From assembly GCA_964016885.1 (NCBI GenBank), contig OZ024751.1, positions 9,982,001 through 10,046,000 of the forward strand: a stretch of DNA of 64,000 nucleotides, read 5' to 3'. Made by a program: the position numbers and the translations under genes. Below, piece by piece: positions 1 to 64,000 of the stretch. Origin of the DNA: Eledone cirrhosa. Lineage: Eukaryota. Position 1 is the stretch's first letter. Every line of letters begins with the position of its first letter. The notes beneath the pieces are model-generated. The model worked only from the letters and a program-made list of their open reading frames with translations. It had not been told where the DNA came from and ran no database searches.

Positions 1-10
1 CAATGAGCCA

Positions 11-2483
11 GTGGAAAGAGACAGGAGTAATTATGAGAGACATAGAAACAACCATGAGGCTGTTGGTGGAAATAGAAATAGAAACAACACAACTAACAAT
101 AACAATAGCACTAGTACACATAAAGCAGCAGCCTGGAACTCTATGTTTTATAATCCCCCCGATAAATCGTTCGACTTGCGACGAGTCCACGCCACGACTC
201 TACCATTTAACAAACGCACGCAATTGCCGTCGCAGGTCGATGAACAAACAGAAGCACAATTTAGTATAGCTAGATCCGAACTTAGAAATATTATAGAACA
301 GTATAGCAAGAAGCATAATAGAATGGAGGCCCAGCAACTGGGAGAAAAATCTGCAAATGGCTTGCGTAAGCTCATGCAGCGCTCGCGTAATGGAGAGATA
401 GTATGCTTTCCAACAGACAAGTCTGGCAGAATGTCGGTTGACAGCCTGCCAAACTACGTCCAGGCAATGCAACCCCACATCACTAACACAAGAGAGGTAA
501 CACCACAGGAGCATGAGGATAGAGAAAAAGCCCTCAATGCCCATATGGTGATGTGGACGAATATAATGCAGCCCAACAAAAGGACTGCCAACAACCTCCA
601 GGCCTGGAACAATGACGTGCCGGCGTTGTATGGGCTTCGAAAAGACCATAAAACGGGCAGTGACCCTGTCACGGGACCACCAACACGGCCAGTCTGTGGA
701 GCTAACATTGCTAGTAACTACAGACTGTCCTAATTCCTCTCCCTGATCATACGCCCCATCATTGAAATGTCCCCAGATGTATGTGACAGCACGGAGGACT
801 TCCTCAGCAGAATCGGCGTGAGTAACCGATCTAGGGACCTAACAAACTGCATAATAGGTAGTATGGATGTTGTGTCCCTGTATCCATCTATTGACGTGGA
901 TTTTGCTGTGGAAAAATGCGTAGAAATGATCAGTGAGAGCAAGGTTGAGTTCCGTGGGATTGATACCAGTGAGCTGGGACTCCTACTTAAACTTACCTAT
1001 AGTAATAATTACCTAGACACATATGACCTTAGCAACCTGTGCCCTACAAGACCAGCAAGAGGCAGACCACCTACCATTACCTCAATGGCCAAGAAAACCC
1101 ACACAGATAGATGGAACGGGTGGACCAGAGCCATACGGACACCCGAAAACCACGATGAACTGAAGAAAATGATTGCACATGCGGTAGGGGCCAGCATAAA
1201 ACTAACCCTTAAGGAACATATGTTCAAATTTAATGGAAAAACATATACCCAAGAGGAAGGAGCAGTCATTGGTGTTAGCATTGCAGGCGACATAGCTAAC
1301 TTATTCATGGTATGGTGGGACAGTAGACTTAAACTTAAACTTAAACTTAAAGAACAATTAGAAGACCCCTTAACCCTGATAATGTACTCCCGCTACGAGA
1401 ACAGTCAGGAACTAGAGAAAAACACAATGGAAAGCATCCAGCAAATAGCTAACTCCATCCAACAGAGCATTAGAGTTACTATAGACTACCCAAGTAAACA
1501 CCCCAACCATCGATTACCTGTACTAGACACAGAACTCTGGTTAGATACCATTAATAACAAAAAACAAATCCTCCATTCCCATTATGCCAAACCCATGACT
1601 TCCAAACATCTGATCCACCGAAACTCGGCCGTTTCGGACCATACCAAAATCAACATACTGTTTGGGGATTTGGTACGGGTGATGAGAAACGTGTCCCGCA
1701 TGTGCAACCCCGAAGAACTAGAGAGACACATACAACACTCCATCCACCGTATGCAGTTCTCTGGCTACAATCAGAGAGATAAAATCAGAGTGTATAGAGG
1801 AGCCAGAACTAAATGGGAAAAAATGGTAAATAATGACATAAATGGGACCTGCCCCTTGTATAGGAGCAAATTTTGGAATAGAATAGAAAGAACTAGGAAT
1901 AAGGCTAATAGAATAAACTCATGGTATGATAGCAATAAATACCAGAGTGTAATGTTCATCGATACAACCCCTAGAGGTGAATTAGCTTACAAATTTAGAA
2001 GGGCCCTAAATAAACATAAACTCAATATTAAGATAGTAGAAAGACCAGGTACCTCGTAAAAACACTTATTAGCAAGACATACCCTTTCCAAAGACCCTCA
2101 TGTATAGATAAGAAATGTATAACCTGTAAATAAGCCCCCATATTAACTGTAAAACTAGAAATGTAGTGTATAGCATAAGATGTACTGAAGGACAATGTAG
2201 AGACAAAAATATAGTGTACATAGGTGAGACAGCTCGTAGTGTAGGGGAACGGATAAATGAACACTGGCGAGACCTTCAAGATAGTAAAGAATCATCTGTA
2301 CTCTACCAACATACTAAAATAGAATACAAGGATAAATTAGAGAACATAGAAATAAAAATAGAATCTACACACAGAAAAGACGCAATGTTTAGACAAATTA
2401 CGGAGGCAATAAACATAAAAGAATTACAACCAAAATTAAATAGAAAATATGAGTGGAACAGCAACATCACAACTTACAATTAA
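11..2483 (+). pseudogene. Disrupted PLE RT-GIY-YIG ORF
   Basis: ORFs 11-733 and 767-2059 share a frame and are separated by one TAA; frameshift near 2057; another stop near 2130; GIY-YIG in 2166-2483; the YxDD motif region appears deleted. Confidence 0.85.
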
Positions 2484-2685
2484 GGACAAAATCAAAAGAC
2501 ACACACACATAGAACAAACAACCAACCAGTAACATGTAAATAAACAAATAAATAAATGAACATAAACACACACACAGACACCCGGATGTGGCGCATGCGC
2601 AGACTGAGCACACAACACACACACAGAAACAAAATGGCGTAGGACAGAACAAAGGAGAGGCACAGAAAGAGGGAAAAGAATCCCC

Positions 2686-2730
2686 AGTCACTGAAGAGGT
2701 CACAAAGTGTGTGACGAAAGAACTATGACT
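2686..2730 (+). ncRNA. Minimal type I hammerhead ribozyme motif (Neptune-like PLE pLTR)
   Basis: agtca-CTGAAGA-g-gtcac[aaagtgt]gtgac-GAAA-gaac-TA-tgact: stem I agtca/tgact, stem II gtcac/gtgac, minimal stem III. Confidence 0.8.
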
Positions 2731-3300
2731 ATATATAAACAACTATCTGGTTGTAATTCCAACCAACCAACCAGAAATTCATAAATTTATAAATTTATTA
2801 TAAATTTATTATAATAAATTGAAGTGAAAGCAACTGGTGCGTGTGTTTCTTATTGGCAACATGACCCTCCCAAAGTATAACGATATACATATATACATAT
2901 ACATATATATATATATATATACATATATATACATATATATACATATATATATATACATATATATACATATACATATATATACATACATATACATATATAT
3001 ACATACATATACATATATATTGATACATACATATATATATATACATACATATACATATATATATACAAATATATATATGTTTATATACATATATATATGT
3101 TGATATACATATATATATACATATATACATATATGTTTATATATATATATACATATATGTTTATATACACATATATATATACATACATATATACATATAT
3201 ATATATATTCATATATATATATAGATATATGTTTATATGTATATAAACATATATACATATATGTTTATATACATATATATATATATATATATACATATAT

Positions 3301-3929
3301 CTTAGTCTTAGATTCTTCCGCGCCGTTCAGCGCATCGATCAGTAAGTACTCGCCAACGGTCACGATCAGTGGCAACTTTTTCGAGACCGTGCCAGGTGAT
3401 GTTGGCTTCCATCAGGTCCTTCCGGAACATTCGTCGCCAGGTGATCCTTGGGCAACCCCGCCTCCGTTTACCGCCAGGCGGAGTCTAGTTCATCGATGTT
3501 TTCGAATGCCCTTCATTTGGCAGACGCAGAATATGGCCAGCCAGACGGCACCGACGCTCCGTGACCACTCTCTGTAGCGTCCACAACTCGGCTCTCCGTA
3601 GGATCTCCTCGTTTCGCACTCGGTCGCGCCAGGACACACGAAGGATCTTTCGCAGGCACCGCTGGTGGAAAGCGTTCAGCCGTCTCTCTATTTTTGCCGT
3701 ACTCTTCCAGGTCTCGTTCTCATAAAACACTGTCGGCAGCACGATGCTCTTATACAGGCGGAGCTTGATCTTGGTGCTAATGCATGAAGACGACCAGACT
3801 GGGCACAGCCGCTGGAAAACTGCCGATCCGACAGTTGATGTCGAGCTCCGCGTCGCCGCTGCTTGTCAGGATGCTGCCCAGATAGGTAAAGTGATCGACT
3901 TCCTCGAGGTCCTGTTGGTTGACTCTGAT
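3301..3929 (-). mobile_element. RTE-clade LINE 3' fragment (RT C-terminus)
   Basis: EEVDHFTYLGS; KIKLRLYKSIVLPTVFY..ETW...LNAFHQRCLRKILRVSWRDRVRNEEIL...RLAGHILR; [12 protein letters not shown]. Confidence 0.85.
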
Positions 3930-4019
3930 CATATATATATATATATATATATACATATATACATATACATATATATATATATATATGTTTATATGTTTAT
4001 ATATATATATATGTTTTTA

Positions 4020-4340
4020 TTTATTGTTATACTTGGGGAGGGTCATATTTGTGTAATAATATTGCCAGAATTAATAAGAGAACACACTCACTGTTTGGTT
4101 GGTTTTCGCTTTTGTGTCTTTTATATTGGTTAATTTAATTTATTCGGTCCTCAATGTTACCATTGACTGGCCAACGGTCAAAAATACAGATACAATATAG
4201 ACACAAACACATATATATAGTCTAACAAAGTTCTTTCTTTGCATATCTGCAACATCATCAGTGGTGCTATTATGTTTCCTCCCGTTGTATTGTATGCCTA
4301 CGCCATCTTTATTTAGTCTGTTTATTTATTTATTTATTTA
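4020..4340 (-). mobile_element. PLE pLTR fragment (family related to the 1-2885 element) with hammerhead-like core at ~4222-4268
   Basis: Near-identical to 15241-15545; terminus ..tgaccctccccaagtataac resembles 2862-2881; minus strand CTGATGA-t-gttgcagatatgcaaa-GAAA-gaac. Confidence 0.7.
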
Positions 4341-4468
4341 TTTGTATATATGTATATATATGTATATAAACATATATCTATACATATATGTTTATATACA
4401 TATATGTTTATATTTATATATATATATGTATATATATATACATATATACATATAAGTTTATATACATA

Positions 4469-4504
<36 letters not shown>

Positions 4505-4715
4505 CATATATATACATATATGTTTATATTTATATATATATACATATATACATATATGTTTATATACATATATATACATATATGTTTATATACATATATA
4601 TATACATATATATATATAGATATACATATATATATATATATATATATATGTTTATACATATATATATATACATGTATAGATATATATAAAAAAGACACAG
4701 AAGGCAACATGTATA

Positions 4716-5012
4716 TTGAAGGCAACATGTATACATTTCAATCATGACAAATCAGGATGCAATGAAGATTATATAGGACAAACTAAACTCACACACAGAA
4801 ACAGAATGACAATTCATCGCCAACAATTACGAGACCCTACCACAAGACAGATACCACTCAGTGCACATCTAGACATATGCGCAAGTAATAAGACACCCAA
4901 ATTCCAAGTCTTCCCATTTTATCTTTGCGCTGACAATACAACAGAACAAATACGAATAAATAAGGAAAATATGTTTATTCAAAAATATAGACCAGTATTA
5001 AATATAGTTTAA
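4716..5012 (+). pseudogene. PLE GIY-YIG endonuclease C-terminal fragment
   Basis: CNEDYIGQT...R...HRQQ...HL..C...E..FI.KY.P.LN pattern; 5'-truncated. Confidence 0.75.
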
Positions 5013-5057
5013 TATACATTATGTTAACACCATAACATGCTCACCATCCAAACAGAC

Positions 5058-5092
<35 letters not shown>

Positions 5093-5475
5093 TAACAGCT
5101 TCTATTTTCGAAAATAAAAACCAGAGCTAAATAAACCTTAACATACGTTAATACTCTAACACCGTAACATGCTAACCATGCCTCCCACACACACACAACT
5201 CCCTCCCCCATTTCTACTAACGAAATCATTTTCCTACACACACACAAATATATATCCATCTTAACATGCTAACCATACTCCTACACACACAAACACACAC
5301 ACATATAACACCCATACACACACAACTCCCTCCCCCATTTCTACTAATAAAATCATCTTCCTACACACACACACACACACACTCACACACACACACACAC
5401 ACACACCAGCACACAAATGAAGATACATATCTCTACTTTCTTTATTTCAATAGAAAGTCTGAATTTTGACACCCC

Positions 5476-5771
5476 AGCACATCAGCCATATTCACTGAAC
5501 CAGAACAATTCTCCCCATCCCGTTTTTCTTGACCATTATCTTTTGTTTGGCACGAAATTCTCTAAATGGCTACAAAAGAAATTCCCAAATACGGGCGCGA
5601 AATTTAATGTACTTGTTCACGTGACAGTCATAATTTCATTTATAACCAATCAAATTACATTTCAGTACATCAGCCATACTCACTGAACCAGAACAATTCT
5701 CCCCATCCCTTTTTTCTTGACCATTATCTTTTGTTTGGCACAAAATTCTCTAAATGGCTACAAAAAAAATT
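5476..5771. repeat. Local ~108-bp direct duplication
   Basis: cagcacatcagccatattcactgaaccagaacaattctcccc...ggctacaaaa occurs at 5476 and 5663. Confidence 0.8.
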
Positions 5772-5899
5772 AGGAGATTGTAGTGAAAGAATTTTATAAA
5801 GAATTTTAGATAGCGTTGGCTGATCACTACTAACTATAGCAGTCGTGTTAGACCCCCTGTAAAGATGGCTTTATAAAATTCTTTCACTACAATCTCGTA

Positions 5900-6414
5900 T
5901 TTAGTATTTTTCTCCACCTATTAAACTTTTCTATAGCTTAGCAATACCAATTAGAGAGTTGGTGATTGTGGAGATGGAGTAGTAACCAGAAATTGTTTTT
6001 TATACATTTATTTCCTCATTTTTATAATGGCTTTTTTGTTTACTCCCTTTCATTTTACCTATTCTTTCAACTCCCCCCTCCTCCATTTCTCCAGTGCACT
6101 TTTTTAGACCTTCTATACACTATCCTTACAATCTGCTGTATAGATTTCACTTTCAACGCTTGACTGGGTTTCCCCCACTCTCTCTTTGTTCTACCGATAA
6201 GTTCAGCTACCCCTACCTCCCACCAAATGCCATGATAGAATCATCTGTCTTTGCAACAAACTTTTGACCAATCCTTTTGACAATTACTATCTTTCCATAT
6301 ATGGAATTACCTCCTGAGAAGTTCAGCTATTTTTTTACCAGGCTAAAAATTCATATTTAGTCCAGAATTAGCCGTCGAAACGGCTTGAGCTCTGCCGTCG
6401 GGGTCATACTTGTT

Positions 6415-6418
<4 letters not shown>
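5900..6418 (+). mobile_element. Diverged 3' UTR/pLTR fragment of Naiad-like family A
   Basis: Colinear with ~18600-19040 and the reverse complement of ~51870-52300; ends at gttcc then (TA)n. Confidence 0.75.
6309..6404 (+). ncRNA. Hammerhead-like motif with variant core CUGAGAA (family A)
   Basis: acctc-CTGAGAA-g..cagcta...tagccgtc-GAAA-cggcttgagctctgccg-TC-ggggt. Confidence 0.6.
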
Positions 6419-6454
<36 letters not shown>

Positions 6455-6496
6455 TTTTGTTTTTAAAATCCACTGTCAATAAATATACCAGGATTT

Positions 6497-6556
6497 TTTC
6501 ATTCTGATGACTGAAAGCAAATTTGTTTGCTTTCAAGAAACCGCTGGTAAATGAAA
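6497..6556 (+). ncRNA. Type I hammerhead ribozyme motif
   Basis: tttcatt-CTGATGA-ctgaaagcaaa[tttg]tttgctttcaa-GAAA-cc[gct]gg-TA-aatgaaa; same family as 61529-61589 and 61688-61748. Confidence 0.85.
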
Positions 6557-6678
6557 TAATTATTTTATGCTGTTTATTACATAACTATATATATATAAAT
6601 TATCTTACTGATAATAAGGTAGTAGTAAATTACTGACCTTTCTTGTTTATAGTTGTATATAGTGTATACATAACTATA

Positions 6679-6742
<64 letters not shown>

Positions 6743-6832
6743 ATGAATTTATATATATATATATATATATATATAAACATATGAATTTATGTATATATAT
6801 ATAATGTATGTATGTATATATAATGTATGTAA

Positions 6833-6869
<37 letters not shown>

Positions 6870-6870
<1 letters not shown>

Positions 6871-7577
6871 CATCATCATCATCATCATCATTTTACGTCC
6901 GCTTTTCCTTGCTTGCAAGGGTGGGACGGGTCTTATTCAGCACAGCATCTCTCCACTCGTCACGGTCCCTCGTCATCTCCACCGTGAGCTTCAATGATCT
7001 GAGGTCTGTTCTCACCACCTCCGCCCATGTTTTTCGTGGTCTACCTCTACCACGTCTTCCTTCAACTGGCATTTCCTGGCACTTCTTCACCCATCGGTCA
7101 TCCTCCATGCGCATCACATGTCCATACCACCTCAGTCTCCTCTCCCGTACACTACATTCTATCCCTCTCAGACACAGTTTCTCTCTCAACACATTTATGC
7201 TGGGTCGTTCACGCACATTTACACTGCACATCCAACGGAGCATGCTTGCCTCATTTCTCTCCAGCCGTCGCATATCCTCTGCGGTTGCTGCCCATGTCTC
7301 ACTACCATGCAGCATCGCGCTCCTCACACAGGCATCATACAACCGGCCTTTCGTACGCAGGGAGAAACCCTTCTTCGTCAACAGAGGAAGCAGCTCCCTA
7401 AACTTCTTCCAACCCGTCCTTATTCTAGATACTATGGCCTCGGAACACCCTCCTCCCATGCTAATCTGATCTCCTAGGTACCGGAAGCTATCCACCACTT
7501 CTATAGCGCCCTCTCGCATTTGAAAAATGTGTCTATCAGTGCGACTTCTACTGTCTAATTTCCCTGTACATCTACTG
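6870..7577 (-). mobile_element. RTE-clade LINE 3' fragment with (GAT)n tail
   Basis: ORF 6893-7519 (VVDSFRYLG...KGRLYDACVRSAMLHGSETW...RRLRWYGHV...GRGRPRKTW) followed by a (GAT)n tail. Confidence 0.9.
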
Positions 7578-7596
7578 ATGTATATATATACATATA

Positions 7597-7637
<41 letters not shown>

Positions 7638-7755
7638 GTTTATATATATATATACATATATATATATTTATATGGTTATATATATATATACATATATTTA
7701 TATGTTTATATATATAAATATATATTTATTTATATGTTTATATATATATATATAC

Positions 7756-7860
<105 letters not shown>

Positions 7861-7939
7861 AGGTGAGTGATATTGTAGAACACTTAAACTATGCATATAT
7901 CAGTTAAGTACCACTCAATAGTTGGTAGAACTGGAGTAT

Positions 7940-8355
<416 letters not shown>

Positions 8356-8400
8356 TATATTTATTTATTTATTCATATATATATATATATATATATATAT

Positions 8401-11400
8401 ACGATATTAACAAATGGAAACTATATTTATAAAACCATATTTATTTCATTATACATATATCAAGGACACCAAGTTAAATTATGGTGTGCTTTTATCAGAT
8501 AAAATATAATATAGATCAGTTTTATAAATAAATATTGACATACCCTTAAAGAATGCAACCATTGCTGTTGGAAGCTCCCGGATAGTGGAGTTGTAGCTTT
8601 AATTATATTATTAGTATTGGATATTTTTATTTTTAAAATAAGCCGTTGGGTTACGGAGAAAGAGAAAGATAGAGAAGGAGAGAGAAAGAAAGAGAGAGAG
8701 AGAAAAAGAGAGAAAAAAGAGAGAGAAAAAACAGAACAACAGAGAGAGAAAGATAGAGAGAGAGAGGGGAGACAGGGAAAAGGGGAGAGAACGAAAAACT
8801 CTAAGTCATATCTTGTTGAGTTAACTTAACAATTGAGATGAAATGAATAAATAAAATTAGAAATGTTAATAATCATGAATGGAATATACATATATAATAT
8901 GAGAAATTTAACCATTGTTTAAATATGATTAGATGTTTAGTTAATCATTTAAATATTGAGATCAATATATTAAAAATTGGGATCTATATATTAAGAAATT
9001 CATATATTATTAAAGATTTATATATTACATAACACGTATAGACACGCAAAAATACATACATATAAATATATATACACACATATAAATATATATACACACT
9101 TATAAAATACATATACATATCTAATTACGTATATAATATATACACACAAAACATAAAGGATTCTTTAATTTAATTTAAGATATAGGAATCTTATAAAATG
9201 TTATAATCGTTAAGATATTAAAGGAATTTTTATGTTATACACACTTTATGTTATTAAACAAACATTTTTTTATATAAGTTTTATAAGATTACCTGTTATG
9301 TATTTATGGCTGTTATTATATGTCTATCTGTCAAGAATCTTGGGATAATCACTATACATAAGTGCAATCAAATTGTATGGATATACACGCACATGTACAT
9401 ACACAATTCCCGCATATATATACATATATGTACCCTCAACAAATAGGTAGATATGCATCACGTATACATATACATACAGATAGACATACACGCATAAAAC
9501 ATATGTACATGTATGTCAATACACACATATACATATATACACACATATAGAGAGAAGTATATATAAATACAGTACATAGTATAATTGAGTACATAAATAC
9601 AAAAGAATTATATTACAATTTGGAAATATAATTATAAGCAATATAACTTTAAAAACAATATAATTTTAAAATATTATAGAATATTTTAAGTTATAATTTA
9701 ATAATAATTGTATGTTTAACAGATTTAGTATAGAAATTTTTTACGTATATTTAACTTAAACTTTGAAAGGATAAACTTTCGAAAATAGGAGAAGCTATCA
9801 AACAATAAAAAATAAAAAAATATGAGAAATATTTTCTCCTTTCAAGAGCTCTCAATATATTTCTCTAGAATAGTTTATTATATTTATTTATATTTAGGAA
9901 GAAAAGTTATTTTTACTTGAGTCAAAAAAGATTTTTACTTGAGTCAAAAAAGATGAAGGAATCTAATGATTTATCGACAGGTTCAATATATTAATAAAAT
10001 TAATTAATTAATTAATTAATATACTACATTTTAAATTTATATTTATATTTAAACGTTGAGTTTAATCTACGTCTGCAGCAGCTGAATAAATTATTTCTTA
10101 AGTTCAAGGAATGTTTGGTCTTTAATATAAAGAATATTTCCTCTATACAAAGATCACAATTTTCTGAAGAGGAGTTAAAAGGAGTAGCTTTTGAAATAAT
10201 ATTCCAAATCAACGAATATTCAACGTTCTTTAGTGTTAGGTCCCATAATAGGCTAGATAGAGAAGTTGAAGATTTTTTGTTTGGATTTGTAAAAGAATTT
10301 TTATGATTATTGAAGCGGGATTTAAACTCTGTGGAAATGGATCCCACATAATTAAATGAATTTAAATTAGTTTTTACATTACAATTATATACTATATTTT
10401 TAGCTAAGCAATTGTTATTTAACGGACAGTTAGATTTATTTCTACAGTTACATTTATCAAATTGGATATTGCTTGGGTTATTAGTGGTATTTGGGTTAGG
10501 TTTTAAATTTCTATTATTAATTCTATTAATATTTTGTGCTAAATTTTTGGTGGAAGAATAAGTTAATTTTATAGTATGTCTATTAAAAATTGAGTAATAT
10601 CTGTGTTCTAGGGAAGCATTTTTCAAGAGCTTTAAAAAATAGTTTAGCAATAGGGGTTTTAATATTTAATGAGAAAGGAGGAGAGAACCATAATATGTTC
10701 CTAGTTCTATTTCTTTTTCGGCTTTCGGAATTAATGTAAGGTTTTCTATTATAGTTGTTAAAATTGTTACCATAGTTAAAATTGTTACGATTATGGTTAG
10801 TTGTTATATTATTATTATTATCGATGTATTTAATTTTATTTCTATTCCCAGCTCTACCTAACGCTTCGTTGTAATAATGTGCTTTTTCATCAAATATATT
10901 CTTATTAGCTGAAATTCTCGAAATTCGTTCTTGTACAGAATTCACTATAGTATTTTTAACGGATCTGGGGTGATTAGAGTTAAAATTGACGTAATTTAAG
11001 TTCTCATTTAGTTTGTGAAATGGATAATGAAGACATGTGTTAAGATTTAGTGTTACATCTAGAAAGTTAACTATTTTATGGTTATTCTCTATTTCTACTT
11101 TTAGATTAAGGTAATTAAAAAATTGTATAATTTGTTTTCTTTTTCTATTTAGTTCACAGTTATTATTTTCTATAAGTAAAAGCATGTCGTCACGATATAA
11201 ACCTCTGGTTATCTCAGGTATTTTTCTATGTAGAGAATTATTTATAAATAGGCCCACAAGATCCGTTACCTGAGCGGAATCGGATGATCCTATAGTTATA
11301 TTGAAATTATTATTTCTATCTGCCCTGGTCCAGAGTTGGTTATTAAATTCTATTAATGTTTTCCGTGCCGATAATATAATGTGCATTTCATTGCTAGTTT

Positions 11401-12253
11401 TAGGTCTGTATGTTTAAATGCGTAAGTTAGTGCTTTATTCAGTAGATTAGGAGTGATAGATGAGTAATAGTTAGCAATATCCAACTGAATAAACTTATTA
11501 TTATAGTTATATTTAATTTCTTTAAACCAATCGATAACTTCACTAGTTCCTTTCCATAATTTTAAATAAGATAAATTCTTAATTTGTGGTATTATTCTGT
11601 CTAGAATATTTTTGCTAAGTCTGCCAAGGTCCGATTTAAATGGTGCGATTAATCTGACTGGTAAATCAGTTTCGAAGTTCCTTTTATGATCCTTCATATT
11701 AATCTTAGGTTTCCTTGGCATGAAGAGTTGTTTCCTATTTTCAATGCCTAGTTCCTGCATTATATAAGAGTCATCTGTATTCAATTTTTCAAGGTCGTCT
11801 TTATTTGCTGCTTTGTATTTCTTCCTTAATTCCTTTAATATAAGATCGTTATAAATGTCCTTTTGTATTCCGTAAAGATTATTGATTTTGTCAGACTTGA
11901 CTAGAATTTTATCCGTTTTCTCCAAGTTTTCAATATTATTTTTAATATTTCTTAAGTAATCCTGGCCTTTGAAGTTATTTTTGAATTTGATGCTTTGGAT
12001 GATAGATATGATATCATTTTCAAAATCCATTAGTAGTTTGTTGGGGGGTGGATTTTTTTTAGATTTGAAGATTTTATCCAGATTGGAGACATTTTCATTT
12101 AGATTAGATTTATCGAAGTGGAAAGCACGCCACCTGATTCTTCTTATAAAAGAGTCTTATTTTTCGTATGTTTACTCCAAATGTTTGTTGAGTGCTTTAT
12201 ATCAGTTATAAAAATATTTGCTTGTTGTATCCCAACAATTTAAATAGAACTTT

Positions 12254-12255
<2 letters not shown>
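8401..12255 (-). mobile_element. Naiad-like PLE family B, 5'-truncated, long AT-rich 3' UTR, inverted pLTR piece at the 5' junction
   Basis: ORF remnants 10024-12160; 3' pLTR ~8401-8590 matches 15711-15890 and has a degenerate hammerhead (CTGATAA..GATA); 12185-12255 (+) matches the pLTR tail at 16053-16120. Confidence 0.75.
10024..12160 (-). pseudogene. Naiad-like PLE RT + GIY-YIG ORF with two frameshifts
   Basis: FIRRIRWRAF; VKSDK; KDHK..F....PVRLI.P.KSDLG; FIQLDIANYYSSI; GLYRDD; VNFLDVTL; SNHP; CNCRNKSNC (CxCx5C); IVY...YVG...FKSRFNNH; CDLC; CCR. Confidence 0.85.
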
Positions 12256-12285
<30 letters not shown>

Positions 12286-12321
12286 TTTATTTCATTATTC
12301 ATATATATATATATATTTATA

Positions 12322-12592
12322 TATAAGTATGTATACGTACATACATATGAATACAGACGTACAGTAGTATGTATATATATATACATACATGCACACATAT
12401 ATATATGTACGTATGGATTCACCGAACATTTATTATAATGCTCGGTGTGTTTGTAAACAAACATCCCGTATTAAGCCGTAGTGTCTAGCAACCATCGTTG
12501 CTCGTTTGTTCAACACTAACATGTATGTATATATATATACATACTACTGTACGTCTGTATACATATATGTATGTACGTATACATACTTATAT
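12322..12592. repeat. Unclassified repeat with inverted terminal duplication
   Basis: 12322-12390 is the reverse complement of 12521-12592; related sequence at ~40420-40465 and ~60975-61110. Confidence 0.6.
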
Positions 12593-12825
12593 TTAAATAA
12601 CAGCCGTACTAAGAGTGAAAAAACAGCCGTACTAAAAATGAAATTTAGTTTCATTTTTTCCGTTTATATGTTTATAGTTATCGTTATAGGTAATCCAGTT
12701 AGAGGCTGTGAGTACACTGCGTCGTGGATAGGTTTAACGTACGGCTTTGTTTGACTCAACAAGATATTTCCATAGTTAGGCAGAAAGTTCGCGGTAATTC
12801 CTATGTAGGTTATATTTAGAGTAAT

Positions 12826-13008
12826 AATTGTTTCTACTTTAGGCACAAGGCCAGCAATTACCCAGTGCATTACTGGTACTTTATTTTATCGACCCCGTAA
12901 GGATGAAAGGCAAAGTCAACCTCGGCGGGATTTGAACTCAGGTCGTAAAGGGACGTAACTATGCTGGAAAGCATGGCGTCCGACCCTCTACTGATACTGC
13001 CAATCCAG
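12826..13008 (-). mobile_element. tRNA-derived SINE with Deu/Nin-like core (octopus OR2-like)
   Basis: A box (tggcagtatcagt), B box (gagttcaaatccc), core gcctttcatccttacggggtcgataaaataaagtaccag, tail tagaaacaattatt; other copies at 45615 and 56945. Confidence 0.8.
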
Positions 13009-13143
13009 TAATAATAGTTAAAGAATGAAGATTAACATGGTTGACTGTACAATAAGGGGTTTATATCAAGTACTGACAATTGTTTCATTTATATATACAT
13101 ATATATTCATTTATTTATATATATGTTTATTTATATATATGTT

Positions 13144-13182
<39 letters not shown>

Positions 13183-13228
13183 TTATTTATTAATTTTTAT
13201 GTTTATATATAGATATTTATATATATAT

Positions 13229-13830
13229 ATTGTTATACTTTGGGATGGTCATGTTGCCAATAAGAAACACACGCACCAGTTGCTTTCCCTTCAATTTATT
13301 ATATATTTATAAATTTATAAATTTATAAATTCCTGGTTGGTTGGTTGGTTCCACGACCAGATAGTTGTTTATATATTTTCATAGTTCTTTCGTCACACAC
13401 TATGTGACCTCTTCAGTGACTGGGGATTCTTTTCTTTGTTTTTGTGCCTCTCCTTTGTTCTGTCCTACGCCATTTTGTTTCTGTGTGTGTGCTGTGTGCT
13501 CAGTCTGCGCATGCGCCACATCCGGGTGTCTGTGTGTGTTTATGTTCATTTATGTATTTGTTTATTTACATGTTACTGGTTGGTTGTTTGTTCTATGTGT
13601 GTGTGTGTTTTCATTTTGTCCTTAATTGTAAGTTGTGATGTTGCTGTTCCACTCATATTTTCTATTTAATTTTGGTTGTAATTCTTTTATGTTTATTGCC
13701 TCTGTAATTTGTCTGGTGCGTGTGTTTATTATTGGCAACATGACCCTCCCAAAGTATAACAATATCGGTTTCAACACACGATTTCAGATAAAGAATGTTG
13801 CTAAACAAATTCAGAAACGAAATATATATA
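13229..13830 (-). mobile_element. 5'-truncated copy of the Neptune-like PLE (end of ORF + pLTR) with inverted pLTR tail at its 5' junction
   Basis: 13229-13712 matches the reverse complement of ~2395-2884; 13713-13830 is the pLTR end in + orientation; (TA)n on both sides. Confidence 0.85.
13378..13421 (-). ncRNA. Minimal hammerhead motif (copy of 2686-2730)
   Basis: agtca-CTGAAGA-ggtcacatagtgtgtgac-GAAA-gaac-TA-tga. Confidence 0.7.
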
Positions 13831-13835
13831 TTTAA

Positions 13836-13881
<46 letters not shown>

Positions 13882-14160
13882 CATCTATATATGCGTGAGT
13901 ATTAACATACATGCATACGCACATTATACATACATAAGTACATAAACGCCTGCATACACATGCAAATATGAACACAAGTATGCATTTGTGCCTGTATGTA
14001 TGTATTTGTGTGTGTGCCTGTATGTATGCATGTATATAATATGAACACATGCACATTATATACATGCATACATACACGCACATATACACAAATACATACA
14101 TACAGGCACAAATGGATACATACATACATACATACATACATACATACATACATACATACA

Positions 14161-14200
14161 AGATGGCTGCTCCCTCGTTATCGAGTATGGCCATTGCACG
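14161..14200 (-). mobile_element. Short RTE-like 3' terminal remnant
   Basis: cgtgcaatggccatactcgataacgagggagcagccatc matches the tail at 59030-59070. Confidence 0.55.
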
Positions 14201-14269
14201 ATATACCATTATTAATAATTATTTATTAATTCTATCGTGCAATGCCTGTGCATGAAGATATTTTTTTAA

Positions 14270-14470
14270 CGAGGAAAGACTGTGCACTGAGCCAATCCCA
14301 CTCTCTGAGCGACAGTAGCTATAACCCGAAAAGAAGAAGAGATCAACATCATCGGTAACTACTGAGCCGCAGGTTTTATATCGGAGTTATCCCAGTTTCC
14401 TGAGTTGCCTTCTCCTAGAAGAATGCCCTGACAAAGGCTAGGGGTCCTTCACTCCCAGTGGTTTAACCGC
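14270..14470 (-). mobile_element. Possible RTE 5' UTR-derived fragment
   Basis: tctaggagaaggcaactc...tataaaacctg resembles RTE 5' UTR motifs as I recall them; not verified. Confidence 0.3.
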
Positions 14471-14637
14471 GCGATCGGGTGTCCAGCCCGATTATTTCTA
14501 TGTCCCCGCGCATGTACATACACATGCACCCATGTATATACACATATACATACATATGTACATGTGTATATACATATTTACACACTTTTGGATGGCCGTT
14601 GACTCTTATGAGATCTTCTGCGCTTTGTCAGGTTTTG

Positions 14638-14677
<40 letters not shown>

Positions 14678-14766
14678 CTATAGTGTATAGAGTGAAAGTG
14701 ATAAACAGAGAATCACATATTGGTTTTATATATATGGTATTATGTGTGTATATGTTATATACAACT

Positions 14767-14847
<81 letters not shown>

Positions 14848-14903
14848 GTGTATATTATGTATATATATATATTATGTATATATATATAATGTATATGTAT
14901 ATG

Positions 14904-14966
<63 letters not shown>

Positions 14967-15160
14967 CATATGTGTATGTACGTATAAATACACAGGCACA
15001 GGCATATATACATATAAACACAATTACTGAGATAAATAAACACACAAAAACACAATACGCATACATAATACAGCAACATATACATATATATACATATATG
15101 CACATATTTATTTATTTATACACACATATATACATATATATATGCATATATATACATATA

Positions 15161-15235
<75 letters not shown>

Positions 15236-15240
15236 ATATA

Positions 15241-15564
15241 TACTTGGGGAGGGTCATACTTGTGTAATAATATTGCCAGAATTAATAACTGAACACACTC
15301 ACTTTTTGGTTGGTTTTCGTTTCTGTGTCTTTTATATCAGTTAATTTTATTTATTCGGTCCTCAATGTTACCATTGACTGACCAACGGTCAAAACTACAG
15401 ATATAATATTGACACAAACACATATATATAGTCTAACAAAGTTTTTTCGTTGCACATCTGCAACATCGTCAGTGGTGCTATTATGTTTCCTCCTGTTGTA
15501 TTGTCTGTCTACGCCATCTTTATTTAATCCGTTTATTTATTTATTTATAAAACAAGTAAATAAT

Positions 15565-15570
<6 letters not shown>
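15241..15570 (-). mobile_element. PLE pLTR fragment (same family as 4020-4340) with hammerhead-like core at ~15433-15480
   Basis: CTGACGA-t-gttgca[gatg]tgcaac-GAAA-aaac; flanked by (TA)n. Confidence 0.7.
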
Positions 15571-15623
<53 letters not shown>

Positions 15624-15676
15624 TGAATTATTTACTTGTTTTATAAATAATATATATATATACAATATATTAATAT

Positions 15677-16234
<558 letters not shown>

Positions 16235-17272
16235 TTTTTAACCGTCGTGTTGAAAATGCGTGTGTATGATTTATTGAAATGTTATGTTCAGTACCTCAAA
16301 TTGGCATTTTTTATTAGTCGCTGGTCATCAAATATACGAATATGAAGACAAAATATATTCTTTATATATATATAAATACACACATATATACGTATAAATA
16401 CATATGCATACATGTACATATATATACATATATATAGATACATATATGAACATACATACATTATAAAGAGTCGGGTCCCGACGGTTGAGCTGCTGCCGTT
16501 TCAATAGCTCGTTCCAGTTATTTATATTAGTATATATAAATTATATATATAATACCTATATAAATATGTATATATATATATTTATTTATATGTATATATA
16601 TTTATTTATATATATATATCAGAGCAAACATCACGGACGCTCTATCTCAAAATTATTTTTGAAAAGCATTTAGAAATGCGCAACCGGTAAAACTTAAAAC
16701 CAAAACTGAATTCTAACCAATACAATTACTAATTCTCATTTATTCCTAATTAAACTATTTTTCACTGTGAACAATTTGTCAGCATTTTCTATTCCGTTTA
16801 CCAATATATATATATATATATATAACGAAGGAAATGTGGTAAGGAACCAGGTGGACCATAACGCACCAAAGTACTCAATACTTGAGGTAGTAGAGTGGGT
16901 AATAGGAACCAGTAAGACCCCGACAGCTGAGCTCAAGCCGTTTCGACGGCTAATTCTGGACTAAATGTTTTGTGCGAAGTTTGGTGTAGTGCCCGGGCGC
17001 CACGGATTCGTTTTCGAGGTCGAGGGTCACGTCCAGGAAGTTTACTCGGGTCAGGGACGTTTGTAGGGTTATTTTAAATCCCCAGTCGCGGAAGAATCTG
17101 ATTAATTGTTTCCGGACCCGATCTGTACTACTGGGGTTATACCCTTTAAGGGTAAGGAGCCCATCATCACGGTACAATCCACCACCGAATGCAGGAAATA
17201 TATCAGTGAGTTTGGCTATTAGGAATAATCCTATAAGATCTGTGACCTCCGCCGAATCCGTGGCGCCCGGGC

Positions 17273-17818
17273 ACTACACCAAACTTCGCACAAAACATCG
17301 TCTCCTCTAACAACAAAAAACTCAACCCCGATGGCAGAAATAACCTAAATAGCAGTTGAGAACCGACCAGGAGGTGTAACTGCCCGGATAGATCTATTTG
17401 CCCACGCGAAAATAGATGCAGAGACCGTAATGTGATCTACCAGTGCAACGTGAGGACGGATACCTCCAACAAAGCCTATATAGGACTTACCGCATGTGAC
17501 TTCAAGACCCGGCTATACCAACATAGACATACCTTCCGAAACCCGGCCCGGCGTCACGCCACTACACTTTCGGGCCACATATGGGACCTCAAGGACAACA
17601 ACATCACCTATGATCTCACTTGGAGATTACTGTCCAGAGCCAATTCTTACACGGGAGGACGCCGTCCGTGCAATTTATGCTCGGAGGAAACTTTACAAAT
17701 GCTGTTTTCGACGGACCAACTCCTAAACAAGAAAGATGAACTGGTTACTGCATGTAAACATAGATCGCGTAGGACTTACCTCGCCCTCAAACCCCATAAT
17801 GACCCGGGGGGGGGGTAG
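17273..17818 (+). pseudogene. Naiad-type GIY-YIG endonuclease domain
   Basis: CxCx5C; VIYQC...YIGLT...FKTRLYQH; CNLC; LLNKKDELVTACKH. Confidence 0.85.
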
Positions 17819-18933
17819 ACTAGGGCTATAACACCCCACTTGCCGATTTTGCAATGGGTAACCCCTGCTTGCCAAGGGAGACGTAAGATCTTCTTTGTAT
17901 TCTTTTATCGCTTCCTTTATTTCCTTCCCCCCTCTCTCCTTAGTCCTTCTACCCCAGCTCTTCTCCTTTGTCGGCGTCTTTTCTCGCCCACCCGAGGCTG
18001 CCCTTTGGCCCCTTGCAGCCTTAGTACCCCCACCCCCTCCCCTAGTCTATGATAGATTTGGCGGACTCCGCCCTTTATAGCAGTTGGTTTAGACCCCGGA
18101 TACTTGTCCCCTTTTTCCGACCGCTCCGACTATTCTCTGTGCCCTCTATATTTCTTAGTGGCACTTATGCCTTATTTTTTCGTTTCAGTATTTCTTTCTT
18201 CGCTTTTCTTTTGGGCGGGGTGGATTCTGAATTTATTTTTCCGTATTCTACCTTTACTTCGTACGAACTTTCATGTAGCTTGTTTTAGATCTTTTAGAGT
18301 TAGCATTAGTATATATTTTTCTCGGGACTCAGAATTATTATCTCGTACAAGTTCACTTTGCTGCACTGGGTGGTTGCTGGCATTGTGCCCGGGATGGAAA
18401 CCTTTATTGTTTATTTCGTGGTAGTCTCTTTAATATTTTGGCCCCTTTTGTTGACCCGTCACCGTATCATTTACGTACTTATACCTCTTAAAAGGGTCCT
18501 TGCCTATTTCGTCCCACCTAGTTCTTTTACTTATTTCGTTATTTCTTTATTTCTTTCTTTACTTCTTTCTTTCTTTCTTTCTTTATTTATTCTATCCTAA
18601 CAATAGCTAGAGACCTAGGTCGTAGAATTTAATTTACTTTACTTTTTTCTTTACACTTATTTGCTTTTCTTCACTCTCAGTATTTTTTCCTTCCTATATA
18701 TTTCTACCCCCCATTGTTCTACCTACCGTTCCGACTTCCTCCCCCTCCCCCTCCCCTGTATCTTCTTTGACCTCATGCCCAGCTGTAGCTGGCACTACCA
18801 ACGCTTGATTGGGTCTACTCCACCCCCTCCCCTCTTTCTCCTACTGGCAGGTTTAGCCACCATCTCCCCTACTAATTTGCAGCCACAGAATTACTACTGA
18901 TTTTTGACAATCACTTTGACCATATATGGAATT

Positions 18934-19027
18934 ACCCCTTGAGAAGATCGGCTATTTAAATACCAGGATAAATTTTCATTTAGTCCAGAATTAGCCGTCG
19001 AAACGGCTTGAGCTCAGCTGTCGGGGT
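18934..19027 (+). ncRNA. Hammerhead motif with U3/A8 core (UUGAGAA), family A
   Basis: acccc-TTGAGAA-gatcggcta...tagccgtc-GAAA-cggcttgagctcagctg-TC-ggggt. Confidence 0.7.
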
Positions 19028-19039
19028 CTTACTGGTTCC

Positions 19040-19070
<31 letters not shown>

Positions 19071-19167
19071 TGATAGATCGATAAATACATACATACAATT
19101 ATATATGGGCGTGAGTGTATGTATGCATATATATATATATATTGAAAGAGAGAGAGGGTGAGTGAGT

Positions 19168-19270
<103 letters not shown>

Positions 19271-19789
19271 ACATTAAAGGTTAAAGGTCAGAATCCAAGT
19301 AAAAATCAGCGATAGTAACGGCATGTTTCTTTAAAAAGCAAGTAGAAAATAATTCAAAGGTGAAATAGATTGTTTCGCCAAGAGAAAAAATAAAGTCTAA
19401 GATTTAGTTGAAAAATGTTCGACGGAGACCTGGCGAGAATATGTACGACAATGAATTCCGCTAAAGGTATCCGAAGACCAGGTGCTGGGTTAAATCGGAA
19501 GACAGATTAAATTGCCTTAATCACGGAAGCTAACCCCCGCGGTATTTGCAGTGAGAATACAAAGAGTTGCATCATATGTGGCAGTATGTTGTATCGATGC
19601 ACTCCAGAACAGTTGTCAATTATAATAGAGTTAGTTGTTAGCAAAATTGAAGCTATTCAATGTTTAGTCATTCATTCATTCATTCATCTTTTCATTCGTT
19701 CAGCTTCGGGCACACACGACCTCACACAGCGTCTTTGTTGCTGGCAGACATATTTTTATTATGGTATTCATTTGTTGGGTAACTCTTGT

Positions 19790-20985
19790 GGAAGACAATG
19801 TTATTGAGATATGATATTGTTGTCAGTGTCGTAAAAGAAATTGTCATTGCGATATGACATAATATATGACATAACGTATGACATATATGACGTTGTCTTA
19901 GTGTGGTAGAAAACAATGTCATTAACTTATGAAATTGTTGTCTTAGTGTTGTGGAAGACGTTGTTATTGAGATATGACATGAGATATGATGTTGTTGTCT
20001 TACTGTCATAGAAGACATTGTCATTGAGATATGATATGAGATATGTTGTTGTCTTAGTATCATAGAAGACATTGTCATTGAGATATGATATGAGATATGA
20101 TGTTGTTATTTTAGTGTCATAGAAGACATTGTCATTGAGATATGATATGAGATATGATGTTGTTGTCTTAGTATCATAGAAGACATTGTCATTGAGATAT
20201 GATATGCGATATGATGTTGTTATTTTAGTGTCATAGAAGACATTGTCATTGAGATATGATATGAGATATGTTGTTGTCTTAGTGTCATAGAAGACATTGT
20301 CATTGAGATATGATATGAGATATGATGTTGTTGTTTAGTGTCATAGAAGACATTATTATTGAGATTTGATATGAGATATGATATTATTATTTTAGTGTCA
20401 TAGAAGACATCGTTATTGAGATATGATATGAGATATGTTGTTGTGTTAGTGTCATAGAAGACATTGTCATTGAGATATTACATGAGATATGATGTTGTTG
20501 TTTTAGTGTCATAGAAGACATCGTTATTGAGATATGATATGAGATATGTTGTTGTGTTAGTGTCATAGAAGACATTGTCATAGAAGACATTGTCATTGAG
20601 ATATGATATGAGATATGTTGTTGTGTTAGTGTCATAGAAGACATTGTCATTGAGATATGATATGAAATATGATGTTGTTGTTTTAGTGTCATAGAAAACA
20701 TCGTTATTGAGATATGATATGAGATATGTTGTTGTGTTAGTGTCATAGAAGACATTGTCATTGGGATATGACATGAGATATGATGTTGTTGTTTTAGTGT
20801 CATAGAAGACATTGTTATTGAGATATGAGATATGTTGTTGTGTTAGTGTCATAGAAGACATTGTCATTGGGATATGACATGAGATATGATGTTGTTGTCT
20901 TAGTGTCATAGAAGACATTGTCATTGAGATATGATATGAGATATGACGTTGTTGTCTTAGTGTGGTAGAAGACATTGTTATTGAA
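19790..20985. repeat. Minisatellite of alternating 54/57-bp units
   Basis: Unit gtcatagaagacattgtcattgagatatgatatgagatat(gat)gttgttgttttagt, ~20 copies, degenerate at the edges. Confidence 0.9.
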
Positions 20986-21298
20986 ATATTGAGACATGAG
21001 GTGGTTTTAGTGCCTTAGACATGGTCCAGTGTGTTTTAATGTTGTTGCCATAGAGTCCGGGCTTTATTTTATCGAGACATGGGGGATAAAATGCAGAGAT
21101 GTCACCGGTTGGAGTCGAACGTAGAACATAACGAACCGGAAGAAATATTGCCAGACATATTGTCTGACATTCAAATGATTCGGATAAACAAAAGCGTGTT
21201 GCGAAAGTCCAGAAAAAATTCATCAATTAAAATTACAAAAGAAAAGGTGTAAATAAGAGCAAAAATAAACAATATCTATATATATGTGTGTGTGTGTA

Positions 21299-21353
<55 letters not shown>

Positions 21354-21956
21354 TTATATATATTATTTGTATGTAGATATGTATAGTGTATATATATATA
21401 TATGTATGTATGTATGTGTGTGTGTATTATATTTATACATATTTATTTTATGTAAATATGTATGTGTATATCTATATATGTGTGTGTGTGCGTGCGTGTA
21501 TGTGTGTGTGTATGTATGTGTGTGTGTACGTATACATATATGTGTGTATGGTCTTGTATTCCAGTTGTATTGTGATGCAATGTGTGTATAAGTATGTATC
21601 GCTAGAGAGAGTGAAAATCTCGCACATGACCTAACCACTAATAATTTTACTTCCAGCAAAATTGTTATATTTATTGACAACGCCTGTATTTACACAATAT
21701 AGAAACAGTAGAATTAATATTGCAAAATTGTGAAATTGGTTTCAGTCTGCTATCATACGACAGACATTGGATTTATTGCCGGTGAGGCCGCTTACAACAT
21801 ACACATACATAATCATTCGATAGGACATAACATTCATCAAAAGATTTATTAATTACTAATTTTTTTTTCGAAGTAAAAAAAGAAAGAAAGCGAATGGAAG
21901 AAAAATAAAATGATGAAACAGACAAAAAAAGAAAGAAAAAAGAAAAATATAGATAT

Positions 21957-23270
21957 ATTTCTTTATTTACCATAAAGGCATAAAAAGAAGGGACAAATAC
22001 AAAGGGGGAGTTTACATACAATCGAGTAAAAAGGGTGTAACATGAAAATAATCGAAAATAACCTCAAAAGGGAGGGGACGTGATGGGGGTTGCACCCCCC
22101 CCCCCGAAAAAGTGTGCAATCCTTTGCCTGGGGAGCACATGGAGAAGGTGCTCCCCTCTCCTTTACTTCTTTACCTACAGGATGGTATACAGAGAAGGCC
22201 CATTTACACGAACCATTCTCGCCACTATCACCCACCTTTCATAAAACTGCCTGTGGCCAAGCACCTCTCTCTCCATTCTTATCCTTCTTCCGAAGTGATA
22301 TCGGAAGAAGTAGACCAGACTATGGCCAGAGAGGAAGTTGCCTGACCTCAGACCTTTCAATCGTGTCCACCAAACAACCTCTTTCAACATGGCTATTACG
22401 CACAGAAAAACCGCCTTTGCTTCCTTTGTGAAGAGGGGAGGCGGTTTGATTGTCATCACGGACTCGGCGGTCAATTGAATCGGCGCCACCCGCGACAGCA
22501 GTCGTTCGGCGTAGCCCCACAGATCAGCCACGCCCGGACATTGCACCAATGCGTGCGCAACGGTTTCTTCGTGACGCACGCATCTAGGGCAAATCTTTTT
22601 TGAGGGATCCCTGCCCGGGCGCCCGTGTCTGTAGAGCCTCTCTCGAACGGGTAGAGCCCCCCGGTAGCACTGCCAGGCCAGTGACTTCTGGAAGTTGTCC
22701 ATTGGTCCTGGGCCGAAAGTCCTTCCGAACAGGCTGGCCAGTTCGTCCTCTTCCATGTCCAGCGACTCTCCAAGGGTGTCATCGCCCCTGCTAGCCACCA
22801 ACCCTCTATAGAATGAAGAGGTGGATTCTCCACCGATGGCCTGGCCCGCTTGCCAGAGAGCCCTGAGCGCCTGAGCACAGTCAGTGTGCCAGTCTCCCAG
22901 TTTTCCGGATCTTTGCTTGACCCAGGACTGTAGCTCGGTGAGCGAGACGAGTCTCGGAAAGGCTCGTTTCACGAATGGAGCCCACACCGGTTGACCAGTG
23001 AGGAATACCTGTAGGTGCCGTAGCCTTAATGCGTGCCTACGCATCATCAACCACGGCATCCCCAGCCCTCCTTTCGAAGGTTGTTGGCAGCAGATGGATC
23101 TTCTCACCATAGGAGGGCGCTTCTTCCAAAGAAATTGGAAGAGCATGCGTTCCATGGTGGTGAGTGTTTCCTTAGGGCAAGGCACGACAGTCAGGCGGTA
23201 GTAAGTGACGGACTCTATGTAAATGTTCGCCACCTCCGCCCGGCCTCTTAGGGACAGCTTACACGGAAAG
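21957..23270 (-). mobile_element. Tx1/L1-type LINE copy 1 (5'-truncated; ORF2 C-terminus with zinc finger)
   Basis: Paralogous to the ORF2 C-terminus at 28793-29885 (LSLRGRA, GGLGMP, CPRC...ETVAHALVQC); 3' end AAATAAAGAAAT then atatctat. Confidence 0.9.
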
Positions 23271-23275
23271 AAAAT

Positions 23276-23320
23276 ATAGATAGATAGGTAGATAGATAGA
23301 TAAATAGATAGATAAATAGA
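23276..23320. repeat. (GATA)n tract between LINE copies 1 and 2
   Basis: tagatagataggtagatagatagataaatagatagataaataga. Confidence 0.9.
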
Positions 23321-26300
23321 TTTCTTTATTTGCGACAAGGGCGCACAAGAAAAGGGGACATACAATCGTGTAAAAATATAAAAAACAAACAATTATAACA
23401 ATCGAAATCCCCAATAGGGGGAAGCCCCACAAGTGGGTTGTTTAATACCCCGTCAATAGAACAACCCTCAACTTCAGGAGCGTGCTGTGCAAGTGCTCCT
23501 TTCTTCCTTTTGCTCTCTTCTTTAACCTACAGGCTTATAAACAGAGAAGGCCCAATCACTCGGGCCATTTTTGCCAAATTCACCCACCTTTCAGTAAATT
23601 TACTGGGGTGCAGTGCCTCTCTCTCCACTCTGATTCTCCTTCTAAAGTGATACTTAAAGAAGGGAATCAATTGTTGTCCGGAGAGAAAGGCATATGTCCT
23701 CAGTCCTCTCAATCTCGTCCACCATATAACCTCTTTCACCATAGCTACTGTACAGAGGAAAACCGCCTCTCTTTCGGGTATTGTACAATTGCGTGCAAGA
23801 CGGTTTCAATGTCCTGCTCGCATCTTGGACACGTCCTCTTGGAAGGATCCCTGCCGAGGCATCCGTGCCTGTGGATCTTATCTCGAATGGGTAGAGCTCC
23901 TCGGTAGCACTGCTAGGCCAGGGACATCTGGAAGTTGTCCATAGGTCCCGGGCGGAAAGTCCTACCGAACAGACTGGTGAGCTCGTCGTCTTCGACGCCT
24001 AGAGTCTCCCGGAGCACGTCGTCGCACTTGTAAAGTGCTAACCCTCTATAGAATGTCGAAGTGGAGTCTCCACTGATTGCTGTGCCCGCTTGACAGAGAA
24101 CTGAGCGCCTGGGCGCATTCAATGTGCCAGACGCCCATCTTCTTCGGTCTTCGCTTGACCCAGGAGTGCAGCTCCGTCAGCGAGACAAGTTGTGGGAAGG
24201 CCTGTCTCACCAACGGTGCCCAGACCGGTTGGTCGGTGAGGAATACCTGGAGATGCCGTAGCCTCAGCGCATGTTTGTGCATCATTAGCCACGGCATGCC
24301 CAGCCTTCCGTTGGAAGGGTGTTGACAGCAGACGGATCTCCTCACTGGTGGAGCCTGCTTCTTCCACATGAACTGGAAGAGCATGCGTTCCATCTTGGTG
24401 AGGTATTCACGGGGACAAGGCACGACAGTCAAGCGGTAGTAGATGACAGACGCTATGAAAGTGTTCGCCATCTCCGCTCGACTTTTCAAAGACAGTTTGC
24501 ACTGCCCACTTCTGGGTGAGCGCAAATACCTTGGCCATGACCTCGTTCCAGTTTTTCTTCACCTGGAGGTCTGGACCGAACCAGACCCCGAACAATTTCA
24601 CCGGTCCTTCCGTCCAGCGTCCGACGACGCTGTCGGACGGCATCGGTTTGCCTCTCCACGTTCCGAGCTGCAAACTGACAGACTTGTCCGGGTTCAGTTT
24701 TTCTCCTGTGAACCTTTCGTATTTCCGTAGTAGTTTGCCGATTACCTTGATTTCCGAGGTTTTCGACACCATTACTGTCACGTCGTCGGCATAAGCCGAC
24801 GCCGCTTTTCGCAGTCCCGGTTCTAAAGTGATGCCCTGCAAAAGCTCCAACTTCCGCAGTAGTGGCTCTAGAGTCAATACGTACAGAATGGAGGAGAGAG
24901 GGCATCCCTGTCGAATGGAGAGCGTGATTGCGACCCTCGAGCAGATGCTGGTGTGCATCGCCTTGATCCAGCCCCTGAAAACGGGACCGAAACCAGCCGC
25001 CTTGAGAACCGCTTCCAAGTATCGATGGTCGACCCTATCGAATGCCTTAGACTGATCTAAATTGATCAGAGCCCCACCAAAGCCGGGTTTACTACCCACC
25101 CTCTCTATGATGTATCGCATGAGGTGGAGGTTGTCGCGTATGGACCTGGTCGGGATTGCACACGTTTGCGCTTTCCCTACCAGGTTCTCGACAAGCACCA
25201 ACCTCGTTGCTAGCACCTTGGCCAAAATCTTTAACTCTGTGTTGAGTAGAGTTATGGGCCTGAAGTTGTTAATTTAGTCCCCCTAGTTCTCGTCTTTCCT
25301 GATCAGCGTTACTACGCCCTTGCCTGCAGAACTGGGAATTCTCCCGTTCTGCTGCCAATTGCAGTAGACGGCTTCGAGGACGCCAGAAAACAAGTCCGGC
25401 ATGCCTATGTAAAACTCATAGGGTAGATCATCTAGACCGGATGACTAGCGTTTCCCGCAGCGGCCCAGAGCGTCCCGTATCTCAGTGTCCGTGATCGGTC
25501 TTTCGCAGAACTCGGCGTCCATGCCCAAGAAACGCGGCAAGCCGTCGAGGTATGAACTAAGGTCCATTGCCGCGTTCGGCTCACCGTCGTTCTGCTCAAA
25601 CAGTCGCGCAAAGTGCTGCTGAAAGGCCGCGCACATTTGCTTGTGGTCAAGTAGCACCCATCCGTTTTGGTCTTTCAAAGACCGAATCGTGGACTTGTTG
25701 CCACTTTTCACCTCCGCCACTCGGGCCCAGCTGACAGCTTTCGTTCCTTCGTTTCCTAAAGCACGTGTTTTGCTTCTGACCACGCAGCCTTTGTGTTTCG
25801 CGTCGAAGAACTGGTCCAGTGCCGTTCTCGACGCTAACACTCTAGCCACGTTGTCACTTCTAAGTGCCTCCTCTACCTTGGCTAGTAGTTCTGTCTCTGA
25901 TTTGTTTTTCTCTAAGGCTAACTCTCTGCTAAACCCTATCGATTCTACTCTAATTGCTTTCTTGAGAGAGTACCACCATCTATTGTTGACGATGGCTCCC
26001 GTTAACAGTTGCTTGACTGGTCTACTTATCCGTTCACTGTAAATTTACGTGCCAGCAAAGACACGTTTAGCTTCCAATATCCGGGTCCCTGTCTATGTGT
26101 TCTATCACGGTTCACTATGCAGACGACTAATTTGTGATCTGAATAGGCAACCATGTGCATTTGTGGACAGCTTAACATCTCCTTGTTCTTTTCCCTAATG
26201 AAGAACCAATCTAAATACGATCTAGATGTCCCGCTGCGGTTTGTCCACGTCTACTGTCGTGCAGTCGGGAAATCCAGTCGATACCTATCGGCCAGTTGGA

Positions 26301-28409
26301 ATTTGCCGATTAAAGTTTTGAGGCTGTTGCACCCCGCTCTACTGGGACATGATCCTACATAGTCCCATCGTGCATCTAGGATACCATTCCAGTCCCCCAC
26401 TAAAAGCAGGGAGCGAGACGTTCCCAGAAAAGACTCTAGACGCTTAAAGAAGTCTGGCCGTGATTGTGATTGCCCGGTCGGGGCATAAACGGCCACCAGT
26501 CTGAAGGCTCCACCTTCAATACTGTTCACATCTAAGACCACCAGTCTACACTCCGGGTCCAAGTGTACTTGCTGTACTTCGAGATCCAGGTTTTTCCAAA
26601 ACATGACAGTCACTCCCCCTCCACCACCCGGCTGACAGAGAGATGCGTAGAACTCAAAGTCATTGAAGATGGGGGTTAGTTACTGTGGATCCTGGACACA
26701 GTGATGGCTATTACATCTATACCGCGTGACCTAAGGTCGTTTAAAAATTGGCCTTGTTCCCAGGGCATCCCTAGGCCACGCACATTTACGCTTCCAGCTC
26801 GTAAGTCAGTCATGTTGGTGGAGAAGAGTTGGTGAAAAGGACGAAAAGGTGCATTTACCTTTTGGTTTCGTGGAGATCGGGTTGTTCAATCTCCATTTCA
26901 GTTCTGGTGAAGGTGTTGAGTGGGGTTCGGAAACATTTCAACAGGTCACGGTTTATTGGTTTTTGGCAGGGGTTGCCAACGTCCTGTGAAAACTGTTCTT
27001 TCAATTTCTGATAGGCTTCTATCGAAACCCTTATTAGTTTTAGGTGTGGTTGAGAGTCTGCTTTTTCAAAAGTTTTCCCCTCAGTTTCTACTTTGGGGTC
27101 TTGGGAGATGACCTCCATTAGGTTTTTGTTGTTTGTGTTAATGTATGTGTATTGTTGTTTGTTTTTTTGTTGTGTTGTTTTGGTCTGTTGTTCATTTTGT
27201 AGTTTTCTTTTTATGGTGGCCATTTGTGTTTGGGGTGGTGTTGGTGTTTGTTTTGCTGGTAGGGAGGGTGATTGTGGTGGTGTTTGTGTTGGTGGTTATG
27301 TGTTTGTATTGGTGATTGTTGTTTTTGTGGCTTTTTGGTGTCTCTTTTTTTTTTTTTTTTTATTTACGAGGCTCTCTTTCATCTTCAGTTGGAGATGGAG
27401 AAGTAGCCTTGTCTGGTGATGAATCGTCATCAGGGGCGTGTGGGAGGGGTATGTTGTGTGGTGATGGTGTGTTTGTGTGTGTGATTGTGGTAGTGTTGGA
27501 TGGAGTGGGATGGGGTGGGACTGTGTTTTTCTGGGGAATTGTTTGTGTTTTTTTCTGTTGTTTGTGGTTGAACAGATGTTTGTTTTTGTGTGTTTGCTTG
27601 TTTTGTGTGTTGTTGTTGTTTTTGTGGTTTTAGGGTTGGTGTTGGTAAAAGTACTTTTTGGGTGTTGGTGGTGTTTGTTCGTAAGAGGGGGCAGGAGGCC
27701 TTTAAATGCGATGTGCTTGCGCATTTAAAACAATGTGGCCTCCACCTCTGCCGAAATCTGTATATAATTTGTTTTGTCTATTATCACATTTTCTGGTATC
27801 TTGGAAATTCTGTCCGGTTTCATTTGGACCAAAATTTCCAAGCTTGTGCCGTTCCAGGTGTTTCTTGTGGATTTTTGAATCGACAGTATTGTGTCTTCAT
27901 CCTCCGCCAAGAACCCTGCTAGAATCCACCAGATATTAATGTTGGGTGGTATATTGGTGATGTTTATTCTTTTTGTTCTTTTTCCCATGTATATAGGGGA
28001 AAATGTGTGTGAGGCAGAGGTGACCGGGGTCACTGAGTATTTTTTCGCAAGGGCCTCACTTTTGAAGAGCACCGAAATGATTCCATATAGTTTAGCCCTT
28101 TGTATGTATTGTATTTCCGGCATTGCCTCTTTCAAGACGATTTCAATTTCGCCTTGAGTAAGGAAAGCCGGTATTTTGTTTGTTCAAAATCGTGCGAAAA
28201 ATCAGTCCTTCGCATTGTGTCGGCTTTGATTTGTGGCGGAGAGGTGATTTTAAATCCCCCTTTTTACTCGAAGCTAATATATTTATTTCCTTCATTGATC
28301 ATTTCCTTAGCATTGGAAATATCAATATTTGTCGCAAAAGATTGTTTATGGTTGTTGTTGTTGTCATTGTTGGTCATTGTTGTTGTTTTTTAGTTTTTGT
28401 TGTTCTCAA
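23321..28409 (-). mobile_element. Tx1/L1-type LINE copy 2, probably near full length but degraded
   Basis: ORF1 remnants ~28378-26855; ORF2 remnants 26813-23527 (APE GDWN/SDH, DQSKAFDRVDH, RQGCPLS, AYADD); many frameshifts and stops. Confidence 0.9.
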
Positions 28410-28528
<119 letters not shown>

Positions 28529-28792
28529 CATTTCTTTTATTTGCCACTAGGGCATCAAAAGTGGGACAAGTACAAAGGGGGGAGTTTACACAAAAAGGCG
28601 TCCTCAATAAGGAGGAGGCAATAACAAAATATAAAAATAAAATAAGATATAACAAAAAATAAAATTTTTAACAAAATCCTCAATAGAGAGGAGGCGCCTT
28701 GGGGGGTCGCACACACCCCCGAAAAAAGTGTGCAACCCTTCTCCTCAGGAGCACAGAGAAGGGGTGCTCCCTTGGTCTTTCATCTTCCTCAC

Positions 28793-31700
28793 CTATAGTC
28801 TGATGTAGAGTGAAGGCCCATTCACACGGGCCATTCTCGCCACTTTCACCCATCTTTCATAGAAACGGCTGGGGTGCAGCACCTCTCTCTCCATCCTGAT
28901 CCTTCTTCCGAAATGATATCGGAAGAAACGGACCAGTTGTTGGCCAGAGAGAAAGGTGCCCGACCTCAGTCCTTTCAGACGCGTCCACCATACAACCTCT
29001 TTCGCCATGGCTATTACGCACAGAAACACCGCCTCTGCTTCATCTTTGAAGGGGGGAGGCGGCTTGATCATTACAATAGACTCGGTGGTCAACCGGATCG
29101 GTCCCACCCTTGACAGCAGTTGTTCGACATAGCCCCACAGATCGGCTACGCCCGAGCAGTGTACTAATGCGTGTGCAACGGTTTCCTCGTCGCACACGCA
29201 TCTGGGACAGATCTTTTTGGCGGGGTCCCTACCCGGGCGCCCGTGTCTGTAGAGCCTTTCTCGAACGGGTAAAGCCCCTCGGTAGCACTGCCAGGCCAGG
29301 GACTTCTGGAAGTTGTCCATAGGTCCCGGGCTGAATGTCCTACCGAAAAGGCTGGCCAGTTCGTCCTCCTCCATGTCTAGGGCTTCTCCGAGGGCGTCGT
29401 CGCACCTGCTGCGTACCAGCCCTCTATAGAATGTTGCGGTGGAGTCTCCACTGATAACCGGATCCGCCTGCCAGAGGGCGGTGAGCGCCTGGGCACACTC
29501 AGTGTGCCAGGCGCCCAGTTTTCTCGGTCTTTGCTTGACCCAGGATTGCAGCTCGGTGAGTGAGACGAGTCTGGGAAAGGTTCGTCTCACAAACGAGGCC
29601 CACACCGGTTGTCCGGTGAGGAATACGTAGAGGTGCCGTAGCCTTAATGCGTGTTTACGCATCATTAGCCACGGCATCCCCAGCCCTCCTTTCGAAGGGT
29701 GTTGACAGCAGATGGATCTCCTCACCATAGGAGCCCGCCTCTTCCAAAGGAATTGGAAGAGCGCGCGCTCCATCTTGGTGAGGGTTTCCCTTGGGCAGGG
29801 CACTACGGTCAGGCGGTAGTAGATGACGGACGCTATGTAGGTGTTCGCCACCTCCGCCCGACCTTTCAGGGATAGTTTGCAACTGGCCCACTTCTGGGTC
29901 AGTGCAAACACTCTGTTCGTAACCTCCGCCCAGTTTTTCTCCACCTGGAGGTCCGGTCCGAACCAGACCCCGAGCAACTTCACCGGGCCCTCCGTCCAGC
30001 GTCCGACGACGCTATCGGAGGGCATCGGTCTGCCCCTCCACGTGCCGAGTTGCAAACCGATCGACTTGTCCCGGTTCAGCTTAGCCCCTGTGAACTTTTC
30101 GTACTCCTCCAGTAAGGTGCCGACCGCCTCGATTTCGGAGGCCGTCGACACCATTACTGTCACGTCATCGGCGTAGGCCGACACCGCTTTCCGCAATCCC
30201 GGTTCCAAAGGGATGCCCTGCAACAACTCCAACTTCCGCAGTAGTGGCTCGAGAGTCAATACATACAGAAGGGAGGAGAGAGGGCACCCTTGTCGGATGG
30301 ACCGCGCGATTTTGAACGGCTCCGAGAGGTAGCCGTTCACCTTGACCCTAGAGCAGATGCGGCTGCTGTGCATAGCAGTGATCCAGCCCCTGAAAACGGG
30401 TCCGAAGCCTGCCGCCGCTAGCACCGCATCCAGGTAACCATGGTCGACCCTATCGAACGCCTTAGATTGATCCAAGTTGATCAGAGCCCCACCAAAGCCG
30501 GGTTCGTTCCCAACCCTCTCTATGATGTATCGCATGAGGTGGAGGTTGTCATGGATGGACCTGGACGGGATAGCGCATGTCTGCGCATCTCCCACCAGGT
30601 TGCCCACGACAAGCGCCAACCTCTTTGCTAGCACCTTGGCCAAAATCTGTAACTCTGTATTTAGCAGTGTTATGGGCCTGAAGTTACTTATTTCGTCCCC
30701 CTTGTTCTCGTCCTTCCTCACTAGCGTGACTACGCCCTTGGTCACAGTACAGGGAATTCTCCCGTTCTGTTGCCAGTTGCAGTAGACCGCCTCGAGGAGA
30801 TCGGGGAACAAGTCCGGCATAGCTAGATATAATTCGTAAGGAAGACCATCGAGACCCGGGGATTTGCGTTTGCCGCATTGGCTCAGCACGTCCTCTATCT
30901 CAGCGGCCGAAATCGGCTCCTCGCAGGACTTCGCCTCCCTGTCCGAGAGGCGCGGCAGGCCGTCGAGGTATGGACCGAAGTCCACGTTCCCAACCGGCTC
31001 CCCGCCCCTCCCGAACAGTCGGGCAAAGTGCCTTTGAAAGGCCTCACACATCTGCTTAGGCTCAAGAATCGCCCGTCCATCCAGGTCTCGCAAAGACCGG
31101 ATGGTGGATTTAGTTCCACTGTTGGCCTCTGTCACGCGGGCCCAGCTAACAGCTTTGGTCCCCTCGTTCCCTAGAGCACGTATTTTACTTCGGACAACGC
31201 AGCCTTCGTGCTTCGCGTCGAAAAACTGGCTCAAAGCCGTTCTCGACGCTAGCACTCTGGCCACGTCGCCGCTTCTAATTGCCTCTTCTACTCTATCTAT
31301 TAGCTCCCTTTCCTTCCTATTCCTATCCGCAGCTAGAACCTTACTAAATTCTATCGAGACTACTCTAATCTCTCTCTTTAGAGATACCCACCACCTGCTG
31401 TTGACGATCGCTCCAGTCAACCGTTCCTTAACTAACGTACTAATCCGATTCCTGTAGGCTCTACTTGCCGGCAAGGACAAGTTGAGCTTCCAGTAACCGG
31501 GGCCCTGTCTATGAGTTCTGTCAAGGTTGACCATGCAGGTCACTAATTTGTGGTCTGAATAGCCAACAATGCGCATTTTTGGACAACTTAAAAAGTCCTT
31601 ATCCTTAATTCTAACTAAGAACCTATCTAGGTACGACCTAGATGATCCGCTACGATTTGCCCAAGTCCAGGTTGGCGCAGTCGGAAAATCTAGTCGATAT

Positions 31701-32230
31701 CTATCGGCCAGGTCAAATCGACCGATTAACCCTTTGAGGCTATTACACCCCTCTCTATCGGGGCAGGCCCCTACGTAGTCCCAGCGTGCATCTAGGATAC
31801 CATTCCAGTCCCCCACTAATAGCAAGGAGCGGGACGTCCCTAGAAAAGTCTCCAGACGATGGAAGAAGTCCGGCCGCATTGACCCGAAAGGGCCGTAGGC
31901 GGCTACCAACCTAAACGCTCCGCCTTTACCACTGCCAAGGTCCAGAACCACTAGTCGACCCTCCGGGTCCAAATGTACCATCTGTGTTGCGAGACCCAGA
32001 TGTTTTTGCAGCAGAACGACAACTCCACCCCCACCTCCAGGCTGACAGAGAGATGCGTGCATCTCAAAGTCATCAAAGGTGGGGGCCAGCTGTCGCACGT
32101 TGCTGATCCGGGCCTCGCAAATAACCATCACATCTATACGTTGTGACCTGAGGTCATTTAGAAGCATTGCTTGCTTCCAAGTTGAGCCCAGGCCACGCGC
32201 ATTTAAACAGCCTACTCTTAGCATAGCCAT
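28793..32230 (-). CDS. LINE ORF2: APE endonuclease + reverse transcriptase + C-terminal zinc finger (1145 aa from first ATG)
   Basis: Uninterrupted ORF: LNARGL, GDWN, TW, LDRF, SDH (APE); KSPGLDG, FRPITLLN, LDQSKAFDRV, RQGCPLS, AYADD (RT); CPRC..ET..H...C. Confidence 0.95.
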   Translation of the reverse strand: MAMLRVGCLNARGLGSTWKQAMLLNDLRSQRIDVMVICEARISNVRQLAPTFDDFEMHASLCQPGGGGGVVVLLQKHLGLATQMVHLDPEGRLVVLDLGSGKGGAFRLVAAYGPFGSMRPDFFHRLETFLGTSRSLLLVGDWNGILDARWDYVGACPDREGCNSLKGLIGRFDLADRYRLDFPTAPTWTWANRSGSSRSYLDRFLVRIKDKDFLSCPKMRIVGYSDHKLVTCMVNLDRTHRQGPGYWKLNLSLPASRAYRNRISTLVKERLTGAIVNSRWWVSLKREIRVVSIEFSKVLAADRNRKERELIDRVEEAIRSGDVARVLASRTALSQFFDAKHEGCVVRSKIRALGNEGTKAVSWARVTEANSGTKSTIRSLRDLDGRAILEPKQMCEAFQRHFARLFGRGGEPVGNVDFGPYLDGLPRLSDREAKSCEEPISAAEIEDVLSQCGKRKSPGLDGLPYELYLAMPDLFPDLLEAVYCNWQQNGRIPCTVTKGVVTLVRKDENKGDEISNFRPITLLNTELQILAKVLAKRLALVVGNLVGDAQTCAIPSRSIHDNLHLMRYIIERVGNEPGFGGALINLDQSKAFDRVDHGYLDAVLAAAGFGPVFRGWITAMHSSRICSRVKVNGYLSEPFKIARSIRQGCPLSSLLYVLTLEPLLRKLELLQGIPLEPGLRKAVSAYADDVTVMVSTASEIEAVGTLLEEYEKFTGAKLNRDKSIGLQLGTWRGRPMPSDSVVGRWTEGPVKLLGVWFGPDLQVEKNWAEVTNRVFALTQKWASCKLSLKGRAEVANTYIASVIYYRLTVVPCPRETLTKMERALFQFLWKRRAPMVRRSICCQHPSKGGLGMPWLMMRKHALRLRHLYVFLTGQPVWASFVRRTFPRLVSLTELQSWVKQRPRKLGAWHTECAQALTALWQADPVISGDSTATFYRGLVRSRCDDALGEALDMEEDELASLFGRTFSPGPMDNFQKSLAWQCYRGALPVRERLYRHGRPGRDPAKKICPRCVCDEETVAHALVHCSGVADLWGYVEQLLSRVGPIRLTTESIVMIKPPPPFKDEAEAVFLCVIAMAKEVVWWTRLKGLRSGTFLSGQQLVRFFRYHFGRRIRMEREVLHPSRFYERWVKVARMARVNGPSLYIRL

Positions 32231-32254
32231 GTTGGTGGTGAAGAGAAAAGGCAC

Positions 32255-33273
32255 TTACCTCTCTGCGTCCCGGGTATCGGGCTGCACAATTTCCATTAGG
32301 GTGGGGGATGGGTTGTTGGGTGGGGTGGTGGTTTGTGAAAGTGTGGGGGCATCAGTGTGTTGTGTGGTTGGGGAGCTTGGAGTTGTGAGGGTGTTTGGGG
32401 AGGGGGTGGGATAGTTTTTTAGGAGGACTCGGTTAATGGGCCCGACGCAGGGGGGACCCACGTCCTCTTTAAAATTGTTTTTTAAAGTTTTATAGGTGTC
32501 CTGTGGGGCCTTAATCATTTTGAGGTGGGGGAAATCCCCTGCCTGGGTGAAGTTAGGCCCTTGTGTTTTTATTAGATTGTTGTTGTACACAATGTTTAAC
32601 AGTTTTTTGTTTCTTGTATTTATGTATGTGTATGCATGTTTTTGTTTTTGTGTGGTGTTTTTTGTTTGCTGTTGTGAGCTCTTTTGTGTTGGTGTCAGTG
32701 TTATGTTTTGGGGAGGGTTTTTTTTCATTTGTGTGTCTGAGGTGTGTTTTCTTTTTTTTCTTTTGATTGTGTGGAAGTGCTCCTCCTCGTCTGACGACGA
32801 ACTAGGGTCATCTTCCGCGTTGTAGGGGAGGGGTATATTTTCGGGTTGTGTTTGCGGTACGGGTGTTTTGGAAATTGTTTTTGTTTTTTGAGTGGAGGGG
32901 ATGGGTTGGACATTGTTTTGTTTTGGTTTGAGCTGTGGTGGTTGTTTTTGTAGTGGTTGTTGTGGTGATTGTGTTGGTTGTGCAGTTGTTGGTGGTGTAG
33001 GCAGGATTGGGGTTTTCTTATTAAGTTGGGGACAGACAGCCCTCAGGTGACCTCTGGTTCCGCAGAGGTAACACGAGGGCCGTCTACCCTCAACGGTAAT
33101 GTTGATGAAGGTTAGATCATCCAGTATGACGCGTTCAGGGATCTGGGCGATCCTTTCGGGCCTCATTTGAACTACAAGTTCGAGGCTCGTTCCACTGAAC
33201 GCGTCACCCGATGCCTTTCCCATGGACACCAGCATGTCATCCTCCAGGTCCAGAAAACCTGTCAAAACCCACC

Positions 33274-33274
<1 letters not shown>
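32255..33274 (-). CDS. LINE ORF1 C-terminal part with gag-like zinc knuckle (5'-truncated)
   Basis: CYLCGTRGHLRAVC (CX2CX4HX4C), P/Q/T-rich linker, basic KRKKRKH; the ORF-track N-terminus (YLSIYLSIYL) is (TCTA)n read-through. Confidence 0.85.

Positions 33275-33305
<31 letters not shown>
33275..33305. repeat. (GATA)n tract at the 5' junction of LINE copy 3
   Basis: tagatagatagatagatagatagatagatag. Confidence 0.9.
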
Positions 33306-33577
33306 GAAATATAAATATAAATAGGAAATATAAAATAAACAGAAAAAGTAAAAGAAGTCAAGAAATAAAGGAAATAAATAAAGCAAGTAATAATTAAAGT
33401 TTTATTTAATTATTTCAGAGGAATTGAAAATTAACGTATTTTCATGTTGGAATTTTTTTGATTTTATACGTTTATAAATATGTTTTCTTAATGTGAAATT
33501 TCTCGGATATTCATATTGATATAGTACCGCACGACCAGTAAAGAATTCATCCTACTCTCATGTCCCACACCACCAAA

Positions 33578-33626
<49 letters not shown>

Positions 33627-33670
33627 CTGTGTGCTTCTTGCTCATAATAATAATTTCTATACTTTTCATT

Positions 33671-33790
<120 letters not shown>

Positions 33791-34176
33791 TGGTGGACAC
33801 ACGAGCAGAAGGACGTGTGTTTTTTTCCTGCCGGCAACATATCACTAAATCGGATTTTATCTGATACCGTTCTCAAAACAATAACAAATGCATGAAAGAC
33901 TTCTTGATTGCATGGGAGAACCGTTGAAATAATTATAATGATTAAACGATTTATGTAACATCATTTTTATTTTTGTTATTTATATATATATACTAGCAGA
34001 GCTACCCGGCTTCGCTCGGTGTTAAAAAGCTTATTTAGAAAACAATAATATTAAAATTTTAATCGTTATTTAAAAACTTCTCTAATTTATTTTTTATTTT
34101 TTAGATCTTAACATTTATCTTTAAATGACTGAATGACTGATGAATTTATAGAAAACTCCTTATAAGAACATTTATT

Positions 34177-37100
34177 TTATTTTACTGAAGTGCTTTTGGA
34201 TACACAATGTTTTTTTGTTTTTCCTTCTGGTGCGTACACGAATAAATCAGAAGGTTTACCGACGCGTGAGCAAGCCACATACAGCTGTCCATGTGAGAAG
34301 CATGGATTTTCTAAATTTAGTCCACACACTTGTAGCGATTGTCCTTGTGCTTTGTTGATAGTCATTGCAAAGGCGAGTCGCACCGGAAACTGCAAACGTT
34401 TGAATTCGAATGGCGTATCTGTTGGAATCATTGGGATGCGTGGCAACAGTACATCTTCTTTTAATTTTCCATTTAAAATTGTAGCTTCGATGATATTGTT
34501 CATAATCTTTTTCACTGAAAGCCTAGTACCGTTGCAAAGTTGTGGTGGATTGATGTTTCTGAGAAGGATGATAGGCACGCCAATTTTCAATGTTAAAATG
34601 TGCGGTGGCATGCCTGGCAAATCAAGTGAATTCAAGAATTCAGTTGGATAATTGATAATTTCGTCTTGATTCATTAAAGTATCAATGGACTTATACGTTG
34701 TCGCTTCGCTTGGTATTTTGTTTTGAATGCTGAAATTAATGGCATTGACATCGTTGTTTTTGGCTGCTAATATAGCACGTGCATTGAACCACTGATGATT
34801 TTTGTAATGCTGCGCGATATTTGGGAAAACTTTGTGAATCAGTTCGTCTCTGGTTGCCGTGATTCTACAGAAGTTTGTTCGCAATGTCATACATTCTGTG
34901 GATTCATCGATTACCATTTTCCCATTCCCAATATCCAGCAATTGTTTTGTGAAACGTTCAGCGGATGCATCATTTTGTAGTTGTACACGCATATTGGTTT
35001 TTAAAGTTAATTTCTGTACGTGTCGCCATAAAACTGATGATTTGAGACATGCATTAAGCTCATCGGCGGGTGTTGATCGCGGTATAACTGGTAGAGTTTG
35101 TCGAAAATCACCAGACAATAAAATGAGTGTGCCACCGAAGAGCTGTTCATTTCCTTTCAAATTTTTTAGTGTGTTATTAAGCGCTTCCAATGATTTTTTG
35201 TGCGTCATAGTACATTCGTCCCATATAATGATTTGACATGATTGGAGTACTTTACCTATACCAGAATTTTTGGTGATATTGCATGTTGGTGTCTCAGTGA
35301 TTTGCATATTCAATGGCAATTTCAGTGCTGAATGTGCAGTTCAGCCACCATCCAAAAGAGTTGCCGCAATTCCAGATGATGCGATTGCCAGTGCAATATT
35401 ATTTTGTGATTGTATAGTTGCCAAAATAAGTGAAATGAGAACAGTTTTGCCTGTACCACCGGGCGCATCTATAAAATACAATCCGCCGCTTTGATTTGTA
35501 ATTGCCTGCATAATTTTGTCATATACTATGCGTTGTTCTGGTACCAATTTCAGAAGATTCGTTTGAACAAATGTACCCAATTCGGCGACATCAAAGTTTG
35601 TTTCTCGTTGCAAATCACGATCGAAAATGTCGTTTACAGATCGATTCGGCGCAGGCATTCCCAATTGTACCAGTGTTTTCTTAGCGATTGCTAAACATAT
35701 GACCTCAATCGAAACCAATGCTTCATTATACACGATTGGTGTGAATTGAATATTCAGATTTTGATTTGTTGCACGCAAACGATGTAGGATGTCTTCACTC
35801 ATGTAGTCTTTGTATTTTTCCCAAAGATCTTTTGGATTTGATGGGAAGCACGTTGTCAATATTATTGCGAATAACGTGCGTATTTGCTGTGGTCGAGCAG
35901 TATTCGATGCATCAGCGAGTGAAGTGTCCCAATGTCCATCATTTTCAAGAAGATTTAATTTTTGGCAAGCTTCACGATAAGTGGCACATACTTGACCGTT
36001 TACTGTTCTCAATTCTTGGAATGATGTCGGTTCACGTACGTTGATTAACAATAATCGCAAGTAAAAGCATTCTGCATTATTTGGGTGAACAGTGTACAAA
36101 CGGCCTAACGCGTCGATGGAATATAAATTGGGATGTCCTTCAACTACTTTACCCTGTTTGCGACGTTTAAACTTTTTCGTTGATGTATTCCATGTGTAAT
36201 ATGTTGGCACTTCAGAATAAAGTAGTGTCTTTGGAAACACATCTTCACTGCACAATGAGAAAAACGCAGTTAACGTTGTTGGCGGTGGTATCAATGCCTT
36301 TGCACGTATATTTTCAGTTGTGAAGTATACGCGCTGTCCATTTTCAAGGTGCACCGCCAAATAAACAACTGTTGGATGTCGATAATGGATTGGAAATGAT
36401 AAAATGCGCCATACTGCTTCATTACTACTAATGTAGCGTCCCAGTTGGCATTGGTCTATTTCATCGATAGATGCATTTGCATTGCACACTCCAAAAACTG
36501 CCATATCGCTTCCTTTGTTGATATATTTGCAAATGTACTTGATCGCTTTCATCGAATTGCAATACTCGACATTGATGTGTGCTTTGAACGTCTTGAGAGT
36601 AACGGTGAATATGGTACAACCCAACGATTATCGACTTCAACATAATTGTTTCGTACTTTTAAAGTGATGGATTTGCCGCCATCTTCAGTTGCTCGTCGAC
36701 GATAGAGTAGATATCCGTCATTGCCAGTGATAGTCTCGGCAACTAAGTCTCTTGGGTATTGTTTCGTGCATTTCCCATCAGACATGCATGGTGAATTGTT
36801 GTTGAGTAAGCCACATGGACCATGAATCATGTTTTTAGTGACGACTTCAAATAAGTCTGAATCAACGTCGACATCTGGTATTTCTGCTGAGATGATTTGA
36901 TCAATTTGATCTGGTGTGACTTTTTCAATTAACCAAATCAAAATGTGTGCATGTGGCAATCCTCTTTTTTGCCATTCAATGGAAAACATTCAACAGCGTG
37001 TCTCTCCAAAAACATGATGCTTGACAATTAAATCCGTTAAAGATTTCAATTTTTGTTTGAACACACGCGCTGTAATATCATGACGATCCGAAGACGATTG

Positions 37101-38906
37101 ACCAGGTAACAAAAGTTCTTTAATTTCATCCCATGTAGGATTGCATGTGAATGTAATAAAAAAAATCTGGACGGTCATATGCGCGAACATATGTCATTGC
37201 ATCTTGTGCGTATTCATGCATGTGCCGTGGGCTCCCTGTAAATGTAGCCGGCAGTATGACCATTTTCCCCAATTCATTAGGATTCATATTGCCATCATTA
37301 ACAATGGCATCACGTAAATGAATGTACTCTTCTGAACTAGCTTGGTTTGATTCAATCGAATGTAGAGGAGTCGTTCAGTTTCGATTTTTGCATACATATC
37401 GACAATGTATTGATGGAACAATTGTCGACATTTCAAAATATGATTTTCACCGTTTTCACGAATCATTAATCTATATGAATAATAATTCATGGCACTGACT
37501 TTCTTATTCGTTTCCTCATCTGTTTCTGGATTTCTCAGTTTGATGTTGAAATGATATCCATCTTCTCCTTGCCAAAATAAAATCGGATATTGCAAACCAT
37601 CGTATGACCGATGCGTTTCTGAGACTCGCTGAACATCACCATTTCTGCGGTGAAGAATTATATCGCGCGAGTTAAATTCTTCACCTACAATAACGATCGC
37701 CACTTCATCAATTGTTGGTGCATTGTACTGTCTTTGATGTTGGTCAACAGGTGTTTTGTCTGCTCTAACTACAATTTTGTAGTCATCACTTGGCATTTGT
37801 TCAAGGGCAGCTCTGAACAATCGAATTAATTTGTTGTGTTGATTGAATAAAGTTTGTAATGCAGTAACAATTTCTCGTTTAGTTCCCGTATTGAATTTGC
37901 AACGTTGATCTATTTGGTCATCAGTGTTTCCCATGAAATAAATTTGAAGAAATTTGTGATCTGCGTCCGGCAGTAGTAGTAGTGATCCAGCACGATGATA
38001 AATTTGCCCTTGCACTTTGAATGTTGGCATGTAATTCTCGCGCACGATATTTGTTGCACCGAACGATGTCATTTGGAAACATGAATTGTACTTGCGTATG
38101 TTTGCCAAGAAATGTTTAGATTCGCTTGTGTCACCTGATACTAACGTTGATAATGGTTCAGGTGGTGGATGTAATTCTGGCAATTTCACTTTTCCACCCG
38201 AGCAGCACATTCCTGGTGTTTCATTTTTAAATTTGAGGGCACCACAATACCCGCATAATTTATCCATTTTTCCAATAATCACACTTGGATGAAGACTGTA
38301 ATTATAATTTGAATTGTAATGAAATGCACCAAGATTTAAATCAGCGTGCAGTATTCTTCTGGTGAGAGCATTGCGTAATCGATTCGTTTCCACTCTTGCT
38401 TCCCGTTGCTCGTCTGTTTCAGATGAACGGGCTTGAGCAGTTCTTACTCGAACGGTTTCCACTCTTGCTTCCCGTTGCTCGTCTGTTTCAGATGAACGGG
38501 CTTGAGCAGTTCTTACTCGAACGGTTTCCAATCTTGCTTCCCGTTGCTCGTCTGTTTCAGATGAACGGGCTTGAGCAGTTCTTACTCGAACGGTTTCCAC
38601 TCTTGCTTCCCGTTGCTCGTCTGTTTCAGATGAACGGGCTTGAGCAGTTCTTACTCGAACAGTTTCCAATCTTGCTTCCCGTTGCTCGTCTGTTTCAGAT
38701 GAACGGGCTTCAGCATTGCGTAGTCGATTCGTTTCCAATCTTGCTTCCCGTTGCTCGTCTGTTTCAGATGAACGGGCTTCAGCATTGCGTAGTCGATTCG
38801 TTTCCAATCTTGTTTTCCGTTGCTCGTCTGTTTCTGAAGCTCGTAATGCATATTTTTTCCTTGCTTGAGGTGTAGATTGACCAATCACTCGTCGTTTGGG
38901 AGGCAT
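34177..38906 (-). pseudogene. Helitron RepHel (STPR-like repeats, Zn motif, HUH Rep, PIF1 helicase) with stops and frameshifts
   Basis: CGYCGALKFKNET..MCC; FFITFTCNPTW; EWQKRGLPHAH; KYICKYINKG; DAPGGTGKT; IIWDE; GDFRQ; LCNGTRL; QFPVRLAFAMTINKAQGQS; FSHGQLYVACSRV. Confidence 0.92.
38370..38845 (-). repeat. Seven 69-bp coding repeats (23 aa, ARSSETDEQREARLETVRVRTAQ; STPR-like)
   Basis: Units start at 38394, 38463, 38532, 38601, 38670, 38739 and 38808. Confidence 0.9.
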
Positions 38907-38989
38907 AATTGAATAGAAAATGGGTTGATTTCTGAAATATTTTTTTTTTTTAAACTATAGATAAAGGACAAACAAACATACATTCATTT

Positions 38990-39260
38990 ATCATCATCCT
39001 CATCATCATCATCACCGTTTAACGTCATTTTTCCATGCTAGCATGGGTCAGACGGGTTTTGTCCCACTTGGCAACTGTTTCTGGCAGGCTTTCTACGGCT
39101 GGATGCCCTTCCTAACACCAACCACATTACAGTGTGGACTGGAGCAACGTGAAAAAATAAAGTGTCTTGCCCAAGGACACAACACATCGCCCGGTCTGGA
39201 AATCGAACTCACAACCTCATGATTGTGAATCCAACTCTCTAACCACTCAGCCACGTGCCT
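38990..39260 (-). mobile_element. tRNA-derived SINE with RTE-derived 3' tail, inserted at the Helitron 5' end
   Basis: Head ggcacgtggctgagtggtta...gagttcgattt; tgtgtccttgggcaagacactt; aggaagggcatccagccgtagaaa; tail catgctagcatggaaaaatgacgttaaac then (GAT)n. Confidence 0.8.
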
Positions 39261-39276
39261 ATATATATATATATAG

Positions 39277-39544
39277 AAGCACATTCCTGGTGTTTCATTT
39301 TTAAATTTGATGGCACCACAATACCCGCATAATTTATCCATTTTTACAATAATCACACTTGGATGAAGACTGTAATCATAATTTGAATCGTAATGAAATG
39401 CACCAAGATTTAAATCAGCGTGCAGTGTTCTTCTGGTGAGAGCATTGCGTAGTCGATTCGTTTCCAATCTTGCTTCACGTTGCTCGTCTGTTTCAGATGA
39501 ACGTAGATAAAGGACAAACATACAAAACAAACAAATATACATTC

Positions 39545-39550
<6 letters not shown>
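39277..39550 (-). mobile_element. Internally deleted partial duplicate of the Helitron 5' region
   Basis: 39277-39502 matches ~38204-38428; 39503-39550 matches the 5' terminus at 38958-38990. Confidence 0.85.
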
Positions 39551-39638
<88 letters not shown>

Positions 39639-40150
39639 TTTAATCTACCGGAGTAAACGGTAGTGTCGGATCCGTATAGAGAACTCAATGCAATCCGAGT
39701 GTGGAGAGATCATAAACAATTCATGTAGTTAATTAATGATGCAAAACAATAGGAAAACAGGGTCAAAATAAGACATTGAAAAACAATGAAAGTTTAAACA
39801 AAGAACATGTTATTCATATTAATATTGATTTATGCATCTTCATAAAAAAATATATCTACATATTCATATATACACATATACATATATATATATACATATA
39901 CACATATATACATACACATACATATATATTATATTTTACAAATTATACTGAGATAAATGCAAACCTACCTCCTTCAGTTCTCTATCATCAGTGTAGAATG
40001 AGAAAACAGTAAAACAATTGTGGAAAAGGATGGTATGGTGGTTACAGTAGAGAAAGATAATTAGGTCAGACCAATGGACAGCAAATTTAAGTACAATAGA
40101 TTAATATGAAGAACATGTTATTTGTTTAATTTTTCATTGTTTTTCAATGT

Positions 40151-40187
<37 letters not shown>

Positions 40188-40252
40188 GTAGTAAATAAAG
40201 AGTTATTCCCCTTCCTTCCTGGACATACATACAAACAAACAAACATACATTC

Positions 40253-40341
<89 letters not shown>

Positions 40342-40460
40342 GGGAGAGAGAGAGATGGAAAAAATGAAACGAAATTTCCTTTCTCACATATATACATACG
40401 TACATGTATATATGTGTGCATCTGTACGTCTGTATACATATATGTATGTACGTATACATA

Positions 40461-40524
<64 letters not shown>

Positions 40525-40528
<4 letters not shown>

Positions 40529-40628
40529 CGGTAGTATATCAATATGTACATCCGAGAAATCTCACATTTAGAGAAGAATACACGCACACACACACACACA
40601 AACACACACATACACACATACACACATA

Positions 40629-40675
<47 letters not shown>

Positions 40676-40772
40676 TCATACATACATATATATATGTATG
40701 TATGTGTGTATGTGTGTGTGTATGTGTTGTGTGTGTGTGTGCGTGTGTGTGTGCGTGTGTGTGTGTGTGTGT

Positions 40773-40861
<89 letters not shown>

Positions 40862-40962
40862 TGCGTGTGTGTGTATGTGTGTGTTTGTGCGTGTGTCTGT
40901 GTGCGTGTATTCTTCTCTAAATGTGAGATTTCTCGGATGTACATATTGATATACTACCGCAC
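40525..40962. repeat. Large palindrome: unique ~60-bp arms plus (CA)n/(TG)n arms
   Basis: tgtgcggtagtatatcaatatgtacatccgagaaatctcacatttagagaagaatacacgcac and its reverse complement at ~40900-40962; related sequence at 33483-33530. Confidence 0.85.
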
Positions 40963-41058
40963 AGCCAGTAAAAGGTTTATCCATTCCTATCTACTCAAAC
41001 TACTGTCACGCGGCTAAAAATGTATATAAATATGTGTATGTGTGTGTATATATACATA

Positions 41059-41170
41059 TTAATATACATGAAATTCTACAGGACTAGAACTGTTTCATTC
41101 TTTAGAAATCATCAGGATGATTTCTAAAGAATGAAACAGGTTTAGTCCTGTAGAATCTCATCTATATTAA
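41059..41170. repeat. Fold-back made of two hammerhead fragments
   Basis: ~55-bp arms around a central ag; each arm has (CT)GATGA-tttctaaagaat-GAAA-cag...ctg-TA. Confidence 0.75.
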
Positions 41171-41372
41171 AATGTTTATACTCTGCTATGTATTGAGTAC
41201 CTTACTTACTGTGGTTACCTCCGATTCAACCCGGAATAACTTACCTATATATATATATATATTATAACAAATTTAATACAGAAATTGCTTCTCCAGAACT
41301 TAGTTCTATAAAACAATTTTTAAATTGAAGATGTCTGATATCGAAGGTAAATATGTTATTTATATTGTTGAA

Positions 41373-41452
41373 TGATTCTGAAGAAATCAGTAGAGAGAAG
41401 AATGAATGATGGAACAACATCTTACTCTATTGATTGAAACGATCGTAAATCA
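41373..41452 (+). ncRNA. Type I hammerhead ribozyme motif
   Basis: tgatt-CTGAAGA-aatcagtagag...ctctattgatt-GAAA-cgatcg-TA-aatca; 11-bp stem II, palindromic stem III. Confidence 0.85.
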
Positions 41453-41756
41453 ATTAAATAATTTAATGTAATTTAATCCTGGTTATTTTATTCTTTTTAT
41501 ATATGCTCTGTGATATTGTAAAACTTCTGTGATTGGAAATTAACTAATTGGATAAACTCTGAACTGTCTCTTACTTATCTTGCTGTGGACTATAAAATCA
41601 CATTTAAACTTTGAAGTACTCTTTGCCTTTACATGTTTGGGTTATCAACTTGTCAAAACTATTTTATATATGTAGATATATAAAGTAATTTACACAAGTT
41701 CATAACATACGGTTTCAATATAGTTCATCTTATCAAATATATATATATTGTATGTA

Positions 41757-41993
<237 letters not shown>

Positions 41994-41995
41994 CT

Positions 41996-42630
41996 ACTTT
42001 CCGGACAAGAGATCGAGAGATTATGTTGATACTATGCAGGACAATTGTCCTTAGCCGCCTGGTCAACCCATAGTATCAAACTAACCACAGAGCTTGAGGC
42101 AATCCAATGAAGCTACACCAAGAGGACTGCCACAATGAAGGAGATGAACTACTGGGAGAAGCTAAAAGAACTGAAACTCTACTTGGAACGAAGATGGGGA
42201 AGATACGCAGTGATATACATATGGAAGATCCAGGAGGAACTAGCAACAAACTTTGGCATTGAGAGCTGAACCAACCCCCGAACAGGACATCACTGTGTGG
42301 TGACAACGGTCCCGTCTTTCTCATCTAGAATAAGGAGCAGATATTGCAATAGCCTGGGTTTCAAAGGCCCTCAACTCTTCAACAAGCTGCCAAGAAATTT
42401 GAGAGATCTGCATGGTGTGGACGTGGATTTTTTCAAGAAGCATCTTGACACATGCTATCCAGGATCCCGGGTGAGCCCACATCACGGTACGAGGGTAACC
42501 TAAGGGCCGCAGCAACGAACTCCCTCTTACTCCAATGGCCAGCCAACACAGGCTGGAGATAGAATAAGTAGCAACAAGGGCGGTGCCCCCAGCATAGCCT
42601 CAGCCGTATAGCTGGAACAGGTAAAAGAGT
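41996..42630 (+). mobile_element. CR1-group LINE 3' fragment
   Basis: ELEAIQ*SYTKR...NYWEKLKELKL..LERR..RYAVIYIWKI; SLGFKGPQLFNKLPRNLR...FKKHLD. Confidence 0.75.
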
Positions 42631-42885
42631 AATAGAGTATATACCTGAATATATATGTATTATAGGGAGCGAGTGTGTGTGTTCCAGTGTACATCGATCA
42701 GTTGGCTTGATTGATTGATACATAAACCTCTTACTCTCTCCTCATTCGATCTCTCTTTCTTTCTATCTATCCATCTCTCTTCCACCAACACCTTTTACAA
42801 ACACCTATACACCTATCTACACACCTATCTACCCACACACCTATCTATACACCTATCTACCCACACACACACATATATATATGTG

Positions 42886-42918
<33 letters not shown>

Positions 42919-43074
42919 ATATATATATATGTGTGTGTGTGTGTGTATATATATATATAAATATCTGTGTGTGTGTGTTTGTAATATGCATATGTATATA
43001 TATATATATTTGTATATATGTATATATATACATATATGCATATACATATATGTGTGTTTGTGTATATGTATATA

Positions 43075-43145
<71 letters not shown>

Positions 43146-44694
43146 ATATATATGTATATGTATATATATATATATGTATGTATATATATATGTATATGTA
43201 TATGTATATATATATATATGTGTGCATATGTATGTATATATATGTTTGTGTATATATATACATGCATGAGCACCCAAGTACATACACCCAAACCCAAGGA
43301 GTGTACCTATATACGTATTCCATTATCTGTGCAGTAGTTAGGTAGGTATGGAAAACCTTGAATATGCCAACAACAGCGGTATTGTATATTTTCGACATTC
43401 TGATAGAGAATTATAAAGAGCAGTAAAGATAGGAACAATGAAGCCACAGTCTTCATCCTCAGCTGCTTTTAACATCAGTTACACATCACTGCATGCTTTA
43501 GAAACAATTCAGGAATCACATGCCTTATTTTGCTTGCACAGTTTTAAATAATGTAGTGGCCCTCACACCGTATCCGGGTCTAAGTATATAGGAGGATAAA
43601 GCTTTCCATACCTAGATATATGTCTGTATATATATATGTGTATACAGACATATACATGAGGCATATATATAGAATTATATGCATACATACATACGTGAGT
43701 CATATATGTATACAGACATATACATGAGGCATATATATAGACTTATATGCATGCATACATACGTCAGTCATATATATATATATATATATATACATACATC
43801 TACATGAGGCATTCTTATAGACATATATACATATATACATATATACTGTATATGCATACATACACATACATGAGGCATACATATAAACATATATACATAT
43901 ATACATACATACTTACACATGCATGAGACATACATACATACAGACAGACATTCAAACATACACACACTCACACATACACTCATACGTACATACATTCATA
44001 CATTTGTACATTCATACATACATACAGACAGACAGACAAATATAAGTGAGGTGTTTTTGTAGACAGATGTAAAGCCGAATAGATATTTCCATTCATAAAT
44101 ACCAGCCAGCCTCAACAGAGAGAACCGTACTGTTAAAAAAACTCAGCCTCGCAAACAAGTGGTTCTGAGTTCAATCCCGTTACGTGAGATTTTCATACAT
44201 ATTTGCTACATATTGGCCTTTCTGAATCATGCTTTGATTATAACGTTGTTCAAAAAGCTGCCAAAAATAGGCCACAGACTATTGGTGAGATGTTGCTAGT
44301 AATACACCTGTAGCGAGTCAGGTCATCTCTGATTGGGTTGATGTCATTTTGCAGTTTTACTGTCCCACATGAACTGGGACATTTCAAATAGTTTAAGGGC
44401 AACTGTGACATACTTAAGCTTATCTAAAATAAACTTACCTAAAATATGAACATCATAAATACGAACAAATTTCATGTCTTAAAACGTTCATTATCACCCG
44501 ATGATTTTTAGAGAGCTGGAGGAAACTGAGACCAAGAAAACGTTTATTTGCCTGTGTGAGAGGACTTTGGGTCTCACTTTCATATATATAAATTATATTG
44601 TGGGCCCCTTCCATTACGAAGCCTTTCATCAGATAATTTCTTTCTCCAATCAGTTTAAACCAAGAGAGCAGTATTTGATTATAACGTTACCACA

Positions 44695-44930
44695 TTAGGA
44701 GAGTAAGATTTGCTGGCCACTGCCATCGTGCCACTTCTGAGGCTGTGTCCCCACTAGTGCTTTGGAAACCACAAGCAATCACTAATAACAGGGGGCGCAA
44801 GCTCTCCTATCCCGATGTCATCTCCAGAGATTCTGGTATTGAAATTCAGGACTTGGCAACAGCAATGAACGACAGACCCACGTGGAGATCAATTGTTGTA
44901 TCGATTTCGGCTGAGGCCGCCGGATGATAA
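44695..44930 (+). mobile_element. RTE-like LINE 3' fragment
   Basis: RRVRFAGHCHR...LVLWKP....RGRKLSYPD...AMNDRPTWR. Confidence 0.7.
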
Positions 44931-45614
44931 AGATCCCAAATCTTCGACATCGATCAGCTTCAGCTTCTCATCTTCCAGTTTCAATAAATGGAGTTTCAAC
45001 GTGATTGCTCGACTTACTAGATGTTACAACCTTATTTGGCACAATTCAAACGATTCAATAGAGTTACTAAGTGCTGCAGCCACTTATATTTCTCAAGTGC
45101 CCATCCAAAATCTAAGTCTAGTTTTCTGCCCAGATCAAAAGACTGAGAAATTTATTAACTTAAAATTCAGTGCTTATACTCAGACACTATTTATGCGACA
45201 GCTTTTATATTAATTTGAAGTGTTTATTTCGTCTGTCTTTACACATTTAAAATGTTCTACTTAAGTGGATTGAAACATAACTCTTAATGTCCTGTACCGC
45301 ATGTCACCGCATAAGCATATCATTCTTGAATGTTTTCAAACGGCACTACGACTGCATTACATTACAAATTGAAGCCATTACTTTAGTTTAGTTTACTGTA
45401 TTGTAATGATTTGTACACTATAGAATATATTATAAACATTTCATTTACTAACCAGTCTTTCGATATTTACTACTAAATCATTGCCGTCTGGATTGATAAT
45501 CTAATTTAAGTCGCCATACTAATTTAAGATCCTACTTTTTTCCTAAAACAAGTCTCAAAAATCTACCACGATCCTGGAGGCCAAAGGTTGTTTATTATTT
45601 TTTTTTTTTCATAC

Positions 45615-45802
45615 GGTGGATTGGCAGTATCGGTAGAGGTTCGGACGCCATGCTTTGACGCATAGAGTTACGGCCCTTGCCATTCTGAGTTCAAATCCCG
45701 CCGAGGTTAACTTTGCCTTTCATCCTTTCGGGGTCGATAAAATAAAGTACCAGTAATTTACTGAGTAATTTCTGGCCTTGTGCCAATAGTAGAAACAATT
45801 AT
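45615..45802 (+). mobile_element. tRNA-derived SINE with Deu/Nin-like core (same family as 12826)
   Basis: ggtggattggcagtatcggtagagg...gagttcaaatcccgccgagg...gcctttcatcctttcggggtcgataaaataaagtaccag...tagaaacaatt. Confidence 0.85.
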
Positions 45803-46214
45803 TTTTTTTTTTTCAAATTTTTGGTTGTCAAAATTAAGTTGCGTCCTTGAGGACGAAACGTCTTCAGCGCTGGTGAATACGGTAGTTCACTTCTGAAAAG
45901 AACCTAGTGACAGGCAAAAATTTACTGAATACTAAAAAGTCCCAGAAGAAATCAGAGAACCTACAGATACTCTGAATTCGCTTGTAACCATACAAATATA
46001 TTACTGCGTTACTCGAATGTTCGCCTTGAATCGGAATATTAGAAAATTATTCTGGAAATGGATTTCCATTTTTTTCAGTGAACACCGGAAGGCAACTTTC
46101 TAACTATATAACAATTCAACTAATTATTAATTAAAGCTTTGTATGTAGAGTAACAGTTTGTGTAACTATGCTAATAGAAAGATAGATAGGTGTGTGAAGT
46201 TGAGAGAGGGGTGA

Positions 46215-46255
<41 letters not shown>

Positions 46256-46282
46256 TACATATATATATAGAGAGAGAGAGAT

Positions 46283-46356
<74 letters not shown>
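46283..46356. repeat. (GATA)n microsatellite without a LINE insertion
   Basis: Direct observation. Confidence 0.9.
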
Positions 46357-46357
<1 letters not shown>

Positions 46358-46578
46358 TTTGTATATATATTTATATATAAATATATATACACATAGAGAT
46401 AGATATATATAGATATAAATATATTTATGTATATATATGTGTGTGTGTATATTTATAAATATATGTAAATACTTACATACATAGATACATGCATACAAAT
46501 GCTTGTAAACAAATATATGAATAAAAATAAGTAAGTATAATTCGAATATATTCACAAGCGCCGCACACACACAAATAT

Positions 46579-46679
<101 letters not shown>

Positions 46680-46714
46680 AATGTATAATTTGTAAATATC
46701 CTTACTTCAGAGAA

Positions 46715-47065
46715 ATATATAATACATATAATACATATAATGTATATATAATATATATAATATATATAATACATATAATATATATAATGTATATATAATA
46801 TATATAATATATATAATACATATAATATATATATAATATATATAATATATATAATATATATAATACATATAATATATATAATACATATAATACATATAAT
46901 GTATATATAATATATATAATATATATATAATACATATAATATATATATAATATATATAATATATATAATACATATAATACATATAATGTATATAGAATAT
47001 ATATAATATATATATAATACATATAATATATATATAATATATATAATATATATAATACATATAAT
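46715..47065. repeat. Complex AT-rich 9-bp-periodic repeat (ataatatat/ataatacat)
   Basis: Direct observation. Confidence 0.8.
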
Positions 47066-47378
47066 ACGTTTCTACACGCGTTAGTAGTTCAGGGTATGTA
47101 TGTGTGTATATATATATACAAGTATATATGTATGTATATATATATACGTATGTATGTATGTATGTAAATATAACTATGTATGAATGTATATCTATAGGTA
47201 TATATGTATGTATCTATGTATGTAAATATACGTATGCATATATGTGTATATGTATATCTATATATGTATACATACATATATAAATAAATGTGTATGCATG
47301 TATATGTATGTATATATATATATATATGCGTGAGAGTATATATACATATATACATACGTATATATGTATATCTGCGTG

Positions 47379-47409
<31 letters not shown>

Positions 47410-47619
47410 ATCTGTGTATGTATATGTGTGTGTGTGTGTATCATATATATGTACATATACATATATATGTATATGTGTGTGTGTGTGTGTATCTGTGTGT
47501 GAACATATATGTACATAAGCATTAGCTTATATACGTGTATGCGTATGTGTAAGTATACACATATGTATATTGTTTTGTGCCTATATATGTGTGTGTGCAT
47601 GTATACATATCTATATATG

Positions 47620-47667
<48 letters not shown>

Positions 47668-47911
47668 TATCGTTTTGTGCATGTGTGTGTCTATATATAT
47701 GTGTTTATGGCGATATTTTTCATGAGTCAGTATACACCTCATTCTATGTTAGTGTAGCAAATATCTCTACATGTAGGAGAAAAATCGATAAAGCAAATAA
47801 GATTATTTTTTATACATAAGGATCACACATACAAAAAAAAAGAAAAATATACTCATACACACACATATTCACACATACGTAAGTATATATATATATATAT
47901 ATATATATAAT

Positions 47912-47947
<36 letters not shown>

Positions 47948-48563
47948 GTATATATACGTATATACATGTTTGTGTGTGTGTATATACACATAATATATAC
48001 ATACGTTTATATATATATTTATAAGCATATACACATACATATATATACATTCATATATATATGTGCTTGTGTGTGTGTGTTTGTATGTGCTTGTCTGTAT
48101 GTGTTTGTATGTGCTTGTGTGTGTGTGTGTAAAACACACATGAGATGGCAGTGATTTGTTGGTGTAACAAATTCTTGGCCATAATAGCAGGTAATGATTC
48201 AGAAAGCAACGATGTGGTGGGTGCAGTTGGAGGTGATTGAATGGGGGAGAGATGAGAGAGAGAGGCAGGGAGGATAGAGAGAGAGGGGCGAGAGAGAGCG
48301 ATACGGAGAGATACAGTGAAGACGAGAGAGAGTTAGAGAGAGAACGAGTCAGAGAGATCTAGAGACAGAGCTAGAGACAGAGCGACAGAAAGTGAGAGAG
48401 TGAGTCAGAGAGACAGGGAGAGCGAGAGAATGAGAGAGTAAGACGGAGAGACAGAGAGTGTGAGAGAGTGAGTGAGAGAGACAGAGATAGAGGGAGAGTG
48501 AGTTAGAGAGTAAGTTTAAAAGAGGTTGAATGATAGATTGTTGAACGGTGTGTGAATGTGTGG

Positions 48564-48665
<102 letters not shown>

Positions 48666-48999
48666 GTGGGTGTAATACGGCGGCGTGGAGCGAGGGGGGG
48701 GGGGGGTTATTAGAAATTCGGCGAGGCTTGAAGTGATGCAAAATGACCGCTGAAACTCACTCATTCACTCCGCAGAAATGTGTGTCTGTGTGAAATGCTT
48801 GAGAAATCAATCGTGTCTGGCAGCGTTTGGTCATTTATTGGTTTTGGCATCGATACTGTAGACAGCTCATGGTGACGGGGGTAAACACATTTGGCTTAGC
48901 TTTTCCATGGATTGTTATTTTGTGGAAAACTGTTTGTTTGGTTAGTTTTTATGTTTGTTTAGTTTTAATTTTTGGTATACTTGTTTATTTTTTTTAGTA

Positions 49000-49522
49000 T
49001 GATGGCTGCCAGCCTGGTCTTTGATTGGTTGGTTGGTTTGATGGCTGGCTGGTTGGCTGGTTGGTTTGATGACTGGCTGGCTGGTTGGCTGGATGGTTGG
49101 ATGGTTGGATGGTTGGTTGTATGGCTGGCTGGTTGGTTGTATGGATGGAGGGCTGCCTGGCTGGTTTGATGGCTGCTTGGCTGGCTGGTTGGATGGTTGG
49201 TTTGATGGCTGCCTGTCTGGCTGGTTGATTGGCTGGCTGGCTGGATGGCTGGCTGGCTGGCTGGTTGGTTGGATGGCTGCCTGTCTGGCTGGTTGATTGG
49301 CTGGCTGGCTGGCTGGCTGGCTGGATGGATGGATGGATGGATGGATGGATGGATGGATGGAAGGCTGCCTGGTTGGTTTGATGGCTGGCTAGTTGGCTGG
49401 ATGGATGGTTGGATGGAAGGCTGCCTGGTTGGTTTGATGGCTGGCTAGTTGGCTGGCTGAATGATGGGATGGAAGGCTGCCTGGTTGGTATGTTGTTTAA
49501 GTGGTTAGTTGGCCGGCTGGCT
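49000..49522. repeat. Compound (TGGC/TGGT/TGGA)n microsatellite
   Basis: Direct observation. Confidence 0.9.
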
Positions 49523-49632
49523 ATCTGGGGGACGAAGAAGATAAAGAAGAGAAAGAAAAAGAAAAAGAAAAAGAAGAAAAATAACTGGCAGTTAGTTGTG
49601 TATATATACGCAAATGTGTGTGTGCGTGTATG

Positions 49633-49709
<77 letters not shown>

Positions 49710-50224
49710 ATACATACATACATACATACATACATACATACATACATACATACATACATACATACATACACAGGAACTCATATGTGTTATCTTGTTACGG
49801 CTTAACTATTTGGCGTGCGAACGCCGACGAAGATCAATAGATAATCTTCTCTAGAGATGAAACAGAGATTTGGTTCCGATTCTTGCTTGATGCAACTCTA
49901 CCTATATTGTTTTGTTAATGTCTGTAAGAGAAAGACGTAGGAACGTTATTGCAGCTTGGCCTACTTCTCATATGAATATCTAGAACAGTACAGCTGCTAG
50001 ACATACAACAAACAAAGCTAACATATACAAACCTAGCATATTGATAAATTGAATATCTTCTTCAAGAGGAATTTTGCGACTATTTTAAGCAGCTGCAATG
50101 ACCATGGGATCAAGAGGAATGGTCTGCTAATAAGCCTAGGCCATATATGACATATACTCAGTAAGTATTTTAGTAACCAGTATTAAATACATATTGACTT
50201 GTGTACGATTTTCAGATACAAAAA

Positions 50225-50540
50225 AATCACACTCGCATCTCATAACAACAATACGGCAAAATTATTTCACCGCAATTGGCCCCGCTCTCTTTAACATTAC
50301 CCCAAAACACACTAAAACAGGAAACAGACCCCATAAAGTTCAAGAAGTCTTTGGATAAATTCCTTCGAGAAATCCCGGATAAACCTCCTACACCCAGATA
50401 TGTCACCGTAAACAATAACTCTCTACTTGAGTCGGCCATGGTGCCCAAATCCTGATTTGAAAGACTTCGCCAGGTGGAGCTATTAAGATAGACATGGCTT
50501 GGGCCAATACTGGCCGAAACCTATCAAAGTATTCAAAGTT
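50225..50540 (+). mobile_element. CR1-group LINE 3' end
   Basis: FTAIGPALFNITP / LKQETDPIKFKKSLDKFLREIPDKP..P.Y....NNSL, then a short 3' UTR and caaagt repeats. Confidence 0.65.
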
Positions 50541-50552
50541 ATATATATATAT

Positions 50553-50827
50553 ATAACAAAGGAAGTGTTGTAAGGAACCAGGTGGACCATAACGCACCAG
50601 AGTACTCGATACTTTAGGTAGTAGAGTGGGTAATAGGAAAAGAGTCAGGACCCCGAAGGCTGAGCTCCGGCCGTTACGACAGCTAGTTCAGAACTAGCTG
50701 TAGTAACGGCCGGAGCTCAGCCGCCGGGGTCCTGACTCTTTTCCTATGACCCACTCTACTACCTAAAGTATCGAGTACTCTGGTTCGTTATGGTCCACCT
50801 GGTTCCTTACAACACTTCCTTCGTTAT
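50553..50827. repeat. Near-perfect fold-back of a family-A-related pLTR end, embedded in (TA)n
   Basis: ~137-bp arms around a single central base at 50690 (agctagttc-a-gaactagct). Confidence 0.9.
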
Positions 50828-51374
50828 ATATATATATAATTGAATAAACAAGAGAGATGAACATTAATATAAATATAAACATACATGTGTTCGAATCGTA
50901 AGGACCAAGTTTGCTAGGATGAAAAAATACTAACTACAGCAATATGGTTTGTCAGACTTAATTTTAAATATTAAATTAAGAAAAATAACAGACCTATATT
51001 GGGCAATCGCCTGGTAACAACTAGACAGTTTTGTAGACTGTTTCGCAACATCTTATTAAGTAAAGTTCACTCTTTTCCCTGCTCCTCAGTCGTTGTTGAG
51101 AAATGAGTGATCCTTCCACTTCTAAAAATATTATAGACTGAATTGCGTGCGATAAGAATTATCACACGTGTCTTCGGAACCCAGCATGTCTCGAAATTCC
51201 ATGCCGCTAAAAATAGCAGCCTGGCTAACAGGACATTAAAATTAGCTCTACATGATGGAGCCGACAAATATATAGTGAGTTAGAAACTCAGAGTAGTCTC
51301 TTACAATTAAATAGCTCTATGTATGTATACATTTTTTGGATACCCTACACACACATGTATGTATATATATATAT

Positions 51375-51454
<80 letters not shown>

Positions 51455-51509
51455 TAAAATAACAGATTAAAGTTTAAGCAAAGAATCGCTGCTTTCACCC
51501 TTAACGGGA

Positions 51510-51696
51510 TCTTCTACTGGCAGGTTCAGCTACCCCTTCCCTCCACAAATTGCCATGATAGAATTATTATGTCTCAACAACAAACTTTTGACCAATCCTT
51601 GTGACAATCACTTTTACCATATATGGAATTACCCCCTGAGAAGCTCGGCTATTCAAATACGAGGATAAACATTTTTATTTAGTCCAGAATTAGCCT
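51510..51696 (+). mobile_element. Family A pLTR fragment, inverted relative to the adjacent element
   Basis: Reverse complement of ~51909-52093. Confidence 0.85.
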
Positions 51697-51739
51697 TATC
51701 GAGCCCTCTTTGGATTTTAGTCTTCAATTTTATTATTAT

Positions 51740-51793
<54 letters not shown>

Positions 51794-51878
51794 AAATGTG
51801 GTAAGGAACCAGGTGGACCATAACGCACCAAAGTACTCAATACTTAGGGTAGTAGAGTGGGTAATAGGAACGAGAAGG

Positions 51879-51974
51879 ACCCCGACGGCTGAGCTCAAGC
51901 CGTTTCGACGGCTAATTCTGGACTAAATAAAAATGTTTATCCTCGTATTTGAATAGCCGAGCTTCTCAGGGGGT
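51879..51974 (-). ncRNA. Hammerhead-like motif, CUGAGAA core, GUC site (3' pLTR)
   Basis: acccc-CTGAGAA-gctcggcta...tagccgtc-GAAA-cggcttgagctcagccg-TC-ggggt. Confidence 0.65.
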
Positions 51975-52721
51975 AATTCCATATATGGTAAAAGTGATTG
52001 TCACAAGGATTGGTCAAAAGTTTGTTGTTGAGACATAATAATTCTATCATGGCAATTTGTGGAGGGAAGGGGTAGCTGAACCTGCCAGTAGAAGAAAGAG
52101 GGAGAGGGGTGGAGGAAACCCAGTCGTGGTGCGTTGATAGTGCCAGCTACAGCTGAGCATGAGGTCAAAGAAGATACTAGGGGGAGGGGGAGGAAGTCGA
52201 AACAATAAGTAAAACAATATGGGGTAAATATATAGAGAAATACCGAGAGTGTTAAAAACAATTAAATGTAAAAAAAAAACCATTTGTGGTTACTATAACC
52301 TAAGGACAGCTATTAAGTCTCTCACTGGTACTGCTAGACTAAAGAAAGGTTTACTAGGTGGGACGGAATTATAATGAGACCCTTTTAAGAGGTATAAGTA
52401 AACAACCGAATATATCTTACGGTGACGGGTCAACAAGTGGGACGCCAAAATATTAAAGAAACTACCACGAATTAATAATTCAGAGTCCCGAGACCAGTAC
52501 CAAATAAAGGTTTCTACCCCAGGCCCAAGGCCAGCAACCACCCAGTGCAAAAAAAAAATAAACTAATACGAAATAATAATTCAGAATCCCGAAAAAGAAA
52601 ACTAATACTATCTCTAAGGGTGCCGCCACGATACAAAAATTCTAGTGCAAACTACATAAATGCTCGTACGAAGTATATGTAAAATTTGATACGGAAAATT
52701 AATTCAGAATCCCCCCGCTCC

Positions 52722-54467
52722 ACGTTGCACTGGTAGATCACATTACGATCTCTGCATCTGTTGTCGGGGGGCAAATGGATCCATCAGGACAGTTGCACCT
52801 CCTGGTCGGCTCTCCACTGCTATTTAGGTTATTTCTTCCATAGGTGTTGAGTTTTTTGTTAGAGGAGACGATGTTTTGTGCAAAGTTTGGTGTGGTGCTG
52901 TAGGAGAGTTTGATGGTATTTTTGTTAATTATGTTGTGGTAGCGGTGTTGTAGTGGGAAGTGTTTTTCAATGAGCCTAAAGAAGATTTTCCCGATAGGAG
53001 TTGAGTTGTCACCTCGGCGTTGTGGGGGGATTAAACCATGTTACCTTGCGTGAGCGGCGGTGTCACCTGCTGGTTCCGCTAATGGAAGCTGGACAGTACG
53101 ATATTTCCTCCCGGAAACCACTCCGCTTGATGGCCTGGTTGTAATAAGGCGCATGTTCCTCGAATATCTGCTCATTAGCTGACAAACGAGATATGCGGAG
53201 GGAGATGTTTTTAACCAGGTTATTGGTGATGTTCCTAGGATGGTTTGACCGGCGGTGGATGTAGTGCAGGTTGCCGTTAGGTTTCCTGTATGGGCAGTAC
53301 AGATCATTATCGAGGTCAAGGGTAACGTCCAGGAAGTTTACTCGGGTCAGGTACGTTTGTAGGGTTATTTTAAATCCCCAGTCGCGGAAGAAGCTGATTA
53401 AAGGGTAAGGAGCCCATCATCACGGTACAATCCACCGCCGAATGCAGGAAACATATCGGTGAGTTTGGCTATTAGGAATAATCCTATAAGATCTGTGACC
53501 TCAGCCGAATACGTCGCGCCCATGCTGACGTCGAAGGGTGAGTCGGGAGCTCTCTTTATCCATTTGGAGTTGTCGAAGAGTAAGACTGTCTTCCTGGCGT
53601 GGAGGATGATGTTATTTCCTGGTCGGTGATGGGCACAAGTGTTTCGGCGAAATCCAAGGCAGCCGTAAGTAGCGGTAAAGTAATTGAAGCATAGTAACTC
53701 TCTATGTCAAACTGGATGAATTTAGTGTCTCGTTTTTCCACCATATTGCTGAACCATGAGATTACTTCCTAGGTGTTGACCCATAGGCTAAGTCTGGCGT
53801 GTTGCTTAACTTTTGGTATAACGCGGTCTAGGATTTTTTTGCTGATTCTCCCTATGTCGGACTTCGTTGGGTTTATAAGCCTGATAGAAGGTTTACGGTC
53901 GAAATCGGATTTGTGGTCCTTCAGTGTGAAGTAGGGTGTCCGTGGGTCTAGGGGTTCCGTGCGGTCGGCGACCCCGAGGCTGGAGGAAATTTGTTGTCCA
54001 TCTCGATTTATGTCCTCGATGCATGAGTGGTTAGCCTTTTTATAGGTGGAGTTTAGGCTGCTCCTGATCAGTGTGTGGTATCTGTCGGAGTTGACAAAGT
54101 AGAGGTTACCAGTTTTATCCGAGTGCACCATGATGTCATTGGTGTTATCATACTCTGTTAAGTTGCTACGGAGTTTATGTAGGAATCGGTTGTGTCTGGG
54201 TTTGAATTTAATGTTCTTGACCAGTTGGAAAAGGTCATTCTCGAAGGGGGAGAGCATAGGGTTCGGAGGGGGAGATTTGTAGGTAATAAATCCGAATCTC
54301 TCCTTGGTACCGAAGTCCTGATTGTCGCAATATCTGTCGTAGAGAAATGTTCTCCATCTAAGTCTTTTCGCAAATAGATCGATTTTTTGCGTGAGCTTCC
54401 GAACGTAAAGTTTTTTCGGTGGGACTGGGATGTTCTTGGTAGAGAAGTCGATGTTGTGTTTTCGCAT
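52722..54467 (-). pseudogene. Naiad-like PLE RT ORF (stop, frameshifts, deletions)
   Basis: FSTKNIPVP; RLRWRTF; VHSDKTGNLY; TLKDHK; RLINPTKSDIG; FIQFDIESYY; FDVSMGA; GLYRDDGL; VNFLDVTL; CNCPDGSIC. Confidence 0.88.
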
Positions 54468-54652
54468 GGTGTGGGTGAAAGAACTTGAGCTTAGTGGAAA
54501 AGTCTGGATACGGCGTGGTAGGGTCGGAAATTGCTCTACTACGGGAATAGGAGCTAGATAACGAAGGAAATGTGGTAAGGAACCAGGTGGACCATAACGC
54601 ACCAAAGTACTCAATACTTAGGGTAGTAGAGTGGGTAATAGGAACGAGTAGG

Positions 54653-54748
54653 ACCCCGTCGGCTGAGCTCAAGCCGTTTCGACGGCTAATTCTGGACTAA
54701 ATAAAAAATTTTATCCTGGTATTTGAATAGCCGAGCTTCTCAGGGGGT
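54653..54748 (-). ncRNA. Hammerhead-like motif, CUGAGAA core, GAC at the cleavage triplet (5' pLTR)
   Basis: As 51879-51974 but ..agccg-AC-ggggt. Confidence 0.55.
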
Positions 54749-54808
54749 AATTCCATATATGGTAAAAGTGATTGTCACAAGGATTGGTCAAAAGTTTGTT
54801 GTTGAGAC

Positions 54809-54873
<65 letters not shown>

Positions 54874-55099
54874 GTGTGTGTGCAGTGTATGTGATGCACT
54901 TACATGTAACAGAAGAATATAAGGACTAGAATTTTAGGGGAGTAGCCGCCCCCACTAAAATCCTTGAATCATGACCACTGCCCACTGCCTAATTCTGGTC
55001 TGACCTGACCTTCAGCACATGAGACATGACATTCTCAAGTTGAACATTTAAATGGAGTTCAATTGTTTTCCCATAGAATTCCCTATTTTTTGTAAAAGA

Positions 55100-55408
55100 A
55101 AACTACTACTACAATTACAACCTCTACTATTACTACTACTATTATTACAACTAAGACTACTGCGACTACTATTACTATTGTTACTACTGCTATTACGACT
55201 AAGACAAGTAGTAGTATTATTACAACTAAGACTAATACTTATATTGCTAGTACTACAACTACTACTACTATTACAATTAAGGCTACTACTATTACAACTA
55301 TGACTACGACTACTACTACTATTACGACTAAGATTACTACTACGACAACATCCACTACTTCTATTGTTACTATTACGACTAAGACTACGTCTACTACTAC
55401 AGTTACTA

Positions 55409-55462
<54 letters not shown>

Positions 55463-55480
55463 GTACTACTACTACTACTC
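55100..55480. repeat. Degenerate (CTA)n low-complexity tract
   Basis: Direct observation. Confidence 0.9.
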
Positions 55481-55949
55481 AGAATTAATTTTTAAAATTT
55501 AATTAGAAAATGAAATAAAATAAAGAAATTTTTTAAAAAATAAAACAAATAATTATTTTTCTCTTCTGTTTTTTTTTTGTTGTTTTTTTTTTTGTTAATT
55601 CCTGTGAGCATTGATAAATGGCCCACTTTCTGGGGTAATCGAACTTTACTATGCTTCATTCAATAAATTTATCGGCTGATTAGGAGGGATGTCTTTGATG
55701 GCATTTATGTTTGGTTTTGCTTTGTTTTCAGTTATGGGATTGGTGAAGGTATTGATTTCGGGGAGCATGGTGGGGGAAGGGGGTTGATTTTTTGGTTGTT
55801 GTTGTTTTGTTTTGTTTGTTTGATTGTTTGTTTGTCTTTGGTTTTTTGTTGTTTTTTGTTTGTTTCTGGTTCATTTTTATTAGAAATGATCATCAATCAA
55901 TTTTGTAATCCTGATGACAAGCAAACTACATCGAATTATCTTCTCTGAT

Positions 55950-56720
55950 CACCATCATCATCATCATCATTAACATCAATAACATCATCACAACCACTAC
56001 TACTACCACCAACACCATCAACATCACTACAGCAACTACGACAACTACCAACACCATCATCAACATCATCACTACAACTACTACCACCACCAACACCATC
56101 GTCATCATCTCAACCACTACCACCATCACCACAGCAAGTACCACCATCTCCACCATCACTACAACAACTACCACTACTAACACCATTACCATCATCAACA
56201 TTATCATCATCACAACCACTACCACCACAACACCTACCCCACCCACTACCCTCGCCACCATCACTACAAAAACTACCAACAACAACACCATCATCATAAA
56301 CACAATCAACATCACAACTACCACCACCACCACTACCATCTCCACCATCACTACAAAAACTACCAACAACAACACCATCATCATCAAAACAACAACACCA
56401 TCACAACCACTACCACCACCACCACCACTACCATCTCCACCATCACTACAAAAACTACCAACAACAACACCATCATCATCAACACAATCAACATCACAAC
56501 TAACGCCACCACCACCACCATCTCCACCATCACTACAACAATTACGACCGCCACCAACATCATCATCACTACAACAAAAACTACCACCACCACTACTATC
56601 ATCATCAACATAATCAACATCGCAACAAAGATTACCACAACTATAATTACTCTTACTACCACCATCATCACCCTCATCAATATCACCTAAACAACAACCA
56701 CTACTACTATCACCACCATT
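55950..56720. repeat. Degenerate (CAC/CAT/CAA)n low-complexity tract
   Basis: Direct observation. Confidence 0.85.
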
Positions 56721-56944
56721 GTTTCTCAACAAAACTAGATTTTTGCTAACATTAGCGACAAGAATTCGCCAATAATATTGCTTCCAAAACTTCCATATTC
56801 AAAATCACCAAGACAAAATGTCGCGTATCTAAGCGTTTCTCTGACTTGAAATAACTGACCGAATCTCCTTCAAATCATATTGAATAGTATATTGAATGAT
56901 GTGGTTCTAGATTTAAAGTGTGAGAAAGATTATATATATATAAT

Positions 56945-57166
56945 AATTGTTTCTACGTTAGGCAAAGTTAACCTCGGCGGGATTTGAACTCAGAACGGCA
57001 AGGGCCGTAACTCTATGCGTCAAAGCATGGCGTCCGACCCTCTACCGATACTGCCAGTCCACCATAATAATAATTGTTTCTATTTTAGGCACAAGGCCAG
57101 CAATTACCCAGTACATTACTGGTACTTTATTTTATCGACCCCGTAAGGATGAAAGGCAAAGTTACC
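56945..57166 (-). mobile_element. SINE (12826/45615 family) split into two pieces: head with internal deletion and separate core/tail
   Basis: 56945-57064 = head joined to tail; 57075-57165 = core and tail. Confidence 0.75.
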
Positions 57167-57300
57167 ATAATAATAATAATAAACGTGAAGACTAAGCGTG
57201 AAAGCAGCGATTCTTTGCTTAAACTTTAATCTGTTATCTTAATATATATATATATATATATATTATAAAGAATCGGGACCCCGGCGGCTGAGCTCCTGCC

Positions 57301-57560
57301 AAAAACAAGATGGTGTAGGAGAGAACAAAGGAGAGACACAAAATAAGAAATCAGTCACTGAGGAGGTCACAGAATGTGTCACGAAAGAACTTTGACAATA
57401 TATAAACAACCATCTGGTTATTTATATTAAAATGAAATGAAAACGAACAGGTGCGCGTGTTTTTATTGGCAGCATGACCCTCCCAAAGTATGACAATATG
57501 TTTCAGCACACGATTTCAAATCAGAAATCTCGCAAAACAAATTCAAAAAACAAAGTATAT
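57301..57560 (+). mobile_element. Diverged pLTR of the Neptune-like family with hammerhead at 57353-57396
   Basis: gtca-CTGAGGA-ggtcac..gtgtcac-GAAA-gaac-TT-tgac; catgaccctcccaaagtat; tail matches 13713-13830. Confidence 0.75.
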
Positions 57561-57734
57561 ATTACGTATATATAAATATATATATAAATATATATGAAAT
57601 GTCTTCTACAGTATTAGAAATGTTACATTCAAAAGAAACCATCAGGGCTTTCCAGGTGATTTCTTGTGAATGAAAAATTATCAGTGATTGAATGCCATGA
57701 ACTTTTAATTTTTGGTTTATAAGCGCATTGTAAC

Positions 57735-57839
<105 letters not shown>

Positions 57840-58063
57840 TTAGGTTTGTTGGTTCACCACTGGATAGAATTGGTCATTCCGTATGGTCAATCTTGGTGTA
57901 ATATTGTGGAGAGTGATTTTTCGGACCCATGGTTTTTTTACATATTCCTTTGTTATATTCCAATACCTGATGATATCACCGGATTCATATGGAATCCGGT
58001 CATTGAAATGATCATAGTATAATAAACCTTTCAAGGATTTACACCAGTCCAGCCTCCTGCTAT

Positions 58064-58147
<84 letters not shown>

Positions 58148-58646
58148 GGAAAATTTGAACTGGAACAAAACAGAGAGGCAGTACAACGAATGTTTATTAA
58201 TTTCACGCTCTTGAGAGTGGGGTGGTGGTGGTGGATATATATATATATATATATATATAGTTATATATATAGCAACAAATAAATAGGTCGCACCATATTT
58301 GATGAAGACGTTTGTGTTGTGGTGCGCCAAGCGTTGAAAACTGTTTCAATGAAATATTGAAATATTCACATCTGCGTTGAAAATTGGATAATTAAACCGA
58401 ATTGATATTTCAGGGAATTATATGTAGGATGTATTAAGAAATGTAAAAAAAAATATTGTAAATATAGTTAATGGAGTTATTTTGTATAGAAAAATATAGC
58501 AAAACACATTTCAGTAACCATAGTGACAAAAAGAAAAATTTTATTTCAAAATGTGGGACAGATATTTCATGTAAGTATATATGTGTGTGTATGCCTATAC
58601 ATATCCATATATATATGAATATATATATATATGTATTTATATATAT

Positions 58647-58871
<225 letters not shown>

Positions 58872-59029
58872 AATATATATATATATATATATTCATATAT
58901 ACATATATGTATATTCATACATACATATATATATATATTCATACATACATATATATATATATTCCTATATACATATATATATATATTCCTATATACATAT
59001 ATTTTATTCATACATACATATATATATGA

Positions 59030-59375
59030 TGATGGCTGCCCCGTCGTTATTTAGTATGGCCATTGCACGAGAAAGAAAACATAATAATAACAATAATAAT
59101 AATAATAACAACAATAATAATAACGACAACAACAACAATAATGATATACATATATATATAAACACACACGCACAAACACAAACAATTCTATACAGACACA
59201 CACGATAGCAATTAACAGCGCGGCGATCGAATGTGGCTTTTTAGCCCAGCCAATGATCTAAAATGTCTTGCACAGAGTCGGCAACCAAAACATTCACTGG
59301 GAATAGCCGGCTGTGGTTGGAGTTCATGTACTTTTGCATGTCGTTTGAGCCCTCCTGCTGATTTACATTCTCTAC
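59030..59375 (-). mobile_element. RTE-like LINE extreme 3' end with C2H2-like zinc fingers
   Basis: ECKSAGGLKRHAKVH...CRLCARHFRSLAGLKSHIR then stop; tail ggccatactaaataacgacggggcagccatcatc. Confidence 0.6.
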
Positions 59376-59376
59376 C

Positions 59377-59407
<31 letters not shown>

Positions 59408-59659
59408 AATGAGAGGTATAGAGATTGTTTTAGCAAGAAGCTAACGGCATTCTATAACATATATGCGACTATAACGTCAAGATGGGAAAAGTAGTTAACG
59501 AAAGATTTAGGGAAAATAACTCAAACTCATCTCAAAAGAGAATCAGAATATAAATTCATCCACAGAATTTAGTAAAATCCAGGGAAAATCTATAGACCTT
59601 TAACTCATGATAAAATAAAGTTTGAAACACTTATCCTTCAATTTGGAATAACATCAAAT

Positions 59660-59741
59660 GCTCTGTATAGTCTTAAAAGACTATTTCATGAAAACTTTCA
59701 GTGGAGATGGTCACGGTTGGAATTTCAATCATCAGCAGAGC
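59660..59741 (-). ncRNA. Type I hammerhead ribozyme motif
   Basis: gctctg-CTGATGA-ttgaaatt...agttttcat-GAAA-tagtcttttaagacta-TA-cagagc; 6-bp stem I, stable stem III. Confidence 0.85.
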
Positions 59742-59883
59742 TCAACAGAAAACCAGGGCTCTCACAGTAATATAATCCGAAAAAGGGAATTCTAAAACTG
59801 GCTAGTTCGCCTTCATGTGTATTTATGAAAAAGCACATGAGGAAAAAACGGGGCTAGTGACGTCAGATATATATATATATATG

Positions 59884-59966
<83 letters not shown>

Positions 59967-59984
59967 TCCTATATACATACATAT

Positions 59985-60017
<33 letters not shown>

Positions 60018-60420
60018 TATATTTATATACATATATATATATTTATATAGATATATATATATAGAGAGAGATATATATATATACATTTATATATATATTT
60101 ATATATATATATTATATATATATAAATATATATATCATAAAACATGTCTATAGAATCAATCAGATATTAAAATATATACTATTTCTTCTTCTAATCAGCA
60201 TAATTAACCATATACATAATCAAATCTAGCAAGCATTAAGAGTAAATTTTCTAACGGGGAAATCTCCGACAAATGATTGACCGCAGCCAGTTCGCGTTAA
60301 CTCCGTTCCATTATTTATCAAACACTTCGGCAGCATGCAGAATCCGATCAAATATATCGTCAACCGCACGTAATTAGTAGTAAAATTAAACTTAGAAGAA
60401 ATGAGCACATACCGTAATTA

Positions 60421-60501
60421 TATCTCTACCATGGTTTCTTCCTTGTTTAGGACATCCAAATAATATGGACTTGCCCTGAGTCAGGTTATCATCAGGAGAC
60501 A
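60421..60501 (-). ncRNA. Type I hammerhead ribozyme motif
   Basis: tgtctc-CTGATGA-taacct...tcca[tattatt]tgga...aggaa-GAAA-ccatgg-TA-gagata. Confidence 0.8.
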
Positions 60502-60611
60502 AACTCAGAAATAGACATTTAATTTCTCAGACCGACCCCGCCAAATTTAGATTCAAAAATGGCTAAGATCGCTATGTAGCTGTATATATATATATAAATA
60601 TATATATATAT

Positions 60612-60655
<44 letters not shown>

Positions 60656-60695
60656 GTGTGTGTGTGTGTGTGTGTATATATATGTATGTATATAG

Positions 60696-60784
<89 letters not shown>

Positions 60785-61313
60785 TATATCTATATGTATG
60801 TATGAATAAAATATATGTATAAAGGAATATATATATATGTATATAGGAATATATATATCTATATGTATGTATGAATAAAATATATGTATAAAGGAATATA
60901 TATATGTATATATGAATATATATATATATATTTCTGAATATATATATGTATATATGTATACTCGGGCTGTTTGTTTGTTTACAAACAAACAAAGAGAGCA
61001 TTATAATAAATGTTCGGTAAACCGATACGTACATATATATATGTGTGCATGTTTGTATATATATATACTATTGTACGTCTGTATACATATATGTATGTAC
61101 GTATACATACAAATGTATATATGAATATATATATGAATATATGTATATGTATATATTAATATATATATGTATATATGAATATATATATATATATGTATAT
61201 ATTAATATATATATGTATATAAGAATATATATGTGTATATGAATATATATATATATGAATATGTGAATATATATATATGTATATGTGAATATATATATGT
61301 ATATGTGAATATG

Positions 61314-61395
<82 letters not shown>

Positions 61396-61407
61396 TATAT
61401 ATATATA

Positions 61408-61496
<89 letters not shown>

Positions 61497-61504
<8 letters not shown>

Positions 61505-61780
61505 GTAATAAACAACATAAGGCAATTATTTCATTTACCAGTGGTTTCTTAAAAGCAAAAAAATTTTGCTTTCAATCATCAGAATGAAAAAATCCTGGAG
61601 TATTTATTGACGTTGGATTTTAAAAACAAAAGATTTTTTGATTTTTTTGTTTTTAAAATCCAACGTCAATAAATACTCCAGGATTTTTTTCATTCTGATG
61701 ATTGAAAGCAAAATTTTTTTGCTTTTAAGAAACCACTGGTAAATGAAATAATTGCCTTATGTTGTTTATTACATAACTAT
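61497..61780. repeat. Fold-back palindrome carrying two complete hammerhead motifs (61529-61589 minus, 61688-61748 plus)
   Basis: ~135-bp near-perfect arms; same family as ~6455-6590; (TA)n on the left. Confidence 0.9.
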
Positions 61781-61848
61781 TAAGCTCTGTTACCTACATA
61801 GAGCACTCTTTTTTCCTGGATTTTTCCGACGGAATTACTTCATTTATT

Positions 61849-61937
<89 letters not shown>

Positions 61938-61974
61938 GTTTAAGCAAAGAATCGCCAGTTTAATACTATGAATC

Positions 61975-62564
61975 ATTAGTTGGAGTGAAATCTAAGTAAG
62001 TAAGTTAATTATTATAATTTTCTTATTTTACGTCTTTCATATAATTGTTCTGCATCCCCTTACATTGAACCATAAAGTTACTAAGAGAAAACCTGTATAT
62101 TTGCTTGCGTAGGTATACATCTGTATATATATGTTGGTAGATATACTAATTCTTTATAATTATCTCCAAATTATTTTGTTGAGCAAAAATTTGCCTAAAT
62201 TACTACTATAAATTCATAGTATTAACCTGGCTACTGTCTTTTTAACACCCCACTCCTCACTGATTAACCTCGATGTCACGTAATTGATTCTTTTAAATTT
62301 GCCACCGACCAAGTAGGCAGTGATTTTTTCAATGTCTTGGAATTTAGTCCACGTTTGCTTTTTTCCATCCACTGAATTATTTTTGTATAAGTTCCCTGTG
62401 TCCGCGCATCACCAGGTATCTTAACTGAGAACGACTTCCTGATGACGAAATGGCTTCTCCGTGTTCTCCGTTTGGGGACCATGTTTATTCCCTTTCAGAA
62501 ACTAATTAGTTGGAGTGAAATCTAAGTAAGTAAGTTAATTATTATAATTTTCTTATTTTACGTC

Positions 62565-62570
<6 letters not shown>
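61975..62570. repeat. ~67-bp direct repeats (61975-62042 and ~62505-62570) bracketing a unique segment
   Basis: attagttggagtgaaatctaagtaagtaagttaattattataattttcttattttacgtctttcatat occurs twice. Confidence 0.75.
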
Positions 62571-62662
<92 letters not shown>

Positions 62663-62832
62663 GAATATATATATATATAGATATATATAGAAGTGCTTAC
62701 ATAACAGTTAGTTCACCATACCGAGAACAATTGTTTCACCATAGCGGATCCTCAGCTCGTAATGGACATGGTTATACGCGTCCCAAGGACTGAGTGCTCT
62801 ACCACTACGGATATTACCTTCCAGTGTTCTAC

Positions 62833-62895
<63 letters not shown>

Positions 62896-62988
62896 TATAT
62901 ATTTATTTAAATAACAGATTAAAGTTTAAGCAAAGAATCGCTGCTTTTTATATATGAACATATATATATATAAATATATATATATATA

Positions 62989-63098
<110 letters not shown>

Positions 63099-63275
63099 TA
63101 TACATATATATATATATGAATATATATATATATATATGAATATACATATATATATGAATATATGTATGCATATATGAATATATATATATGGATATATAAT
63201 TGAAAAAGTGTAGAATAACATGGTCAACAGTACAAAAAAGGGGATTTATTTACAGTCTAACAATTTATTTATTTA

Positions 63276-63859
63276 CAACTAGAAATAGCAGCCGAGTCGT
63301 TTCAACTGAGTTAGTTCTACAACTAAGTGGCCGTGTATATATCCAAATTTAAATTAAGGGTGTCATGTCGGAGAGACATGCATCATACCCACTGTCGAAT
63401 ATGCTCCAAGATTCCAATGAATAGATCCGAGCATTTTATATTAACTAGAAATTGATTGACATATATATATATATATCTAAAATAAACATATGAAACATAT
63501 TTAACTAGAACTTCAAAAATAGATACCTTATAAATTGATTAATCTTCCTTGTATATATTTCATTAAAGAAATATATTTCACCATTAATTGATCGGTAAAC
63601 CATAGTAGCCAAATCAAATTCCGGATTTTTAACAAGGGAGAAGATCTAACTATCTGTGTTTACACAGCAAATTCAAATCTGCGAATGACTAGCAACACAT
63701 GTCGTATTTTTTTTAAATACGCACATCGTACCAGCCTCATCCCAGTGGCGTGAAAAGGGTTATCGACAACTAGAATTAGCAGCCGAGTCCTTTCAACTGA
63801 ATTAGCTCTACAATCAATGGGCCATGTATATATCCAAAATTAAATTAAGGGTGTCATGT
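63276..63859. repeat. ~93-bp diverged direct repeats (63276-63368 and 63767-63859)
   Basis: acaactagaa..agcagccgagtc.tttcaactga...aaattaagggtgtcatgt occurs twice. Confidence 0.7.
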
Positions 63860-64000
63860 GCTATTTTTGCAAATTTTTGCAATGACTACACATACTGAAT
63901 TCATTTGCCAAAACTAGGGGTTTTCTCCCCTTTGGAGTTCACATGTGCTTTGGAACACTGTGAGATCCTGGCGCACGCAGAACAAAATTCCTGTTGAGAA

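Follow-up and report, generated by a model that had tools for sequence, protein, structure and literature searches.

Amplified PLE hammerheads with A at position 8 in Eledone cirrhosa: subfamilies with a U3-A8 pair beside subfamilies with a C3.A8 mismatch

The window (the whole 64,000-nt stretch of Eledone cirrhosa contig OZ024751.1 analyzed here) contains a family of Hydra-type PLEs whose type I hammerheads carry A instead of G at position 8, paired in some subfamilies with U at position 3 (U3-A8) and facing C at that position in others (C3.A8). The explanation favored here, at a rough probability of 0.55, is that the U3-A8 subfamilies likely cleave and the C3.A8 subfamilies are slow or silent, the latter having multiplied anyway since fast cis-cleavage is probably not needed. 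PLE hammerheads and the U3-A8 core are known from earlier work; what appears to be new, judging from a literature search that covered few subscription papers, is an amplified C3.A8 state beside U3-A8.

The copy at 18934-19027 (Table 1) has a stem I of ACCCC (18934-18938) paired with GGGGT (19023-19027), a UUGAGAA core (18939-18945, A8 at 18944), a G10.1-C11.1 pair (18946 with 18999), a stem II of six pairs (CGGCTA 18949-18954 with TAGCCG 18992-18997) enclosing a 37-nt loop, GAAA at 19000-19003, and a near-palindromic stem III of five pairs, one of them G.U (CGGCT 19004-19008 with AGCTG 19016-19020). The GUC triplet ends at 19022, after which the cut is predicted, and the insertion terminates near 19040, inside (TA)n. 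The coordinates of stems, core, GAAA, and GUC agree with the type I layout and U3-A8 core that the first-pass annotation had proposed here; its identification of a PLE hammerhead likewise agrees with the pLTR setting, the Hydra-type protein motifs, and the layout, and the A8 that it reported in place of G8 is present in every resolved copy and contig. The copies have three stems round the core, an open stem I, and an NUH cut site (with the exception of the 54743 copy, which has GAC), as expected of type I hammerheads, and U4, G5, A6, A9, G12, A13, A14, A15.1-U16.1, and G10.1-C11.1 are all present in the copies with cores at 18939, 51969, and 6314. The minimum-energy fold of 18934-19027 is the hammerhead three-way junction, although its stability is not above that of shuffled sequences (z 0.17). 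A strict hammerhead descriptor gave 2 matches in the real window versus 1 in 100 block-shuffled windows, on which basis chance resemblance was rejected. No hammerhead family was present among the 150 of 263 Rfam matches listed for the window, which were microsatellite-driven miRNA matches below the gathering score.

Table 1. Hammerhead copies in the window and the elements that carry them
Feature	Position	Strand	Basis
Subfamily A1 hammerhead of type I with U3-A8 core, 3' pLTR of truncated element	18934..19027	+	hammerhead-fold probability 0.50-0.57, descriptor
Near full-length Hydra-type PLE, subfamily A2: 5' pLTR, broken RT-EN ORF, 3' UTR, 3' pLTR and tail	51790..54810	-	tblastn, copy comparison
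5' pLTR hammerhead, C3.A8 core, cut-site triplet GAC not GUC	54653..54748	-	copy alignment
3' pLTR hammerhead of A2, C3.A8 (C3 = 51969, A8 = 51964), otherwise intact	51879..51974	-	read-mapping reference
Inverted piece of A2 insertion, 5' half hammerhead (C3 at 51636), ends after stem II	51510..51695	+	copy alignment
Solo pLTR/3' UTR remnant hammerhead, subfamily A3, C3.A8, one stem II mismatch	6309..6404	+	copy alignment
3' part of A1 ORF: CxCX5C linker and GIY-YIG-type endonuclease, one in-frame stop	17277..17818	+	tblastn to P0009, E 7e-20
Inverted 5' segment of A1 insertion: RT fragment 17010-17267 joined to 3'-half hammerhead and tail 16828-16967	16828..17267	-	
Palindrome: two sister-family 3'-half hammerheads with tails, centre in loop II, without CUGA half	50559..50821	.	
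Short sister-family 3'-half hammerhead, begins in loop II, inserted in TA-rich DNA	16477..16519	-	

CUGAGAA cores occur at 6314 (+), 51636 (+), 51969 (-), and 54743 (-). The earlier count of four C3.A8 copies and one U3-A8 copy is correct for the core sequences but not for their independence, since three of the four C3 cores (54743, 51969, and 51636) lie within a single insertion; four independent C3 copies were accordingly rejected, and the five cores represent three independent insertions in the window, of which two carry C3 and the third U3. The 54743 and 51969 cores belong to the 5' and 3' pLTRs of that insertion, which differ at 5 places in 247 nt, and the 51636 core sits in an inverted piece of the 51790-54810 insertion that is identical over the aligned length and is cut off after stem II, so that it is without the GAAA half. 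The claim of a full layout with GUC throughout the family stands for the layout but not for every copy, as the 54743 copy has GAC, the 6314 copy a stem II mismatch, and the 51636 copy only one half. The A2 RT-EN ORF (54467-52768) is broken into four frame segments with stops and deletions. Copies of the 3' part only, starting in loop II or later and followed by the tail, are seen at 16828-16967 (-), 50559-50821, 16477-16519 (-), and 57276-57295 (-), and possibly represent a short non-autonomous element or transcription starting in loop II. The tail carries a CUC-UAC/GUA-NN-GAG motif able to form a bulged hairpin (51825-51848 (-), and also the tails of 54743, 16904, and 50559-50821). Only in the two sister-family tails is this hairpin the fold of minimum energy; the motif was not found in Hydra-type loci L005-L012 and possibly serves the element's protein as a signal. 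The tail of the coral element Hydra-2_Amil, compared by eye with that of the family, has a similar hairpin motif with a longer stem.

The family is assigned to the Hydra clade by protein motifs and by comparison with reference Hydra sequences by eye. A tblastn search with P0009 (707 aa) spans 54467-52768 and 17282-17785; there are 463 protein homologues, most of the 120 listed being near 700 aa, and Pfam returned no significant match for the ORF fragments. The ORF at 54467 contains SDKTG (the DKT motif) and RWR, with R for the K of RWK as in the best homologue (P0001), the CxCX5C linker reads CNCPDRSIC within 17360-17818, CCHH is absent (a single C lies between the VIY and YIG motifs), and the copies are inserted in (TA)n with pLTRs and an inverted 5' copy. 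A C-terminal endonuclease, DKT, CxCX5C, lack of CCHH, and (TA)n targets are the Hydra-clade features given in the text consulted from Craig et al. 2021 (PMC8557442), and the family has all of them, along with inverted 5' pieces and, close to the 3' end, a type I hammerhead that has a tail behind it. In contrast, the published Hydra hammerheads in that source, for which a canonical descriptor was used, are C3-G8 in 26/26 rows, and the family differs from them in its A8, its long loop II (37-39 nt), and its 5-bp near-palindromic stem III; the published Hydra-1_Obim hammerhead is also a different sequence. A scan of eight Hydra-type loci that allowed either pyrimidine at position 3 and either purine at position 8 gave 10 matches in three of the eight, and 10/10 were C3-G8. 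Because the published rows and the scanned loci are all C3-G8, A8 is likely a derived state of the family and G8 likely ancestral in Hydra.

Searches with DNA patterns of the family gave 0 matches in viral contigs and 0 in metagenomes, the 5' half had 0 matches in genome contigs, four bacterial matches to a family 19-mer were taken as chance, and protein-based searches for loci found none in metagenomes or viral contigs. Eukaryotic PLE contigs were seen within records labeled as bacterial genomes (L008, 4449-5600 and the minus strand; L011, 825-1300), and the canonical hammerheads of L008 are of three kinds, every one of them present as an inverted pair.

Public reads and contigs from 4 of the 10 listed runs, aligned to 51790-52120 (the 51969 copy) at 80% likeness, give the state of positions 3, 7, and 8 beyond the window; families more than 20% from the reference are left out of this alignment, and the core of a more abundant sister family is outside the data. 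At 51969, U3 accounts for 53% of the depth of the 50 contigs of X1, for 34.1/58.2 of depth in organism B (59%), for 20.9/29.1 of depth in organism C (72%), and for 74/443 raw reads in X8, a reduced-representation library whose count is biased because reads end at the AATT sites flanking the core (51914, 51975). The range across the four runs is thus 17-72%, with contig depth not equivalent to copy number. Of the 150 variant rows, the 40 with the best support include a single position of the catalytic core, position 3; position 8 is absent from these 40. X1, the deepest contig set, has one T>C place at a frequency of at least 2%, namely 52036, so G8 is below 2% there; X8, X4, and X6 have 5, 1, and 1 T>C places outside the 40 best-supported rows, any of which could be position 8. 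Depth matching between the variant and contig listings explains every difference of four contigs: in organism B, contig 14 (depth 22.1) is C3.A8 and contig 15 (depth 26.1) is U3-A8, and in organism C, contig 21 (depth 17.7) is U3-A8 and contig 24 (depth 8.2) is C3.A8. As the lowest listed contigs have a depth of only 2-3, these four are probably collapsed multi-copy subfamilies. G8 is absent from the major contigs of organisms B and C. The Watson-Crick 3-8 pair is present in the 18939 copy, B contig 15, and C contig 21, and absent from the 6314, 51969, and 54743 copies, B contig 14, and C contig 24; C3.A8 subfamilies are treated here as hammerhead-derived motifs and are not classed as working ribozymes.

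Decay of single copies was rejected as the source of C3.A8, because U3 and C3 are both far above per-copy divergence and because C3.A8 occurs in deep contigs in other organisms. The first-pass annotation had offered an active U3-A8 master or a retained C3.A8 as separate readings, and the data point to a blend of the two, in which U3-A8 subfamilies exist and often hold the larger share. C3.A8 is an amplified state in three organisms, as the second of these readings proposed, but it is not family-wide, since position 3 is dimorphic with U3 alongside. The suggestion that C3.A8 would be the decay of one dead lineage if the consensus had G8 is disfavored by the G8 share below 2% in X1 and by the four resolved contigs, in which G8 does not occur.

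In structure prediction, the hammerhead fold has a probability of 0.50-0.57 in the U3 copy versus 0.08-0.12 in the intact C3 copy, and exchange of the pyrimidine in the two copies that form the fold indicates that C at position 3 cuts it 2- to 4-fold; with C3, a competing pairing (CUGAG/CUCAG) between the core and the 3' strand of stem III becomes available. In the accessible part of a deep scan performed on a type III hammerhead (PMC9901934), all single and double changes in the 3-8 region have low activity except the C-G swap; the G8A figure is not separate there and U3-A8 is not singled out as rescued. U3-A8 is active in vitro and naturally occurring (PMC3088659), and its earlier description as a known compensated variant is borne out by published examples (PMC3088659, PMC4209133). 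Schistosoma Cercyon PLEs have about 1,300 U3-A8 matches and share with subfamily A1 the compensated core and the location in PLE pLTRs, but the Cercyon motifs are minimal, without a full stem III, and no amplified uncompensated C3.A8 sisters are described in the portion consulted (PMC4209133). By analogy with these other scaffolds, the U3-A8 subfamilies likely cleave, whereas slow cleavage or none is predicted for C3.A8. The literature search, which covered few subscription papers, found no amplified natural C3.A8 family and no editing-gated natural hammerhead, and the accessible text of bioRxiv 10.64898/2026.07.22.740005, PMC6765202, PMC11014351, and PMC2920678 has nothing bearing on C3.A8.

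Comparison of the two C3.A8 subfamilies (51969 versus 6314) indicates that the scaffold has been kept, possibly while it carried C3. Differences number 84/352 outside the stems and core versus 3/55 inside (p = 0.001), 0/15 core positions differ (p about 0.008-0.17, depending on the baseline), and loop II, which lies between the conserved halves, differs at 9/39 positions (23%, p = 0.025). The contrast of stems and core is not significant, however, when the baseline is the 61 nt immediately upstream, which have 7 changes (p = 0.33). Divergence among A1, A2, and A3 is mosaic along the 3' UTR, which makes recombination likely and means that either C3 or U3 may have come first. Residual function is possible, given the apparent conservation of the stems and remaining core positions between the two subfamilies. 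The cricket satellite Dolichopoda pDo500 (PMC2837043) resembles the family in having stems and core more conserved than the flanks, but its changes at C3 (4/198) and G8 (2/198) are sporadic decay, whereas the mismatch here is a major state.

A different account, in which C3.A8 is itself a working core in this scaffold, draws in part on this conservation. The C.A wobble together with loop II contacts, a dimer through the palindromic stem III, or a protein would sustain cleavage, with position 3 drifting between U and C. The identity of the two C3.A8 subfamilies at 15/15 core positions and the standing of position 3 as the sole catalytic core position among the best-supported variants are consistent with this account, as are the loop II signatures, which suggest repeated change or recombination at position 3. 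Published work adds that tolerance of core changes is scaffold-dependent (PMC3884650) and that cleavage by a PLE hammerhead is protein-assisted (PMC11167929). Nevertheless, changes at 3-8 gave low or no cleavage where tested (PMC9901934, PMC11167929), C3 worsens the predicted fold, and the near-flank baseline removes the significance of the conservation, so a working C3.A8 core is possible but doubtful. The related proposal that C3.A8 is a selected, working intermediate between C3-G8 and U3-A8 across species, with U3 gained repeatedly as compensation, is held just as tentatively.

The opposite account, that the C3.A8 subfamilies are dead lineages mobilized in trans, would have one or two masters lose the pair and be copied by U3-A8 or other relatives, with the conservation left over from earlier selection and from recombination. 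It would fit the multiply broken A2 ORF, whose pLTRs are only 2% apart, the mosaic divergence of A1, A2, and A3, and the copies of the 3' half only, for which depth is 2- to 33-fold above that of the core half (partly a library effect in X8). A dead core, however, should lose any of its 15 positions, and yet the only core change is identical in two subfamilies; divergence has also reached 23% in loop II, which separates the conserved halves. Wholly dead lineages are therefore considered unlikely. In favor of the preferred explanation, by contrast, are insertion ends that lie about 20 or 95 nt beyond the cut site and a read depth that does not change abruptly at the site itself. The drop in X8 depth at 51917 and 51975-78 was rejected as a sign of truncation, since the AATT sites explain it.

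A shift of register in the C3 subfamilies, by which G7 would replace G8 (CUGA-GA, with position 7 deleted) and the third purine would become an extra base between 9 and 10.1, is a quite improbable way of restoring the pair. G stands at position 7 in all C3 copies seen, and PLE hammerheads typically have one additional nucleotide between 9 and 10.1 (PMC4209133). G7 is also found in the U3 subfamily A1, though, and is simply the common state, no precedent was found for a working deletion of position 7, and a loose end in organism B that reads U3, C7, A8 fixes the ordinary register, with position 7 as the free position.

The least probable explanation, and one that the first-pass annotation had raised as speculation, is that ADAR turns A8 into inosine and so restores a C3-I8 pair, making cleavage dependent on editing. 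The inverted piece at 51510-51695 could give about 185 bp of dsRNA over the core, but editing in so long a duplex would also hit A6, A9, A13, and A14, and the duplex would exclude the ribozyme fold. Since inosine is read as G by reverse transcriptase, editing at position 8 should leave DNA copies with G8; in X1, however, G8 stays under 2%, and none of the four resolved contigs contains it. Hyper-editing is very high in Octopus (PMC5625713) and squid editing sites show neighbor preferences (PMC4384741), but in both clusters of animal species a 5' G is found less often than expected next to edited adenosines (PMC5625713), and this disfavored neighbor is the one that A8 has in G7. Editing-gated cleavage is disfavored on these grounds.

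Under the preferred explanation, A8 would have become fixed in the family from an ancestral G8 in Hydra, after which U3 would restore the 3-8 pair, and C3 would leave a C.A mismatch and add the competing CUGAG/CUCAG pairing. C3.A8 copies would still be reverse-transcribed and inserted without fast self-cleavage, and some selection may have continued to act on the stems and remaining core positions, either for slow cleavage assisted by protein or dimer formation or for a fold used by the element's protein. The spread of C3.A8 is likely explained by the behavior of Anolis Poseidon PAc (Frangieh et al. 2024, PMC11167929), a PLE that inserts in vitro with a dead hammerhead: in the accessible text, its 3-8 mutants lost cleavage and inserted normally, the main template was uncut RNA, and cleavage required protein. 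PAc resembles the family in having a PLE hammerhead with a downstream tail, and dispensable cleavage in vitro fits the spread of C3.A8; it differs in its canonical C3-G8, its clade, and in that its dead cores were engineered, whereas those of the family are natural. Pure loss of function does not predict the excess of conservation inside the stems and core at p = 0.001, although the nearest-flank comparison gives p = 0.33, and the activity expected of U3-A8 here is borrowed from other scaffolds.

The window also holds other hammerhead-like motifs and mobile elements. Canonical CUGANGA hammerhead-like motifs appear under relaxed thresholds at 6504 (+), 61695 (+), 61582 (-), 59735 (-), 41378 (+), 62439 (+), and 15810 (-), of which 61582 and 61695 are inverted relative to each other as a pair and belong to one family with 6504; chance may account for the weaker motifs. 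Two small repeat families have CUGANGA followed by a stem and GAAA (2691 (+), 13416 (-), and 57358 (+); 4261 (-) and 15472 (-)) and are likely pLTR remnants of other PLEs. A second Hydra-type ORF, AT-rich and in three frame segments, lies at 10024-12156 (-), with no hammerhead found downstream of it. A non-LTR retrotransposon has an intact 1153-aa endonuclease-RT ORF at 28793-32254 (-), the best homologue of which is 69% identical, and two broken relatives lie in tandem as fragments at 22175-26044. Three ORF segments at 34177-38954 (-) are presumably a Helitron Rep-helicase, as their motifs look like one, and two at 2-2059 (+) are taken to be a PLE-type reverse transcriptase of a different clade.

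The role of hammerheads in endonuclease-bearing PLEs is still called unclear in the consulted text of PMC8557442. Paired and mismatched cores that stand side by side in a near-identical scaffold, both apparently amplified, would provide a natural test of the need for self-cutting. If C3.A8 is dead, the family would be genomic evidence that cis-cleavage is dispensable for the spread of PLEs in vivo; if C3.A8 cleaves, it would be a natural exception to the rule of the 3-8 pair, and searches for CUGANGA would miss whole families.
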